Under the pieces are notes generated by a model that saw only the letters and a list, made by a program, of their open reading frames with translations, had not been told where the DNA came from and made no database searches. A program made the position numbers and the translations under genes. DNA of 64,000 nt from Perkinsela sp. CCAP 1560/9 (Eukaryota > Protista > Euglenozoa: Kinetoplastea), in assembly GCA_965644495.1 (NCBI GenBank), contig CBFFSA010000033.1, positions 29,013-93,012 on the forward strand. The letters run 5' to 3'. Positions 1 to 64,000 of the stretch are shown here, one piece after another; position 1 is the first letter of the stretch, and each line of letters opens with the position of its first letter.

Positions 1-553
1 CTCGTTCCTCGCGGAGCGTCAGTGCTCGACAATGCCGTGGTTTGGTCTTTAAAAAACTCGTCAATACTCTTGTACTTGAGCGCCGAATTTCCTTTTCTGC
101 TCGTCTTGGGTTTTGCAGGTTCGAAAAAGGCCTCGCTGGTCAGGCTCGTTTTTGTTTGTGCCTCTTGAATAAGGCTTGTGTTCTGCGGCTCGAGCGCCGA
201 AACCCCTTTTCTGCTCGTCTTCGATACGACCTGCCCATGGGAAAAGAGAGCGAGAGCGTTTTAACCGTCGTCAAAAATCTATCTTCCTCGAGCGCGAAAT
301 CTCCTCTTCAGCTCGGAAGCGATAACCTTGAACCGGTCCGAGTACCTGTCCAAATCGGTTTTGCACGTGGCGCCTGCATAGAAGGAGGTGGACATGGCAA
401 CGGGTATGAAGGCGGGAAAGGTTTTAGGCCCTAAAGGAGGCAGAGATAACAGTATACGCTGAAGTTATGGCGTACGCATTTATAAACCACTTAAAAAAAG
501 ACTTCCAAAAAAAAAAACCTTTTCGTCGTATAGCAATTTTTCTTGTTTTCCTA

Positions 554-656
554 CTTTATAAAAAAGGTGTTCTTTATAAAAAAGGTGTTCTTTATAAAAA
601 AGGTGTTCTTTATAAAAAAGGTGTTCTTTATAAAAAAGGTGTTCTTTATAAAAAAG
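554..656. repeat. 18-bp tandem repeat (CTTTATAAAAAAGGTGTT)n, ~5.7 copies, at the 3' junction of a CRE-like element
   Basis: Unit read directly; it replaces the last ~45 codons of the REL domain when compared with the sister fragment at 37763-38182. Confidence 0.95.
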
Positions 657-3600
657 AGGCTATGAGATTCCGTGTGTGTTCGTGCAAAGAACCACTTTCG
701 GTCATTGCAATGCACTTAAAGTAATCTTCTTCGATGCCGCCGGATTCAACGTACTTTTTCCTTTTCCTCTCAATCGCATTTTGCAACAGCTGTGTTTCAG
801 TCATCTTCCGATAGCTTAAGCTTCCGGTGTGAACTACGGTGATGTCATACAGTACTTCACCCATGTGTGGCCACATAATACCGAGGTCGGGGCCAGAGCG
901 TATTCTTCGGGCACGGCAAGGGTGCTTCTCAATCGATTCTGGAGAAATGTGCGCTTTGCATTTTGTGCAGTAAAAGGAAGCATGCATGCGCGGTTCAATC
1001 ACAGAGGGGAGGCCCGCTTTAGAGCACAGATATGCTAGGAACCGTACAAGAGATGAATGCTTTCTTGTTGCGTTCATTCCTGCGCATTTTGTGCATCCGA
1101 TTATATGTTGGAAGATTTCGTCCGATCTCATCTCAGCAGCACAACCCGGGCACTCGGCTCTTTCCGGCATCGAAGGAAGCTTGATTCCCAACCTGGTCAT
1201 AATGGTATATCGGAAAAGGTAGGGATTCACATATCCGCTAGTGGATTGTAGGTGGCGAAATGACGTCGTGGTTCGCTTCAGAATGGAGTCCAATCGTGGG
1301 TCTTTGCGTAGGTCTGTTGCTAGATCTTTTTGTTCTTTTTTTTATGGCTTTGGATGCATGTACTCGAGCTGTTTGCTGCATCGGTTTCGTGTCTCTGTTT
1401 TGATCTTTCGACATGCGAATACCTACCGGAGCTTTAGGGGTAATTAGTTGCTCATCAATAGATTTTCGTGCGGTGTCAAAATAGTATCGCTGCTTCAGAG
1501 TAGAAGGAGTTAGCCCAAGGCCACCCAAGTGTTGCGGTAATGACGCTAGTTGAATGGAAGTGTCATCTGCGAAGAACCAATATTTTACAATATCAGCAAT
1601 TTCTGTGTCAAATCTTTGTGCCATATCCAGGGATTCTGCCGGTTGGTGAACTCGAAGGTGATAATCGTTTCGCGGGAGTGCACATCGTTGCAGCATGGCG
1701 AGGGAGATGTTGCTAGGACCCATTTTTCGTAGCCTGCGGAATAAACATTGATGTTTCTCAAGTTTTCGGACGAGAAGAGCACTTATCTCTGCACGTTGCC
1801 CAATGTAGACGCCGAGAATTTTGATAGTTTTGTCACACTTGGATACCCCTAAAGAACTGAGAGCCAATGATTGTTCGTTGTTTTGCTTAGTAGCTTCGTG
1901 ATCAAACCATTCTGATTTCGAGAAGTTGATATTGAGGCCAATGTCAGATGATAATTCACGCAGCTGCAGAAAGGCTGCTTCTAGGGAAAGACAGTTTTTC
2001 GACGACATCGTCACATCATCCATATAGGCGCGGATTTTAACCTCGGGGAATAACTCGGCGAGTTCCACCAACGCTCCTTGTAGTAGTGCACAAAAGTAAA
2101 GAGAGGAAAGCGCAGAGCCTTGCCGTACCCCGGACGTGCTCTTTATCGTAGTGTGGAGGCGGTTGTTCGCAAAGAAAAGCAAGTCCGAGGGGTCGCCGTA
2201 TTCGCAGTAGAACATCCGCATGAATGGTTTGAAAGCGCTGTTTTGCTGCAGTGCCCGTGCAATGGCCGCTCTTTGTGGAGTGTTATACGCGTTCGAGTAG
2301 TCTACTGTCAGGATAGTGTGTCCGGAATCGCGGTCCTTGAGGAGTTCGTGAACAATGCTTTCGCACGCGTTTTTCTGTAGGACTCCACGTTGGATGGGAT
2401 AGAAGAAGCCTTTTAGAGATGCCTCGTGGCGTTGCAACAGAATGGAACCGCATATTTTTAGCACTGTATCACCCATCGCGATTGGTCGTATGCCGTTTTG
2501 TGGTTTCGCAAGGGCAATAATTCTACATCGAGTTAATCTGTTGCGTACCAATGCGCATACATCACCATTGATGACGTCCCTGAGCATGTGACATAGCGCG
2601 GTACAGGATTCGTTGTCGTCGGCTAATAGGCGGAGGATATTCTCACCGAGGCCTGTCGGCCCCGGGGCCGCTCCATGGGCAAGCTTGCTTATAGCCATCC
2701 GGACTTCTTCCAACTCAACCACACCGGCTGGCGGATATTCCGAAGTAGGTGCAGGGGGCGGGTCGCCAGGAGGGTGTAATTCTTTCAGCCGTCGTACCTT
2801 GTCGTCCAAACTTAGTGAGGAGTCGAGATAGACGTTGTCCAGAACCCTGGTTGCTTTGCCAAGATTCCCTGCGCGAGCTGCCTTTAGAGCGTTCCGGATT
2901 GAGCGCCGGTCAATTTCGAGTTCCTTCTGTTCTTCTTCGGTCAGATTGTCCACTGCTTCGGGTTTCGCGTTCTTTGGTAAGTGTGGTACACTTTCGCGTC
3001 GACGTATAGCTTTCCGGACTGTGAGTAGCGAATCGCGGGGCGCGTTCAGAAATTTATGCCAGACTGCTTCCTTCTCCGATGTCAGTTCTAGTCTTAGATA
3101 GTCTTTGATGATGGAACGAAAAATGGCAACTACGTGCACAGAGAAAGCCGAGTCAATTTGCGCGAAAGGCGGTAGCGGTTCTAAATCAACTCCGTGGTCA
3201 ACTTCTTCAGCATCACCTGCTGCACTCTCCATGGTTTGAGGTTCGTACCTAGGGACTCGGTGGAGTTTCGTGGCTTCAATGCTGAAGATCCTGATCTTGG
3301 ACGACTGAGGCAAATAAAGATTTCCTGAGGGACCTGTCGCCCCGGGGGCGGGCTTGTACGAGAGATTGATGCTCAGCGTTTTCTTTCTCACCTTCCGTGA
3401 GACAACTTCGCCGATCGAATCGTAAACCAAGTTCTGGGAGCTGCGGAAAGACCATCCTACGCTGCATTCGGTGCCTTTTCCCCAGTTCGAGATTTGGTCG
3501 ACGACGTAGTCTGGGGATATGGGGGAATTTTCTTCCGTGACGGTTTTCGCACCAGCGCTATCATAATCCGCGTCGGCCTCCGTGTCCAATTCGGGGCAGT

Positions 3601-3928
3601 GGCGCGACAATGTTTCTTTGGCAGAGGGTTTCTGTTCATCGCACCGCTTTTTTGACATGGATTTATGAGCTTGCGATTCTTTCTTCGAGTGGGTGTTCGG
3701 GCCGTTTGTGAGTTGGCAGGGGTTATGAACAAAGGATCTTCGTTCGTTTTGCAATGCGTAGCTCGCTTTATCTTGGGAAAGCGAGATCTTGGCAGGTTCA
3801 TGACGTTGGGCCTCACGGCTCTGGGAGACTTTCCGTGGCGGATCGCGCTTCTCGCTTTCGGAGCCGGATGATTCGCCTTCCTGTTTCCCTTGAATCAAAC
3901 GGCGCCAGGTTGGACGTCGATGCTTCTT
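657..3928 (-). pseudogene. RT-REL polyprotein with a frameshift near 1330 (ORFs 1238..5512 and 646..1293), interrupted N-terminus, truncated C-terminus
   Basis: Colinear with the intact ORF at 27417-30956; the frame changes around the T-run near 1337-1343. Confidence 0.88.
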
Positions 3929-5472
3929 TACTTTTATTAAGACCTTTACTTTTATTAAGACCTTTACTTTTATTAAGACCTTTACTTTTATTAAGACCTT
4001 TACTTTTATTAAGACGTTTACTTTTATTAAGACCTTTACTTTTATTAAGACCTTTACTTTTATTAAGACCTTTACTTTTATTAAGACCTTTACTTTTATT
4101 AAGACCTTTACTTTTATTAAGACCTTTACTTTTATTAAGACCTTTACTTTTATTAAGACGTTTACTTTTATTAAGACCTTTACTTTTATTAAGACCTTTA
4201 CTTTTATTAAGACCTTTACTTTTATTAAGACCTTTACTTTTATTAAGACCTTTACTTTTATTAAGACCTTTACTTTTATTAAGACCTTTACTTTTATTAA
4301 GACCTTTACTTTTATTAAGACCTTTACTTTTATTAAGACCTTTACTTTTATTAAGACCTTTACTTTTATTAAGACCTTTACTTTTATTAAGACCTTTACT
4401 TTTATTAAGACCTTTACTTTTATTAAGACCTTTACTTTTATTAAGACCTTTGCTTTTATTAAGACCTTTACTTTTATTAAGACCTTTACTTTTATTAAGA
4501 CCTTTACTTTTATTAAGACCTTTACTTTTATTAAGACCTTTACTTTTATTAAGACCTTTACTTTTATTAAGACCTTTACTTTTATTAAGACCTTTACTTT
4601 TATTAAGACCTTTACTTTTATTAAGACCTTTACTTTTATTAAGACCTTTACTTTTATTAAGACCTTTACTTTTATTAAGACCTTTACTTTTATTAAGACC
4701 TTTACTTTTATTAAGACCTTTACTTTTATTAAGACCTTTACTTTTATTAAGACCTTTACTTTTATTAAGACCTTTGCTTTTATTAAGACCTTTACTTTTA
4801 TTAAGACCTTTACTTTTATTAAGACCTTTACTTTTATTAAGACCTTTACTTTTATTAAGACCTTTACTTTTATTAAGACCTTTACTTTTATTAAGACCTT
4901 TACTTTTATTAAGACCTTTACTTTTATTAAGACCTTTACTTTTATTAAGACCTTTACTTTTATTAAGACCTTTACTTTTATTAAGACCTTTACTTTTATT
5001 AAGACCTTTACTTTTATTAGGACCTTTACTTTTATTAAGACCTTTACTTTTATTAAGACCTTTACTTTTATTAAGACCTTTACTTTTATTAAGACCTTTA
5101 CTTTTATTAAGACCTTTACTTTTATTAAGACCTTTACTTTTATTAAGACCTTTACTTTTATTAAGACCTTTACTTTTATTAAGACCTTTACTTTTATTAA
5201 GACCTTTACTTTTATTAAGACCTTTACTTTTATTAGGACCTTTACTTTTATTAAGACCTTTACTTTTATTAAGACCTTTACTTTTATTAAGACCTTTACT
5301 TTTATTAAGACCTTTACTTTTATTAAGACCTTTACTTTTATTAAGACCTTTACTTTTATTAAGACCTTTACTTTTATTAAGACCTTTACTTTTATTAAGA
5401 CCTTTACTTTTATTAAGACCTTTACTTTTATTAAGACCTTTACTTTTATTAAGACCTTTACTTTTATTAAGA
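3926..5472. repeat. 18-bp tandem array (CTTTACTTTTATTAAGAC)n, ~86 copies, inserted after codon 4 of the CRE-like ORF
   Basis: Near-perfect array with six single-base variants (4016, 4160, 4452, 4776, 5020, 5236); the same unit occurs at 38583-38774. Confidence 0.97.
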
Positions 5473-5876
5473 ATTGCTCATCAGAATATAATTTTAATAA
5501 ACAAATAATCAATTTGTAATCACTAAATATAATTTAAATACGAGGCACCCAAATACCTGTGTTTTGAACGTTATTATAAATAAAATTATTTGATGAATAT
5601 AGTACTAAAGGACGTCCTTATAAAAACAATCTTCACCTCTCTCTCTCTCTTGCGAATGGGTAGTTCCCCGGCGGGGACCACCCACTCGCCAGTTCTCACA
5701 CTCACCCACACGCTAGTAATGAAACCCCCAGGCGAAACCCCCAGGTCGCCTACTACCTGAGAGCCCCCCTCATCACCTCGTACTCTCACTCACACATTGC
5801 CCAATCCTCACATCAACATACATCCCATACATATCAAAATCGCTCGAATATCCGTTCTTCCTGGTTATTGATTGTA

Positions 5877-7297
5877 TCAATGCTTTTTCTCTTCACACAT
5901 TCTGCTATATGGATCTGCAGGATTTTCTTTTGATGCAATATATTCTGCCTGTACTGCAATTCCTTGACGCTTCAAATATTTCAACAAACCATACAACTCC
6001 GAAGTAATGCCATCAGATCCTGACACTTTCCTATTGATCGCTGCTAAACAGGATGTATTGTCAACAAATAAATCTACGCATGTATCTCGCTGAAAGTGAT
6101 GCCCGTACTTCTCAAACGCCAAACGTACTGCCCGAGCTTCGGCCCGATTCACTTCGTACTTGAAACCCTCCGGCCAGGAGGCTCCGGTACATAAAACTTT
6201 CCCATAGTCGAGGTAAAGCACCGCCCCCCACCCGGTGGACGACGCATCGGTAAATAGAACGTGCTGATGTGGTACTGTATCAGGATGTCGGACCGGGTCC
6301 ACTGGAGAACAATAGATCAAGGAATCGCGCCACTCGGTCAACTTCACTCGCACTCGTAATGGTAAAGGTACGACAGTATCCAATAGACAAGGATCGCGAT
6401 TTAAATGATTGATTCGTCGTCGGACAATTTTCAAGAATAGATGATATTGGGGAATCGGTATGCCCATGATTGCCGAAGCAAAAATGAGCCTCCCAACACC
6501 GGCCTCCAGCCCAGAGTATGTGGTATGCATGTAGTTATCATTCTGAAGTCTTCGCGTTATCTTGGGTCCCAATGCAACTTTCCCTGATCGGTGGTGATAA
6601 TTGACTCCATTGAATGTGTAGTTCTGCAAAGGTGGCACCCCAACCTCCTTAAAACGGGCGTTAACTTGCTGCGCCCGTCGATCTATAAACGCGGCATATT
6701 CCTGTGTATTTTTTTCACTAGAAGCGTAACGAATGCCGTCGATATACACATCCAGACCATTGTGGGCAAACGCCGATTTCTTATTACAGTAAGCTGGATC
6801 TCCCGCTATTGTCGCGGTTAACGAGTGCATCAACTCAGGGGCACACCGGTGTCCCATCGGCATCACATTCATTTCATATACTTGCCCACTGCGGTCCAAA
6901 AATCAGAACTTCGCCCTACTTTCGGATGGAATCGCGACCTGAAAAAAACCGCATGCCAGATCACGCTTTACCGCCGAGTCCTGTCGGGCTCGATGGAGAT
7001 AATAGGCTGCATGTTTTACCGGTACTTGTGGCTCATAAACCTCCTTAATCCGTGCGTTGTCATCCCGGGTCCATGCTATAAACCGCCGGCGTTCTGTCTC
7101 GTCGTCAGCAGGCTCGACAACCGTGAATGGTATCACCCATTCCATCGTTGGGCGACGCTGTGCTTCCTCTGTGTTGACGTGTGACACAAATCCTGCGTCC
7201 ACCAGCTGGGTTATATCCTTGTCGTGCAATAATGATTTACACGCCGGTGTTTTACTCGGAGAAATCAGCGTCTTCTTTCTCACACATAATGAACAAG
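5877..7297 (-). pseudogene. RT/RNase H of VIPER-like copy 2 with an in-frame TGA at 6903-6905
   Basis: KRDLACGFFQ, MPMG, YIDG; RNase H motifs FTDAS..GWG, AEARA, VDN, ENPADPYSR. Confidence 0.88.
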
Positions 7298-7526
7298 AAT
7301 AAATAAAATGAAACCAATTCCTAAATCATGTAATATCTTTCTTCATAAAGCAATTCAAAGAATTCAACTGCTTTAGTATCCTCACCACCTATCCATGAAA
7401 AGAAATTAAGGTACCTGGCCATTTCAATCAAACTTACAGTATTTGAAACAAATCCACAACAAACTCCTTTACTTACGAACGGGCATCCCGTCCGCCAACT
7501 CCGCGAACCAGCGCACCGTTGACCAA

Positions 7527-8340
7527 CCTCCGTCACCGTTGATCTGGACATTGGCTGGTGCTGTCCCAACTGACTGATGTACGCGTGAAGGGTAGCGGTT
7601 CCGGGGCCCTCGATCACCGTGTACATGGAGGGTCGGTATGGGTTGAACCTGGAAGTCTTTGTTTTTCTCCCCCACCAAATCACTATTCTTAACGGCGTTA
7701 ATTCGCGAAATTGTTCCTTCGTCAAACTTGCAGTCTCGGTCCACCGGCTGGCTGCTTTCCAACAAAGCATCAAGGTATGTCTTTCGCTGCATGGGAGATG
7801 GTGCCATAACTGGTTCAGTAACGTGGGTGTCAAAGGAGCCATCTGGCGTACTGGCTCCGTGGCCCCTTCTGCCATCAGTGATTTTACATAAAATTTTAGA
7901 GGATTCGTTTCCAGGCCTGCGAGGCTTAATATAGAAGCGAGGCTGCGTGCGTACGTGAGCTTGCCCTGTACTCTGATGTTCATCGTCGCCACAAAAGTTG
8001 CTGCATGTATCGCGGTAATTTCGATTGCCTTCCAATTGCAAAAGGCGGTTAGTCTTTCCCACAACCTCGCCCTGCTTTTCCAGGTTGCGTTGCTCCACAT
8101 CTCGGACATCCCATCTAGTGCTACACGGACCTCTTCCGTCACGTGAGTAATTCCCATTAATAACTTCATCAACTTCATCCTTACTGGCGTAGTATCCACA
8201 CTTAACATTCCTCCGTACAAACTCCCAGATCTTATCAATCTCCCTTTCAAGTCGCCTGCACTTGGTACATTCACCGTCTGCTTTTCCGTTTGTAACCTTC
8301 CCTCCATCCTCCTTTTCTTTGCAACTTGCATATTCGACAC
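7527..8340 (-). pseudogene. Tyrosine recombinase lacking the C-terminal HxxKR/H/Y region
   Basis: LCWKAASRWTET and WGRKTKT match YR 12313-13434; homology stops after STVTEV. Confidence 0.82.
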
Positions 8341-8388
8341 ACTTTTCCCCTTGAATATAATAACACTGGCCGTTAGGGTGGGGCTTTT

Positions 8389-8668
8389 TCATAAGCTCTT
8401 GCTGCTCCCGGCAGGGCCAGCCACCCGCGAACGAAAATCCCGCTTTGGACAGTTTTTCCATACATGATCGGGTGAACGGCACCCAAAACACAGCATTCCC
8501 GGTCTTCGGTATGGCGCAGGCGCGCGAGCTGGTGTGACGTGCGGAGTAAAATAACGCTGTGATCCTTGAGGTACATACGTGGCGTATGCTCGAGATAAAC
8601 GTTTTTCTCTTTCCGTCAGCTGATCACTCACGTGGTGGTAAAATTTATCGTTGGGACGCACGTCTTTG
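8389..8668 (-). pseudogene. gag: C-terminal gag fragment with CCHC zinc knuckle
   Basis: CFGCRSPDHVWKNC (CX2CX4HX4C) directly upstream of the YR ORF. Confidence 0.8.
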
Positions 8669-8769
8669 AATTTCATTTTGTGTGAATATCGTACTTTGTA
8701 GAGATCCTATATAAAGTATACGCCCATTCAGGGTAAGGTTTACAATAACTATCAAAACATATAGTTGCA
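8669..8769 (-). repeat. 101-bp fragment of the mini YR element (outer end of repeat A plus 7 nt of B)
   Basis: Matches 43151-43251. Confidence 0.85.
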
Positions 8770-9790
8770 TTTTTTTTTTTTAGCTTTATCCAAATAGAAT
8801 AGTCACTAATACAGTCACATAAGAATAAAATCAATTTCACGCGAAAATGCATACAGTTCATACACGTACATAATTATTAACAAACCCTATTCAAATATAA
8901 TCCCTCCTGTTTTTTTTTTTTTTTTTTTGCAATTAATAAGGGGGGAGAAGTATGAATCGCGGCATTGCCTCTATATTTTGACCCAGTAGACGAACCAAGT
9001 AGGTCCATTGGTGGGGGTATACGAGTTGAAAACAAGCAATCAAATTAGCAATTTGAAAATATAACTTTTTTTTTTTTTTTTTACTAAAAACTAGCAAACA
9101 ATTCTACCCGAAATCCACCCCTAATCAAATCACTCCCGCACCAAAACTAAGACCCGTGACGGCACGTCGGTTAGTGACTTGGTACCCCCCCTTGCCCCCC
9201 CCCCTTTTCGCAGAGAAACACCCTCCCCCCCCCCTGCGGCTATTAAATGATTGGGGGGGACCGAATTACTCATCGTTCCCATATCCAAGGAGGGCCGTGT
9301 CAGGGACCGCCGCGGGAAGTCGGAGTACCAGCATCCGAGCCTGTGTCCGCATCAGAGTGATGTTAAGTGACGTCACCAATTGGTGTAAGGCTTCCCCGTT
9401 CGAAAGGGTACCCCCGGAGTATGCCGCACGAGAGACGGAAACCTCCTTGAGGATCGCAAAGGCGCTTGGACTCCACGCTCCATAAGATTCCACGACCATC
9501 GCTCCAAATCGATGGCGTGCGAACTCTGCTTCCTCTCTTTGCTTCTTTTTGTTTTCGGTGGCGTATCGTTCCGCAAAAGACCCCGCCGTCACCCAGTTAG
9601 CATCACGGACTAAGTCCGTATACTTTGGTTGCTGAACATGAGTGACGGCGAAGTCTAATACAAGAGACTGGCCTAGCCCGATTGTAGGGATGAACACGTC
9701 TCCGGGCCTGGTGAGGGCGCCCCCAGGACCCTTGTTGCCCAGACTCACTTCTCTCCGCGGGGTGAAACCGGCCTTTTTACATTCAGAAGT
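8770..9790 (-). mobile_element. 3' part of a distinct REL non-LTR element (REL C-terminus 9266-9790, 3' UTR, several poly(A) tracts)
   Basis: RPGDVF...LVLDFAVT...VESYG REL motifs; joins in frame with 15010-15342 (HNALAAQF/TSECKKAG). Confidence 0.88.
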
Positions 9791-10474
9791 GAAATCCACA
9801 CCGAGGGGCCGCACAGGACATAAAAGAAAATAACTATAAAGATGAAATAATAATTTATTTTCACATGAGTTCACCTATTCATATCATATACATGAAAAGC
9901 AAATTGAAACGTATGTAGCTTCTACATCATCTTGACAAAATAGGCCTTTCAAAACAAACAATATAAATTTATAATATATCACTATGTTAGCGGGTTGCAC
10001 CCGCCAAACCCGGCGGCTATAGGATGGGGGTTTGGTGGGTGGGACAAAAAAACGCGTAAAGGAAAAAAATTCTACAAGTAAGTAATCAGTAAATATGTAA
10101 ATTTTCAGAATACATATTGTAGCTTTTATACATGATTCAATTACAACCCCCTTTCGGGGAAAAGAACAATGAAAATTATAACCCCCTTCCGGGGCATTTG
10201 ACCCGATATTAGCCCCTCGGTTAAATTTCCATGCGTAGACTTCTAGAAATCCACACCGAGGGGCCGCACAGGACATAAAAGAAAATAACTATAAAGATGA
10301 AATAATAATTTATTTTCACATGAGTTCACCTATTCATATCATATACATGAAAAGCAAATTGAAACGTATGTAGCTTCTACATCATCTTGACAAAATAGGT
10401 CTTTCAAAACAAACAATATAAATTTATAATATATCACTATGTTAGCGGGTTGCACCCGCCAAACCCGGCGGCTA
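9791..10474 (-). repeat. Split direct repeats B2 (9791-10019), G-rich spacer, A2 (10043-10245), B1 (10246-10474)
   Basis: Direct sequence comparison; the internal junction TTCTA|GAAAT equals the two element termini joined. Confidence 0.93.
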
Positions 10475-10587
10475 CCTGCCCACACACAAGTCACAATATT
10501 TTCCCGAACACACAGTAATTTTTTTTTTCCGAAAATAACTAGGGAAGGTTAACACAATAATAGATGACCGGTCTATTATCGTGCCCT

Positions 10588-13500
10588 TTACATCACACAC
10601 TTTTCAATCTGTTTAATGTCAACTTCTTTACCCCGACTTATATGATCGGCCGGATTGTTCAACGTAGACACATATCTCGCCTCGACACAAATCCCACGTT
10701 TCTCAGTGTCTCGTATTATTTCTTTCAATTCCTTTGACACTCCTTCTGACGATAATCTCCTGTTCAACGCTGCCTTACAGGAGGTGTTATCCACGAAGAT
10801 ATCCAAGCACGTTCCTTTGGGGGAGTGCATAGCACGTTTGATTCGATAATCTCCTGTTCAACGCTGCCTTACAGGAGGTGTTATCCACGAAGATATCCAA
10901 GCACGTTCCTTTGGGGGAGTGCATAGCAAACTTTTTAATAGCTAAGCGGACCGCCATCGCTTCGGCCCGATTCACTTCATACTTAAAATTTTTCGGCCAT
11001 GCCTCACCAGTAATTAATACCTCCCCAGAATCAAGGTAAATGATGGCCCCCCATCCCTTCGCAGAAGCATCCGTGTATAACTTGTGGTGGTGAGGAACGG
11101 TGTCAGGATGAGGAGGCGGGGGTCGGGGAAGATTGCATATCAATTCATTTCGCCATTCGGTAAGTGTAGAACGAGTAACTACCGGAAGATCAACTGGCTT
11201 GTCGATCAAATACGGACAGCGATTTAATAAGTTGATCCTACGCTGCGCGACTTTCATCGCGAAATAAAAGCGTGGCATATTGAGCCGCAAGACTGCAGAT
11301 CCATACAGAAGACGCCCCACCGCCGCCTCAAGATCACGAAAAGACAATTTATGAAATTTGTCTTTTTGCAGTTTACTGACCACTCTCGGTCCCAGGCAGA
11401 CCGTATGAGTGTCGTGGTCGAAAGCCACCCCATTGAAAACATACTTCAAAGCAGGGGGCTGTCCGGCGTCTTTAAAGAGGCCGTTTGCTTTGGAACACCG
11501 CTCGTCAATAAAGCGAGCGTATTCAACGGCATCGTTCGCTGTCCCCGAAAAACGAACTCCGTCGACGTAAACGTCAGTGGCACCTCTGTGAAACGAGAAA
11601 CGCTCCTGACACACCGACCTCTCGCCGGCAATTGCGGCGGTAACAGTGTGCATGATTTCTGGTGCGCAGCGATGACCCATGGGAAGAACGTTCATCTCGA
11701 AAACTTCGCCCAATGTCGATCGAAATCTAAACTTGGGCCGTGCCTTCAAGGGAATACTAATTTGGTAAAAACCACAAGTGAAGTCGCGCTTCACTGCCAT
11801 AGCATCATGTGCTTTGTGTAGATATTTGGATGGGTGATACAGCGCAACTTCCGGTTCATAATTTAAAAGCCTGTTGTTGTCATCTCGTGTCCAGGATATA
11901 AACCTGCGGCGTTGATTACCTTCATCGTCGGTTTCAACCACTGTAAAGGGGATCATATATTGCATGGATGGTCTTTTGAGTAGGTCCTTCCCCGAAACCT
12001 TGCTTATAACGCCGGCGCCCTCAAGTAGACGTATGTCTTCCTCGGGCAAAGAACCACGTACCGAAGGCTCGGGGTACGGGCCTGTAGGAACCCATAAAAG
12101 TTCATTTAGTACCTTGCGAAAACGTGTGGCTGCCGCAGGATTTAACCATTCCTTCACTTTGTCCAATTTAATCACCGGGATTGACTTTTTCACATGGAGG
12201 GGTAGACTCATATCCTTCGGTCTAGCGAGCCGCGAGCTACGGCGGGCACATATAACGGAGTGCCTACGGAGATAGGGGACTTCGTGAAAACACTTTGTAA
12301 CATGAGAGGTTGTTAAAGTACCGGAAGGAGTGCAGACACTCGTTGTGTCCCGAGGGCCCGTGCCGTTGTAACGCTGTTTGCATTGTATCTGAGCAGTGAT
12401 TCTATGTTCTGGTGTTTTGTTAGGTTTTGAACCTCCTGCATGCGCAAATTTCCGAGAGAGATTTCGTGAAACAGATGAGTGATTGCCCCCCTTTTGATAG
12501 AGTGCGTCCCGTACCCCTGACCGAGTATTGATCGTATTTGATGGTCCATCTCGCGGACTGTCGTGTAACAGAGTCGTTGCCCGGGGTTCATGGTTTGGAT
12601 ATGCTGCGCGAGTTCTGGCGTTCCTGGCCCAGTTACAATGGCGTAAAGGTGTGGTCGAAAAGGGTTTAGGCGTGTGGTCTTTGTGCCCCTCCCCCAATAA
12701 ATTATCACTTCGCAGCTTGTTACACTCACGAACTGTTCTCTTCTTAAATCCGCGGTCTCGGTCCAACGCGCCGCTGCCTTCCAGCATAGGAGGCAACACA
12801 TGCTCTCCTTCGGATTCAAGTGTCGGCGTAGCTTTTGTAGAAGAATGGGGTTGACGGGCTGCATTTGGCGCGTGGGCTCTAGCCCCCCCTGTGCTTGCAG
12901 GGCCTTTATATATAGTTTTAAGGGAGTCGACTCTTCCCCCATTAACTGAAATAAAGTTCGCAAGCCTCCTGCGTAACCCATTCTCGTCGAGCTGGCTAGA
13001 GGCAGCGAATGTAGGAAGAGAACCGCGTTTGTGGAATTTGAAGGAACACCCTTTGCCGCGCAGTACTGCTGCATACGTAGCCAAATTCGCTCCCTGTTGG
13101 CCCATGTGGTCGTGGCCCACATCGGTTCGAGAGCGTCGCTCAGTTGTAGTGTGCGTGGGTCGTTCGGAGGAAGGCGAAGGATGGCTTGGAGAATGGCGTT
13201 GCGGTCTGCGGCGGGTTTTTCTCCTGCGGACTGGTTTAGTGCGCGTATGGGAAGGGACCGACTTCGCGGAGGACGAGTGGAAACAACATGAGGAAGGGGA
13301 GGATTGGAAGAAAGAGGGGGTCGAGGACGCCTCACCGGAGAGTCTCGTCGGGGTAAGCGCGTTTGTAAGGTTGGAGCGGTAGGAGCCCTTTGCCGCCTGA
13401 GGCAAGGGGCACGAGTAATAGGGGTGGGGGGCATTCCCTAGTGGGAACCCCGTGTTGCGCCGGCGTAACGGACGGCGCCGCCCGCCACCCCTCCGCGAAA

Positions 13501-13591
13501 ATCCTGATTCGTCGGATGGGAGGGACGAAACTGGTGCTGGGCCTGAGCCATCTGCGGGCAGTCCGCACGAATGTGGCCCGGCTGGTGACAC
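10588..13591 (-). pseudogene. RT/RNase H ORF whose long N-terminal extension overlaps the YR ORF; RNase H end frameshifted by an 85-bp duplication
   Basis: KRDFTCGFYQ, LPMG, YVDG, YTDAS..GWG, NNPADHISR; duplication 10750-10834/10844-10928 with 9-bp filler. Confidence 0.88.
12313..13434 (-). CDS. Tyrosine recombinase (373 aa), apparently intact
   Basis: ATG start; catalytic-type residues R (AARWTET), K (TKT), HSIKR, H (TKHQ), Y (LRYN). Confidence 0.9.
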   Translation of the reverse strand: MPPTPITRAPCLRRQRAPTAPTLQTRLPRRDSPVRRPRPPLSSNPPLPHVVSTRPPRSRSLPIRALNQSAGEKPAADRNAILQAILRLPPNDPRTLQLSDALEPMWATTTWANRERIWLRMQQYCAAKGVPSNSTNAVLFLHSLPLASSTRMGYAGGLRTLFQLMGEESTPLKLYIKALQAQGGLEPTRQMQPVNPILLQKLRRHLNPKESMCCLLCWKAAARWTETADLRREQFVSVTSCEVIIYWGRGTKTTRLNPFRPHLYAIVTGPGTPELAQHIQTMNPGQRLCYTTVREMDHQIRSILGQGYGTHSIKRGAITHLFHEISLGNLRMQEVQNLTKHQNIESLLRYNANSVTTARALGTQRVSALLPVL

Positions 13592-14742
13592 GAGAAGCAG
13601 AAAGGCCGACGACGGGAGGATCGAACTTGGGGACGACCTCGGAGTTGTTCGTCGAGAACGAGTTGCCCATAACGATCCTTCGGATCATCATCACGATGCA
13701 GTCGCTGTTGCACGCGTTCGACAGCAACACCCGCAGCGGCCCAGTAGAGATTGCGGAGTTCCTCGATTATGAGTTCTGCCACAGCAAGGTTATGTTTCTC
13801 CATCCAACCCTCCGTCAGGCGAGCAGCGTAGATCCATTCGATAAGGATCTTGAATAAACGGTCCCGCTGCGGTGGCGGGTTGAATCGAACCCCTAGCTGC
13901 GGCGCCTCCCGCAGCTCACGGATGAGGTCTCGGGGCTTGAACAAATCCTCCGTGTCGATCCACGGTTGCCACGTAACCGGGTCGTAGGGGGAGAAGCTTT
14001 TGGGGTCTGTAATACGTACTCGTTCAAAGGACGGGATTAAAGATTCCACCGGCTGCCCTCCAGGCATCTTTGCCCGAACACGGACGACCGTCAAATCGTG
14101 ATACGTAATGTCGGGATGGGGAAAGCGGTATGCCGTATTGACATCACCATCCCACTCAGCGACCAATTCTAAGGACACTGGGTCATTTGGGTGCTTCATG
14201 TAAACGTCGCCTATGACTGTCTGTCGAATGTCATCACCTGGTCGAGACCACACTGCCTCGACAGTGACCTGGTATTCTTTGCGAAGAAGATTAATTATCT
14301 TGGTTACAAATTCTTCCTTAGCAGTCTGAGTCAATATTCCACGCGCATTTTGGTTGGATCGAATAGCACGGTCTACATGGTCGAGATTAAGGTCTTCATA
14401 ACGCTGAGGGGAGCGGGAAGGCTCAACTTGGTCAGGGTTGAGCGTGCTCTGCCGCCGTGGGGGAACATCTCCCGAGTTCTGGGGGGCCGTTAGGGGGTCA
14501 GGGTAAGGGCTGGGGTAAGGAGAAGGGTGTACTGTGCGTCGGTTTCGGCCAGAATAGCGCAGCGAAGGAACCGCGAAAGAGTCTACTGGCGAAGCTGGAT
14601 CAGGACGAGGTGGTCGCCCAGCTGGACAAGACAAGGAACGGCGTTTGTCGGGGTCCAAAGGGGAGAGAGGACGTGTTCGCTTAGGGCTGCGGTCTCGCTC
14701 ATGTCCTGGGTTCGCCGGCACGCGAAGTCGCTGGGAACGCAT
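13438..14742 (-). CDS. gag: Gag-like protein (434 aa) with C-terminal CCHC knuckle
   Basis: First ATG after the SL is at 14742; CFSCHQPGHIRADC. Confidence 0.85.
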   Translation of the reverse strand: MRSQRLRVPANPGHERDRSPKRTRPLSPLDPDKRRSLSCPAGRPPRPDPASPVDSFAVPSLRYSGRNRRTVHPSPYPSPYPDPLTAPQNSGDVPPRRQSTLNPDQVEPSRSPQRYEDLNLDHVDRAIRSNQNARGILTQTAKEEFVTKIINLLRKEYQVTVEAVWSRPGDDIRQTVIGDVYMKHPNDPVSLELVAEWDGDVNTAYRFPHPDITYHDLTVVRVRAKMPGGQPVESLIPSFERVRITDPKSFSPYDPVTWQPWIDTEDLFKPRDLIRELREAPQLGVRFNPPPQRDRLFKILIEWIYAARLTEGWMEKHNLAVAELIIEELRNLYWAAAGVAVERVQQRLHRDDDPKDRYGQLVLDEQLRGRPQVRSSRRRPFCFSCHQPGHIRADCPQMAQAQHQFRPSHPTNQDFRGGVAGGAVRYAGATRGSH

Positions 14743-14771
14743 AAACAAAAAACGCGTAAAGGAAAAAGATT

Positions 14772-14808
14772 CAACAAGGTACAGAAACTGTATCTTTATC
14801 GTTAAAGA
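14772..14808 (-). other. Retroposed spliced-leader sequence inside the VIPER-like element
   Basis: TCTTTAACGATAAAGATACAGTTTCTGTACCTTGTTG joined to the same sequence that follows TTGTAG in repeat A. Confidence 0.9.
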
Positions 14809-15009
14809 CAAAAAAACGCGTAAAGGAAAAAGATTCTACAAGTAAGTAATCAGTAAATATGTAAATTTTCAGAATACATATTGTAGCTTTTATACATGAT
14901 TCAATTACAACCCCCTTTCGGGGAAAAGAACAATGAAAATTATAACCCCCTTCCGGGGCATTTGACCCGATATTAGCCCCTCGGTTAAATTTCCATGCGT
15001 AGACTTCTA
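14807..15009 (-). repeat. 5' terminal repeat A1 containing the trans-splice acceptor AG (14836-14837)
   Basis: Matches A2; minus strand reads TTACTTACTTGTAG|AATCTTTTTCC. Confidence 0.9.
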
Positions 15010-15342
15010 AAACTGTGCCGCTAGTGCGTTGTGGCGTGCGATTATACCATGCCCGCTTTTGCACCCCAGAGCGTGGTCACCCTCGGGATCTAGCGGTAAC
15101 GTGCATTTTTCCATAGGACAAGGCCGGGACGCTGGATAGATTGGGTCCCCTAGCCACCAGCGTGTGAGGGTGCGAAACTCCGTCGGTGTGAAAGCCAGAC
15201 CGGTTTTCTTGGAGGGGATCACAAAAGCCCATTCTGAGGCTCCTTCTCCTGTTTCTGATATCCATCTGGCCCGTGTGCGAAGGTCAGCTTTCGCAAATGC
15301 CTCGTGAAATTCCTGGTTGGCGATGGCGTGGCTAAGGTCGCG
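15010..15342 (-). pseudogene. Zinc-knuckle/RHN part of the REL element split by the VIPER-like insertion
   Basis: CPMEKC...DHALGC...ARHN; in frame with 9266-9790. Confidence 0.85.
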
Positions 15343-18300
15343 TTTTTTTTTTTTTTTTTTTTTTGATATTAACCTCGCTTCCCAAAGAAAGGGTCCTAAC
15401 AAAAGAAAGGGTCCTAATAGTTCACGTTTTGAAATTTAGCCGTAGAAACCAATTTGAACAAACTAATAATACTATAACATTCATTGTCGTTTTTTTTTTC
15501 CGTTCCTTTAGATATTATGTATATAATAATACATATAGGCATTGAAAAAAACGAAACTATGTTGATACATTTGGCTCAAATGCTGTACCTGCTGCTGCCT
15601 TCCGGGGATAAGTGGTTCCGCAACTGGGCGTACACTTCCGTCCCATTCAGTTCCTGAAGTAGGAGCTTGAACTCCATTTCAGTTGCTCGACGATTTAAGA
15701 GTGCCGCGTCGGATAGGACATGCAACAGAGATCTCGTATTTTGATGAAGAGAGCCGCAGGACAGCACTGGGATGCACTGAAATGCGAAGTCGGGAATTTT
15801 TCCGGATGTCACATATGTATCCCGTTTCCGCTTGATTGCATCTGTAAGAAGCTGGGAGCAAGATTTCGCTTGATTGGAGTTCGATAGCTCGTGCACCACA
15901 GTTAGATCATAAAATATTTCCCCGGTTGACCAATATATCACCAAATCAGGCCCTGAGCGAAACAGCTGACGTCCGGCACATGTTTTGTCATGAATCATTT
16001 TGTTGCTTGGAAACACTTTATTCTTGCAAATTCCGCATTGCCAAGTCGAAAAAGATCGCGGTTCTTTCTCGCATTGTATACCGGCCTTTTGTGCCAAATC
16101 GAAGATATACTTAACCAGCCGATTGTGCTTCATTGTGGCATTAAGCCCTGTACATTGGACGCATCCGGGGATGTGCTGCAAAGCTGTTTTGTTGTCGAGT
16201 AACATACGACAGCCGGGGCACAGCAGCGATTTCGGGAGTCGAGGATGAGGCATCCCAAGGCGTGTCATGATTGCAATCTGAAATGCACGCGTGGGTACAA
16301 ATTTAGCATTAGACTGTAACCAGTCATAGCTTCCTTTCCGTGTCGTGGCATTTAATATTGTGGCTAGCTTGGGATCGTGATCCTTTAAAGCCTCGTATGC
16401 TTTCTGGTGCAATTGCGCGGCTGTTGTTACTTCATCGATTGGGGCGACCACTGCTGTTTGACTCATTCCATTATCCATGATAGCGGATACGTTACTCACA
16501 TTGCCCGCCCGAGCAGAAATTGAGTTTTTGCGCTCTAGAGCTAGGTAACGAGAAGTTTCGTATGACGCCGCACGAATACTATGACATGATGTCAGACCGA
16601 GGCCTCCTTTCTTTAGCGGCAGCCGAGCCAATTCGATTTGCTCTTTGGTCATTTCTCCCAACCACTGGTGCAGCACTTTTTCGACGTTGTTGTCGAAACT
16701 GAGAGAGACCGCGTCGGTTAACGTTGGCTCGTGCACTCTTATGGCGTATTGATGCCTCACATTCATGCTTTTGGAAAGTAGCAAAAGTGAGACATTGTTG
16801 GCGCCCATAAGTTTTAATCGGCGAAAGGCTTCGGTATTCCTGACAAGCTGCTGAAACAAACCCGACTTTACAGATTCATCTTCTCCAAGGTGTGCCCCAA
16901 GGATCTTTATAGAATCGTACGCAGCCTTGACCCCTTCATTTGCAAGCTGTTCTGGAATCGGGATTTTTTCCTGTCCACCGAACCACACGCATTTTCCAGG
17001 AGCAAGTTCAATGTTGTGAGCATTCACCATTTCTTGGAGCCTTACAAATGCTTTGGCCAATGATTGTGAGTTTTTCGAAGCCATGTTCACGTCATCAATA
17101 AATGCATATATTTCGATGTCGGGAAACTCTTGTTTCAGAATCTCCAATAGTGGCTGCAGGAAGGCGCAGTAGTATAGAGATGCCAGCGGGGAACCTTGCC
17201 GGAAACCACATGTGCTGGGAATGACTCCGAATAGCGTTCCATCGGATCCGTAATACAGTAGCTCTGAGGGTTGGCCGTATTCAGCGTGAAAGATCCGTTG
17301 AAACGGGCGTAGTGTACCACAAGCAAATACGTGTTTGGCGATATCCGCCCTATTCGGGGAGTTGAAGGCGTTTTTGGCGTCAATGGAAAGAATGACGTGT
17401 CCAGACTTAAAACGCTCATGCAGTCTATGAACGATTTTTTCGCATCCTGCCTTTGACGAAACGCCGTGTTGCAGTGGTGCAAAAAGAGGGCCCAAAGTGT
17501 GTTCGTAGCGCTGGAGCAATATAACGCCGGCAAGCTTCATAAATATCTCGCCCATTGCCACTGGTCTGACTCCTCCGTTGGATTTAGGAATGGCTACGAG
17601 CCGTGCTCGGTTTAATCGAAACAAAACGCTGTGATCCACGAATCCGTTGATTAGATCCGATATCATATGGGCAAGATTAGTGCATGAGATCTCATCATCG
17701 AGCATGAGTTGCACAATCCCGTCTGTCATTCCAGTTGGGCCAGGGTTTACGCCTTTTGCGAGTCGCTTCCCTGCTTTCCGTAGCTCCTCCGTCATTATCC
17801 CGCTAATTATCGGCGCATCCTCCGGCAAAGAAATTTCGTATTGTCTTTGCGGATGTAAGGCGGCAAGCTTGTCAAGGGTCTCTTCATCCGTTAGTTGCTT
17901 TGGTGTAAAGGTCTGATCCAAGACCTTAGCCGCCTTGGAAGTACATCCATCCAATACTAGCCTTGTCGCTCGTTTGATGGCTCGTGTATCGCTCAGTGTC
18001 TCCTCTTTTCGCTCACCGTCATCGGGCTCCCGTAACGGGCGCCGTCTTCGCCTTTTTCCACTGTTTTCTCGAACAGTCGCTAGGGATAACTTAATGGCTG
18101 ATAGCAAACGGTGCCATATTTTTGTTCTTTGCGTGTGATCGGAATTTATATACTCCTGGACGATGTTCCTCAGCACCACGACAACACACGGAGCGAGGTC
18201 AGGGCTTATTGAACGTAGCGTGGGTATTGGTAACAAATCCACTGATGAATCATCTTTGGCTTTTTCTGGAAAGTTCATCTGATGATTCTCCAGAAACGCA

Positions 18301-19074
18301 TCCCTTTGCACAGTAGTATCGATCGCTGGCGGCGCTTGATGCCACGCTAGTTTATAGATCCGTACGTCCTCTTGTGGAGGTAAAACCCCGGAAAATTGTT
18401 CCCCAACTTTGTGACCAACAACGCCCCGATACGAGATAGATAACTTACCAAATCCTCCACGCTTACTATGTGTTCGAGTGACTTTGCCTATTGAGATGTT
18501 AAGCGCACCTTGTTTGTTAAATGTCCAGGCCACTGTACACATTGCGCCCGGTTTGATTTGCTTCGAATGCGTCCAAATCTCATCCGGCGAGGCCGGAAAT
18601 TGTGACTCGGGCGTTACATTCTTCATCAGGTCAAAGGATTTATTCTCCTCTGTGCTTGGGTCGATTCCGATAAACATGATCGCTGAATTTTTCTCGTTCT
18701 GTGACTTCGTTGCATTTGGCTCCCGCTCGGGTAATTCCGCATCGATTTTGGGACTTGATGGAGACCCCAACTGAGAGAGAAGCTGATCACGTTGGTTCGT
18801 TTTTTTCATGGGAGTTTCGGGAGTGTTGCACTCAAAAAACTGACGTGGCTCATCTGACGGGGAAGACGGCTCTTCAGAAAAAACATCAAAATTGTGAACG
18901 TCGTGCACGTAACCATTACCGATCCATCTGTATCCTTCAAATCGAGGGTCTTTGGGATCTGGATGCATCTCGATGTTGGTTTCATTGGCGTCATTTGCTA
19001 CCGTCGGCGGAGTATTCGTGTTCACTTGAGAATTCCCGTGATGTGATTTATGACATGTAACCGCTGTTCCATTT
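15343..19074 (-). mobile_element. CRE-like RT-REL element, 5'-truncated, with poly(A) tail
   Basis: Poly(T) 15343-15364; 3' UTR with two 18-mer units (15380-15418); long open ORF. Confidence 0.92.
15576..19074 (-). CDS. RT-REL polyprotein (~1165 codons, open, true start uncertain)
   Basis: IDAKNAFN, GFRQGSPLA, AFIDDV, CPGC..HIPGCVQC, KHN, SGPD..YD. Confidence 0.88.
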
Positions 19075-20325
19075 GTGAGAGTACACCACCCCATAGTCTC
19101 CGAAAATCTAGCTAAACTATTCGATCACGAGGTAGAAGAGGTGTTGAATTCGTGGTTTGGAACGCTATCTCAGGATCAGATAACTCAGTTACGTTTACCG
19201 GTTAAGAAAGGCGGGCTGGGCCTGACGGCTTGTCTCCCAATTCGGTGTGCAGCCTTTGAGTCCTCTTGGTATTCAGTTTTCGAGCGCCCAATTAATCTTT
19301 CAGCTCAAGTCGAACACCAAGGAGACCAGACGCACGCCATTTTGCAGTCCGACACCGACACCAGCGTGCCAACAGCAACAACCGACACCAGCGTTCCTAT
19401 CGACGAAGATACGGCGGCGGCAGCTCTTCACACGAAAGCGTGGGACCTTTTGTCTTCTTCGAAGTCAGACTCGGTTGCCATCTTACAAGCAGTCTCATAT
19501 AAGGGCAACGCAGAATGGGTCATGTCTAATGCTAAGTTTGTTCCCTCGCGCCTTTTTTCGCTTGCTTTAATGCCGCGACTCGGAATCGCGCATCCTCTAC
19601 TGCCAAAACAGTTGCTCTGCCCCGGGTGCCGGATTCTGCTAGATTCGAAAGCCATGCTCGCGCACATACCTGGCTGTTCGAAATGCCCCGGTCTCAACGC
19701 CACAGCGAAGCATAACTCTTTAGTAAATTTTCTCTACGAGTTGTGTTTAAAAGCTGGGATTCCCTGCGAAAAAGAGCCGCGTAATTTCGCAACGTTTTCG
19801 TGCACACAATGCAACGAAAAAGTGGATCCTGATTACAGACGGACGCATGGAAAAGTTTGCGGAGGCCGTTCTTTCCGCAGATCGGGTCCCGATCTTGTAG
19901 TTTTTTGGAATTCCGGCGAGATATTCTATGATTTCACCGTGATTCACGAGTTAGCGCCCTCTAATCTCGGAACAAAATGTGGCAAACTTTTTCGCGACGC
20001 GATCAAACGTAAACAAGACACCTATGTTCGCTCGGGTTTGATATCAGAGGAAACGTTTCGGTGCGTGCCAGTGCTGTCAGGCGGGTCTCTACACGAAAAT
20101 ACGAAATCTCTTCTCAACGCCCTAGCAGACGCTTGTTGCCTGCCTCGAAAACAGACGCAGATGGAGTTTCAACTCTGTCTTCAAGAGTTGAATGGAGCTG
20201 TTGTATATTCGCAGCTGAGATCCTTTCTTGAGAAGGACAAACGGGGTACAGACTATGCGATATGAAGGAACAATGGCAGGAATGTGTTTCGTTTTTTTTT
20301 GTTTTTGTTTTGATTTGAATAGATT
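19075..20325 (+). mobile_element. 5'-truncated CRE-like fragment (RT thumb plus REL, stop at 20265)
   Basis: LPVKKGGLGL, CPGC..HIPGCSKC, KHN, SGPDL..YDF. Confidence 0.88.
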
Positions 20326-20339
20326 GTAGGGTGTAGCGC

Positions 20340-20540
20340 CAAATTTGTAGTCGGAAGTCAACGTCCATGCTTACGTCGACGACGTTAATCTCGCATACGC
20401 ATCTTTCCGCCATTGTATTGCTTTATCGCATCAAGGCAAAAAGGCCCCCCAACTCATGCGTGACGCGATCTCCCGCAAGCAAAACACCTATGTCGCATCA
20501 GGTTTGATCGAATCAGGACAATTCGAATGCATACCGATGC
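20340..20540 (+). pseudogene. Two short CRE-like shards (HAYVDDVNLA; QLMRDAISRKQNTYV...FECIPM)
   Basis: Translations match the RT core and REL C-terminus of neighbouring elements. Confidence 0.7.
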
Positions 20541-21158
20541 CATTTGTCGATTCCGCTGTCACGTTCTGGATCCTTATCCGAGTTGAATCATCCTCGTTTC
20601 GCAGTTTCACTGGTGATGGACTGTGGCTGCGATTAGGAAGTTGAGGCAGCTGAATGCTTTGCTGACTGCTTGCAATCGATGTCAAAGTTGAGACAGCTGC
20701 GCCGCACGTTTTCGCTGCCATGCCGCACGATTTCGTGATAATGGAACTCCATCCATTTACTTGATACAGAGTTTTGCTAATAGGAGAAGATTGGACTATG
20801 CGCGGTGCTACCGAGGCGTTCTTTCGCTGAGCTTCTCGTTTTTCTTTCTGCATGCGTGTCCACAAATCGTTGAACGTTTGCCTCCGAATGTTTGACTTTG
20901 AAATTGTAATTTTCATGGTTTTCTGAGACCTGATGTTTGGTGATTCTGATGCGACGTTTGGCGTAACGTTTGTCGACGAGAGCGATGGTGGAAATTCTGA
21001 ATCTTTTCGTGAAACCGCAACTGGTATTGTTCTTTGTGGCGTGACCATCTCGTGAGCCTTGCGGTGCGAGAATCCTTTAGGCGGTTTTTTTTTTTTTTTT
21101 TTTTTTTGAAACATATAAGTAACAAACAAATATAAGCAAATACCTATGACTAATATAA

Positions 21159-22756
21159 TTTTTTTTTTTTTTTTTTTTGATCTTACAAAAAGGTTGATCT
21201 TACAAAAAGGTTGATCTTACAAAAAGGTTTTCAATGATAAGTAAAACACAGTCTGTGAACATTCATCTCAGTTTCTTTTCATAGACTTTCAGTCGTCTAA
21301 ACTTCAACTCTTATATCAATAGTCAACGCCTACCGAAAAACTCGCACGTGCCTAAAAAGCCGTATTGTCCACTTGAGTTGTGGCTATGTATTTGCGGAGT
21401 TGGGACATCACCACTGAACCGTTAAGTTCCTGTAGTCGAAGGGTGAAATCCTGTACTACGAAGTCCCGTTCGAGTCCACATGCATCAGCCAGGGTTGTGA
21501 TAAGCGCTTTGGTGTTGCTGTGCATTGCACCGCCGGAGAGCATTGGTACACATTGGAATTGCTCATTAGGAATAAGCTTAGACGCCACGTATTTGGAGAC
21601 TTTGCGTTTTATGGCATCACGGAAAAGCTGAGCGGTGCTACGTCCAACATTTGATTGCGATAGCTCGTGGACGATGGTGAAATCGTAGTATACATCTCCG
21701 CTTGCCCAATGAATCACGATATCTGGGCCCGAATGATAAAAAGATCCGGATCCGCAGGTTCTTTGGTGATGGGATTTGCCGTCGCCATCCACGCTTGCTC
21801 CACATTTTGCGCAAGTATAGGTGGAGAACTGTCTGGGTTCCAGCTCACAGGGCAGACCTGATTTTATGCATAATTCATAAATATTCCGAACCATCCTGTT
21901 GTGCTTTGCCGTTGCGTTATTGCCTGAACATTTGACGCACCCGGACACGTGCGTGAGCGCTGTACGGGGGGTAAGTAATGCATGGCACCCTGGACACTGT
22001 AAATTGGAGGGAAGGCTCGGATGTGCAATCCCAATGCGTGGCATAACTGCTAACTTGAAAAGTCGCGTAGGTACAAGTCTAGAATTTGAGGTGAGCCATG
22101 AATAGTTACCTTTGGAGCTAGCTGCTCGTATTATGTGGGCTTGCGTTTTGTCTGTCATTAATTTGTCCCGTATGTCGTTGTGGTAGAGTTCCTCGGTGAC
22201 TTCTTCTTCCTCCGTAGGGGCGTGCTGGCTGAGTTGAGGTTGGCTCTGCACTACGCCTAAACGAGCGGCGGGAGCTGAAAGGTGAGATGGTCGCTCCGTT
22301 GCTGCAAGTTTCGAACGAGTGTAGGCTGCCTCTCGAAGAGGTTCTGAGGGAGTAAGTCCAAGCCCGCCTTTTTTGAGGGGAAGGCGTGCCCAAGAAAGTT
22401 GTTCTGCTGTGAGTTCTCCAAACCACGTCTGTAGCGTATCTGATACCCTGGAGTCGAATTGTCGCGTAAGGTGCAATGATGTGTCTGGGTGGTGGACGCG
22501 AATGTGATATCTGTGGCGCACGTTGACACAGCGTGATAGGAGGAGGAGAGAAACGTTGCTTGCCCCCATAAGCTGTAGACGACGGAAGATAGTTTGGTGC
22601 TTTTCGAGCTTTTGCAGAAGCTTCTCACTTAAGATGTCTGGTTCTCCAACAAAAGCCCCCAGAACCTTTATCGCTTGTGCTTCAGTTGCCACGCCAGCTC
22701 CTTGTAATGGATTCGGAAGAGGGATTTTTTGTGTTCCTTCGAACCAGACACACTTT
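21159..22756 (-). mobile_element. 5'-truncated CRE-like element (ORF end 21352) with (AACCTTTTTGTAAGATC)x3 before the poly(A)
   Basis: IKVLG, LPLKKGGLGL, zinc knuckle, SGPDI..YD; 17-mer repeats 21179-21228; poly(T) 21159-21178. Confidence 0.9.
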
Positions 22757-23180
22757 ACTTAGGCGGTTGAGGCGTCTCCGTTGAAGCACCTTGTGGGGGA
22801 GAGGGGCTCAGTCGGATTAGCTGTGGTGAGGCGAGCGGGGGTGGCATAGGGCGCGGTAGAGCTGAGGGGGCGGAGGAGTTCAGAGGCGGCGGAGAATGGA
22901 GCGGTCGACGATTACGTGCGGCTCTCGTTGGAAACCGTGAAGGGAAGTGCGCCGCAAGGGTATCATAGAAGGAGGGTTTCTTTGCCATAATTTTGTCAGG
23001 TTGACTTGGTGGTGAGCTCGGCTGCGGTAGTGTTGTTGGCTGCGGTGGCGGTAATAGCCGCCCCTCGGCACTGCCGCATCTGCCAACGCGTGAAGTACGA
23101 ACCTCGTTTTTTTTTTTTGCTCCAATCGTCCAATTAAATTGTCATGCAGTTTTTACATGAAAATAAGCATGCAGGTCACT

Positions 23181-23555
23181 CACCCTAGTTGTTTAGTACC
23201 TTGTTATGTTTGGTACCGGGCAGTGCCGTAGTTCGATCAAAAAACGTTTTTTTTTTTTTTTTAATATCCTAAAAGAATATGACATATTTTTTTTTTTGAT
23301 AACCTAATATATTATCCCATACCCCGCGCAGCAGGGAGCTGAGCGTCAAAGAAAAAAAAAAAAACCTGTGTGGCAGTCACCCTAGTTGTGTAGTACCTTG
23401 TTATATTCGGTACCGGATGGTGCCACAATCAAATCGAAACCGGACAGCAATAAAAGAATCTACAATGTGAAATGTAGAATAAGAAAACATGAAAATAAGC
23501 ATGCAGGTCACTCACCCTAGTTGTTTAGTACCTTGTTATGTTTGGTACCAGGTGG
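23181..23555 (-). ncRNA. Three copies of a structured RNA motif (CACCY-G-stem-AACRA loop-stem-TAnnnAACTA-GGGTG) in the CRE 3' region
   Basis: Copies at about 23181-23222, 23377-23420 and 23513-23555; homologous to 32146-32337 and 42560-42618. Confidence 0.6.
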
Positions 23556-23608
23556 TGATAGAATCCATTTCATAAGACAGCAGGAAAAAACAGCAGGAAA
23601 AACGAACA

Positions 23609-23685
23609 AGATCTGGCGTGCAATTCAAGGCGTGCATAATATCTGGCGTGCAATATCTGGCGTGCAGTATCTGGCGTGCATAATA
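23609..23685. repeat. Degenerate 14-bp repeat (ATATCTGGCGTGCA)n in the 3' UTR
   Basis: About 5 copies; also present in every array cargo copy. Confidence 0.85.
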
Positions 23686-26600
23686 TCAACAACAGAATGT
23701 ACTATTTTTGAAGCTTTGACTTGAAGCAAAAGCTAATCATAGTCGTAGACCTCCAACCCATTTTTCAGCCTGAATATATTGCCGCAATTGAGAAACTACT
23801 GCGTATGCAGAATATTTCTCTAACTCAAGCTGAAAGGCTTTTCGTGTTGGCGTATAATCTAGACCTGCCCTCTTTGCCAATGTTTTTAGTAGCTGTTTAG
23901 TCTCCTCGTGCAAGACCCCACAATCAGTAATCGCAATGCAACGGAAACTTTCGGGATCTAAGCCTTTCTCCTTCATGTATTTATTATTCTTTCTGTCTTG
24001 GGCACTCTGGAGCAAGTCATTGCTACTTTGCTTTCGGTAGCTACTGCAACACGTATGAACTACGGTTAAATCGTATAAAATTTCACCAACGTCGGGCCAC
24101 AAGATCGCAAGGTCTGGTCCGGATCTGATTCTACGAGCTCGGCATGGGTGTTGTTCTGCTGCTTCTGGGGAAATTGAACATTTGCACTTAGTGCAGAAGA
24201 ATGACGTGTGAATTCGTGGCTCGATTGCACAAGGGAGACTGGCTTTGGAACACAGATCGGAAAGATATCGCACCAAATGAGAGTGTTTGCGTGTACAGTT
24301 CATTCCAGCGCATCGTGAGCAACCGGCTACGTGAGGAATGATTTTGCATGCCGACTCTACAATTCCACATCCCGGGCATGTGATATTGCATGGAGCGTTA
24401 CTGAGTTCGATTCCGAGGCGCATCATAAGAGTGTACCGAAAGAGGTAGGGATTTACGTAATTGTTCGTCGAGTCTAAATGTGTGCTCGCTTCTTTTGTGC
24501 GTTTCGTGATATCTTGAAATCTGGGATTCTCGTTCAAATCCATTGCTACCTTTTCATGTTCACTCTTCATATTCTTTGACAGCTGGGTACGTACCGCCTG
24601 AGCTTTCGATCCAGGACTACTTACTTGTTTCTTGGCTGAGCTATCTACTGGAGCATTAGAGGGCTGATTTCGCTCTTCAATAGATTTGCGTGAGGCTTCG
24701 AAAAAGTAACGTTGCTTTAGAACCGTTGAGGTAATTCCAAGGCCTCCCATTTTACATGGAAGGGCGGCGAGTTTGAGGGCTTCACTGTCAGCACCACACC
24801 ATTTCTTTAGAATCTTGTGTATTTCTTCATCAAAGGTCTGTGCTAGGAGAATAGAGGCTCCAGGTTTGTGGACTCGCAGATGGTAGTCGTGGCGCGGTAA
24901 TGTGCATCTCTTGAGAATCGCGAGCGATAAGTTGCTTGGGCCCATAATCTTGAGTCTTCGGAAAAGACATTTATGTTTCTCCAGCTTTTCCAACAGTTTT
25001 CGCTCCACTGCTTTATTGTGTCCTATGTACGCCCCAAGAACTTTGATGGAATCCACGCAGTCTTCCACCCCAAGCTCTCGAAGTGACATGCCTCGGTGGT
25101 TAGTGGTGTTATTGCCTTGGAAAAGTTCGCACTTGCGAGAATTTATTTCGAGGTTTAATTCACTTGTCAGTTCTTTAAAATGAAGAAAAGCAACTTCCAA
25201 TGATGATTCATTCTTAGAACTCATGGTAACATCGTCTTGGTAGGCTCGAATGGTGACGTCTGGATAGAGTTTCGCAATTTTCTTCAACGGACCTTGCAGC
25301 ACGGCGCAGAAATATACTGACGAGAGTGCTGATCCCTGTCGGACTCCTGATGAGCTTTCAATTACGGAATGCAAGGTATTGTTCGCGAAGAAAAGAAGTT
25401 CCGATGATTGCCCGTACTCAAAATAAAACATTCGCATGAAATATTTGAATACTGGATACTCAAGAAGAGCTTGCTCTATTGATGTGCGATGTTTCTGTAC
25501 CTTGTTGTTTTATTTTTATTTTTACTCGTATGAACACGCAAAACGCCGAACAAATTATGAAGAGGGGATCAACGCTCGATAAGCCAAAGAAAACCCCCCG
25601 TGTGAGAGTTATTATGAGTGCAAAGGAATTATCGCCGAACTGGGCCGACCACGAGGTACATAGCAACTACCGACGGCCAAGGATAAAATTTTCTGATGCA
25701 AGGCCGACCTCACAAGAGTCCGAGAATGATTCCGATGAGGAGAGAGATTCATCCAAACATCCTGAAGATTGCGAAGGCGCCTCCGATGATACCACAGGCG
25801 AAGAATCTGATGTGATGTCGGTGGATGAGGAAGTGACGTCGATGGATGGGGAAGTGGGGCAACGCAAAAACGAAGAATTTCCGAAGGCTCCAGATCACAT
25901 CAACACCATTATCCATGAATGGGGCAAAGGAACGACGTGCGAACTGAGATGGGGATTCAAAAAAGAGCAGAAATATGCCTCAAAAGGAGTAGTGGTGAAG
26001 AGGACTGTCCGAAAAGGTATTGTAAAGCTGAAGGTGGAATACAAGCCAAGCGACGGAGACAATGGACCCTCTGGTTTTATCTACCTTCCTCCATCTGCAA
26101 AAGTGAAAATTTGGTCCATTAAGGCACTGTGTCTAAATAAAGTAAAAAGCGTCGATGTGTCAATGGAAAACACTGGAAATTCAGAGAACAAGGAGGAGCG
26201 AGGCATTGAGGGAACATCTGATTTGGAACCGCTGCCAAAGATGGCACAAATTGATCCAACGTTTGCCGTCCATGTAATCGCGATTTTTCGTTCCATTATT
26301 AAAGCGTACCCGAAGGCTCAGACAGAAGCAGAAAGAACTGTTATCTGGCACAAACTCCTCGATACACCACGGGACTCTTTGGCCACAGTCCGTCTAAACT
26401 ACCTACGGCGCCAGAGCTCCGTACAGCGTCGAGGGAGACGTGAGTGGGAAACTATCGATACGAACATTACCGAGGAAGAACGACTTGTACAAGAAGTAGA
26501 CAAACGATCAATTCGAAATGCATTGCAAGCAGCAAAGGCAGGAAATCTTGGAAAAGCTACCCGCATACTCGACAATGTTTACAAGGACTCTGCTCTTCCA

Positions 26601-27416
26601 CTCTGGGAAAAGGTTGACAAACTTCGAGATCTACACCCCAAAGGCCCTACACCTCAAACTTCTGATCGAGACTTCCCGCGAATTGCGATATTGGAACCTT
26701 CTGAACTTCGTCTAGCGACTGAAAAATTGTCAAAAGGTGCAGCTCCTGGCCCGACAGGTCTGAGTGAAAGCATGATGCGAATTTTAGTGGAGGACGAAGA
26801 ATCCTGCCTTTCACTCTGCCACATGCTGAGAGACGTCATAAATGGGGAAGTTGCGAAAAGTGTCCGAGTAAGATTAACACGATGCAGAATGATAGCCCTT
26901 GCAAAACCGAACAATGGAATACGACCGGTTGCAATGGGGGAAACGCTGCTAAAAATTTGCGGGTGTATCCTCCTTGAGCGCCATGCGAACTCCTTGTCAG
27001 ACATATTCCAACTTTTTTTTTTATAGGAGATTTCAACGCCCCCTTAACGCTTATATCAAAAAAGTGGTCTTAATCAAACAAGCAAGCAAAGTAAGATGAA
27101 TTTTTTTTTTTTTTTTTTTTTTGCGAGACGCTTGGAAAAAAAATAAGCGTTCCAGGAAATGAAACCACCAACTCCTCAATAATCTAACGTAAATTGAAGG
27201 TATTTTTTTTTTTTTTTATTCTATTAGAATTTCCCTGAGTTGGTGATCTCAGGCTACTATTGAAAAGGGAATGTTATGGTCTTTCGGTTTTATATAACAA
27301 TATCTTCATATAGTCGAACGTGTACGAGCTGCCGTCATATGTTAAGAATTTGGGTTTTCTCAAATACCCGTAAATTTAGATTACAAATTTTACTTTAAAG
27401 AGACTTTAAATATATC

Positions 27417-30400
27417 TTATAGGCGCAATTCACTCATCCACTTCTCTGCTGGAATGTAGTCTCGGAGCTGCGACACTACCGTGTACGCTGACATTTTTTC
27501 GATTTCGAGCTGGAAAGCATTGCGCACGCTTTCATATTTAAGTTTCGCTCTTTGTGAGAGAGCCTTCAGCAACGCCTTAGTATCGTCATGTAGAAGGCCG
27601 CAATCTGTTGCAGCCAGACACTTAAACGAATCGCTATCGACACCCTTCTCAGTAACGTATTTCTTATATTTTCTGTCGGAGACCTGCTGCATAAGGGCAG
27701 AGCTGGTGTGTTTTGCGTAGCTTGAGCAGCACGTATGTACTATTGTGAAGTCGTAGAGTACCTCACCCATGTGAGGCCACATGATGGCCAGATCTGGACC
27801 TGAACGAATACGGCGTGCTTTGCAAGGATGTTGCGCGGCGACATCTGCTGAGATAGTGCACTTACATTTAGTGCAATGATACGAGGAGTAGATGCGGGGT
27901 TCGATCACGCTAGGAAGGCCTGCTTTTGAGCACAACTCTGAGAGATACCGGACGATATGTGAATGTTTGCGTGTGGAGTTCATCCCGGAGCATCGGGAGC
28001 ATCCAGCAACGTGGGGAATAATGGTGGAGGGTGATTCTTGATTAGAACAGCCGGGGCATGTTACTTTGGCCGGTGCCTTAGGCAAGCCAATTCCTAAGCG
28101 CATCATGAGCGTATATCGGAATAGGTATGGGTTAACGTAGTTGCTGGTGTTTTCGAGGTGGATATTAGCCTCTTTAGTGCGTTTTATGATGTTCGCTGCG
28201 GTGGAGTCTTTCTGTATTTCTGTCAATTGTTTTTCGTGAGCTTGACTCATGATCTTCTTAAGCGATTTGCGGGCCTTTTCTGCGCGGCTCTGAATTTTAG
28301 CTTTGCTCTTGTCATTGCCTTGCGAATCTACCGGAGCTTTATTGGGTTCCAAGTGCTCTTCAATAGATTCTCGGGCTGCTGCGAAGTAGTGCTGCTGTTT
28401 CAGAGTGCAAGAAGTCAGTCCTAATCCACCTAATTTTTGCGGGAGAGCTGCGAGCTTAAGTGCCTGGGCGTCCGCGCCGCACCATTTCTGCAAGACTTCG
28501 TGTACGTGGCTTTCAAAAGAATGTGCCAGACGCCGAGTGGCCTCCGGGCGGTGAACTCTCAGATGATAGTCTTGACGTGGAATTGTACATCGGCGAAGAA
28601 TCGCGAGAGAAAGGTTACTGGGGCCCATGAGAAGTAAACGGCGGAAAAGGCATTTATGCTTACTGAGTTTGCGCAGGAGAAGATCCTCTACCACATTATC
28701 TTTCCCGATATAGGCTCCCAGAATCTTGATCGAATCAGTGCAAAGCTTGACGCCTAGATTATGCAAAGAGAACGGTTCGTATGTGGTATTTTTCTGGAAA
28801 AATTCGCATTTCTGAAAGTTGACGCGTAGATTGAGCTCGCCTGTGATTTCACGTAAGTGCAGGAACGCAGCTTCAAGTGACGGTACGTTTGTAGAGCTGA
28901 GAGTCACATCGTCTTGATATGCTCGTATTTTGACGTCGGGGTATAAGCTTGCGATCTCGCGAATGGGACCGTGTAAAAGTGCACAGAAGTACATGGAGGA
29001 TAATGATGAGCCTTGTCGAATTCCTGACGAACTTTCGATGGTCGCGAAAAGAGCGTTGTGTGCGAAAAACAAAAGTTCGGATGAGAGGCCGTATTCAAGG
29101 TAAAACAGTCGCATAAAAGGTTTGAACACAGGATTCTCTAGTAGTGCTTGTGTTATGGCGTCGCGTCGTGGAGTGTTGTATGCGTTCGTGAAATCTACCG
29201 TAATCAATGCGCATCCATCCTCGTATTCTTGTAGTAGCTCATGCACTATTGATTCACATGCGCTCTTGTGGAGAACGCCCCGCTGCATAGGCGAAAAGTA
29301 TTTTCGTAGTGCACATTCATGTCGCTCGAGTAAAATGGATCCGCAGATTTTTAGGATCGTCTCCCCCATGGCGACTGGCCGTATACCGTTTTGTGGCTTC
29401 GGAAGAGCAATAATTCGGCAACGAGTGAGACGCTTCCGCACGCTTACAGGCACGTCGCCATTGATAACGTCGCGAATCATATGGCATAATGAAAGGCATG
29501 CTTCTTCATCTTCAACAAGCAAACGCATCATGCTCTCACTAAGCCCGCTTGGTCCCGGAGATGCCCCTCGCGCAAGTTTTTCGACTGCAAGGCGGAGTTC
29601 TGATTTATCTACAACGCCGATCCGTGGAAAGTCAGCTTCCGGAATTTCAATACTAGGCCCCTCGGGATGCAAATCGCGAAGTTTCTGTAATTTTTCATGC
29701 GCTGTAAGATTGGAGACCTTGTAAACGTTGTCGAGAATTCGAGTGGCTTTCCCGATGTTTCCAGCTCGAGCGGTCGTTAAAGCATTCTTGATCGAGCGAC
29801 GGTCGACGCCAAGTTCTTCCCTTTGTTCTATGCTGAGTGTTTCGTTTTCCGATGGATCCGCTTGTTTGTTTATGTGTCCGACTCGTTGATTTTGCCGAGA
29901 AAGTTGACGAATAGTAGCGAGCGAGTCTCTTGGTGCGTTCAAAAATTTATGCCAGATAGCTGTTTTCTCAGAGTCAAGTTCTACCGATGGATACCCACGA
30001 AGTATGGCTCGGAAGATGGCGACTACATGGATTGAAAAAGATGAATCAATGGGTACCATCGTGGGCAGCGGCTCGAGATCACTTTGACCATTTTCATCGC
30101 TAGACACGTTGTCGGCGTGTTCTTCTAAATTCCGCGTAATTGTTTCGACTTTGATCAGTTTCGTGGCTCGTATCGAACAGATTCTGATCCTGTTTGTGTG
30201 TGGAAGATAAAGAAAGCCACTGGGACCTTTGCTGCCTTGAGCTGGATTGTAAGAGATTTTGACTTTGACCATTCCTTTTCGTGAGGTCCTACCTACGACG
30301 ATGCCTTTCGACGTGTAATTCACCGTGTCTTGTCGGAAGCCCCACTCGATAACACATTCCGTGCCTTTGCCCCACTTTGCTACCATGTTGTGCACATGAT

Positions 30401-30956
30401 CCGGTGCTTTGGAAAGAGCACTTCTGTTTGCCAGATCTGCTATGACCTCGTTATCGCTGTCAAGAGACATATCTTCGCTCTCGTCTTCGTAATGTTCCTC
30501 TTCCGAGTCAATATCCGGTGTTGTCTCTTGTTGTGGTTCTTGACGTGGCTGTTCGTCGAAAGATGTCAATCGAAAGGTCTTAGGCGTGATTTTGATTTTG
30601 ATTTTGTCGCTGTGCGCACTGTTCTGTTCGCCGTGATCAGCCCAGTCTTTTGGCAGAGGTGTAGATCCGACGATTCGAATTCTTGGGGTTTTCTTTGGTT
30701 TGGACATTTCATGCGTAATTCGGCCATCTCCTGTGGTGAGATCGGGTAAGTCTGACGCCGTGTGATTTCCGGAGCGTTCCTTCATTCCCTCTTTCCGCGA
30801 AACTTGTAGAATCTTGATTATTGAGCCGTCTGAGGAAACCGTTGTTGTGCTCTTCTTTTCTTTGCCACGCTTTCCTTTTTCACGTGATTTCTCTGTTGTA
30901 CGACTTGTCTTCAGGTCTGAATTTTTGCTCACGACTGAGCGGGAAGGGCGTGTCAT
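27417..30956 (-). CDS. RT-REL polyprotein, 1179 aa, intact
   Basis: First ATG after the SL; VDFTNAYN, GIRQGSSLS, AYQDDV, CPGC..HVAGCSRC, RKH, SGPDL..YDF. Confidence 0.93.
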   Translation of the reverse strand: MTRPSRSVVSKNSDLKTSRTTEKSREKGKRGKEKKSTTTVSSDGSIIKILQVSRKEGMKERSGNHTASDLPDLTTGDGRITHEMSKPKKTPRIRIVGSTPLPKDWADHGEQNSAHSDKIKIKITPKTFRLTSFDEQPRQEPQQETTPDIDSEEEHYEDESEDMSLDSDNEVIADLANRSALSKAPDHVHNMVAKWGKGTECVIEWGFRQDTVNYTSKGIVVGRTSRKGMVKVKISYNPAQGSKGPSGFLYLPHTNRIRICSIRATKLIKVETITRNLEEHADNVSSDENGQSDLEPLPTMVPIDSSFSIHVVAIFRAILRGYPSVELDSEKTAIWHKFLNAPRDSLATIRQLSRQNQRVGHINKQADPSENETLSIEQREELGVDRRSIKNALTTARAGNIGKATRILDNVYKVSNLTAHEKLQKLRDLHPEGPSIEIPEADFPRIGVVDKSELRLAVEKLARGASPGPSGLSESMMRLLVEDEEACLSLCHMIRDVINGDVPVSVRKRLTRCRIIALPKPQNGIRPVAMGETILKICGSILLERHECALRKYFSPMQRGVLHKSACESIVHELLQEYEDGCALITVDFTNAYNTPRRDAITQALLENPVFKPFMRLFYLEYGLSSELLFFAHNALFATIESSSGIRQGSSLSSMYFCALLHGPIREIASLYPDVKIRAYQDDVTLSSTNVPSLEAAFLHLREITGELNLRVNFQKCEFFQKNTTYEPFSLHNLGVKLCTDSIKILGAYIGKDNVVEDLLLRKLSKHKCLFRRLLLMGPSNLSLAILRRCTIPRQDYHLRVHRPEATRRLAHSFESHVHEVLQKWCGADAQALKLAALPQKLGGLGLTSCTLKQQHYFAAARESIEEHLEPNKAPVDSQGNDKSKAKIQSRAEKARKSLKKIMSQAHEKQLTEIQKDSTAANIIKRTKEANIHLENTSNYVNPYLFRYTLMMRLGIGLPKAPAKVTCPGCSNQESPSTIIPHVAGCSRCSGMNSTRKHSHIVRYLSELCSKAGLPSVIEPRIYSSYHCTKCKCTISADVAAQHPCKARRIRSGPDLAIMWPHMGEVLYDFTIVHTCCSSYAKHTSSALMQQVSDRKYKKYVTEKGVDSDSFKCLAATDCGLLHDDTKALLKALSQRAKLKYESVRNAFQLEIEKMSAYTVVSQLRDYIPAEKWMSELRL

Positions 30957-30983
30957 AACGATTGAGATAATAAGAAAATAAAT

Positions 30984-31015
30984 CAACAAGGTACAGAAAC
31001 TGTATCTTTATCGTT
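30984..31015 (-). other. Retroposed spliced leader (32 nt)
   Basis: AACGATAAAGATACAGTTTCTGTACCTTGTTG lying inside the TSD. Confidence 0.9.
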
Positions 31016-32080
31016 ATTCCAACCGATCCAAAGAGGCATATTACAAAAGAATGCATGTGAGTCCATTGTACATGAACTTTTGGAAGAGCATGAAGCTGGA
31101 GCCACAATTTTGACGATTGACTTCAAGAATGCATACAATACGCCACAACGTACGGCAATAGAAGAAGCGCTCCTTCAATACCCGGTATTCAAACACTTTA
31201 TGCGAATGTTCTATTTTGAATATGGTCAACCATCGGAACTTTTATTTTTCGCCAACGACTCATTACATTCCGTGATCGAAAGCTCGTCTGGGGTCCGTCA
31301 AGGATCAGCACTCTCTTCGGTTTATTTTTGCGCACTGCTACAAGGTCCTTTGAAAGAAATTGCGAAGCTCTATCCAGAGGTTACTATCAGAGCCTACCAG
31401 GACGATGTGACGATGAGCTCCAAAAATGAGTCATCTTTGGAAGTTGCGTTCCTTCACCTCAAAGAACTAGCAAGTGGTCTGAATCTTGAAATTAATTCCC
31501 GTAAATGCGAAGTATTCCAAGGCTACAGTTCAACGAATAATCGAGGGATGGATCTCAAGGAACTTGGGGTGGAAGACTGTGTGGATTCCATCAAGGTCCT
31601 AGGAGCATACATCGGGCATAATAAAGCCGTTGAACGAAAGCTCTTGGAGAAGTTAGGGAAACATAAATGTTTATTTCGAAGACTTCGCGCTATGGGTCCC
31701 AGCAACTTGTCACTAGCGATTCTCAAGCGATGTACCATACCCCGTCATGATTACCACCTTCGAGTCCATAAACCTGGAGCTTCGTTTCTTCTTGCCCAGG
31801 TGTTCGACGAGGAAATCCATGAGATCCTAAAGAAATGGTGTGGTGCAGATAGTGAAGCACTTAAACTCTCTGCCCTCCCATGTAAAATGGGAGGTCTAGG
31901 AATCACCTCAACCGTTCTAAAGCAACGCTACTTTTTCGAAGCGTCCCTAAAATCTATTGATGAGCGATCGAAACCCATTAATGCTCCGGTAGATAAGGGA
32001 GGCAAGAAACAAGCCGACAGCACACGAACGAATTCACAAGCTGCACGCACCCAGCTAAGAAAGAGCATGAAGAATGAACA

Positions 32081-32628
32081 ATATGTCAGGGCATCCGGCT
32101 TATGTCGGATGATGGGACTTAGCGATCCCAGCTTCCCGAGCTAACTCACCCGGCGTCGCATAACAAGACGCTAAAGAACTAGGGTGAATACGATGAATAC
32201 AATATGGATGACACTACCCGGTGCCAGTAAAACGAGGCACTAAATAATTAGGGTGGATGTCATTCTGGCAACGTAGAATGGGTGGCACCGCCCGGTACCG
32301 AATATAACAAGGTACTAAGAAACTAGGGTGGGTGCCATTCGGGCTAATCTTTGGAATGTGTTTGTGTTTTTTTTTATCCACCCTCAAAAGATAGAGTGGT
32401 TTTTTTTGGTCAAGGGGCGCCTTATTTGCATTACCTAAGGCGCAGGGGTATAGCGCACCCCACCTCCCTAGCTGTAACCTAACTCCTCTCCAAACGGAGG
32501 TCAGCCGTAGCTTGCTATGGCTGGCTCTCCGGATACGTCGCAAGACGTATTCGGACTGCCCGTTTGGGGAGTTGAGGGGCCATAACTTTTCGGAGTCAAA
32601 AGGCCCAATACATCATCATCATCATCAT
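32081..32628 (+). mobile_element. SINE-like non-autonomous partner of the RTE-like LINE; (CAT)n tail; 15-bp TSD CATGAAGAATGAACA
   Basis: TSD 32066-32080 / 32629-32643; last ~145 bp match 42638-42784; three RNA-motif copies. Confidence 0.9.
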
Positions 32629-32840
32629 CATGAAGAATGAACACGAGAAGACAGCAGCAGAATTGAATGCAATACCGAGATTCCAAAATATCATAAAGCG
32701 AACGAAGGAGGCGAACAATCACTTAGATTCAACGTGCAACTACGTAAATCCATATCTTTTTCGTTACACTCGAATGATGCGCCTAGGAATTGCTCTAAGT
32801 AATGTGTCAGGCGAGATTACATGCCCTGGATGTGGAACAA

Positions 32841-35178
32841 ATTTTTTTTTTTTTTTTTTTTTGCGTTTTCCATTAGTTGTTCAGGGGTGAACTTTGCATT
32901 TGACACCGTACAAGTATGTACAACAGTTACGTCATACAATATCTCTCCCTGGTGAAAGCCGAGCTGCGCATTCATGCTTTTTTTTTCCGAAAACGAAAGC
33001 GTTCGTTTATACTAAATTATCTTTTTTTTTTTTTTTTTTTTTGCACACTAATAAAATAACTTGTAAGAGTTTTTTTTTATGTGCCACGAAGGGCCATTAT
33101 GTCAATCATCCTAAATTTCTAAACGTATACTTCTACTCCAGCTAATCTGTAGTTTTTTTTTTGTTTCCTTTATTCTAGATTCATTTCCCAAAATCATATC
33201 CCTAAAGTCGCATCTGCTGCTGTGGTAATTCCATATTTTTTTAGGTGGCTTGATAAAGTCGATCCTGTCAGCTCTTGCATGTATAAACAAAAATCCTGGC
33301 ATATGAATTCGCGGTCTATCTGGCACCTGTCCGCGAGATTGTGTAGCAGATTACGGGTATTCACGTGGAGCAAGCCTCCGGAGAGAACTGGTAAGCACTC
33401 AAACTGTTCAGCAGGGATTTTGTTCGTTTTGACATACGTATCGTTTTTTCTTTTCGCCGCGTCTTTCATTAGTTGCCAGCTCTTTTTCCCTAGATTCGAT
33501 GGAGAAAATTCATGTATGACCGTAAAGTCATAAAATACAGCTCCCGAAACCCAGTGGATTAAAAGATCAGGTCCTGACCGTTGTAGTTTGCGGTTCTTGC
33601 ATCTATGGTGATGCTCTTTTTGTTGTTCGTCGTTCAAGGTTGCTGAGCAACCTAAACAACGGTACGATGCGAATTGTCGTGGTTCTCGTTCACACGGTAT
33701 CCCGGCTTTCAAGCATAGCTCGTATATATACCTAACAAGCGCATTATGCTTTGTTGTCGCGTTGCTTCCTGGGCATGTAGAACATCCTGGAATATGTGTT
33801 AATGCTTTTTTCGAGTCCAGAATTAACCTACAACCGGGACATAAAATACTGTCGGGAAGTTGTTGTAAAGGTAGTCCTAGTCGGGGGCGAATCGCTAAAC
33901 TGAATTGAAGGGATGGCACCAACCTAGCACTAGATTGTAACCATTCGTAGTTGCCTTTCTCACTCGACATTTGTATGATTTTTGCTTTATCCGGATCTTC
34001 CATTAGTTGCTTTCGGACCTTCTGGTGATGCATTTCAGCCTTAGTTTCTGTGTTTACATTAGTAGATCCACGTTCCGCTTGAGCAGTGTTAGAGTTTAAA
34101 TGCTCGAAAGCAGAATTTTTGGATGCAATGTAAGCAGATTCCCTAATAGGCATTGTGGAAGAGAGACCGAGACCGCCTAATTTTAATGGCATTCTCGCCC
34201 AGGAAATTTGTTCTGCCGTCAACTCTCCGAACCATGAGTTCAAAACATTGTCCACCTTCATGTCGAATTCTTTACAGAGTTGTTCTGTCACTTCTGGTTT
34301 ATGTGTCCGCATGTGATACGTCTGGCGGACGTTTACACATTTGGAGAGGATGCGTAATGAAATGTTGTTGATGCCCATCTTTTGCAGTCGGCGGAATATC
34401 GTACTCTTGTTTTGCAGCTTCCGCAGCAGTAGTTCGCTAACCCGATCGCTTTGACCAATGTACGCGCCCAAAAATTTCATCGCCTCGGTTTCCGTTTTCA
34501 CGCCCTCTGCTGCCAGCTCTACTGGAATTGGGTTTTCCGAGATCCCTGTAAACCAAATGCATTTTTGTTTTGCTAGAACTAACCGTTTTTCACCGAGTAG
34601 TGTCTGCAGCCTAAAAAATGCCTTTGAAAGCATTGTAGGATCCCGTGCCGCCATGTTCACATCATCAATGTAGGCAAAGATGCGCACCTCGGGAAATTCT
34701 AAAGCTAAGTTTTCCAATATTGGTTGCATTAAAGTGCAGAAAAACACGGTAGCGAGCGACGAACCTTGTCGAACTCCAGCACAGCTGTTCACAATTCCAT
34801 GAAGCTGGCCATTCGATCCGTAATACAGCAGTTCCGATGGTTCCGCATATTGAGCCGCGAAAAATTTGTAGAATGGGCGCAGTGATTCGTATGAAAACAA
34901 AGCAGACGCAATTTCGTCTCGAGGTGGAGAATTAAAGGCATTTGCAATATCCAATGATAGAATGTTTTGCCCATCTTCATATATTTCTCGCAGCTGGTGA
35001 ACAATTTTCTCACACCCTGATTGCTGCAATACGCCATATTGAAGTGGCGTGAAAAATGTTTCCAGCGTTGTCTCGTAACGTTGCAACAGAACAAGGCCTG
35101 CTAATTTGTCCAGCACTTCGCCCATCGCGACTGGTCGGATATTATCATCTGGCTTAGGGAGTGCCACCAAGCGGGCCC
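32841..35178 (-). mobile_element. 5'-truncated CRE-like element (RT-REL ORF 33194-35178) with poly(A) and 7-bp TSD GGAACAA
   Basis: LDIANAFN, GVRQGSSLA, AYIDDV, SGPDL..YDF; TSD 32834-32840 / 35179-35185. Confidence 0.92.
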
Positions 35179-36001
35179 GGAACAATCGAAACATCAAGCA
35201 AAATCATTCCTCACGTAGCGGGATGTTCACGATGTGCTGGCATGAATTGCACGAGAAAACATTCTCATTTGGTACGCTATATTGCCGAAATGTGTTCCAA
35301 AGCTGGTCTTCCATGTGCGATCGAACCTCGTATTCATGCGTCCTTTTTTTGCACCAAATGCAAGTGCTCAATTTCCCCAGAAGCGGCGGAATACCATCCT
35401 TGCCGAGCGCGTCGAATTAGATCTGGCCCAGACCTAGCGATTATGTGGCCAGATGTTGGAGAAATTTTATACGACGTTACCGTGGTACATACGTGCTGCA
35501 GCAGCTATGCAAAGCAGAGCAGCAATGCCCTGCTGCAGAGTGCGGAAGAGCGGAAGATAGCAAAATATGTCAAAGAAAAAGGTCTTGATCCAGAATGCTT
35601 TCGCTGCATAGCTGTGACAGATTGTGGAGTACTACATGAAGAGACAAAGGTTTTGCTGAAAACATTGGCGAAAAGAAATGATGTTGATTACAAGATTGTA
35701 CGAGAAGCTTTTCAACTTGAACTGGAAAAATATTCAGCCTATGCAGTCGTCTCTCAATTGCGCCAATATATAGAAACCGAGAAATGGGTAGGAGGACTCC
35801 GTCTTTAAACACTCCTCTGAATATTACATTTTCGCTGCTTTTAACATTTCGTTAATAATGTTTCGTTGCTTTCAGCCTTTGGTGATTAATAATGTTTCGT
35901 TGCTTTCAGCCTTTGGTGATTACTGTTTCGCTGCTTGGTTAGGTTTCAGCCTTTGGTACCAAATGTAAAGCTCACGTTTCCGAGGGAGAGATAGAAAAAC
36001 A

Positions 36002-37762
36002 GGGTAGGGGGGACCTTCGATGAGTACTCATCGAAAGTCTACAACTTTCCGTGAGTCTCATCGAGAGTCTACAACTTTCGATGAGTACTCATCGAAGCGT
36101 TTTTGAGCGACCCTAATAGAGATTTTCGAGATTTTTTTATTACTCACCGAAGCGTTTGTGGCAAACAAACTGAAGCGTTTGCATAAAACAAATTCACAAT
36201 CCTTCGGAAGGGGTGGACACAGGTTCCCAGTGCGCTACCCGCGTGCTGGAGCGTGCGGGGCGCCAAAAGATATTATTATGTCCCATGGTCAAAAGAGAAT
36301 CCGAACTCCTAATCGATAATAGAAGCTAAGTCAGACTGCATAATTTACAAAAAGAAAACATATGATCTACTCATAGTCTGATGGCCATCAACGTAACGGA
36401 AACATGATACCTTAAAAGTTTACGAAAAGAATTGTACAATGGAAATTTTGATTTCTGAGAATTATATTTACGTTAGTTGGCCGACGGGCATTGTACGTTT
36501 GTTATTCATAAACTAGTTTATATAGTGACACAAAGCATTATACAGTGAACTGGTAATAGAGCGCGTTTTTATCCTTTGAAACTTTTTGGCGGGTGGTCCC
36601 CGCGTGGACACCCGTTCGAGAAAGGGAGGGAAGGGAGTTCTCTCCAGGAAAAAGTTCATGAGGTATATAAAATAGATTTGATACTTACTTCGCGAAGTTG
36701 ATATTACAGTACTGGTGAAGATAATGTCTTTTACTCTGTTGTCCATGATGGATGTTATATTTCGGTAGCTCTGTAGTTCTACAGATTAAACATTACAGTT
36801 TACATACGCTTACTATATCTGATTGACTATATGTTTTTCTTCCGGAAGTGCAATTCACGTTAAAACCGGCAAAATAGCTGAAGAATCCGTCCTACAAAAA
36901 ACAACAGGGCTACGCTCACAGTTGGGCCTTGCCTCTGGACAATCCTGCGGAAGGGGTAGACGGGTTGGGGGTACGTTCGTTGAGTTCTCAACGAACGGAA
37001 ATTTACGGTGGAAGTCAAGGACTTTTGTGGAACACCCAAGATTTTTTTTTGATTTTCCTTTTCCGTGCGTTCAGTATCCTACACTTCACTACATACGTTG
37101 ACAACGCCTCCGTAGCGAAAACTACGAAATTCAGTGAGCTTCGCAAATTGCTTCCCACTAACGACGCACAGGGGAATCCTACGCGGGGTACGGCTCAGGC
37201 CCGCTCACGCGGGCCCTCGCCGTTTCGCGGCCGCGCGCACCCCCGCTCACGCGGGGGCCCCCGCGCGGCCAAAATGGGTACTAAAATTTGTTATCAAGGT
37301 AGTTGAGCTTCGCAAATTGCTTCCCACGAATCTAGAGAGAAGCACACGTACAATAATCTTTAACGATAAAGATACAGTTTCCGTACCTTGTTGATTATTT
37401 ACTTTTTTTTACCTTTCATGGGAGTGTTCACACGCTCCCAAGCAAAAGAATCAGGAGTAGTCCTGAGATTTTGCCGCTCCCTCCTGCCCGCCGGAAAAAG
37501 AAGGCCGTGATGCCAACTCCTCCTCCGCCCGCCGTGCCAATATCCACCACCTCCGCATGGAGCGCACGGGTCGCCAAAAAATATTATTATGTCCCAGGGC
37601 TACGCTCACAGTTGGCCCTTCGCAAAAAATTGATAAAATACGAAAAATTGAAAAAGTCAAAAACACCTTCGATGAGTACTCATCGAAAGTCTACAACTTT
37701 CCGTGAGACTCATCGAAAGTCTACAACTTACGATGAGTACTCATCGAAGGTCCCCCCTAGCC
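36002..37762. mobile_element. Non-autonomous Merlin/IS1016-like DNA transposon (TIR GGSTAGGGGGGACCTTCGATGAGTACTCATCG, 8-bp TSD GAAAAACA)
   Basis: TSD 35994-36001 / 37763-37770; GG-starting TIRs; no transposase recognised, so the superfamily is inferred from ends only. Confidence 0.8.
37355..37393 (+). other. Full 39-nt spliced-leader-like sequence (one mismatch) inside the DNA transposon
   Basis: AATCTTTAACGATAAAGATACAGTTTCCGTACCTTGTTG followed by a T-rich stretch and ATG at 37418; no GT donor follows. Confidence 0.82.
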
Positions 37763-38582
37763 GAAAAACATCCCTGCCGTGCCCGCAGAATCAGATCAGG
37801 CCCCGATCTAGGAATCATGTGGCCTCACATAGGTGAAGTGCTGTGTGACATTACAGTCGTCCACACCGGAAGCCCAAGTTACCTAAAAATGACAGAAGCA
37901 CAACTGCTGCAAAATGCTATTGAAAGGAAAAAGAAAAAGTATGTTTACTCTGGCGGAATAGAAGATGATTATTTTAAATGCATTCCAATGACTGAGAGTG
38001 GTTTTCTTCATGAACATACACGAAAATTAATAACAGCTTTAGCGAAGAGAGCAAATCTGAATGTGAAAGAAGTAGTAGAGGCCTTTCAACTAGAGATTGA
38101 AAAGCTGAATGCGTACACGATTGTCACGCAATTACGCGACAGCCTACCAAAGGCCGCATGGCTAGGTTCTATCAATTCGTAGACCTACACAACTGAAAGT
38201 TTTGATTGATTGATTGATGTAAGCTTGAAAGAGTAATTTTGGTTCCCTCATAGTCAGATGACGAAGTAAAAAAAAAAAAAAATGTATTTTGCTCGCCTTT
38301 GGTTATTTTTGTTTTGCTGCTTGGTGATTATTGTTCCGCAGCTTTCAGCTCTTGGTTGTTACTGTTTCGCTGCTTTGGGTTATCACCGTTTCGCTGCTTT
38401 GAGTCGTCACTTTTTCGCTGCTTTCAGCATTCGGCTATTACTGTTTTGCTTTTTTGAGTAACATGTGAATAAATAAAGGAACGGAAAACACGTGAAACTA
38501 TTATTTTGAGTATACAGCAACATTGTATACTGCCATTGTATACTATAACAAGACGTTAAAGTCGTAGATGAATGTAAAAAAA

Positions 38583-38774
38583 TTTACTTTTATTAAGACC
38601 TTTACTTTTATTAAGACCTTTACTTTTATTAAGACCTTTACTTTTATTAAGACCTTTACTTTTATTAAGACCTTTACTTTTATTAAGACCTTTACTTTTA
38701 TTAAGACCTTTACTTTTATTAAGACCTTTACTTTTATTAAGACCTTTACTTTTATTAAGACCTTTACTTTTATT
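38583..38774. repeat. 18-bp tandem array (TTTACTTTTATTAAGACC)n, ~10.7 copies, after the A-tail of the family B fragment
   Basis: Same unit as 3926-5472; lies at the 3' junction of the 25491-38778 insertion block. Confidence 0.96.
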
Positions 38775-38778
38775 TTTT

Positions 38779-40932
38779 TGGCGTGTTGTACGCATTCTTA
38801 AAATCGATAGTCAAAATGGTGGCTCCTGCTTCGTGTTCTTCCAACAGCTCGTGGACGATAGATTCACATGCATTTTTCTGTAGGATTCCCCGCTGGATAG
38901 GTTGGAATATTTTTGTTAAAGAACTCGCATGTCGCTCAAGAAGTATACATCCACAAATTTTTAGCAAAGTATCCCCCATGGCAACAGGTCGTATTCCATT
39001 GTTAGGTTTTGCAAGGGCGATGATTCTGCATCGAGTGAGTCTTACACGCACACTGTTAGCAACTTCGCCGTTTATGACGTCGCGCAACATATGACAGAGC
39101 GAGAGGCATGATTCTTCATCTTCAACTAATATCGTCATCATGCTCTCGCTCAATCCTGTTGGACCTGGTGCTGCACCTTTTGACAGTTTCGCTGTAGCAA
39201 AGCGTAGTTCAGATGGTTCCAAAATTGCTATTCGCGGAAACTCTTGATCCATGTTTTGTGGTGCAGGACCTTTCGGATGCAGCTCTCGCAGCTTGTCAAC
39301 CTTCGCGCTGAGTGGAAGAGCAGAGTCTTTGTACACATTGTCAAGAATCCGCGTGGCTTTACCTACGTTTCCTGCCTTCGCTGACCGTAACGAATTCCGA
39401 ATCGATCTCTTGTCTGCATCTGACGCAAAACTCCATTCGCGATACGGAAAAAATAGTGTTTGTTCGCTCCCTATTTTTAGCTTTCCAGGGCTAGGGTCAT
39501 AATTCGGAGAGACACGAGCTCGTTGAAGCCGAGGTTTAGCCCTTTGAAGCTGAGGAGCCAAGTCCGCTCAAAGGTATAACACCCTAGAAGACTTGGTCCG
39601 TTGAAGCTGAGGAGCCAAAAACCGTTGAAGCTGAGACTTGATACTCCCGAATATGGCACTAGTTTCTCCTTCGGGAGACGTGGGGCATTCGGAATGAATC
39701 AGGGCTAACACCCAGTTCGCCGAATAGCGAGGGCTTAGCTCTCCACGTGCCCGGGGAAGGAAGTCCTAGGATCTGCGGAGGCAGCAAATCGCTCACCGAT
39801 TTGCATACCCTATTCGAAACTCGCAAGAGTTTCGATGATCCAGCGACCAGGCTCCTTCCCCCAAGTTCCCCTGCTTTCTCAGGGGAGGCGACATCCTTGT
39901 ACTAGGGTAACCGCCTGTAATCACTATCACTATCACTATCACTTGTCTGCATCTAATTCCCTGCGTTCTTCCTCGCTCATATTTTCATTTAAGGTTTCCC
40001 ATTCGCGTCTTCCACGTTTCACCGAACTCTGGCGTCGCAGATATGTTTCCCGAATCGTCGCTAAGGAATCTCGAGGGGTATCTAGAAGCTTGTGCCAGAC
40101 GCTGGTTTTTTCTGTTTCTGTTTTGGCTTTCGGGTATGCTTTGATAATGGATCGAAAAATCGCGACAACGTGAACGGCGAAGGTTGGGTCAATTTCAGCC
40201 ATCTTCGGTAGCGGTTCCAAGTCAGACGTTTGTTCCTCATTGTCGCGCTCCATCTTGCTTTCAGAATTTTGAGAGCTTTCCATTGACACATCAATACTTT
40301 TTATCCTGTTTAAACTGCACGCTTGAATAGACCAAATTTTCACTTTTGCCGAAGGTGGAAGATAGATGAAACCTGTTGGTCCGTTATCTCCTTCGCGTGG
40401 TTTATATGCCACTTTGAGTTTCACCATCCCTTTTCTCACAGTCCTCTTCACAACTTCTCCTTTCGAGTCGTATTTCTGTTCTTGCTTGAAAGCCCATCGC
40501 AGTTCGCACGTCGTTCCTTTGCCCCACTCGTGGATAATAGTATTGATGCGATCTGGAGCCTTAGGAAACTCTTCCTCGTCTCTGCGATCCACTTTCCCAT
40601 CCAACGACATCACGTCAGAATTCTCATCTGAACTGTTCTCTGAAGTGCATTCGGAATTTTCAGAATTACTTCCTCGATCAGAATCTCCCTCGGACAGATA
40701 AGTGCTTTGTGAGTTCGATGGCGAATCTGCGAATTTTATCCTAGTTCGACGGTAGGTGCTGTACACTTCGTGGTCTGCCCAATTCGGTGATAATTCTTTA
40801 GCGTTCATAACCACTCTCACCCTGGGGATTTTCTTCGGTTTGTCTAGGTTTCTTCCCCTCACTTGTGCGGCGTTTTCGGTGTTCATACTTCTAATCGTTT
40901 AACGAAAAAAATGGTCAACAAGGTACAGAAAC
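38779..40932 (-). mobile_element. 5' part of CRE-like element A' with partial SL (40916-40932), ATG 40886, split by a SINE-like insert
   Basis: ELDADK/RSIRN joins across the TSD; close homologue of 25530-27012. Confidence 0.9.
39422..39941 (+). mobile_element. Second SINE-like non-coding retroposon with (TCACTA)n tail and 13-bp TSD CTTGTCTGCATCT
   Basis: TSD 39409-39421 / 39942-39954; hexamer tail ~39921-39943; internal TTGAAGCTGAGGAGCCAA repeats. Confidence 0.82.
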
Positions 40933-40972
40933 ATCGCCTTGGAGCGGGTGACCACTCCCATAGAAATGTAGA

Positions 40973-42781
40973 CATGCTGAACATTTCAAACGTGCCGATG
41001 AGGACACGTTGAATTGGCTAACCCATATAATAGCACAATGCTGGAAACAAAAATGTATCCCGTCAAGCTGGCTACACGCCTATGTGCTTTGCCTGTACAA
41101 GGGGCCCGGAGCAGGACAAGTGACCGACACGAATGCGTATAGACCTATTACACTGATGAACATAGCATGCAAAGTCTTGGCCAACATAATTTTAATGCGC
41201 GTCGCACCTCGAATAGATCGAAGACTTCTTGAATTCCAATGTGGCTTTAGGAAAAACCGGAGTATTGAAGATGCGGTGTTTTCCATACGACGCATGACGG
41301 AGACAATGCGTAGTAAACGTAAACCCATATACATTCTTTATGTGGATCTTTCGAAAGCCTATGATACAATCCCCAGGGAAGCATTGTGGGAAGTACTGGA
41401 CAAAATGGAAATTACGGGCACGCTTTGTGAAATGATCAAACTAATGTACGCAGGAAATACAGCACAAGTGAAACTCTTCGATGGAACTGAAAGCCACCCT
41501 TTCAACTTATTAAATGGTATCAAACAAGGGTGCTCACTAAGTTGTTCCTTGTTCAATGGCGTAATAGACACTATAATCAGAGCAACACTAGAAGAGACAT
41601 GCCCTGGAGTAACAATCTCATGGCGGATCCCGAAGGGAAGAAAACACCGAGGAGACATTACAGAAGGCAAAGACAAATTAGGCACTTGCCTCTATGCAGA
41701 TGATATAGTGCAGTGGAGCGAAGACGCAACAGAAATTCAGCGCGCCGCTGAAGTACTCGCTGAGACACTTAATACATGGGGTATGCGCATAAACGCAAAG
41801 AAAACAAAGTTCCAAGTTATACAACCAAAGAATCACCCTCAGCGCTGTAGTGCGGAAATCTATATAAACGGTTCAAAAATAGAGCAAGTAAAGGAATATA
41901 AATATTTGGGAACGATTATCGAAGAAGCAACCAAAATGGATGCTGAAATTGAACACCGAATACACTCTGCTCAAACAAAATTTCGAACGATGTTTCCGAT
42001 ATGGAAAAACCACTCACTCTCTCGGAACCTAAAAGCTCGCATGTTTGAATCTTGCATTGTCCCACGGCTTACGCACGGATGCGCAACATGGGCTTTAAAC
42101 AACAAACATTTTCACACTCTCAACAAATCTTATATGCAAATGATAAGACATGCGCTAGGAATCCCCTGGTTCAAATGGAAACGAGAACAAGGGGCCGGCG
42201 CCCAACCAGGAAAAATCTATACTTACGAAGAAATACTTTCCATTTCAGGGCTAGAAAGTTTGCAAATAAAAATTGACTCTAGAGTACTTCAACTAGCAGG
42301 ACACATCGCCCGCATGAGTCCAGATAGAATGCCTAACAAAATTCTATTTGATGTTGAACGGCTGAGAAACCCAAGCCAATATGAGAAAACCTTGCGACAT
42401 GCATTGGAGAGAATCGACATGAAGGAGATAACATGGAAACAAGAAGCCCAGAGTAAGAAGAATTGGAATCAAAAAATAAAAATGCATAAGGAAACCTCAA
42501 AACTAAAACGGCGTCGAATAAGAAAACCTAAAGTTTAGAAACATACAAACTAATACCAAATCAGGGCCACCTGGTACCAATATAACGAGGTACTACAAAA
42601 CTAGGGTGAATTCCTGATATATTTCAATATTGGAAACTTAACTCCTCTCCAAGCGGAGGTCAGCCATAGCTTGCTACGGCTGGCTCTCCGGATACGTCGC
42701 AAGACGTATTCGGACTGCCCGTTTGGGGAGTTGAGGGGCCATAACTTTTCGGAGTCAAAAGGCCCAAATCATCATCATCAT
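40973..42781 (+). mobile_element. 5'-truncated RTE-like LINE with (CAT)n tail and 14-bp TSD CATAGAAATGTAGA
   Basis: TSD 40959-40972 / 42782-42795. Confidence 0.9.
41009..42538 (+). CDS. RTE-like reverse transcriptase (N-terminally truncated, no endonuclease in this copy)
   Basis: YRPITL, QCGFR, VDLSKAYD, GIKQGC, LYADD, YKYLG and the RTE-type tail AGHIARM...RMP. Confidence 0.85.
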   Translation: MNWLTHIIAQCWKQKCIPSSWLHAYVLCLYKGPGAGQVTDTNAYRPITLMNIACKVLANIILMRVAPRIDRRLLEFQCGFRKNRSIEDAVFSIRRMTETMRSKRKPIYILYVDLSKAYDTIPREALWEVLDKMEITGTLCEMIKLMYAGNTAQVKLFDGTESHPFNLLNGIKQGCSLSCSLFNGVIDTIIRATLEETCPGVTISWRIPKGRKHRGDITEGKDKLGTCLYADDIVQWSEDATEIQRAAEVLAETLNTWGMRINAKKTKFQVIQPKNHPQRCSAEIYINGSKIEQVKEYKYLGTIIEEATKMDAEIEHRIHSAQTKFRTMFPIWKNHSLSRNLKARMFESCIVPRLTHGCATWALNNKHFHTLNKSYMQMIRHALGIPWFKWKREQGAGAQPGKIYTYEEILSISGLESLQIKIDSRVLQLAGHIARMSPDRMPNKILFDVERLRNPSQYEKTLRHALERIDMKEITWKQEAQSKKNWNQKIKMHKETSKLKRRRIRKPKV

Positions 42782-42815
42782 CATAGAAATGTAGAAAGTA
42801 AGGTAATAATTCAAC

Positions 42816-43873
42816 AGTTGCAGAATAGAATGATATCAACATTCGTTTTGTCGACCTATAATATAAACTACCTAAATCAAAACTATACGATAGGGCATCG
42901 CGCCTGGCCGGCGCGGGGGCCGGTGGGTGGGCGCAAAAATTATCGAAGTAAAGTGAAGAAAATATTGTCCTAAGAATCTTCTTCTAAGAAATATTATATG
43001 AAATAACGAAACAAAAGTACATTACACGTAAACTTTATGCGTAAAAGTGCAGTATATGCTAAAGATGTATTCAAGATTGCACTGGTTGGTGCGTGCATGA
43101 AACACGTTAACCACTGCACACTTCCTAAAATTCTTTTCGTAAACTCTTAGAATTTCATTTTGTGTGAATATCGTACTTTGTAGAGATCCTATATAAAGTA
43201 TACGCCCATTCAGGGTAAGGTTTACAATAACTATCAAAACATATAGTTGCAGAATAGAATGATATCAACATTCGTTTTGTCGACCTATAATATAAACTAC
43301 CTAAATCAAAACTATACGATAGGGCATCGCGCCTGGCCGGCGCCACCACCCTCTCGCTACTAACTTTCCACCCCTTTCGCGTTATCAGGGTCTGCCTCGG
43401 CATAACGAAGTCGGCTGATTTTGTCCGCAGGGTTACTTTTCGTGCTCACGTACCGCGCATCTACGGCAATTCCTTGCTTTTTAATTACATTCAAAACCTT
43501 TTCAAGTTCGTCAGAAACGCCGGAAGATTTCGATATTTTCCTATTAAATTATCGAAGTAAAGCAAAAATTATCGAAGTAAAGTGAAGAAAATATTGTCCT
43601 AAGAATCTTCTTCTAAGAAATATTATATGAAATAACGAAACAAAAGTACATTACACGTAAACTTTATGCGTAAAAGTGCAGTATACGCTAAAGATGTATT
43701 CAAGATTGCACTGGTTGGTGCGTGCATGAAACACGTTAACCACTGCACACTTCCTAAAATTCTTTTCGTAAACTCTTAGAATTTCATTTTGTGTGAATAT
43801 CGTACTTTGTAGAGATCCTATATAAAGTATACGCCCATTCAGGGTAAGGTTTACAATAACTATCAAAACATAT
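42816..43873 (-). mobile_element. Non-coding mini YR retroelement with split direct repeats: A1 43562-43873, body 43344-43561, B1 43245-43343, A2 42933-43244, spacer, B2 42816-42914
   Basis: Same A1..B1-A2-B2 layout as 9791-15009, with a similar spacer (GGGGGCCGGTGGGTGGG vs GGGGGTTTGGTGGGTGG). Confidence 0.75.
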
Positions 43874-46800
43874 AGTTGCAGAATAGAATGATATCAACAT
43901 TCGTTTTGTCGACCTATAATATAAACTTTTTTTTTTTTTTTTTTTGTATACTTTTTTGAGTGCAACACTCCAGCACTGCCGCATCTGCCAACGCGTGAAG
44001 TACGAACCTCGTTTTTTTTGTTTGCTCCAATCGTCCAATTAAATTGTCATGCAGTTTTTACATGAAAATAAGCATGCAGGTCACTCACCCTAGTTGTTTA
44101 GTACCTTGTTATGTTTGGTACCGGGCAGTGCCGTAGTTCGATCAAAAAATGTTTTTTTTTTTCTTTTTTAATATCCTAAAAGAATATGACATTTTTTTTT
44201 TTGATAACCTAATATATTATCCCATACCCCGCGCAGCAGGGAGCTGAGCGTCAAAGAAAAAAAAAACCTGTGTGGCAGTCACCCTAGTTGTGTAGTACCT
44301 TGTTATATTCGGTACCGGATGGTGCCACAATCAAATCGAAACCGGACAGCAATAAAAGAATCTACAATGTGAAATGTAGAATAAGAAAACATGAAAATAA
44401 GCATGCAGGTCACTCACCCTAGTTGTTTAGTACCTTGTTATGTTTGGTACCAGGTGGTGATAGAATCCATTTCATAAGACAGCAGGAAAAAACAGCAGGA
44501 AAAACGAACAAGATCTGGCGTGCAATTCAAGGCGTGCATAATATCTGGCGTGCAATATCTGGCGTGCAATATCTGGCGTGCAGTATCTGGCGTGCATAAT
44601 ATCAACAACAGAATGTACTATTTTTGAAGCTTTGACTTGAAGCAAAAGCTAATCATAGTCGTAGACCTCCAACCCATTTTTCAGCCTGAATATATTGCCG
44701 CAATTGAGAAACTACTGCGTATGCAGAATATTTCTCTAACTCAAGCTGAAAGGCTTCTCGTGTTGGCGTATAATCTAGACCTGCCCTCTTTGCCAATGTT
44801 TTTAGTAGCTGTTTAGTCTCCTCGTGCAAGACCCCACAATCAGTAATCGCAATGCAACGGAAACTTTCGGGATCTAAGCCTTTCTCCTTCACGTATTTAT
44901 TATTCTTTCTGTCTTGGGCACTCTGGAGCAAGTCATTGCTACTTTGCTTTCGGTAGCTACTGCAACACGTATGAACTACGGTTAAATCGTATAAAATTTC
45001 ACCAACGTCGGGCCACAAGATCGCAAGGTCTGGTCCGGATCTGATTCTACGAGCTCGGCATGGGTGTTGTTCTGCTGCTTCTGGGGAAATTGAACATTTG
45101 CACTTAGTGCAGAAGAATGACGTGTGAATTCGTGGCTCGATTGCACAAGGGATATAAACTACCTAAATCAAAACTATACGATAGGGCATCGCGCCTGGCC
45201 GGCGCCACCACCCTCTCGCTACTAACTTTCCACCCCTTTCGCGTTATCAGGGTCTGCCTCGGCATAACAAAGTCGGCTGATTTTGTCCGCAGGGTTACTT
45301 TTCGTGCTCACGTACCGCGCATCTACGGCAATTCCTTGCTTTTTAATTACATTCAAAACCTTTTCAAGTTCGTCAGAAACGCCGGAAGATTTCGATATTT
45401 TCCTATTAAATTATCGAAGTAAAGCAAAAATTATCGAAGTAAAGTGAAGAAAATATTGTCCTAAGAATCTTCTTCTAAGAAATATTATATGAAATAACGA
45501 AACAAAAGTACATTACACGTAAACTTTATGCGTAAAAGTGCAGTATATGCTAAAGATGTATTCAAGATTGCACTGGTTGGTGCGTGCATGAAACACGTTA
45601 ACCACTGCACACTTCCTAAAATTCTTTTCGTAAACTCTTAGAATTTCATTTTGTGTGAATATCGTACTTTGTAGAGATCCTATATAAAGTATACGCCCAT
45701 TCAGGGTAAGGTTTACAATAACTATCAAAACATATAGTTGCAGAATAGAATGATATCAACATTCGTTTTGTCGACCTATAATATAAACTACCTAAATCAA
45801 AACTATACGATAGGGCATCGCGCCTGGCCGGCGCCACCACCCTCTCGCTACTAACTTTCCACCCCTTTCGCGTTATCAGGGTCTGCCTCGGCATAACGAA
45901 GTCGGCTGATTTTGTCCGCAGGGTTACTTTTCGTGCTCACGTACCGCGCATCTACGGCAATTCCTTGCTTTTTAATTACATTCAAAACCTTTTCAAGTTC
46001 GTCAGAAACGCCGGAAGATTTCGATATTTTCCTATTAAATTATCGAAGTAAAGCAAAAATTATCGAAGTAAAGTGAAGAAAATATTGTCCTAAGAATCTT
46101 CTTCTAAGAAATATTATATGAAATAACGAAACAAAATTACATTACACGTAAACTTTATGCGTAAAAGTGCAGTATATGCTAAAGATGTATTCAAGATTGC
46201 ACTGGTTGGTGCGTGCATGAAACACGTTAACCACTGCACACTTCCTAAAATTCTTTTCGTAAACTCTTAGAATTTCATTTTGTGTGAATATCGTACTTTG
46301 TAGAGATCCTATATAAAGTATACGCCCATTCAGGGTAAGGTTTACAATAACTATCAAAACATATAGTTGCAGAATAGAATGATATCAACATTCGTTTTGT
46401 CGACCTATAATATAAACTTTTTTTTTTTTTTTTTTTGTATACTTTTTTGAGTGCAACACTCCAGCACTGCCGCATCTGCCAACGCGTGAAGTACGAACCT
46501 CGTTTTTTTTGTTTGCTCCAATCGTCCAATTAAATTGTCATGCAGTTTTTACATGAAAATAAGCATGCAGGTCACTCACCCTAGTTGTTTAGTACCTTGT
46601 TATGTTTGGTACCGGGCAGTGCCGTAGTTCGATCAAAAAATGTTTTTTTTTTTTAATATCCTAAAAGAATATGACATTTTTTTTTTTTGATAACCTAATA
46701 TATTATCCCATACCCCGCGCAGCAGGGAGCTGAGCGTCAAAGAAAAAAAAAACCTGTGTGGCAGTCACCCTAGTTGTGTAGTACCTTGTTATATTCGGTA

Positions 46801-49800
46801 CCGGATGGTGCCACAATCAAATCGAAACCGGACAGCAATAAAAGAATCTACAATGTGAAATGTAGAATAAGAAAACATGAAAATAAGCATGCAGGTCACT
46901 CACCCTAGTTGTTTAGTACCTTGTTATGTTTGGTACCGGGCAGTGCCGTAGTTCGATCAAAAAATGTTTTTTTTTTCTTTTTTAATATCCTAAAAGAATA
47001 TGACATTTTTTTTTTTGATAACCTAATATATTATCCCATACCCCGCGCAGCAGGGAGCTGAGCGTCAAAGAAAAAAAAAACCTGTGTGGCAGTCACCCTA
47101 GTTGTGTAGTACCTTGTTATATTCGGTACCGGATGGTGCCACAATCAAATCGAAACCGGACAGCAATAAAAGAATCTACAATGTGAAATGTAGAATAAGA
47201 AAACATGAAAATAAGCATGCAGGTCACTCACCCTAGTTGTTTAGTACCTTGTTATGTTTGGTACCAGGTGGTGATAGAATCCATTTCATAAGACAGCAGG
47301 AAAAAACAGCAGGAAAAACGAACAAGATCTGGCGTGCAATTCAAGGCGTGCATAATATCTGGCGTGCAATATCTGGCGTGCAATATCTGGCGTGCAGTAT
47401 CTGGCGTGCATAATATCAACAACAGAATGTACTATTTTTGAAGCTTTGACTTGAAGCAAAAGCTAATCATAGTCGTAGACCTCCAACCCATTTTTCAGCC
47501 TGAATATATTGCCGCAATTGAGAAACTACTGCGTATGCAGAATATTTCTCTAACTCAAGCTGAAAGGCTTCTCGTGTTGGCGTATAATCTAGACCTGCCC
47601 TCTTTGCCAATGTTTTTAGTAGCTGTTTAGTCTCCTCGTGCAAGACCCCACAATCAGTAATCGCAATGCAACGGAAACTTTCGGGATCTAAGCCTTTCTC
47701 CTTCACGTATTTATTATTCTTTCTGTCTTGGGCACTCTGGAGCAAGTCATTGCTACTTTGCTTTCGGTAGCTACTGCAACACGTATGAACTACGGTTAAA
47801 TCGTATAAAATTTCACCAACGTCGGGCCACAAGATCGCAAGGTCTGGTCCGGATCTGATTCTACGAGCTCGGCATGGGTGTTGTTCTGCTGCTTCTGGGG
47901 AAATTGAACATTTGCACTTAGTGCAGAAGAATGACGTGTGAATTCGTGGCTCGATTGCACAAGGGATATAAACTACCTAAATCAAAACTATACGATAGGG
48001 CATCGCGCCTGGCCGGCGCCACCACCCTCTCGCTACTAACTTTCCACCCCTTTCGCGTTATCAGGGTCTGCCTCGGCATAACAAAGTCGGCTGATTTTGT
48101 CCGCAGGGTTACTTTTCGTGCTCACGTACCGCGCATCTACGGCAATTCCTTGCTTTTTAATTACATTCAAAACCTTTTCAAGTTCGTCAGAAACGCCGGA
48201 AGATTTCGATATTTTCCTATTAAATTATCGAAGTAAAGCAAAAATTATCGAAGTAAAGTGAAGAAAATATTGTCCTAAGAATCTTCTTCTAAGAAATATT
48301 ATATGAAATAACGAAACAAAAGTACATTACACGTAAACTTTATGCGTAAAAGTGCAGTATATGCTAAAGATGTATTCAAGATTGCACTGGTTGGTGCGTG
48401 CATGAAACACGTTAACCACTGCACACTTCCTAAAATTCTTTTCGTAAACTCTTAGAATTTCATTTTGTGTGAATATCGTACTTTGTAGAGATCCTATATA
48501 AAGTATACGCCCATTCAGGGTAAGGTTTACAATAACTATCAAAACATATAGTTGCAGAATAGAATGATATCAACATTCGTTTTGTCGACCTATAATATAA
48601 ACTTTTTTTTTTTTTTTTTTTTGTATACTTTTTTGAGTGCAACACTCCAGCACTGCCGCATCTGCCAACGCGTGAAGTACGAACCTCGTTTTTTTTGTTT
48701 GCTCCAATCGTCCAATTAAATTGTCATGCAGTTTTTACATGAAAATAAGCATGCAGGTCACTCACCCTAGTTGTTTAGTACCTTGTTATGTTTGGTACCG
48801 GGCAGTGCCGTAGTTCGATCAAAAAATGTTTTTTTTTTTTAATATCCTAAAAGAATATGACATTTTTTTTTTTTGATAACCTAATATATTATCCCATACC
48901 CCGCGCAGCAGGGAGCTGAGCGTCAAAGAAAAAAAAAACCTGTGTGGCAGTCACCCTAGTTGTGTAGTACCTTGTTATATTCGGTACCGGATGGTGCCAC
49001 AATCAAATCGAAACCGGACAGCAATAAAAGAATCTACAATGTGAAATGTAGAATAAGAAAACATGAAAATAAGCATGCAGGTCACTCACCCTAGTTGTTT
49101 AGTACCTTGTTATGTTTGGTACCGGGCAGTGCCGTAGTTCGATCAAAAAATGTTTTTTTTTTTCTTTTTTAATATCCTAAAAGAATATGACATTTTTTTT
49201 TTTGATAACCTAATATATTATCCCATACCCCGCGCAGCAGGGAGCTGAGCGTCAAAGAAAAAAAAAACCTGTGTGGCAGTCACCCTAGTTGTGTAGTACC
49301 TTGTTATATTCGGTACCGGATGGTGCCACAATCAAATCGAAACCGGACAGCAATAAAAGAATCTACAATGTGAAATGTAGAATAAGAAAACATGAAAATA
49401 AGCATGCAGGTCACTCACCCTAGTTGTTTAGTACCTTGTTATGTTTGGTACCAGGTGGTGATAGAATCCATTTCATAAGACAGCAGGAAAAAACAGCAGG
49501 AAAAACGAACAAGATCTGGCGTGCAATTCAAGGCGTGCATAATATCTGGCGTGCAATATCTGGCGTGCAATATCTGGCGTGCAGTATCTGGCGTGCATAA
49601 TATCAACAACAGAATGTACTATTTTTGAAGCTTTGACTTGAAGCAAAAGCTAATCATAGTCGTAGACCTCCAACCCATTTTTCAGCCTGAATATATTGCC
49701 GCAATTGAGAAACTACTGCGTATGCAGAATATTTCTCTAACTCAAGCTGAAAGGCTTCTCGTGTTGGCGTATAATCTAGACCTGCCCTCTTTGCCAATGT

Positions 49801-52800
49801 TTTTAGTAGCTGTTTAGTCTCCTCGTGCAAGACCCCACAATCAGTAATCGCAATGCAACGGAAACTTTCGGGATCTAAGCCTTTCTCCTTCACGTATTTA
49901 TTATTCTTTCTGTCTTGGGCACTCTGGAGCAAGTCATTGCTACTTTGCTTTCGGTAGCTACTGCAACACGTATGAACTACGGTTAAATCGTATAAAATTT
50001 CACCAACGTCGGGCCACAAGATCGCAAGGTCTGGTCCGGATCTGATTCTACGAGCTCGGCATGGGTGTTGTTCTGCTGCTTCTGGGGAAATTGAACATTT
50101 GCACTTAGTGCAGAAGAATGACGTGTGAATTCGTGGCTCGATTGCACAAGGGATATAAACTACCTAAATCAAAACTATACGATAGGGCATCGCGCCTGGC
50201 CGGCGCCACCACCCTCTCGCTACTAACTTTCCACCCCTTTCGCGTTATCAGGGTCTGCCTCGGCATAACAAAGTCGGCTGATTTTGTCCGCAGGGTTACT
50301 TTTCGTGCTCACGTACCGCGCATCTACGGCAATTCCTTGCTTTTTAATTACATTCAAAACCTTTTCAAGTTCGTCAGAAACGCCGGAAGATTTCGATATT
50401 TTCCTATTAAATTATCGAAGTAAAGCAAAAATTATCGAAGTAAAGTGAAGAAAATATTGTCCTAAGAATCTTCTTCTAAGAAATATTATATGAAATAACG
50501 AAACAAAAGTACATTACACGTAAACTTTATGCGTAAAAGTGCAGTATATGCTAAAGATGTATTCAAGATTGCACTGGTTGGTGCGTGCATGAAACACGTT
50601 AACCACTGCACACTTCCTAAAATTCTTTTCGTAAACTCTTAGAATTTCATTTTGTGTGAATATCGTACTTTGTAGAGATCCTATATAAAGTATACGCCCA
50701 TTCAGGGTAAGGTTTACAATAACTATCAAAACATATAGTTGCAGAATAGAATGATATCAACATTCGTTTTGTCGACCTATAATATAAACTTTTTTTTTTT
50801 TTTTTTTTGTATACTTTTTTGAGTGCAACACTCCAGCACTGCCGCATCTGCCAACGCGTGAAGTACGAACCTCGTTTTTTTTGTTTGCTCCAATCGTCCA
50901 ATTAAATTGTCATGCAGTTTTTACATGAAAATAAGCATGCAGGTCACTCACCCTAGTTGTTTAGTACCTTGTTATGTTTGGTACCGGGCAGTGCCGTAGT
51001 TCGATCAAAAAATGTTTTTTTTTTTCTTTTTTAATATCCTAAAAGAATATGACATTTTTTTTTTTTGATAACCTAATATATTATCCCATACCCCGCGCAG
51101 CAGGGAGCTGAGCGTCAAAGAAAAAAAAAACCTGTGTGGCAGTCACCCTAGTTGTGTAGTACCTTGTTATATTCGGTACCGGATGGTGCCACAATCAAAT
51201 CGAAACCGGACAGCAATAAAAGAATCTACAATGTGAAATGTAGAATAAGAAAACATGAAAATAAGCATGCAGGTCACTCACCCTAGTTGTTTAGTACCTT
51301 GTTATGTTTGGTACCAGGTGGTGATAGAATCCATTTCATAAGACAGCAGGAAAAAACAGCAGGAAAAACGAACAAGATCTGGCGTGCAATTCAAGGCGTG
51401 CATAATATCTGGCGTGCAATATCTGGCGTGCAATATCTGGCGTGCAGTATCTGGCGTGCATAATATCAAAAACAGAATGTACTATTTTTGAAGCTTTGAC
51501 TTGAAGCAAAAGCTAATCATAGTCGTAGACCTCCAACCCATTTTTCAGCCTGAATATATTGCCGCAATTGAGAAACTACTGCGTATGCAGAATATTTCTC
51601 TAACTCAAGCTGAAAGGCTTCTCGTGTTGGCGTATAATCTAGACCTGCCCTCTTTGCCAATGTTTTTAGTAGCTGTTTAGTCTCCTCGTGCAAGACCCCA
51701 CAATCAGTAATCGCAATGCAACGGAAACTTTCGGGATCTAAGCCTTTCTCCTTCACGTATTTATTATTCTTTCTGTCTTGGGCACTCTGGAGCAAGTCAT
51801 TGCTACTTTGCTTTCGGTAGCTACTGCAACACGTATGAACTACGGTTAAATCGTATAAAATTTCACCAACGTCGGGCCACAAGATCGCAAGGTCTGGTCC
51901 GGATCTGATTCTACGAGCTCGGCATGGGTGTTGTTCTGCTGCTTCTGGGGAAATTGAACATTTGCACTTAGTGCAGAAGAATGACGTGTGAATTCGTGGC
52001 TCGATTGCACAAGGGATATAAACTACCTAAATCAAAACTATACGATAGGGCATCGCGCCTGGCCGGCGCCACCACCCTCTCGCTACTAACTTTCCACCCC
52101 TTTCGCGTTATCAGGGTCTGCCTCGGCATAACAAAGTCGGCTGATTTTGTCCGCAGGGTTACTTTTCGTGCTCACGTACCGCGCATCTACGGCAATTCCT
52201 TGCTTTTTAATTACATTCAAAACCTTTTCAAGTTCGTCAGAAACGCCGGAAGATTTCGATATTTTCCTATTAAATTATCGAAGTAAAGCAAAAATTATCG
52301 AAGTAAAGTGAAGAAAATATTGTCCTAAGAATCTTCTTCTAAGAAATATTATATGAAATAACGAAACAAAAGTACATTACACGTAAACTTTATGCGTAAA
52401 AGTGCAGTATATGCTAAAGATGTATTCAAGATTGCACTGGTTGGTGCGTGCATGAAACACGTTAACCACTGCACACTTCCTAAAATTCTTTTCGTAAACT
52501 CTTAGAATTTCATTTTGTGTGAATATCGTACTTTGTAGAGATCCTATATAAAGTATACGCCCATTCAGGGTAAGGTTTACAATAACTATCAAAACATATA
52601 GTTGCAGAATAGAATGATATCAACATTCGTTTTGTCGACCTATAATATAAACTTTTTTTTTTTTTTTTTTTGTATACTTTTTTGAGTGCAACACTCCAGC
52701 ACTGCCGCATCTGCCAACGCGTGAAGTACGAACCTCGTTTTTTTTGTTTGCTCCAATCGTCCAATTAAATTGTCATGCAGTTTTTACATGAAAATAAGCA

Positions 52801-55800
52801 TGCAGGTCACTCACCCTAGTTGTTTAGTACCTTGTTATGTTTGGTACCGGGCAGTGCCGTAGTTCGATCAAAAAATGTTTTTTTTTTTCTTTTTTAATAT
52901 CCTAAAAGAATATGACATTTTTTTTTTTTGATAACCTAATATATTATCCCATACCCCGCGCAGCAGGGAGCTGAGCGTCAAAGAAAAAAAAAACCTGTGT
53001 GGCAGTCACCCTAGTTGTGTAGTACCTTGTTATATTCGGTACCGGATGGTGCCACAATCAAATCGAAACCGGACAGCAATAAAAGAATCTACAATGTGAA
53101 ATGTAGAATAAGAAAACATGAAAATAAGCATGCAGGTCACTCACCCTAGTTGTTTAGTACCTTGTTATGTTTGGTACCAGGTGGTGATAGAATCCATTTC
53201 ATAAGACAGCAGGAAAAAACAGCAGGAAAAACGAACAAGATCTGGCGTGCAATTCAAGGCGTGCATAATATCTGGCGTGCAATATCTGGCGTGCAATATC
53301 TGGCGTGCAGTATCTGGCGTGCATAATATCAACAACAGAATGTACTATTTTTGAAGCTTTGACTTGAAGCAAAAGCTAATCATAGTCGTAGACCTCCAAC
53401 CCATTTTTCAGCCTGAATATATTGCCGCAATTGAGAAACTACTGCGTATGCAGAATATTTCTCTAACTCAAGCTGAAAGGCTTCTCGTGTTGGCGTATAA
53501 TCTAGACCTGCCCTCTTTGCCAATGTTTTTAGTAGCTGTTTAGTCTCCTCGTGCAAGACCCCACAATCAGTAATCGCAATGCAACGGAAACTTTCGGGAT
53601 CTAAGCCTTTCTCCTTCACGTATTTATTATTCTTTCTGTCTTGGGCACTCTGGAGCAAGTCATTGCTACTTTGCTTTCGGTAGCTACTGCAACACGTATG
53701 AACTACGGTTAAATCGTATAAAATTTCACCAACGTCGGGCCACAAGATCGCAAGGTCTGGTCCGGATCTGATTCTACGAGCTCGGCATGGGTGTTGTTCT
53801 GCTGCTTCTGGGGAAATTGAACATTTGCACTTAGTGCAGAAGAATGACGTGTGAATTCGTGGCTCGATTGCACAAGGGATATAAACTACCTAAATCAAAA
53901 CTATACGATAGGGCATCGCGCCTGGCCGGCGCCACCACCCTCTCGCTACTAACTTTCCACCCCTTTCGCGTTATCAGGGTCTGCCTCGGCATAACAAAGT
54001 CGGCTGATTTTGTCCGCAGGGTTACTTTTCGTGCTCACGTACCGCGCATCTACGGCAATTCCTTGCTTTTTAATTACATTCAAAACCTTTTCAAGTTCGT
54101 CAGAAACGCCGGAAGATTTCGATATTTTCCTATTAAATTATCGAAGTAAAGCAAAAATTATCGAAGTAAAGTGAAGAAAATATTGTCCTAAGAATCTTCT
54201 TCTAAGAAATATTATATGAAATAACGAAACAAAAGTACATTACACGTAAACTTTATGCGTAAAAGTGCAGTATATGCTAAAGATGTATTCAAGATTGCAC
54301 TGGTTGGTGCGTGCATGAAACACGTTAACCACTGCACACTTCCTAAAATTCTTTTCGTAAACTCTTAGAATTTCATTTTGTGTGAATATCGTACTTTGTA
54401 GAGATCCTATATAAAGTATACGCCCATTCAGGGTAAGGTTTACAATAACTATCAAAACATATAGTTGCAGAATAGAATGATATCAACATTCGTTTTGTCG
54501 ACCTATAATATAAACTTTTTTTTTTTTTTTTTTTGTATACTTTTTTGAGTGCAACACTCCAGCACTGCCGCATCTGCCAACGCGTGAAGTACGAACCTCG
54601 TTTTTTTTGTTTGCTCCAATCGTCCAATTAAATTGTCATGCAGTTTTTACATGAAAATAAGCATGCAGGTCACTCACCCTAGTTGTTTAGTACCTTGTTA
54701 TGTTTGGTACCGGGCAGTGCCGTAGTTCGATCAAAAAATGTTTTTTTTTTTTAATATCCTAAAAGAATATGACATTTTTTTTTTTTGATAACCTAATATA
54801 TTATCCCATACCCCGCGCAGCAGGGAGCTGAGCGTCAAAGAAAAAAAAAACCTGTGTGGCAGTCACCCTAGTTGTGTAGTACCTTGTTATATTCGGTACC
54901 GGATGGTGCCACAATCAAATCGAAACCGGACAGCAATAAAAGAATCTACAATGTGAAATGTAGAATAAGAAAACATGAAAATAAGCATGCAGGTCACTCA
55001 CCCTAGTTGTTTAGTACCTTGTTATGTTTGGTACCAGGTGGTGATAGAATCCATTTCATAAGACAGCAGGAAAAAACAGCAGGAAAAACGAACAAGATCT
55101 GGCGTGCAATTCAAGGCGTGCATAATATCTGGCGTGCAATATCTGGCGTGCAATATCTGGCGTGCAGTATCTGGCGTGCATAATATCAACAACAGAATGT
55201 ACTATTTTTGAAGCTTTGACTTGAAGCAAAAGCTAATCATAGTCGTAGACCTCCAACCCATTTTTCAGCCTGAATATATTGCCGCAATTGAGAAACTACT
55301 GCGTATGCAGAATATTTCTCTAACTCAAGCTGAAAGGCTTCTCGTGTTGGCGTATAATCTAGACCTGCCCTCTTTGCCAATGTTTTTAGTAGCTGTTTAG
55401 TCTCCTCGTGCAAGACCCCACAATCAGTAATCGCAATGCAACGGAAACTTTCGGGATCTAAGCCTTTCTCCTTCACGTATTTATTATTCTTTCTGTCTTG
55501 GGCACTCTGGAGCAAGTCATTGCTACTTTGCTTTCGGTAGCTACTGCAACACGTATGAACTACGGTTAAATCGTATAAAATTTCACCAACGTCGGGCCAC
55601 AAGATCGCAAGGTCTGGTCCGGATCTGATTCTACGAGCTCGGCATGGGTGTTGTTCTGCTGCTTCTGGGGAAATTGAACATTTGCACTTAGTGCAGAAGA
55701 ATGACGTGTGAATTCGTGGCTCGATTGCACAAGGGATATAAACTACCTAAATCAAAACTATACGATAGGGCATCGCGCCTGGCCGGCGCCACCACCCTCT

Positions 55801-58800
55801 CGCTACTAACTTTCCACCCCTTTCGCGTTATCAGGGTCTGCCTCGGCATAACAAAGTCGGCTGATTTTGTCCGCAGGGTTACTTTTCGTGCTCACGTACC
55901 GCGCATCTACGGCAATTCCTTGCTTTTTAATTACATTCAAAACCTTTTCAAGTTCGTCAGAAACGCCGGAAGATTTCGATATTTTCCTATTAAATTATCG
56001 AAGTAAAGCAAAAATTATCGAAGTAAAGTGAAGAAAATATTGTCCTAAGAATCTTCTTCTAAGAAATATTATATGAAATAACGAAACAAAAGTACATTAC
56101 ACGTAAACTTTATGCGTAAAAGTGCAGTATATGCTAAAGATGTATTCAAGATTGCACTGGTTGGTGCGTGCATGAAACACGTTAACCACTGCACACTTCC
56201 TAAAATTCTTTTCGTAAACTCTTAGAATTTCATTTTGTGTGAATATCGTACTTTGTAGAGATCCTATATAAAGTATACGCCCATTCAGGGTAAGGTTTAC
56301 AATAACTATCAAAACATATAGTTGCAGAATAGAATGATATCAACATTCGTTTTGTCGACCTATAATATAAACTTTTTTTTTTTTTTTTTTGTATACTTTT
56401 TTGAGTGCAACACTCCAGCACTGCCGCATCTGCCAACGCGTGAAGTACGAACCTCGTTTTTTTTGTTTGCTCCAATCGTCCAATTAAATTGTCATGCAGT
56501 TTTTACATGAAAATAAGCATGCAGGTCACTCACCCTAGTTGTTTAGTACCTTGTTATGTTTGGTACCGGGCAGTGCCGTAGTTCGATCAAAAAATGTTTT
56601 TTTTTTTCTTTTTTAATATCCTAAAAGAATATGACATTTTTTTTTTTTGATAACCTAATATATTATCCCATACCCCGCGCAGCAGGGAGCTGAGCGTCAA
56701 AGAAAAAAAAAACCTGTGTGGCAGTCACCCTAGTTGTGTAGTACCTTGTTATATTCGGTACCGGATGGTGCCACAATCAAATCGAAACCGGACAGCAATA
56801 AAAGAATCTACAATGTGAAATGTAGAATAAGAAAACATGAAAATAAGCATGCAGGTCACTCACCCTAGTTGTTTAGTACCTTGTTATGTTTGGTACCAGG
56901 TGGTGATAGAATCCATTTCATAAGACAGCAGGAAAAAACAGCAGGAAAAACGAACAAGATCTGGCGTGCAATTCAAGGCGTGCATAATATCTGGCGTGCA
57001 ATATCTGGCGTGCAATATCTGGCGTGCAGTATCTGGCGTGCATAATATCAACAACAGAATGTACTATTTTTGAAGCTTTGACTTGAAGCAAAAGCTAATC
57101 ATAGTCGTAGACCTCCAACCCATTTTTCAGCCTGAATATATTGCCGCAATTGAGAAACTACTGCGTATGCAGAATATTTCTCTAACTCAAGCTGAAAGGC
57201 TTCTCGTGTTGGCGTATAATCTAGACCTGCCCTCTTTGCCAATGTTTTTAGTAGCTGTTTAGTCTCCTCGTGCAAGACCCCACAATCAGTAATCGCAATG
57301 CAACGGAAACTTTCGGGATCTAAGCCTTTCTCCTTCACGTATTTATTATTCTTTCTGTCTTGGGCACTCTGGAGCAAGTCATTGCTACTTTGCTTTCGGT
57401 AGCTACTGCAACACGTATGAACTACGGTTAAATCGTATAAAATTTCACCAACGTCGGGCCACAAGATCGCAAGGTCTGGTCCGGATCTGATTCTACGAGC
57501 TCGGCATGGGTGTTGTTCTGCTGCTTCTGGGGAAATTGAACATTTGCACTTAGTGCAGAAGAATGACGTGTGAATTCGTGGCTCGATTGCACAAGGGATA
57601 TAAACTACCTAAATCAAAACTATACGATAGGGCATCGCGCCTGGCCGGCGCCACCACCCTCTCGCTACTAACTTTCCACCCCTTTCGCGTTATCAGGGTC
57701 TGCCTCGGCATAACAAAGTCGGCTGATTTTGTCCGCAGGGTTACTTTTCGTGCTCACGTACCGCGCATCTACGGCAATTCCTTGCTTTTTAATTACATTC
57801 AAAACCTTTTCAAGTTCGTCAGAAACGCCGGAAGATTTCGATATTTTCCTATTAAATTATCGAAGTAAAGCAAAAATTATCGAAGTAAAGTGAAGAAAAT
57901 ATTGTCCTAAGAATCTTCTTCTAAGAAATATTATATGAAATAACGAAACAAAAGTACATTACACGTAAACTTTATGCGTAAAAGTGCAGTATATGCTAAA
58001 GATGTATTCAAGATTGCACTGGTTGGTGCGTGCATGAAACACGTTAACCACTGCACACTTCCTAAAATTCTTTTCGTAAACTCTTAGAATTTCATTTTGT
58101 GTGAATATCGTACTTTGTAGAGATCCTATATAAAGTATACGCCCATTCAGGGTAAGGTTTACAATAACTATCAAAACATATAGTTGCAGAATAGAATGAT
58201 ATCAACATTCGTTTTGTCGACCTATAATATAAACTTTTTTTTTTTTTTTTTTTGTATACTTTTTTGAGTGCAACACTCCAGCACTGCCGCATCTGCCAAC
58301 GCGTGAAGTACGAACCTCGTTTTTTTTGTTTGCTCCAATCGTCCAATTAAATTGTCATGCAGTTTTTACATGAAAATAAGCATGCAGGTCACTCACCCTA
58401 GTTGTTTAGTACCTTGTTATGTTTGGTACCGGGCAGTGCCGTAGTTCGATCAAAAAATGTTTTTTTTTTTCTTTTTTAATATCCTAAAAGAATATGACAT
58501 TTTTTTTTTTTGATAACCTAATATATTATCCCATACCCCGCGCAGCAGGGAGCTGAGCGTCAAAGAAAAAAAAAACCTGTGTGGCAGTCACCCTAGTTGT
58601 GTAGTACCTTGTTATATTCGGTACCGGATGGTGCCACAATCAAATCGAAACCGGACAGCAATAAAAGAATCTACAATGTGAAATGTAGAATAAGAAAACA
58701 TGAAAATAAGCATGCAGGTCACTCACCCTAGTTGTTTAGTACCTTGTTATGTTTGGTACCAGGTGGTGATAGAATCCATTTCATAAGACAGCAGGAAAAA

Positions 58801-61800
58801 ACAGCAGGAAAAACGAACAAGATCTGGCGTGCAATTCAAGGCGTGCATAATATCTGGCGTGCAATATCTGGCGTGCAATATCTGGCGTGCAGTATCTGGC
58901 GTGCATAATATCAACAACAGAATGTACTATTTTTGAAGCTTTGACTTGAAGCAAAAGCTAATCATAGTCGTAGACCTCCAACCCATTTTTCAGCCTGAAT
59001 ATATTGCCGCAATTGAGAAACTACTGCGTATGCAGAATATTTCTCTAACTCAAGCTGAAAGGCTTCTCGTGTTGGCGTATAATCTAGACCTGCCCTCTTT
59101 GCCAATGTTTTTAGTAGCTGTTTAGTCTCCTCGTGCAAGACCCCACAATCAGTAATCGCAATGCAACGGAAACTTTCGGGATCTAAGCCTTTCTCCTTCA
59201 CGTATTTATTATTCTTTCTGTCTTGGGCACTCTGGAGCAAGTCATTGCTACTTTGCTTTCGGTAGCTACTGCAACACGTATGAACTACGGTTAAATCGTA
59301 TAAAATTTCACCAACGTCGGGCCACAAGATCGCAAGGTCTGGTCCGGATCTGATTCTACGAGCTCGGCATGGGTGTTGTTCTGCTGCTTCTGGGGAAATT
59401 GAACATTTGCACTTAGTGCAGAAGAATGACGTGTGAATTCGTGGCTCGATTGCACAAGGGATATAAACTACCTAAATCAAAACTATACGATAGGGCATCG
59501 CGCCTGGCCGGCGCCACCACCCTCTCGCTACTAACTTTCCACCCCTTTCGCGTTATCAGGGTCTGCCTCGGCATAACAAAGTCGGCTGATTTTGTCCGCA
59601 GGGTTACTTTTCGTGCTCACGTACCGCGCATCTACGGCAATTCCTTGCTTTTTAATTACATTCAAAACCTTTTCAAGTTCGTCAGAAACGCCGGAAGATT
59701 TCGATATTTTCCTATTAAATTATCGAAGTAAAGCAAAAATTATCGAAGTAAAGTGAAGAAAATATTGTCCTAAGAATCTTCTTCTAAGAAATATTATATG
59801 AAATAACGAAACAAAAGTACATTACACGTAAACTTTATGCGTAAAAGTGCAGTATATGCTAAAGATGTATTCAAGATTGCACTGGTTGGTGCGTGCATGA
59901 AACACGTTAACCACTGCACACTTCCTAAAATTCTTTTCGTAAACTCTTAGAATTTCATTTTGTGTGAATATCGTACTTTGTAGAGATCCTATATAAAGTA
60001 TACGCCCATTCAGGGTAAGGTTTACAATAACTATCAAAACATATAGTTGCAGAATAGAATGATATCAACATTCGTTTTGTCGACCTATAATATAAACTTT
60101 TTTTTTTTTTTTTTTTGTATACTTTTTTGAGTGCAACACTCCAGCACTGCCGCATCTGCCAACGCGTGAAGTACGAACCTCGTTTTTTTTGTTTGCTCCA
60201 ATCGTCCAATTAAATTGTCATGCAGTTTTTACATGAAAATAAGCATGCAGGTCACTCACCCTAGTTGTTTAGTACCTTGTTATGTTTGGTACCGGGCAGT
60301 GCCGTAGTTCGATCAAAAAATGTTTTTTTTTTTCTTTTTTAATATCCTAAAAGAATATGACATTTTTTTTTTTTGATAACCTAATATATTATCCCATACC
60401 CCGCGCAGCAGGGAGCTGAGCGTCAAAGAAAAAAAAAACCTGTGTGGCAGTCACCCTAGTTGTGTAGTACCTTGTTATATTCGGTACCGGATGGTGCCAC
60501 AATCAAATCGAAACCGGACAGCAATAAAAGAATCTACAATGTGAAATGTAGAATAAGAAAACATGAAAATAAGCATGCAGGTCACTCACCCTAGTTGTTT
60601 AGTACCTTGTTATGTTTGGTACCAGGTGGTGATAGAATCCATTTCATAAGACAGCAGGAAAAAACAGCAGGAAAAACGAACAAGATCTGGCGTGCAATTC
60701 AAGGCGTGCATAATATCTGGCGTGCAATATCTGGCGTGCAATATCTGGCGTGCAGTATCTGGCGTGCATAATATCAACAACAGAATGTACTATTTTTGAA
60801 GCTTTGACTTGAAGCAAAAGCTAATCATAGTCGTAGACCTCCAACCCATTTTTCAGCCTGAATATATTGCCGCAATTGAGAAACTACTGCGTATGCAGAA
60901 TATTTCTCTAACTCAAGCTGAAAGGCTTCTCGTGTTGGCGTATAATCTAGACCTGCCCTCTTTGCCAATGTTTTTAGTAGCTGTTTAGTCTCCTCGTGCA
61001 AGACCCCACAATCAGTAATCGCAATGCAACGGAAACTTTCGGGATCTAAGCCTTTCTCCTTCACGTATTTATTATTCTTTCTGTCTTGGGCACTCTGGAG
61101 CAAGTCATTGCTACTTTGCTTTCGGTAGCTACTGCAACACGTATGAACTACGGTTAAATCGTATAAAATTTCACCAACGTCGGGCCACAAGATCGCAAGG
61201 TCTGGTCCGGATCTGATTCTACGAGCTCGGCATGGGTGTTGTTCTGCTGCTTCTGGGGAAATTGAACATTTGCACTTAGTGCAGAAGAATGACGTGTGAA
61301 TTCGTGGCTCGATTGCACAAGGGATATAAACTACCTAAATCAAAACTATACGATAGGGCATCGCGCCTGGCCGGCGCCACCACCCTCTCGCTACTAACTT
61401 TCCACCCCTTTCGCGTTATCAGGGTCTGCCTCGGCATAACAAAGTCGGCTGATTTTGTCCGCAGGGTTACTTTTCGTGCTCACGTACCGCGCATCTACGG
61501 CAATTCCTTGCTTTTTAATTACATTCAAAACCTTTTCAAGTTCGTCAGAAACGCCGGAAGATTTCGATATTTTCCTATTAAATTATCGAAGTAAAGCAAA
61601 AATTGAAGTAAAGTGAAGTATTGTCCTAAGAATCTTCTTCTAAGAAATATTATATGAAATAACGAAACAAAAGTACATTACACGTAAACTTTATGCGTAA
61701 AAGTGCAGTATATGCTAAAGATGTATTCAAGATTGCACTGGTTGGTGCGTGCATGAAACACGTTAACCACTGCACACTTCCTAAAATTCTTTTCGTAAAC

Positions 61801-64000
61801 TCTTAGAATTTCATTTTGTGTGAATATCGTACTTTGTAGAGATCCTATATAAAGTATACGCCCATTCAGGGTAAGGTTTACAATAACTATCAAAACATAT
61901 AGTTGCAGAATAGAATGATATCAACATTCGTTTTGTCGACCTATAATATAAACTTTTTTTTTTTTTTTTTTTGTATACTTTTTTGAGTGCAACACTCCAG
62001 CACTGCCGCATCTGCCAACGCGTGAAGTACGAACCTCGTTTTTTTTGTTTGCTCCAATCGTCCAATTAAATTGTCATGCAGTTTTTACATGAAAATAAGC
62101 ATGCAGGTCACTCACCCTAGTTGTTTAGTACCTTGTTATGTTTGGTACCGGGCAGTGCCGTAGTTCGATCAAAAAATGTTTTTTTTTTTCTTTTTTAATA
62201 TCCTAAAAGAATATGACATTTTTTTTTTTTGATAACCTAATATATTATCCCATACCCCGCGCAGCAGGGAGCTGAGCGTCAAAGAAAAAAAAAACCTGTG
62301 TGGCAGTCACCCTAGTTGTGTAGTACCTTGTTATATTCGGTACCGGATGGTGCCACAATCAAATCGAAACCGGACAGCAATAAAAGAATCTACAATGTGA
62401 AATGTAGAATAAGAAAACATGAAAATAAGCATGCAGGTCACTCACCCTAGTTGTTTAGTACCTTGTTATGTTTGGTACCAGGTGGTGATAGAATCCATTT
62501 CATAAGACAGCAGGAAAAAACAGCAGGAAAAACGAACAAGATCTGGCGTGCAATTCAAGGCGTGCATAATATCTGGCGTGCAATATCTGGCGTGCAATAT
62601 CTGGCGTGCAGTATCTGGCGTGCATAATATCAACAACAGAATGTACTATTTTTGAAGCTTTGACTTGAAGCAAAAGCTAATCATAGTCGTAGACCTCCAA
62701 CCCATTTTTCAGCCTGAATATATTGCCGCAATTGAGAAACTACTGCGTATGCAGAATATTTCTCTAACTCAAGCTGAAAGGCTTCTCGTGTTGGCGTATA
62801 ATCTAGACCTGCCCTCTTTGCCAATGTTTTTAGTAGCTGTTTAGTCTCCTCGTGCAAGACCCCACAATCAGTAATCGCAATGCAACGGAAACTTTCGGGA
62901 TCTAAGCCTTTCTCCTTCACGTATTTATTATTCTTTCTGTCTTGGGCACTCTGGAGCAAGTCATTGCTACTTTGCTTTCGGTAGCTACTGCAACACGTAT
63001 GAACTACGGTTAAATCGTATAAAATTTCACCAACGTCGGGCCACAAGATCGCAAGGTCTGGTCCGGATCTGATTCTACGAGCTCGGCATGGGTGTTGTTC
63101 TGCTGCTTCTGGGGAAATTGAACATTTGCACTTAGTGCAGAAGAATGACGTGTGAATTCGTGGCTCGATTGCACAAGGGATATAAACTACCTAAATCAAA
63201 ACTATACGATAGGGCATCGCGCCTGGCCGGCGCCACCACCCTCTCGCTACTAACTTTCCACCCCTTTCGCGTTATCAGGGTCTGCCTCGGCATAACAAAG
63301 TCGGCTGATTTTGTCCGCAGGGTTACTTTTCGTGCTCACGTACCGCGCATCTACGGCAATTCCTTGCTTTTTAATTACATTCAAAACCTTTTCAAGTTCG
63401 TCAGAAACGCCGGAAGATTTCGATATTTTCCTATTAAATTATCGAAGTAAAGCAAAAATTATCGAAGTAAAGTGAAGAAAATATTGTCCTAAGAATCTTC
63501 TTCTAAGAAATATTATATGAAATAACGAAACAAAAGTACATTACACGTAAACTTTATGCGTAAAAGTGCAGTATATGCTAAAGATGTATTCAAGATTGCA
63601 CTGGTTGGTGCGTGCATGAAACACGTTAACCACTGCACACTTCCTAAAATTCTTTTCGTAAACTCTTAGAATTTCATTTTGTGTGAATATCGTACTTTGT
63701 AGAGATCCTATATAAAGTATACGCCCATTCAGGGTAAGGTTTACAATAACTATCAAAACATATAGTTGCAGAATAGAATGATATCAACATTCGTTTTGTC
63801 GACCTATAATATAAACTTTTTTTTTTTTTTTTTTTGTATACTTTTTTGAGTGCAACACTCCAGCACTGCCGCATCTGCCAACGCGTGAAGTACGAACCTC
63901 GTTTTTTTTGTTTGCTCCAATCGTCCAATTAAATTGTCATGCAGTTTTTACATGAAAATAAGCATGCAGGTCACTCACCCTAGTTGTTTAGTACCTTGTT
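42933..64000. repeat. Tandem array: 629-bp basic unit (A+B+body), mostly as a ~1863-bp unit carrying a CRE 3' fragment; runs past the window end
   Basis: Spacings of 629 (43022/43651; 45513/46142) and ~1856-1863; two units carry an extra ~324-bp internal duplication. Confidence 0.95.
43927..45151 (-). mobile_element. 5'-truncated CRE A' copy inserted in repeat B with TSD ATATAAAC; first of 10 complete copies plus one partial
   Basis: TSD 43919-43926 / 45152-45159; nearly identical to 23068-24236; REL fragment ORFs at 44653, 47467, 49654, 51517, 53380, 55237, 57099, 58962, 60825, 62681. Confidence 0.93.

What the first reader, a model, noticed from the sequence alone, without database searches (positions are those of the whole stretch)
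14740..14850. YR retrotransposon copied from a trans-spliced RNA: acceptor AG and SL-joined product side by side
Seen (minus strand): repeat A1 contains TTGTAG|AATCTTTTTCCTTTACGCG(T)7GTC, immediately followed by SL...TTGTTG|AATCTTTTTCCTTTACGCG(T)6GTTTATG. The SL replaces everything upstream of the AG, exactly as trans-splicing would. The end of A1 matches A2 (T7, GTC) rather than the gag-proximal copy (T6, GTT). Inference: RT copied the mRNA through the SL, then jumped to the A2/spacer boundary to rebuild A1. The split repeats therefore restore the splice acceptor that trans-splicing removes, which explains how such elements stay expressible in a polycistronic genome.
Basis: partly seen in the sequence, partly recalled or inferred. 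Interest (0 to 1): 0.85.

Follow-up and report, generated by a model that had tools for sequence, protein, structure and literature searches.

The report
Spliced-leader scar in a recombinase retrotransposon
A young jumping gene of the VIPER/TATE type in a kinetoplastid-like protist carries a DNA copy of the cell's own spliced leader, joined exactly at a splice acceptor; this indicates that it was copied from trans-spliced mRNA, and related copies show that such an element's 5' repeat can be rebuilt from its internal repeat.

Summary
On the minus strand, repeat A1 is followed by a 35-37 nt spliced-leader (SL) relic (14808/14806..14772). A 27-nt second copy of the A1 tail follows (14771..14745), then the gag ATG (14742). 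The SL joins exactly where the A1 copy has AG (14837-14836).

The SL is genuine. The same 38 nt precede a GT donor in tandem SL RNA genes next to a 5S rRNA gene.

The element (15009..9791) has gag, tyrosine recombinase and RT/RNase H, split direct repeats A1...B1-A2-spacer-B2, and no target duplication. That is the VIPER/TATE architecture.

The event is recurrent:
- Two of 7 informative copies of this >99% identical family carry the SL, with different upstream joints and no shared SNP.
- Four of 23 loci of sister families carry the SL, each with its own joint.
- One sister copy carries A + spacer + the first 25 nt of B ahead of gag, so its 5' repeat was copied from A2-spacer-B2.

"GTC" is not diagnostic. 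The claim that split repeats exist to restore the acceptor is not shown. No RNA data were available.

The scan noted the same pattern before on another piece of this genome (s1-381664). I found no published report.

The parts
9791..15009 (-). Whole YR retrotransposon (5,219 bp), from TAGAAG... to ...GGATTTC. It is inserted without target duplication into a LINE-like sequence.
   Evidence: Repeats. Ten paralogous empty sites read CACAGTTT|ACTTCTG. Junctions.
14808..15009 (-). Repeat A1 (about 202 nt). It contains a pyrimidine-rich tract and the AG acceptor at 14837-14836. Its last 28 nt (14835..14808) form the 'A tail'.
   Evidence: The canonical copies run from this AG straight into the gag leader.
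14772..14807 (-). Spliced-leader relic. It matches 36 nt of the 38-nt SL exon and lacks the first two A. The boundary with A1 is ambiguous by 1-3 nt.
   Evidence: It is identical to the exon of the SL RNA genes at C1:661.3k.
14745..14771 (-). Second, gag-proximal copy of the A tail (27 nt, T6). It is the 5' UTR as it would stand in the trans-spliced mRNA.
13438..14742 (-). gag-like ORF (434 aa from the ATG) with a CCHC zinc knuckle.
   Evidence: More than 97 related gag matches in the genome.
12313..13434 (-). Tyrosine recombinase ORF (373 aa). Conserved residues are R223, K252, H311-x-x-x-R315, H341 and Y350.
   Evidence: A profile of 56 homologues hits Cre recombinase at E 1.5e-5. Twelve of the 56 homologues match Pfam Phage_integrase.
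10787..12184 (-). RT / RNase H part of the long overlapping ORF (10787..13591). Motif C reads YVDG.
   Evidence: Weak Pfam RVT_1 and RT_RNaseH hits. Homologues at 52-59% identity carry PF00078 or PF17917. YVDG is shared with a 72%-identical family.
10246..10474 (-). Repeat B1 (229 nt).
   Evidence: 100% identical to B2.
10044..10245 (-). Repeat A2, abutting B1. The B1|A2 joint is the presumed circle junction. Its tail has T7, like A1.
10020..10043 (-). Spacer starting CCCACCCACCAA. This motif is conserved behind A2 in three families. In this family and one sister family the spacer pairs with the first 25 nt or so of B2 to form a hairpin (10041..9998).
   Evidence: Folds: -22.1 kcal/mol, z -3.5, 0 of 200 shuffles as good. 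Not supported in a third family.
9791..10019 (-). Repeat B2 (229 nt), the 3' end of the element.

Best explanation
This is a recently active VIPER/TATE-type tyrosine-recombinase retrotransposon of a kinetoplastid-type protist.

Proposed sequence of events:
1. Its transcript is trans-spliced at the AG that lies 28 nt before the end of repeat A.
2. In the round of reverse transcription that made this copy, the enzyme copied that mature mRNA through the short leader and into the spliced leader, almost to the cap.
3. The growing minus-strand DNA then switched template, with only 1-3 nt of microhomology, to the end of an A repeat. The source was most likely A2 of a full-length RNA, just before the spacer. 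It then copied A leftwards.
4. The result is a complete A1, then the SL, then the leader again.

Normally the switch happens inside the 28-nt homology, or an unspliced RNA is used, and no scar is left.

What is shown:
- the anatomy;
- the identity of the SL;
- the exact AG/SL correspondence;
- the recurrence with different joints;
- one relative whose 5' repeat was copied from A2-spacer-B2;
- integration without target duplication.

What is inferred:
- the order of the steps;
- that A2, rather than A1 of an unspliced RNA, was the source for this particular copy;
- that the intermediate is a circle integrated by the recombinase.
For: (1) SL identity. The 38-nt exon plus a GTATGAG donor occurs in tandem 297-bp genes beside a 5S rRNA gene. 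There are 452 exact copies of the SL 3' 23-mer in 21 Mb, but only 4 are intact genes.

(2) Canonical copies. Five copies of the same family, more than 99% identical, read straight from the AG through the 28-nt tail into gag. The SL copy therefore equals canonical plus an insertion of SL and tail.

(3) A second SL-bearing copy. It lies at C17:228.3k (L040) and has the same SL/leader joint but a different upstream joint, in the T-run, with the SL starting at AACG. Over 3.48 kb no SNP unites the two copies. The window copy groups with L045 instead, by 5 shared SNPs.

(4) Sister families (gag about 70% identical). Four of 23 loci carry SL relics joined at their own AG or another acceptor, each with a different upstream joint:
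- L055: at the end of A;
- L060: at the end of A plus 6 extra nt;
- L065: at a 5-nt TAAAG microhomology in mid-SL;
- L058: about 105 nt into A at a TCT microhomology, with the acceptor deleted.

(5) L075 has full A + spacer + B(1..25), then a 15-nt repeat of the A tail, then gag. That 5' repeat was therefore templated by A2-spacer-B2.

(6) In the window copy, A1 and A2 share T7. The gag-proximal tail and the A2 of other copies have T6.

(7) Element class. The ORF order is gag-YR-RT/RH and the repeats are split direct repeats. Ten empty paralogous sites and the L044 tandem-repeat target show no target duplication. This matches published VIPER/TATE anatomy (PMC12278014).
Against: - There is no RNA evidence. 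No RNA run is on record for this organism among the runs served. The contigs laid on a canonical copy showed no SL loose end among the listed ones.
- The source of the rebuilt A1 in this copy rests on a homopolymer length. The C of 'GTC' is equally the SL's own base. A1 and A2 differ at one tail base.
- Five of 7 informative copies have no scar, so SL-carrying RNA may be an occasional rather than the normal template.
- Five genomic loci show A ending at about position 75 followed by poly(A). This hints that mature mRNAs may end inside A2 and would then lack the A2 tail. The acceptor template would then have to be a longer RNA.
- The reverse transcriptase has YVDG instead of YxDD. The motif is conserved across families.
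Confidence: 0.78

Rival explanations
1. A patch made at the DNA level. A break at the A1/gag boundary of a copy that was already integrated was repaired with a cDNA (or the RNA) of the element's own trans-spliced mRNA. The SL + leader segment would then have been inserted in place, without a transposition cycle.
For: The product is the same: canonical sequence plus an insertion of SL and tail. Microhomology joints are also typical of end joining.
Against: [quoted passage not shown] L075 carries spacer + B(1..25), which an mRNA 5' end cannot supply. In L058 the SL joins deep inside A with loss of 66 nt or so, as expected from a switch of template.
Confidence: 0.1
2. A single ancient capture. 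One ancestor of the family acquired the SL once. The SL-bearing copies inherited it, and the different upstream joints arose by later slippage deletions in the T-rich joint. Canonical copies lost it by switching at the gag-proximal tail.
For: Going from the window joint (T7-G-TCTTT-AACG) to the L040 joint (T5-AACG) could be an 8-nt slippage deletion between T runs. An SL-bearing RNA could in principle pass the relic on.
Against: No SNP unites the two SL copies in 3.48 kb. The tree is star-like, and the window copy's nearest relative is L045. The sister families have four further, clearly different joints, so recurrence is established anyway.
Confidence: 0.08
3. The SL-like stretch is a remnant of an SL RNA gene, or of a CRE/SLACS-type insertion site, not a copy of spliced mRNA.
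For: The genome holds many partial SL pieces followed by GTAC... sequences that begin near SL position 12. Relatives of such elements target SL genes (PMC12278014).
Against: Here the SL is followed by the element's own leader, not by the GT donor or intron. It is flanked by a 27-28 nt duplication, and it joins exactly at the position of an AG.
Confidence: 0.02
4. Chance resemblance or assembly artefact.
For: The public contigs laid did not visibly bridge the SL joint. They break at repeats.
Against: A 36-nt identity to the SL exon and a 27-nt flanking duplication cannot be chance. Two separate contigs carry SL-bearing copies, and sister families show the same layout.
Confidence: 0.02

Closest known systems
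VIPER and TATE retrotransposons of trypanosomatids and Bodo saltans (DIRS order; Lorenzi 2006; Ribeiro 2019, PMC6681497; PMC12278014)
   Same: The ORF order is gag-like, then tyrosine recombinase, then overlapping RT/RNase H. The repeats are split direct repeats: A1 at the 5' end and B1-A2-B2 at the 3' end. There is no target-site duplication. The host is kinetoplastid-type.
   Different: A spliced-leader relic lies inside the element and the A tail is duplicated. The two papers I searched have no passage on an SL relic in the element: PMC6681497 has no hit for 'spliced' and only a background sentence on trans-splicing, and in PMC12278014 the one 'spliced leader' passage concerns CRE insertion in SL genes. 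I did not place this element on a VIPER/TATE tree. Its RT motif C is YVDG.
SL relics in dinoflagellate retrogenes ('mRNA recycling'; PMC5585692, PMC6050394, PMC12014239)
   Same: A DNA copy of the spliced leader at the 5' end of a sequence marks it as reverse-transcribed from mature trans-spliced mRNA. Stacked or truncated relics occur in both.
   Different: Those are host genes retroposed in trans. Here the relic sits inside an autonomous recombinase retrotransposon, downstream of a rebuilt terminal repeat. It therefore reports on the element's own replication.
Model of DIRS/Ngaro/PAT replication, in which ends missing from the RNA are restored from the internal B1-A2 copy and a closed circle is integrated by the recombinase (Cappello 1985; Poulter and Goodwin 2005; cited from my own knowledge)
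   Same: The 5' repeat is rebuilt from an internal repeat by template switching. The B1|A2 joint equals the presumed circle junction. Integration leaves no duplication.
   Different: Here the RNA 5' end is set by trans-splicing, not by a promoter. The aberrant products (SL scars, and the spacer + B insert in L075) give sequence-level footprints of the switch, which the model lacked.
L1Tc / ingi and CRE/SLACS/CZAR non-LTR elements of trypanosomatids (PMC5814959, PMC12278014)
   Same: Retrotransposons of the same host group. CRE-clade elements are associated with SL sequences.
   Different: L1Tc RNAs start at an internal promoter and lack an SL (PMC5814959). CRE elements insert into SL RNA genes rather than carrying an SL copied from mRNA.

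Membership tests
VIPER/TATE-type YR retrotransposon (DIRS order) | Tyrosine recombinase ORF | tested here: met
   There is no direct Pfam hit. A profile of 56 homologues hits Cre recombinase at E 1.5e-5. Twelve of the 56 homologues match PF00589. H311, G316, H341 and Y350 are invariant, and R223 and K252 nearly so.
VIPER/TATE-type YR retrotransposon (DIRS order) | Reverse transcriptase and RNase H | tested here: met
   Direct Pfam hits are below cut-off: RVT_1 at E 0.07 and RT_RNaseH at E 0.0027. Homologues at 52-59% identity carry PF00078 or PF17917. Motif C is YVDG, not YxDD.
VIPER/TATE-type YR retrotransposon (DIRS order) | ORF order gag-like, YR, RT/RH with overlap | tested here: met
   ORF map. 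The gag zinc knuckle scores 20.7 bits against a cut-off of 20.8.
VIPER/TATE-type YR retrotransposon (DIRS order) | Split direct repeats A1 ... B1-A2-B2 | tested here: met
   The number of extra A-spacer-B units varies among copies: 0, 1 or 2.
VIPER/TATE-type YR retrotransposon (DIRS order) | No target-site duplication | tested here: met
   Ten empty paralogous sites. The L044 insertion lies in a tandem repeat.
VIPER/TATE-type YR retrotransposon (DIRS order) | Phylogenetic placement within the VIPER or the TATE clade | not tested
   No named reference sequences were available in the tools.
cDNA copy of a trans-spliced mRNA (SL relic, as in dinoflagellate retrogenes) | Sequence identical to the organism's SL exon | tested here: met
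   36 of 38 nt are identical to the exon of the tandem SL RNA genes.
cDNA copy of a trans-spliced mRNA (SL relic, as in dinoflagellate retrogenes) | SL joined at a position that is an AG acceptor in the unspliced sequence | tested here: met
   A1, A2 and five canonical copies have AG immediately before the joined base.
cDNA copy of a trans-spliced mRNA (SL relic, as in dinoflagellate retrogenes) | SL-joined transcript seen in RNA | not testable with these tools
   No RNA run was served for this organism. The laid runs were contigs of unknown kind.
CRE/SLACS/CZAR site-specific insertion in an SL RNA gene | SL exon interrupted near position 11/12, with SL intron sequence on the far side | tested here: not met
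   The relic is nearly full length and is followed by the element's own leader, not by the GTATGAG intron.

The most novel reading that the evidence does not exclude
The aberrant joints map the ends of replication intermediates of a split-repeat YR retrotransposon.

Three SL scars (the window copy, L055 and L060) start exactly at the last base of A. The L075 insert stops exactly at base 25 of B. These two points are the 5' and 3' feet of a stable hairpin formed by the conserved spacer (CCCACCCACCAA...) and the G-rich start of B2.

The hairpin, or the motif alone, would then be the place where minus-strand synthesis starts or where an RNase H-resistant RNA end is left. It would play a PBS/PPT-like role that has never been defined for DIRS-order elements.
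Probability: 0.3. Interest if true: 0.8.

Novelty: new variant of a known kind. Interest (0 to 1): 0.62.

Why it matters
How tyrosine-recombinase retrotransposons with split repeats replicate has been a paper model for decades, with almost no molecular footprints. These copies supply such footprints in the genome itself:
- They indicate that a trans-spliced, capped mRNA can serve as the template.
- They show where the reverse transcriptase leaves that template.
- In a sister family they show that the 5' repeat is copied from the internal A2-spacer-B2 region.

They also give a DNA-level record of a trans-splice acceptor inside a mobile element of a polycistronic genome.

Together with the hundreds of other SL relics here, they show that retro-copying of SL-carrying RNA is not confined to dinoflagellates, where it is known for host genes.

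Tried and rejected
- RNA evidence. The look-up of sequencing runs found four holders of unknown kind from one study and one possible RNA run with none of the words. Read laying on a canonical copy (L043:300-2300, 2,001 letters) gave only contigs that break at repeats. No SL loose end was listed, and no 63-nt insertion variant was reported. This neither supports nor refutes the reading.
- Structure of the recombinase. The AlphaFold model was poor (pLDDT 42), so I ran no fold search and used profile searches instead.
- Direct Pfam search of the recombinase gave nothing. PDB phmmer of the RT part gave nothing. Rfam has no model that matched the SL RNA gene; only the 5S gene beside it matched.
The A2 regions of L055, L058, L060 and L065 were therefore not seen.
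- 'GTC marks A2' is rejected as diagnostic.
- I considered that relics starting TCTTT instead of ACTTT reflect misreading of a modified cap-proximal base. The counts are 149 against 57, but they are not independent events, and only 4 SL genes are assembled. This is left open.
- The hairpin behind A2 is significant in two families but not in a third that keeps the CCCACCCACCAA motif. I therefore keep it as a hypothesis only.
- Literature searches on SL relics and YR or retrotransposon template switching found no report of this.

Full report
**1. What is there**

I read the minus strand of 14400-15300.
- Repeat A1 ends with a pyrimidine-rich stretch and an AG at 14837-14836.
- It is followed by 28 nt (14835..14808, with a run of 7 T).
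- Next comes a stretch that matches the spliced leader (SL), ending ...CCTTGTTG at 14772.
- Then the same 27 nt again (14771..14745, with 6 T).
- Then TT and the ATG of the first ORF (14742).

The repeat search and the 3' region give the full anatomy on the minus strand:

| Part | Coordinates |
|---|---|
| A1 | 15009..14808 |
| SL relic | up to 14772 |
| duplicated tail | 14771..14745 |
| gag | 14742..13438 |
| recombinase ORF | 13434..12313 |
| long overlapping ORF (RT/RNase H part from about 12184) | 13591..10787 |
| B1 | 10474..10246 |
| A2 | 10245..10044 |
| 24-nt spacer | 10043..10020 |
| B2 | 10019..9791 |

**2. Is it the organism's spliced leader?**

- The 23-nt 3' part of the sequence occurs 452 times in the 21-Mb assembly.
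- Only four copies are followed by GTATGAG, and two of these are 297 bp apart in tandem on contig 1.
- That unit reads AACTTTAACG...CCTTGTTG|GTATGAG... and lies beside a 5S rRNA gene. From my own knowledge, this linkage is known in kinetoplastids.
- The core CAGTTTCTGTAC is the conserved kinetoplastid/diplonemid SL core (also from my own knowledge).
- The window alone holds five relics, each followed by a short leader and an ATG of a retroelement ORF.

I take the SL identity as settled. The relic here has 36 of the 38 nt.

**3. What kind of element is it?**

- gag has a CCHC knuckle at the Pfam cut-off.
- The 373-aa ORF has no direct Pfam hit, and its AlphaFold model was too poor to use.
- A full HMMER search found 476 relatives of that ORF.
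- A 56-sequence profile of them hits Cre recombinase at E 1.5e-5.
- Twelve of the 56 members match Phage_integrase.
- The alignment keeps R223, K252, H311, H341 and Y350.
- The RT/RNase H part has only sub-threshold Pfam hits. Homologues at 52-59% identity carry RVT_1 or RT_RNaseH.
- Motif C is YVDG in this family and in a 72%-identical one.
- Ten paralogous copies of the interrupted LINE-like host sequence read CACAGTTT|ACTTCTG. The element is inserted exactly there, without duplication or loss.
- A copy inside a tandem repeat (L044) shows the same.

gag-YR-RT/RH, split direct repeats and no target duplication are the published anatomy of VIPER and TATE (PMC12278014; PMC6681497). I did not place the element on a tree.

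**4. Other copies of the same family**

A DNA search found nine places at 97-100% identity. Seven show the A/gag boundary.

Five are canonical. The AG is followed by the 28-nt tail, which runs straight into the gag leader with no SL.

Two carry the SL:
- the window copy;
- L040 (contig 17, 228.3 kb).

Both have the same SL/leader joint, but their upstream joints differ. In the window copy, A runs to its last bases and the SL starts at (T)CTTTAACG. In L040, A stops in the T-run and the SL starts at AACG.

Over 3.48 kb of internal sequence the copies differ by 8-25 sites in a star-like pattern. Five SNPs unite the window copy with L045, a 5'-truncated copy. None unites it with L040.

Two independent captures are the simplest reading. 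A single capture followed by slippage in the T-rich joint cannot be excluded for this family alone.

**5. Sister families settle the recurrence**

The gag protein finds at least 97 matches. Among 23 loci of families with about 70% identical gag, four carry SL relics, each with its own upstream joint.

| Locus | Upstream joint |
|---|---|
| L060 | full A, 6 extra nt, SL, then a repeat of the family's own tail after its AG |
| L055 | full A, then the SL joined to another acceptor |
| L065 | switch at a 5-nt TAAAG microhomology between the A tail and the middle of the SL |
| L058 | SL joins about 105 nt into A at a TCT microhomology, deleting the acceptor |

A fifth copy, L075, has no SL. It has full A, the spacer and the first 25 nt of B, then a 15-nt repeat of the A tail and gag. 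That arrangement can only come from copying A2-spacer-B2. It is the best evidence that the 5' repeat is rebuilt from the internal repeat.

**6. Mechanism**

The pattern fits reverse transcription of a trans-spliced element mRNA, followed by a template switch to the A2 region.
- If the switch occurs within the 28-nt homology, or the template is unspliced, the copy is canonical.
- If the enzyme runs into the SL, a microhomology jump leaves A-SL-tail.

For the window copy itself, the evidence that A2 was the source is the shared T7 of A1 and A2, against T6 in the gag-proximal tail and in the A2 of other copies. That evidence is weak, because it is a homopolymer length. 'GTC' is not informative, because its C, and probably its T as well, can belong to the SL.

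This goes beyond the data:
- split repeats are the published anatomy of the whole VIPER/TATE group (PMC12278014), and to my knowledge also occur in YR elements of hosts without trans-splicing;
- most copies bear no scar;
- five genomic loci with A ending at about position 75 plus poly(A) suggest that mature mRNAs may end inside A2.

**7. A lead beyond the finding**

- The spacer begins CCCACCCACCAA in three families.
- In this family and in one sister family, the spacer and the first 25 nt or so of B2 fold into a hairpin. The energies are -22.1 and -28.8 kcal/mol, with z -3.5 and -2.9, and 0 of 200 shuffles as good. The same hairpin is the centroid in 123-nt contexts.
- Three SL scars begin at the base just before this hairpin. 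The L075 insert ends at its last paired base.
- A third family keeps the motif but not a significant hairpin.

I report this as a hypothesis: the site may mark an end of a replication intermediate.

**8. Limits**

- No RNA run was available.
- The one read-laying run (L043:300-2300) returned contigs only and showed neither the SL joint nor its absence.

**9. Earlier notes of this scan**

Other readers and agents noted SL-headed retroelements in this genome. One note records the same 'repeat A, SL, duplicated leader' pattern in another YR element on another piece of the genome (s1-381664). Notes on my window mention the TSD-free integration and the YxDG motif. I checked both independently.

**10. 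Literature**

Searches found SL relics only for dinoflagellate retrogenes. In the two VIPER/TATE papers I searched, no passage describes an SL relic. L1Tc RNAs are described as lacking an SL (PMC5814959).

**Verdict**

The adaptive claim is unsupported. The element is a new member of a known group, and it shows an undescribed and mechanistically informative variant feature.

Noticed in passing
window 25492-25507 (+), 30984-31016 (-), 37378-37393 with upstream (+), 40916-40931 (-): Four further SL relics, full or cut down to the last 16 nt. Each is followed by a short leader and the ATG of another retroelement ORF. Two of the encoded proteins start alike (MNTQNAEQ / MNTENAAQ).
   Followed up: partly
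L042 (C1:1511600-1518600), L043, L044 compared with window 9791-10474: Copies of the same family differ in the number of extra A-spacer-B units at the 3' end: none (L043, L044), one (window, L040) or two (L042). This fits unequal recombination or repeated switching, but I did not resolve it.
   Followed up: partly
G000 C8:31956, C22:120331, C34:28935, C40:44349, C44:971: Five loci where repeat A stops at about position 75 and is followed by at least 8 A. The stop lies about 100 nt upstream of the AG acceptor, as expected if it is the coupled polyadenylation site. They may be retro-copies of polyadenylated RNA. I could not fetch them.
   Followed up: partly
genome-wide: 149 SL relics begin TCTTTAACG and 57 begin ACTTTAACG. 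The tandem SL genes on contig 1 read ACTTTAACG. This is either an unassembled SL gene variant or misreading next to the cap. It is unexplained.
   Followed up: partly
L001, L004, L005, L007, L018, L024, L025, L026: A dispersed class in which the SL from about position 12 onward is followed by GTAC and a conserved sequence of about 45 nt (...CCCGGNAACGGGCATA), unlike the SL gene intron. It may be the head of another repeat family or an SL-gene-derived element.
   Followed up: no
window 11558-11569 and L041: RT motif C reads YVDG instead of YxDD in two families about 72% identical. The element into which L040 inserted reads YIDG at the insertion point.
   Followed up: partly
window about 4000-5400: A long tandem array with an 18-nt period and 27% G+C, in 99% identical units.
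   Followed up: no
window 10750-10928: A 94-nt tandem duplication near the 3' end of the RT/RNase H ORF. Overlapping BLAST alignments suggest that the other copies carry one more unit here than the window copy; I did not count the units.
   Followed up: no
window 15013-19094 (-) and 9266-9790 (-): The element sits inside the 3' part of a LINE-like element (ORF with RVT_1 at 15576..19094). At least ten uninterrupted paralogues of this host element exist in the genome.
   Followed up: partly
L002 2225-2343: A 5S rRNA gene lies within about 400 bp of the tandem SL RNA genes.
   Followed up: yes
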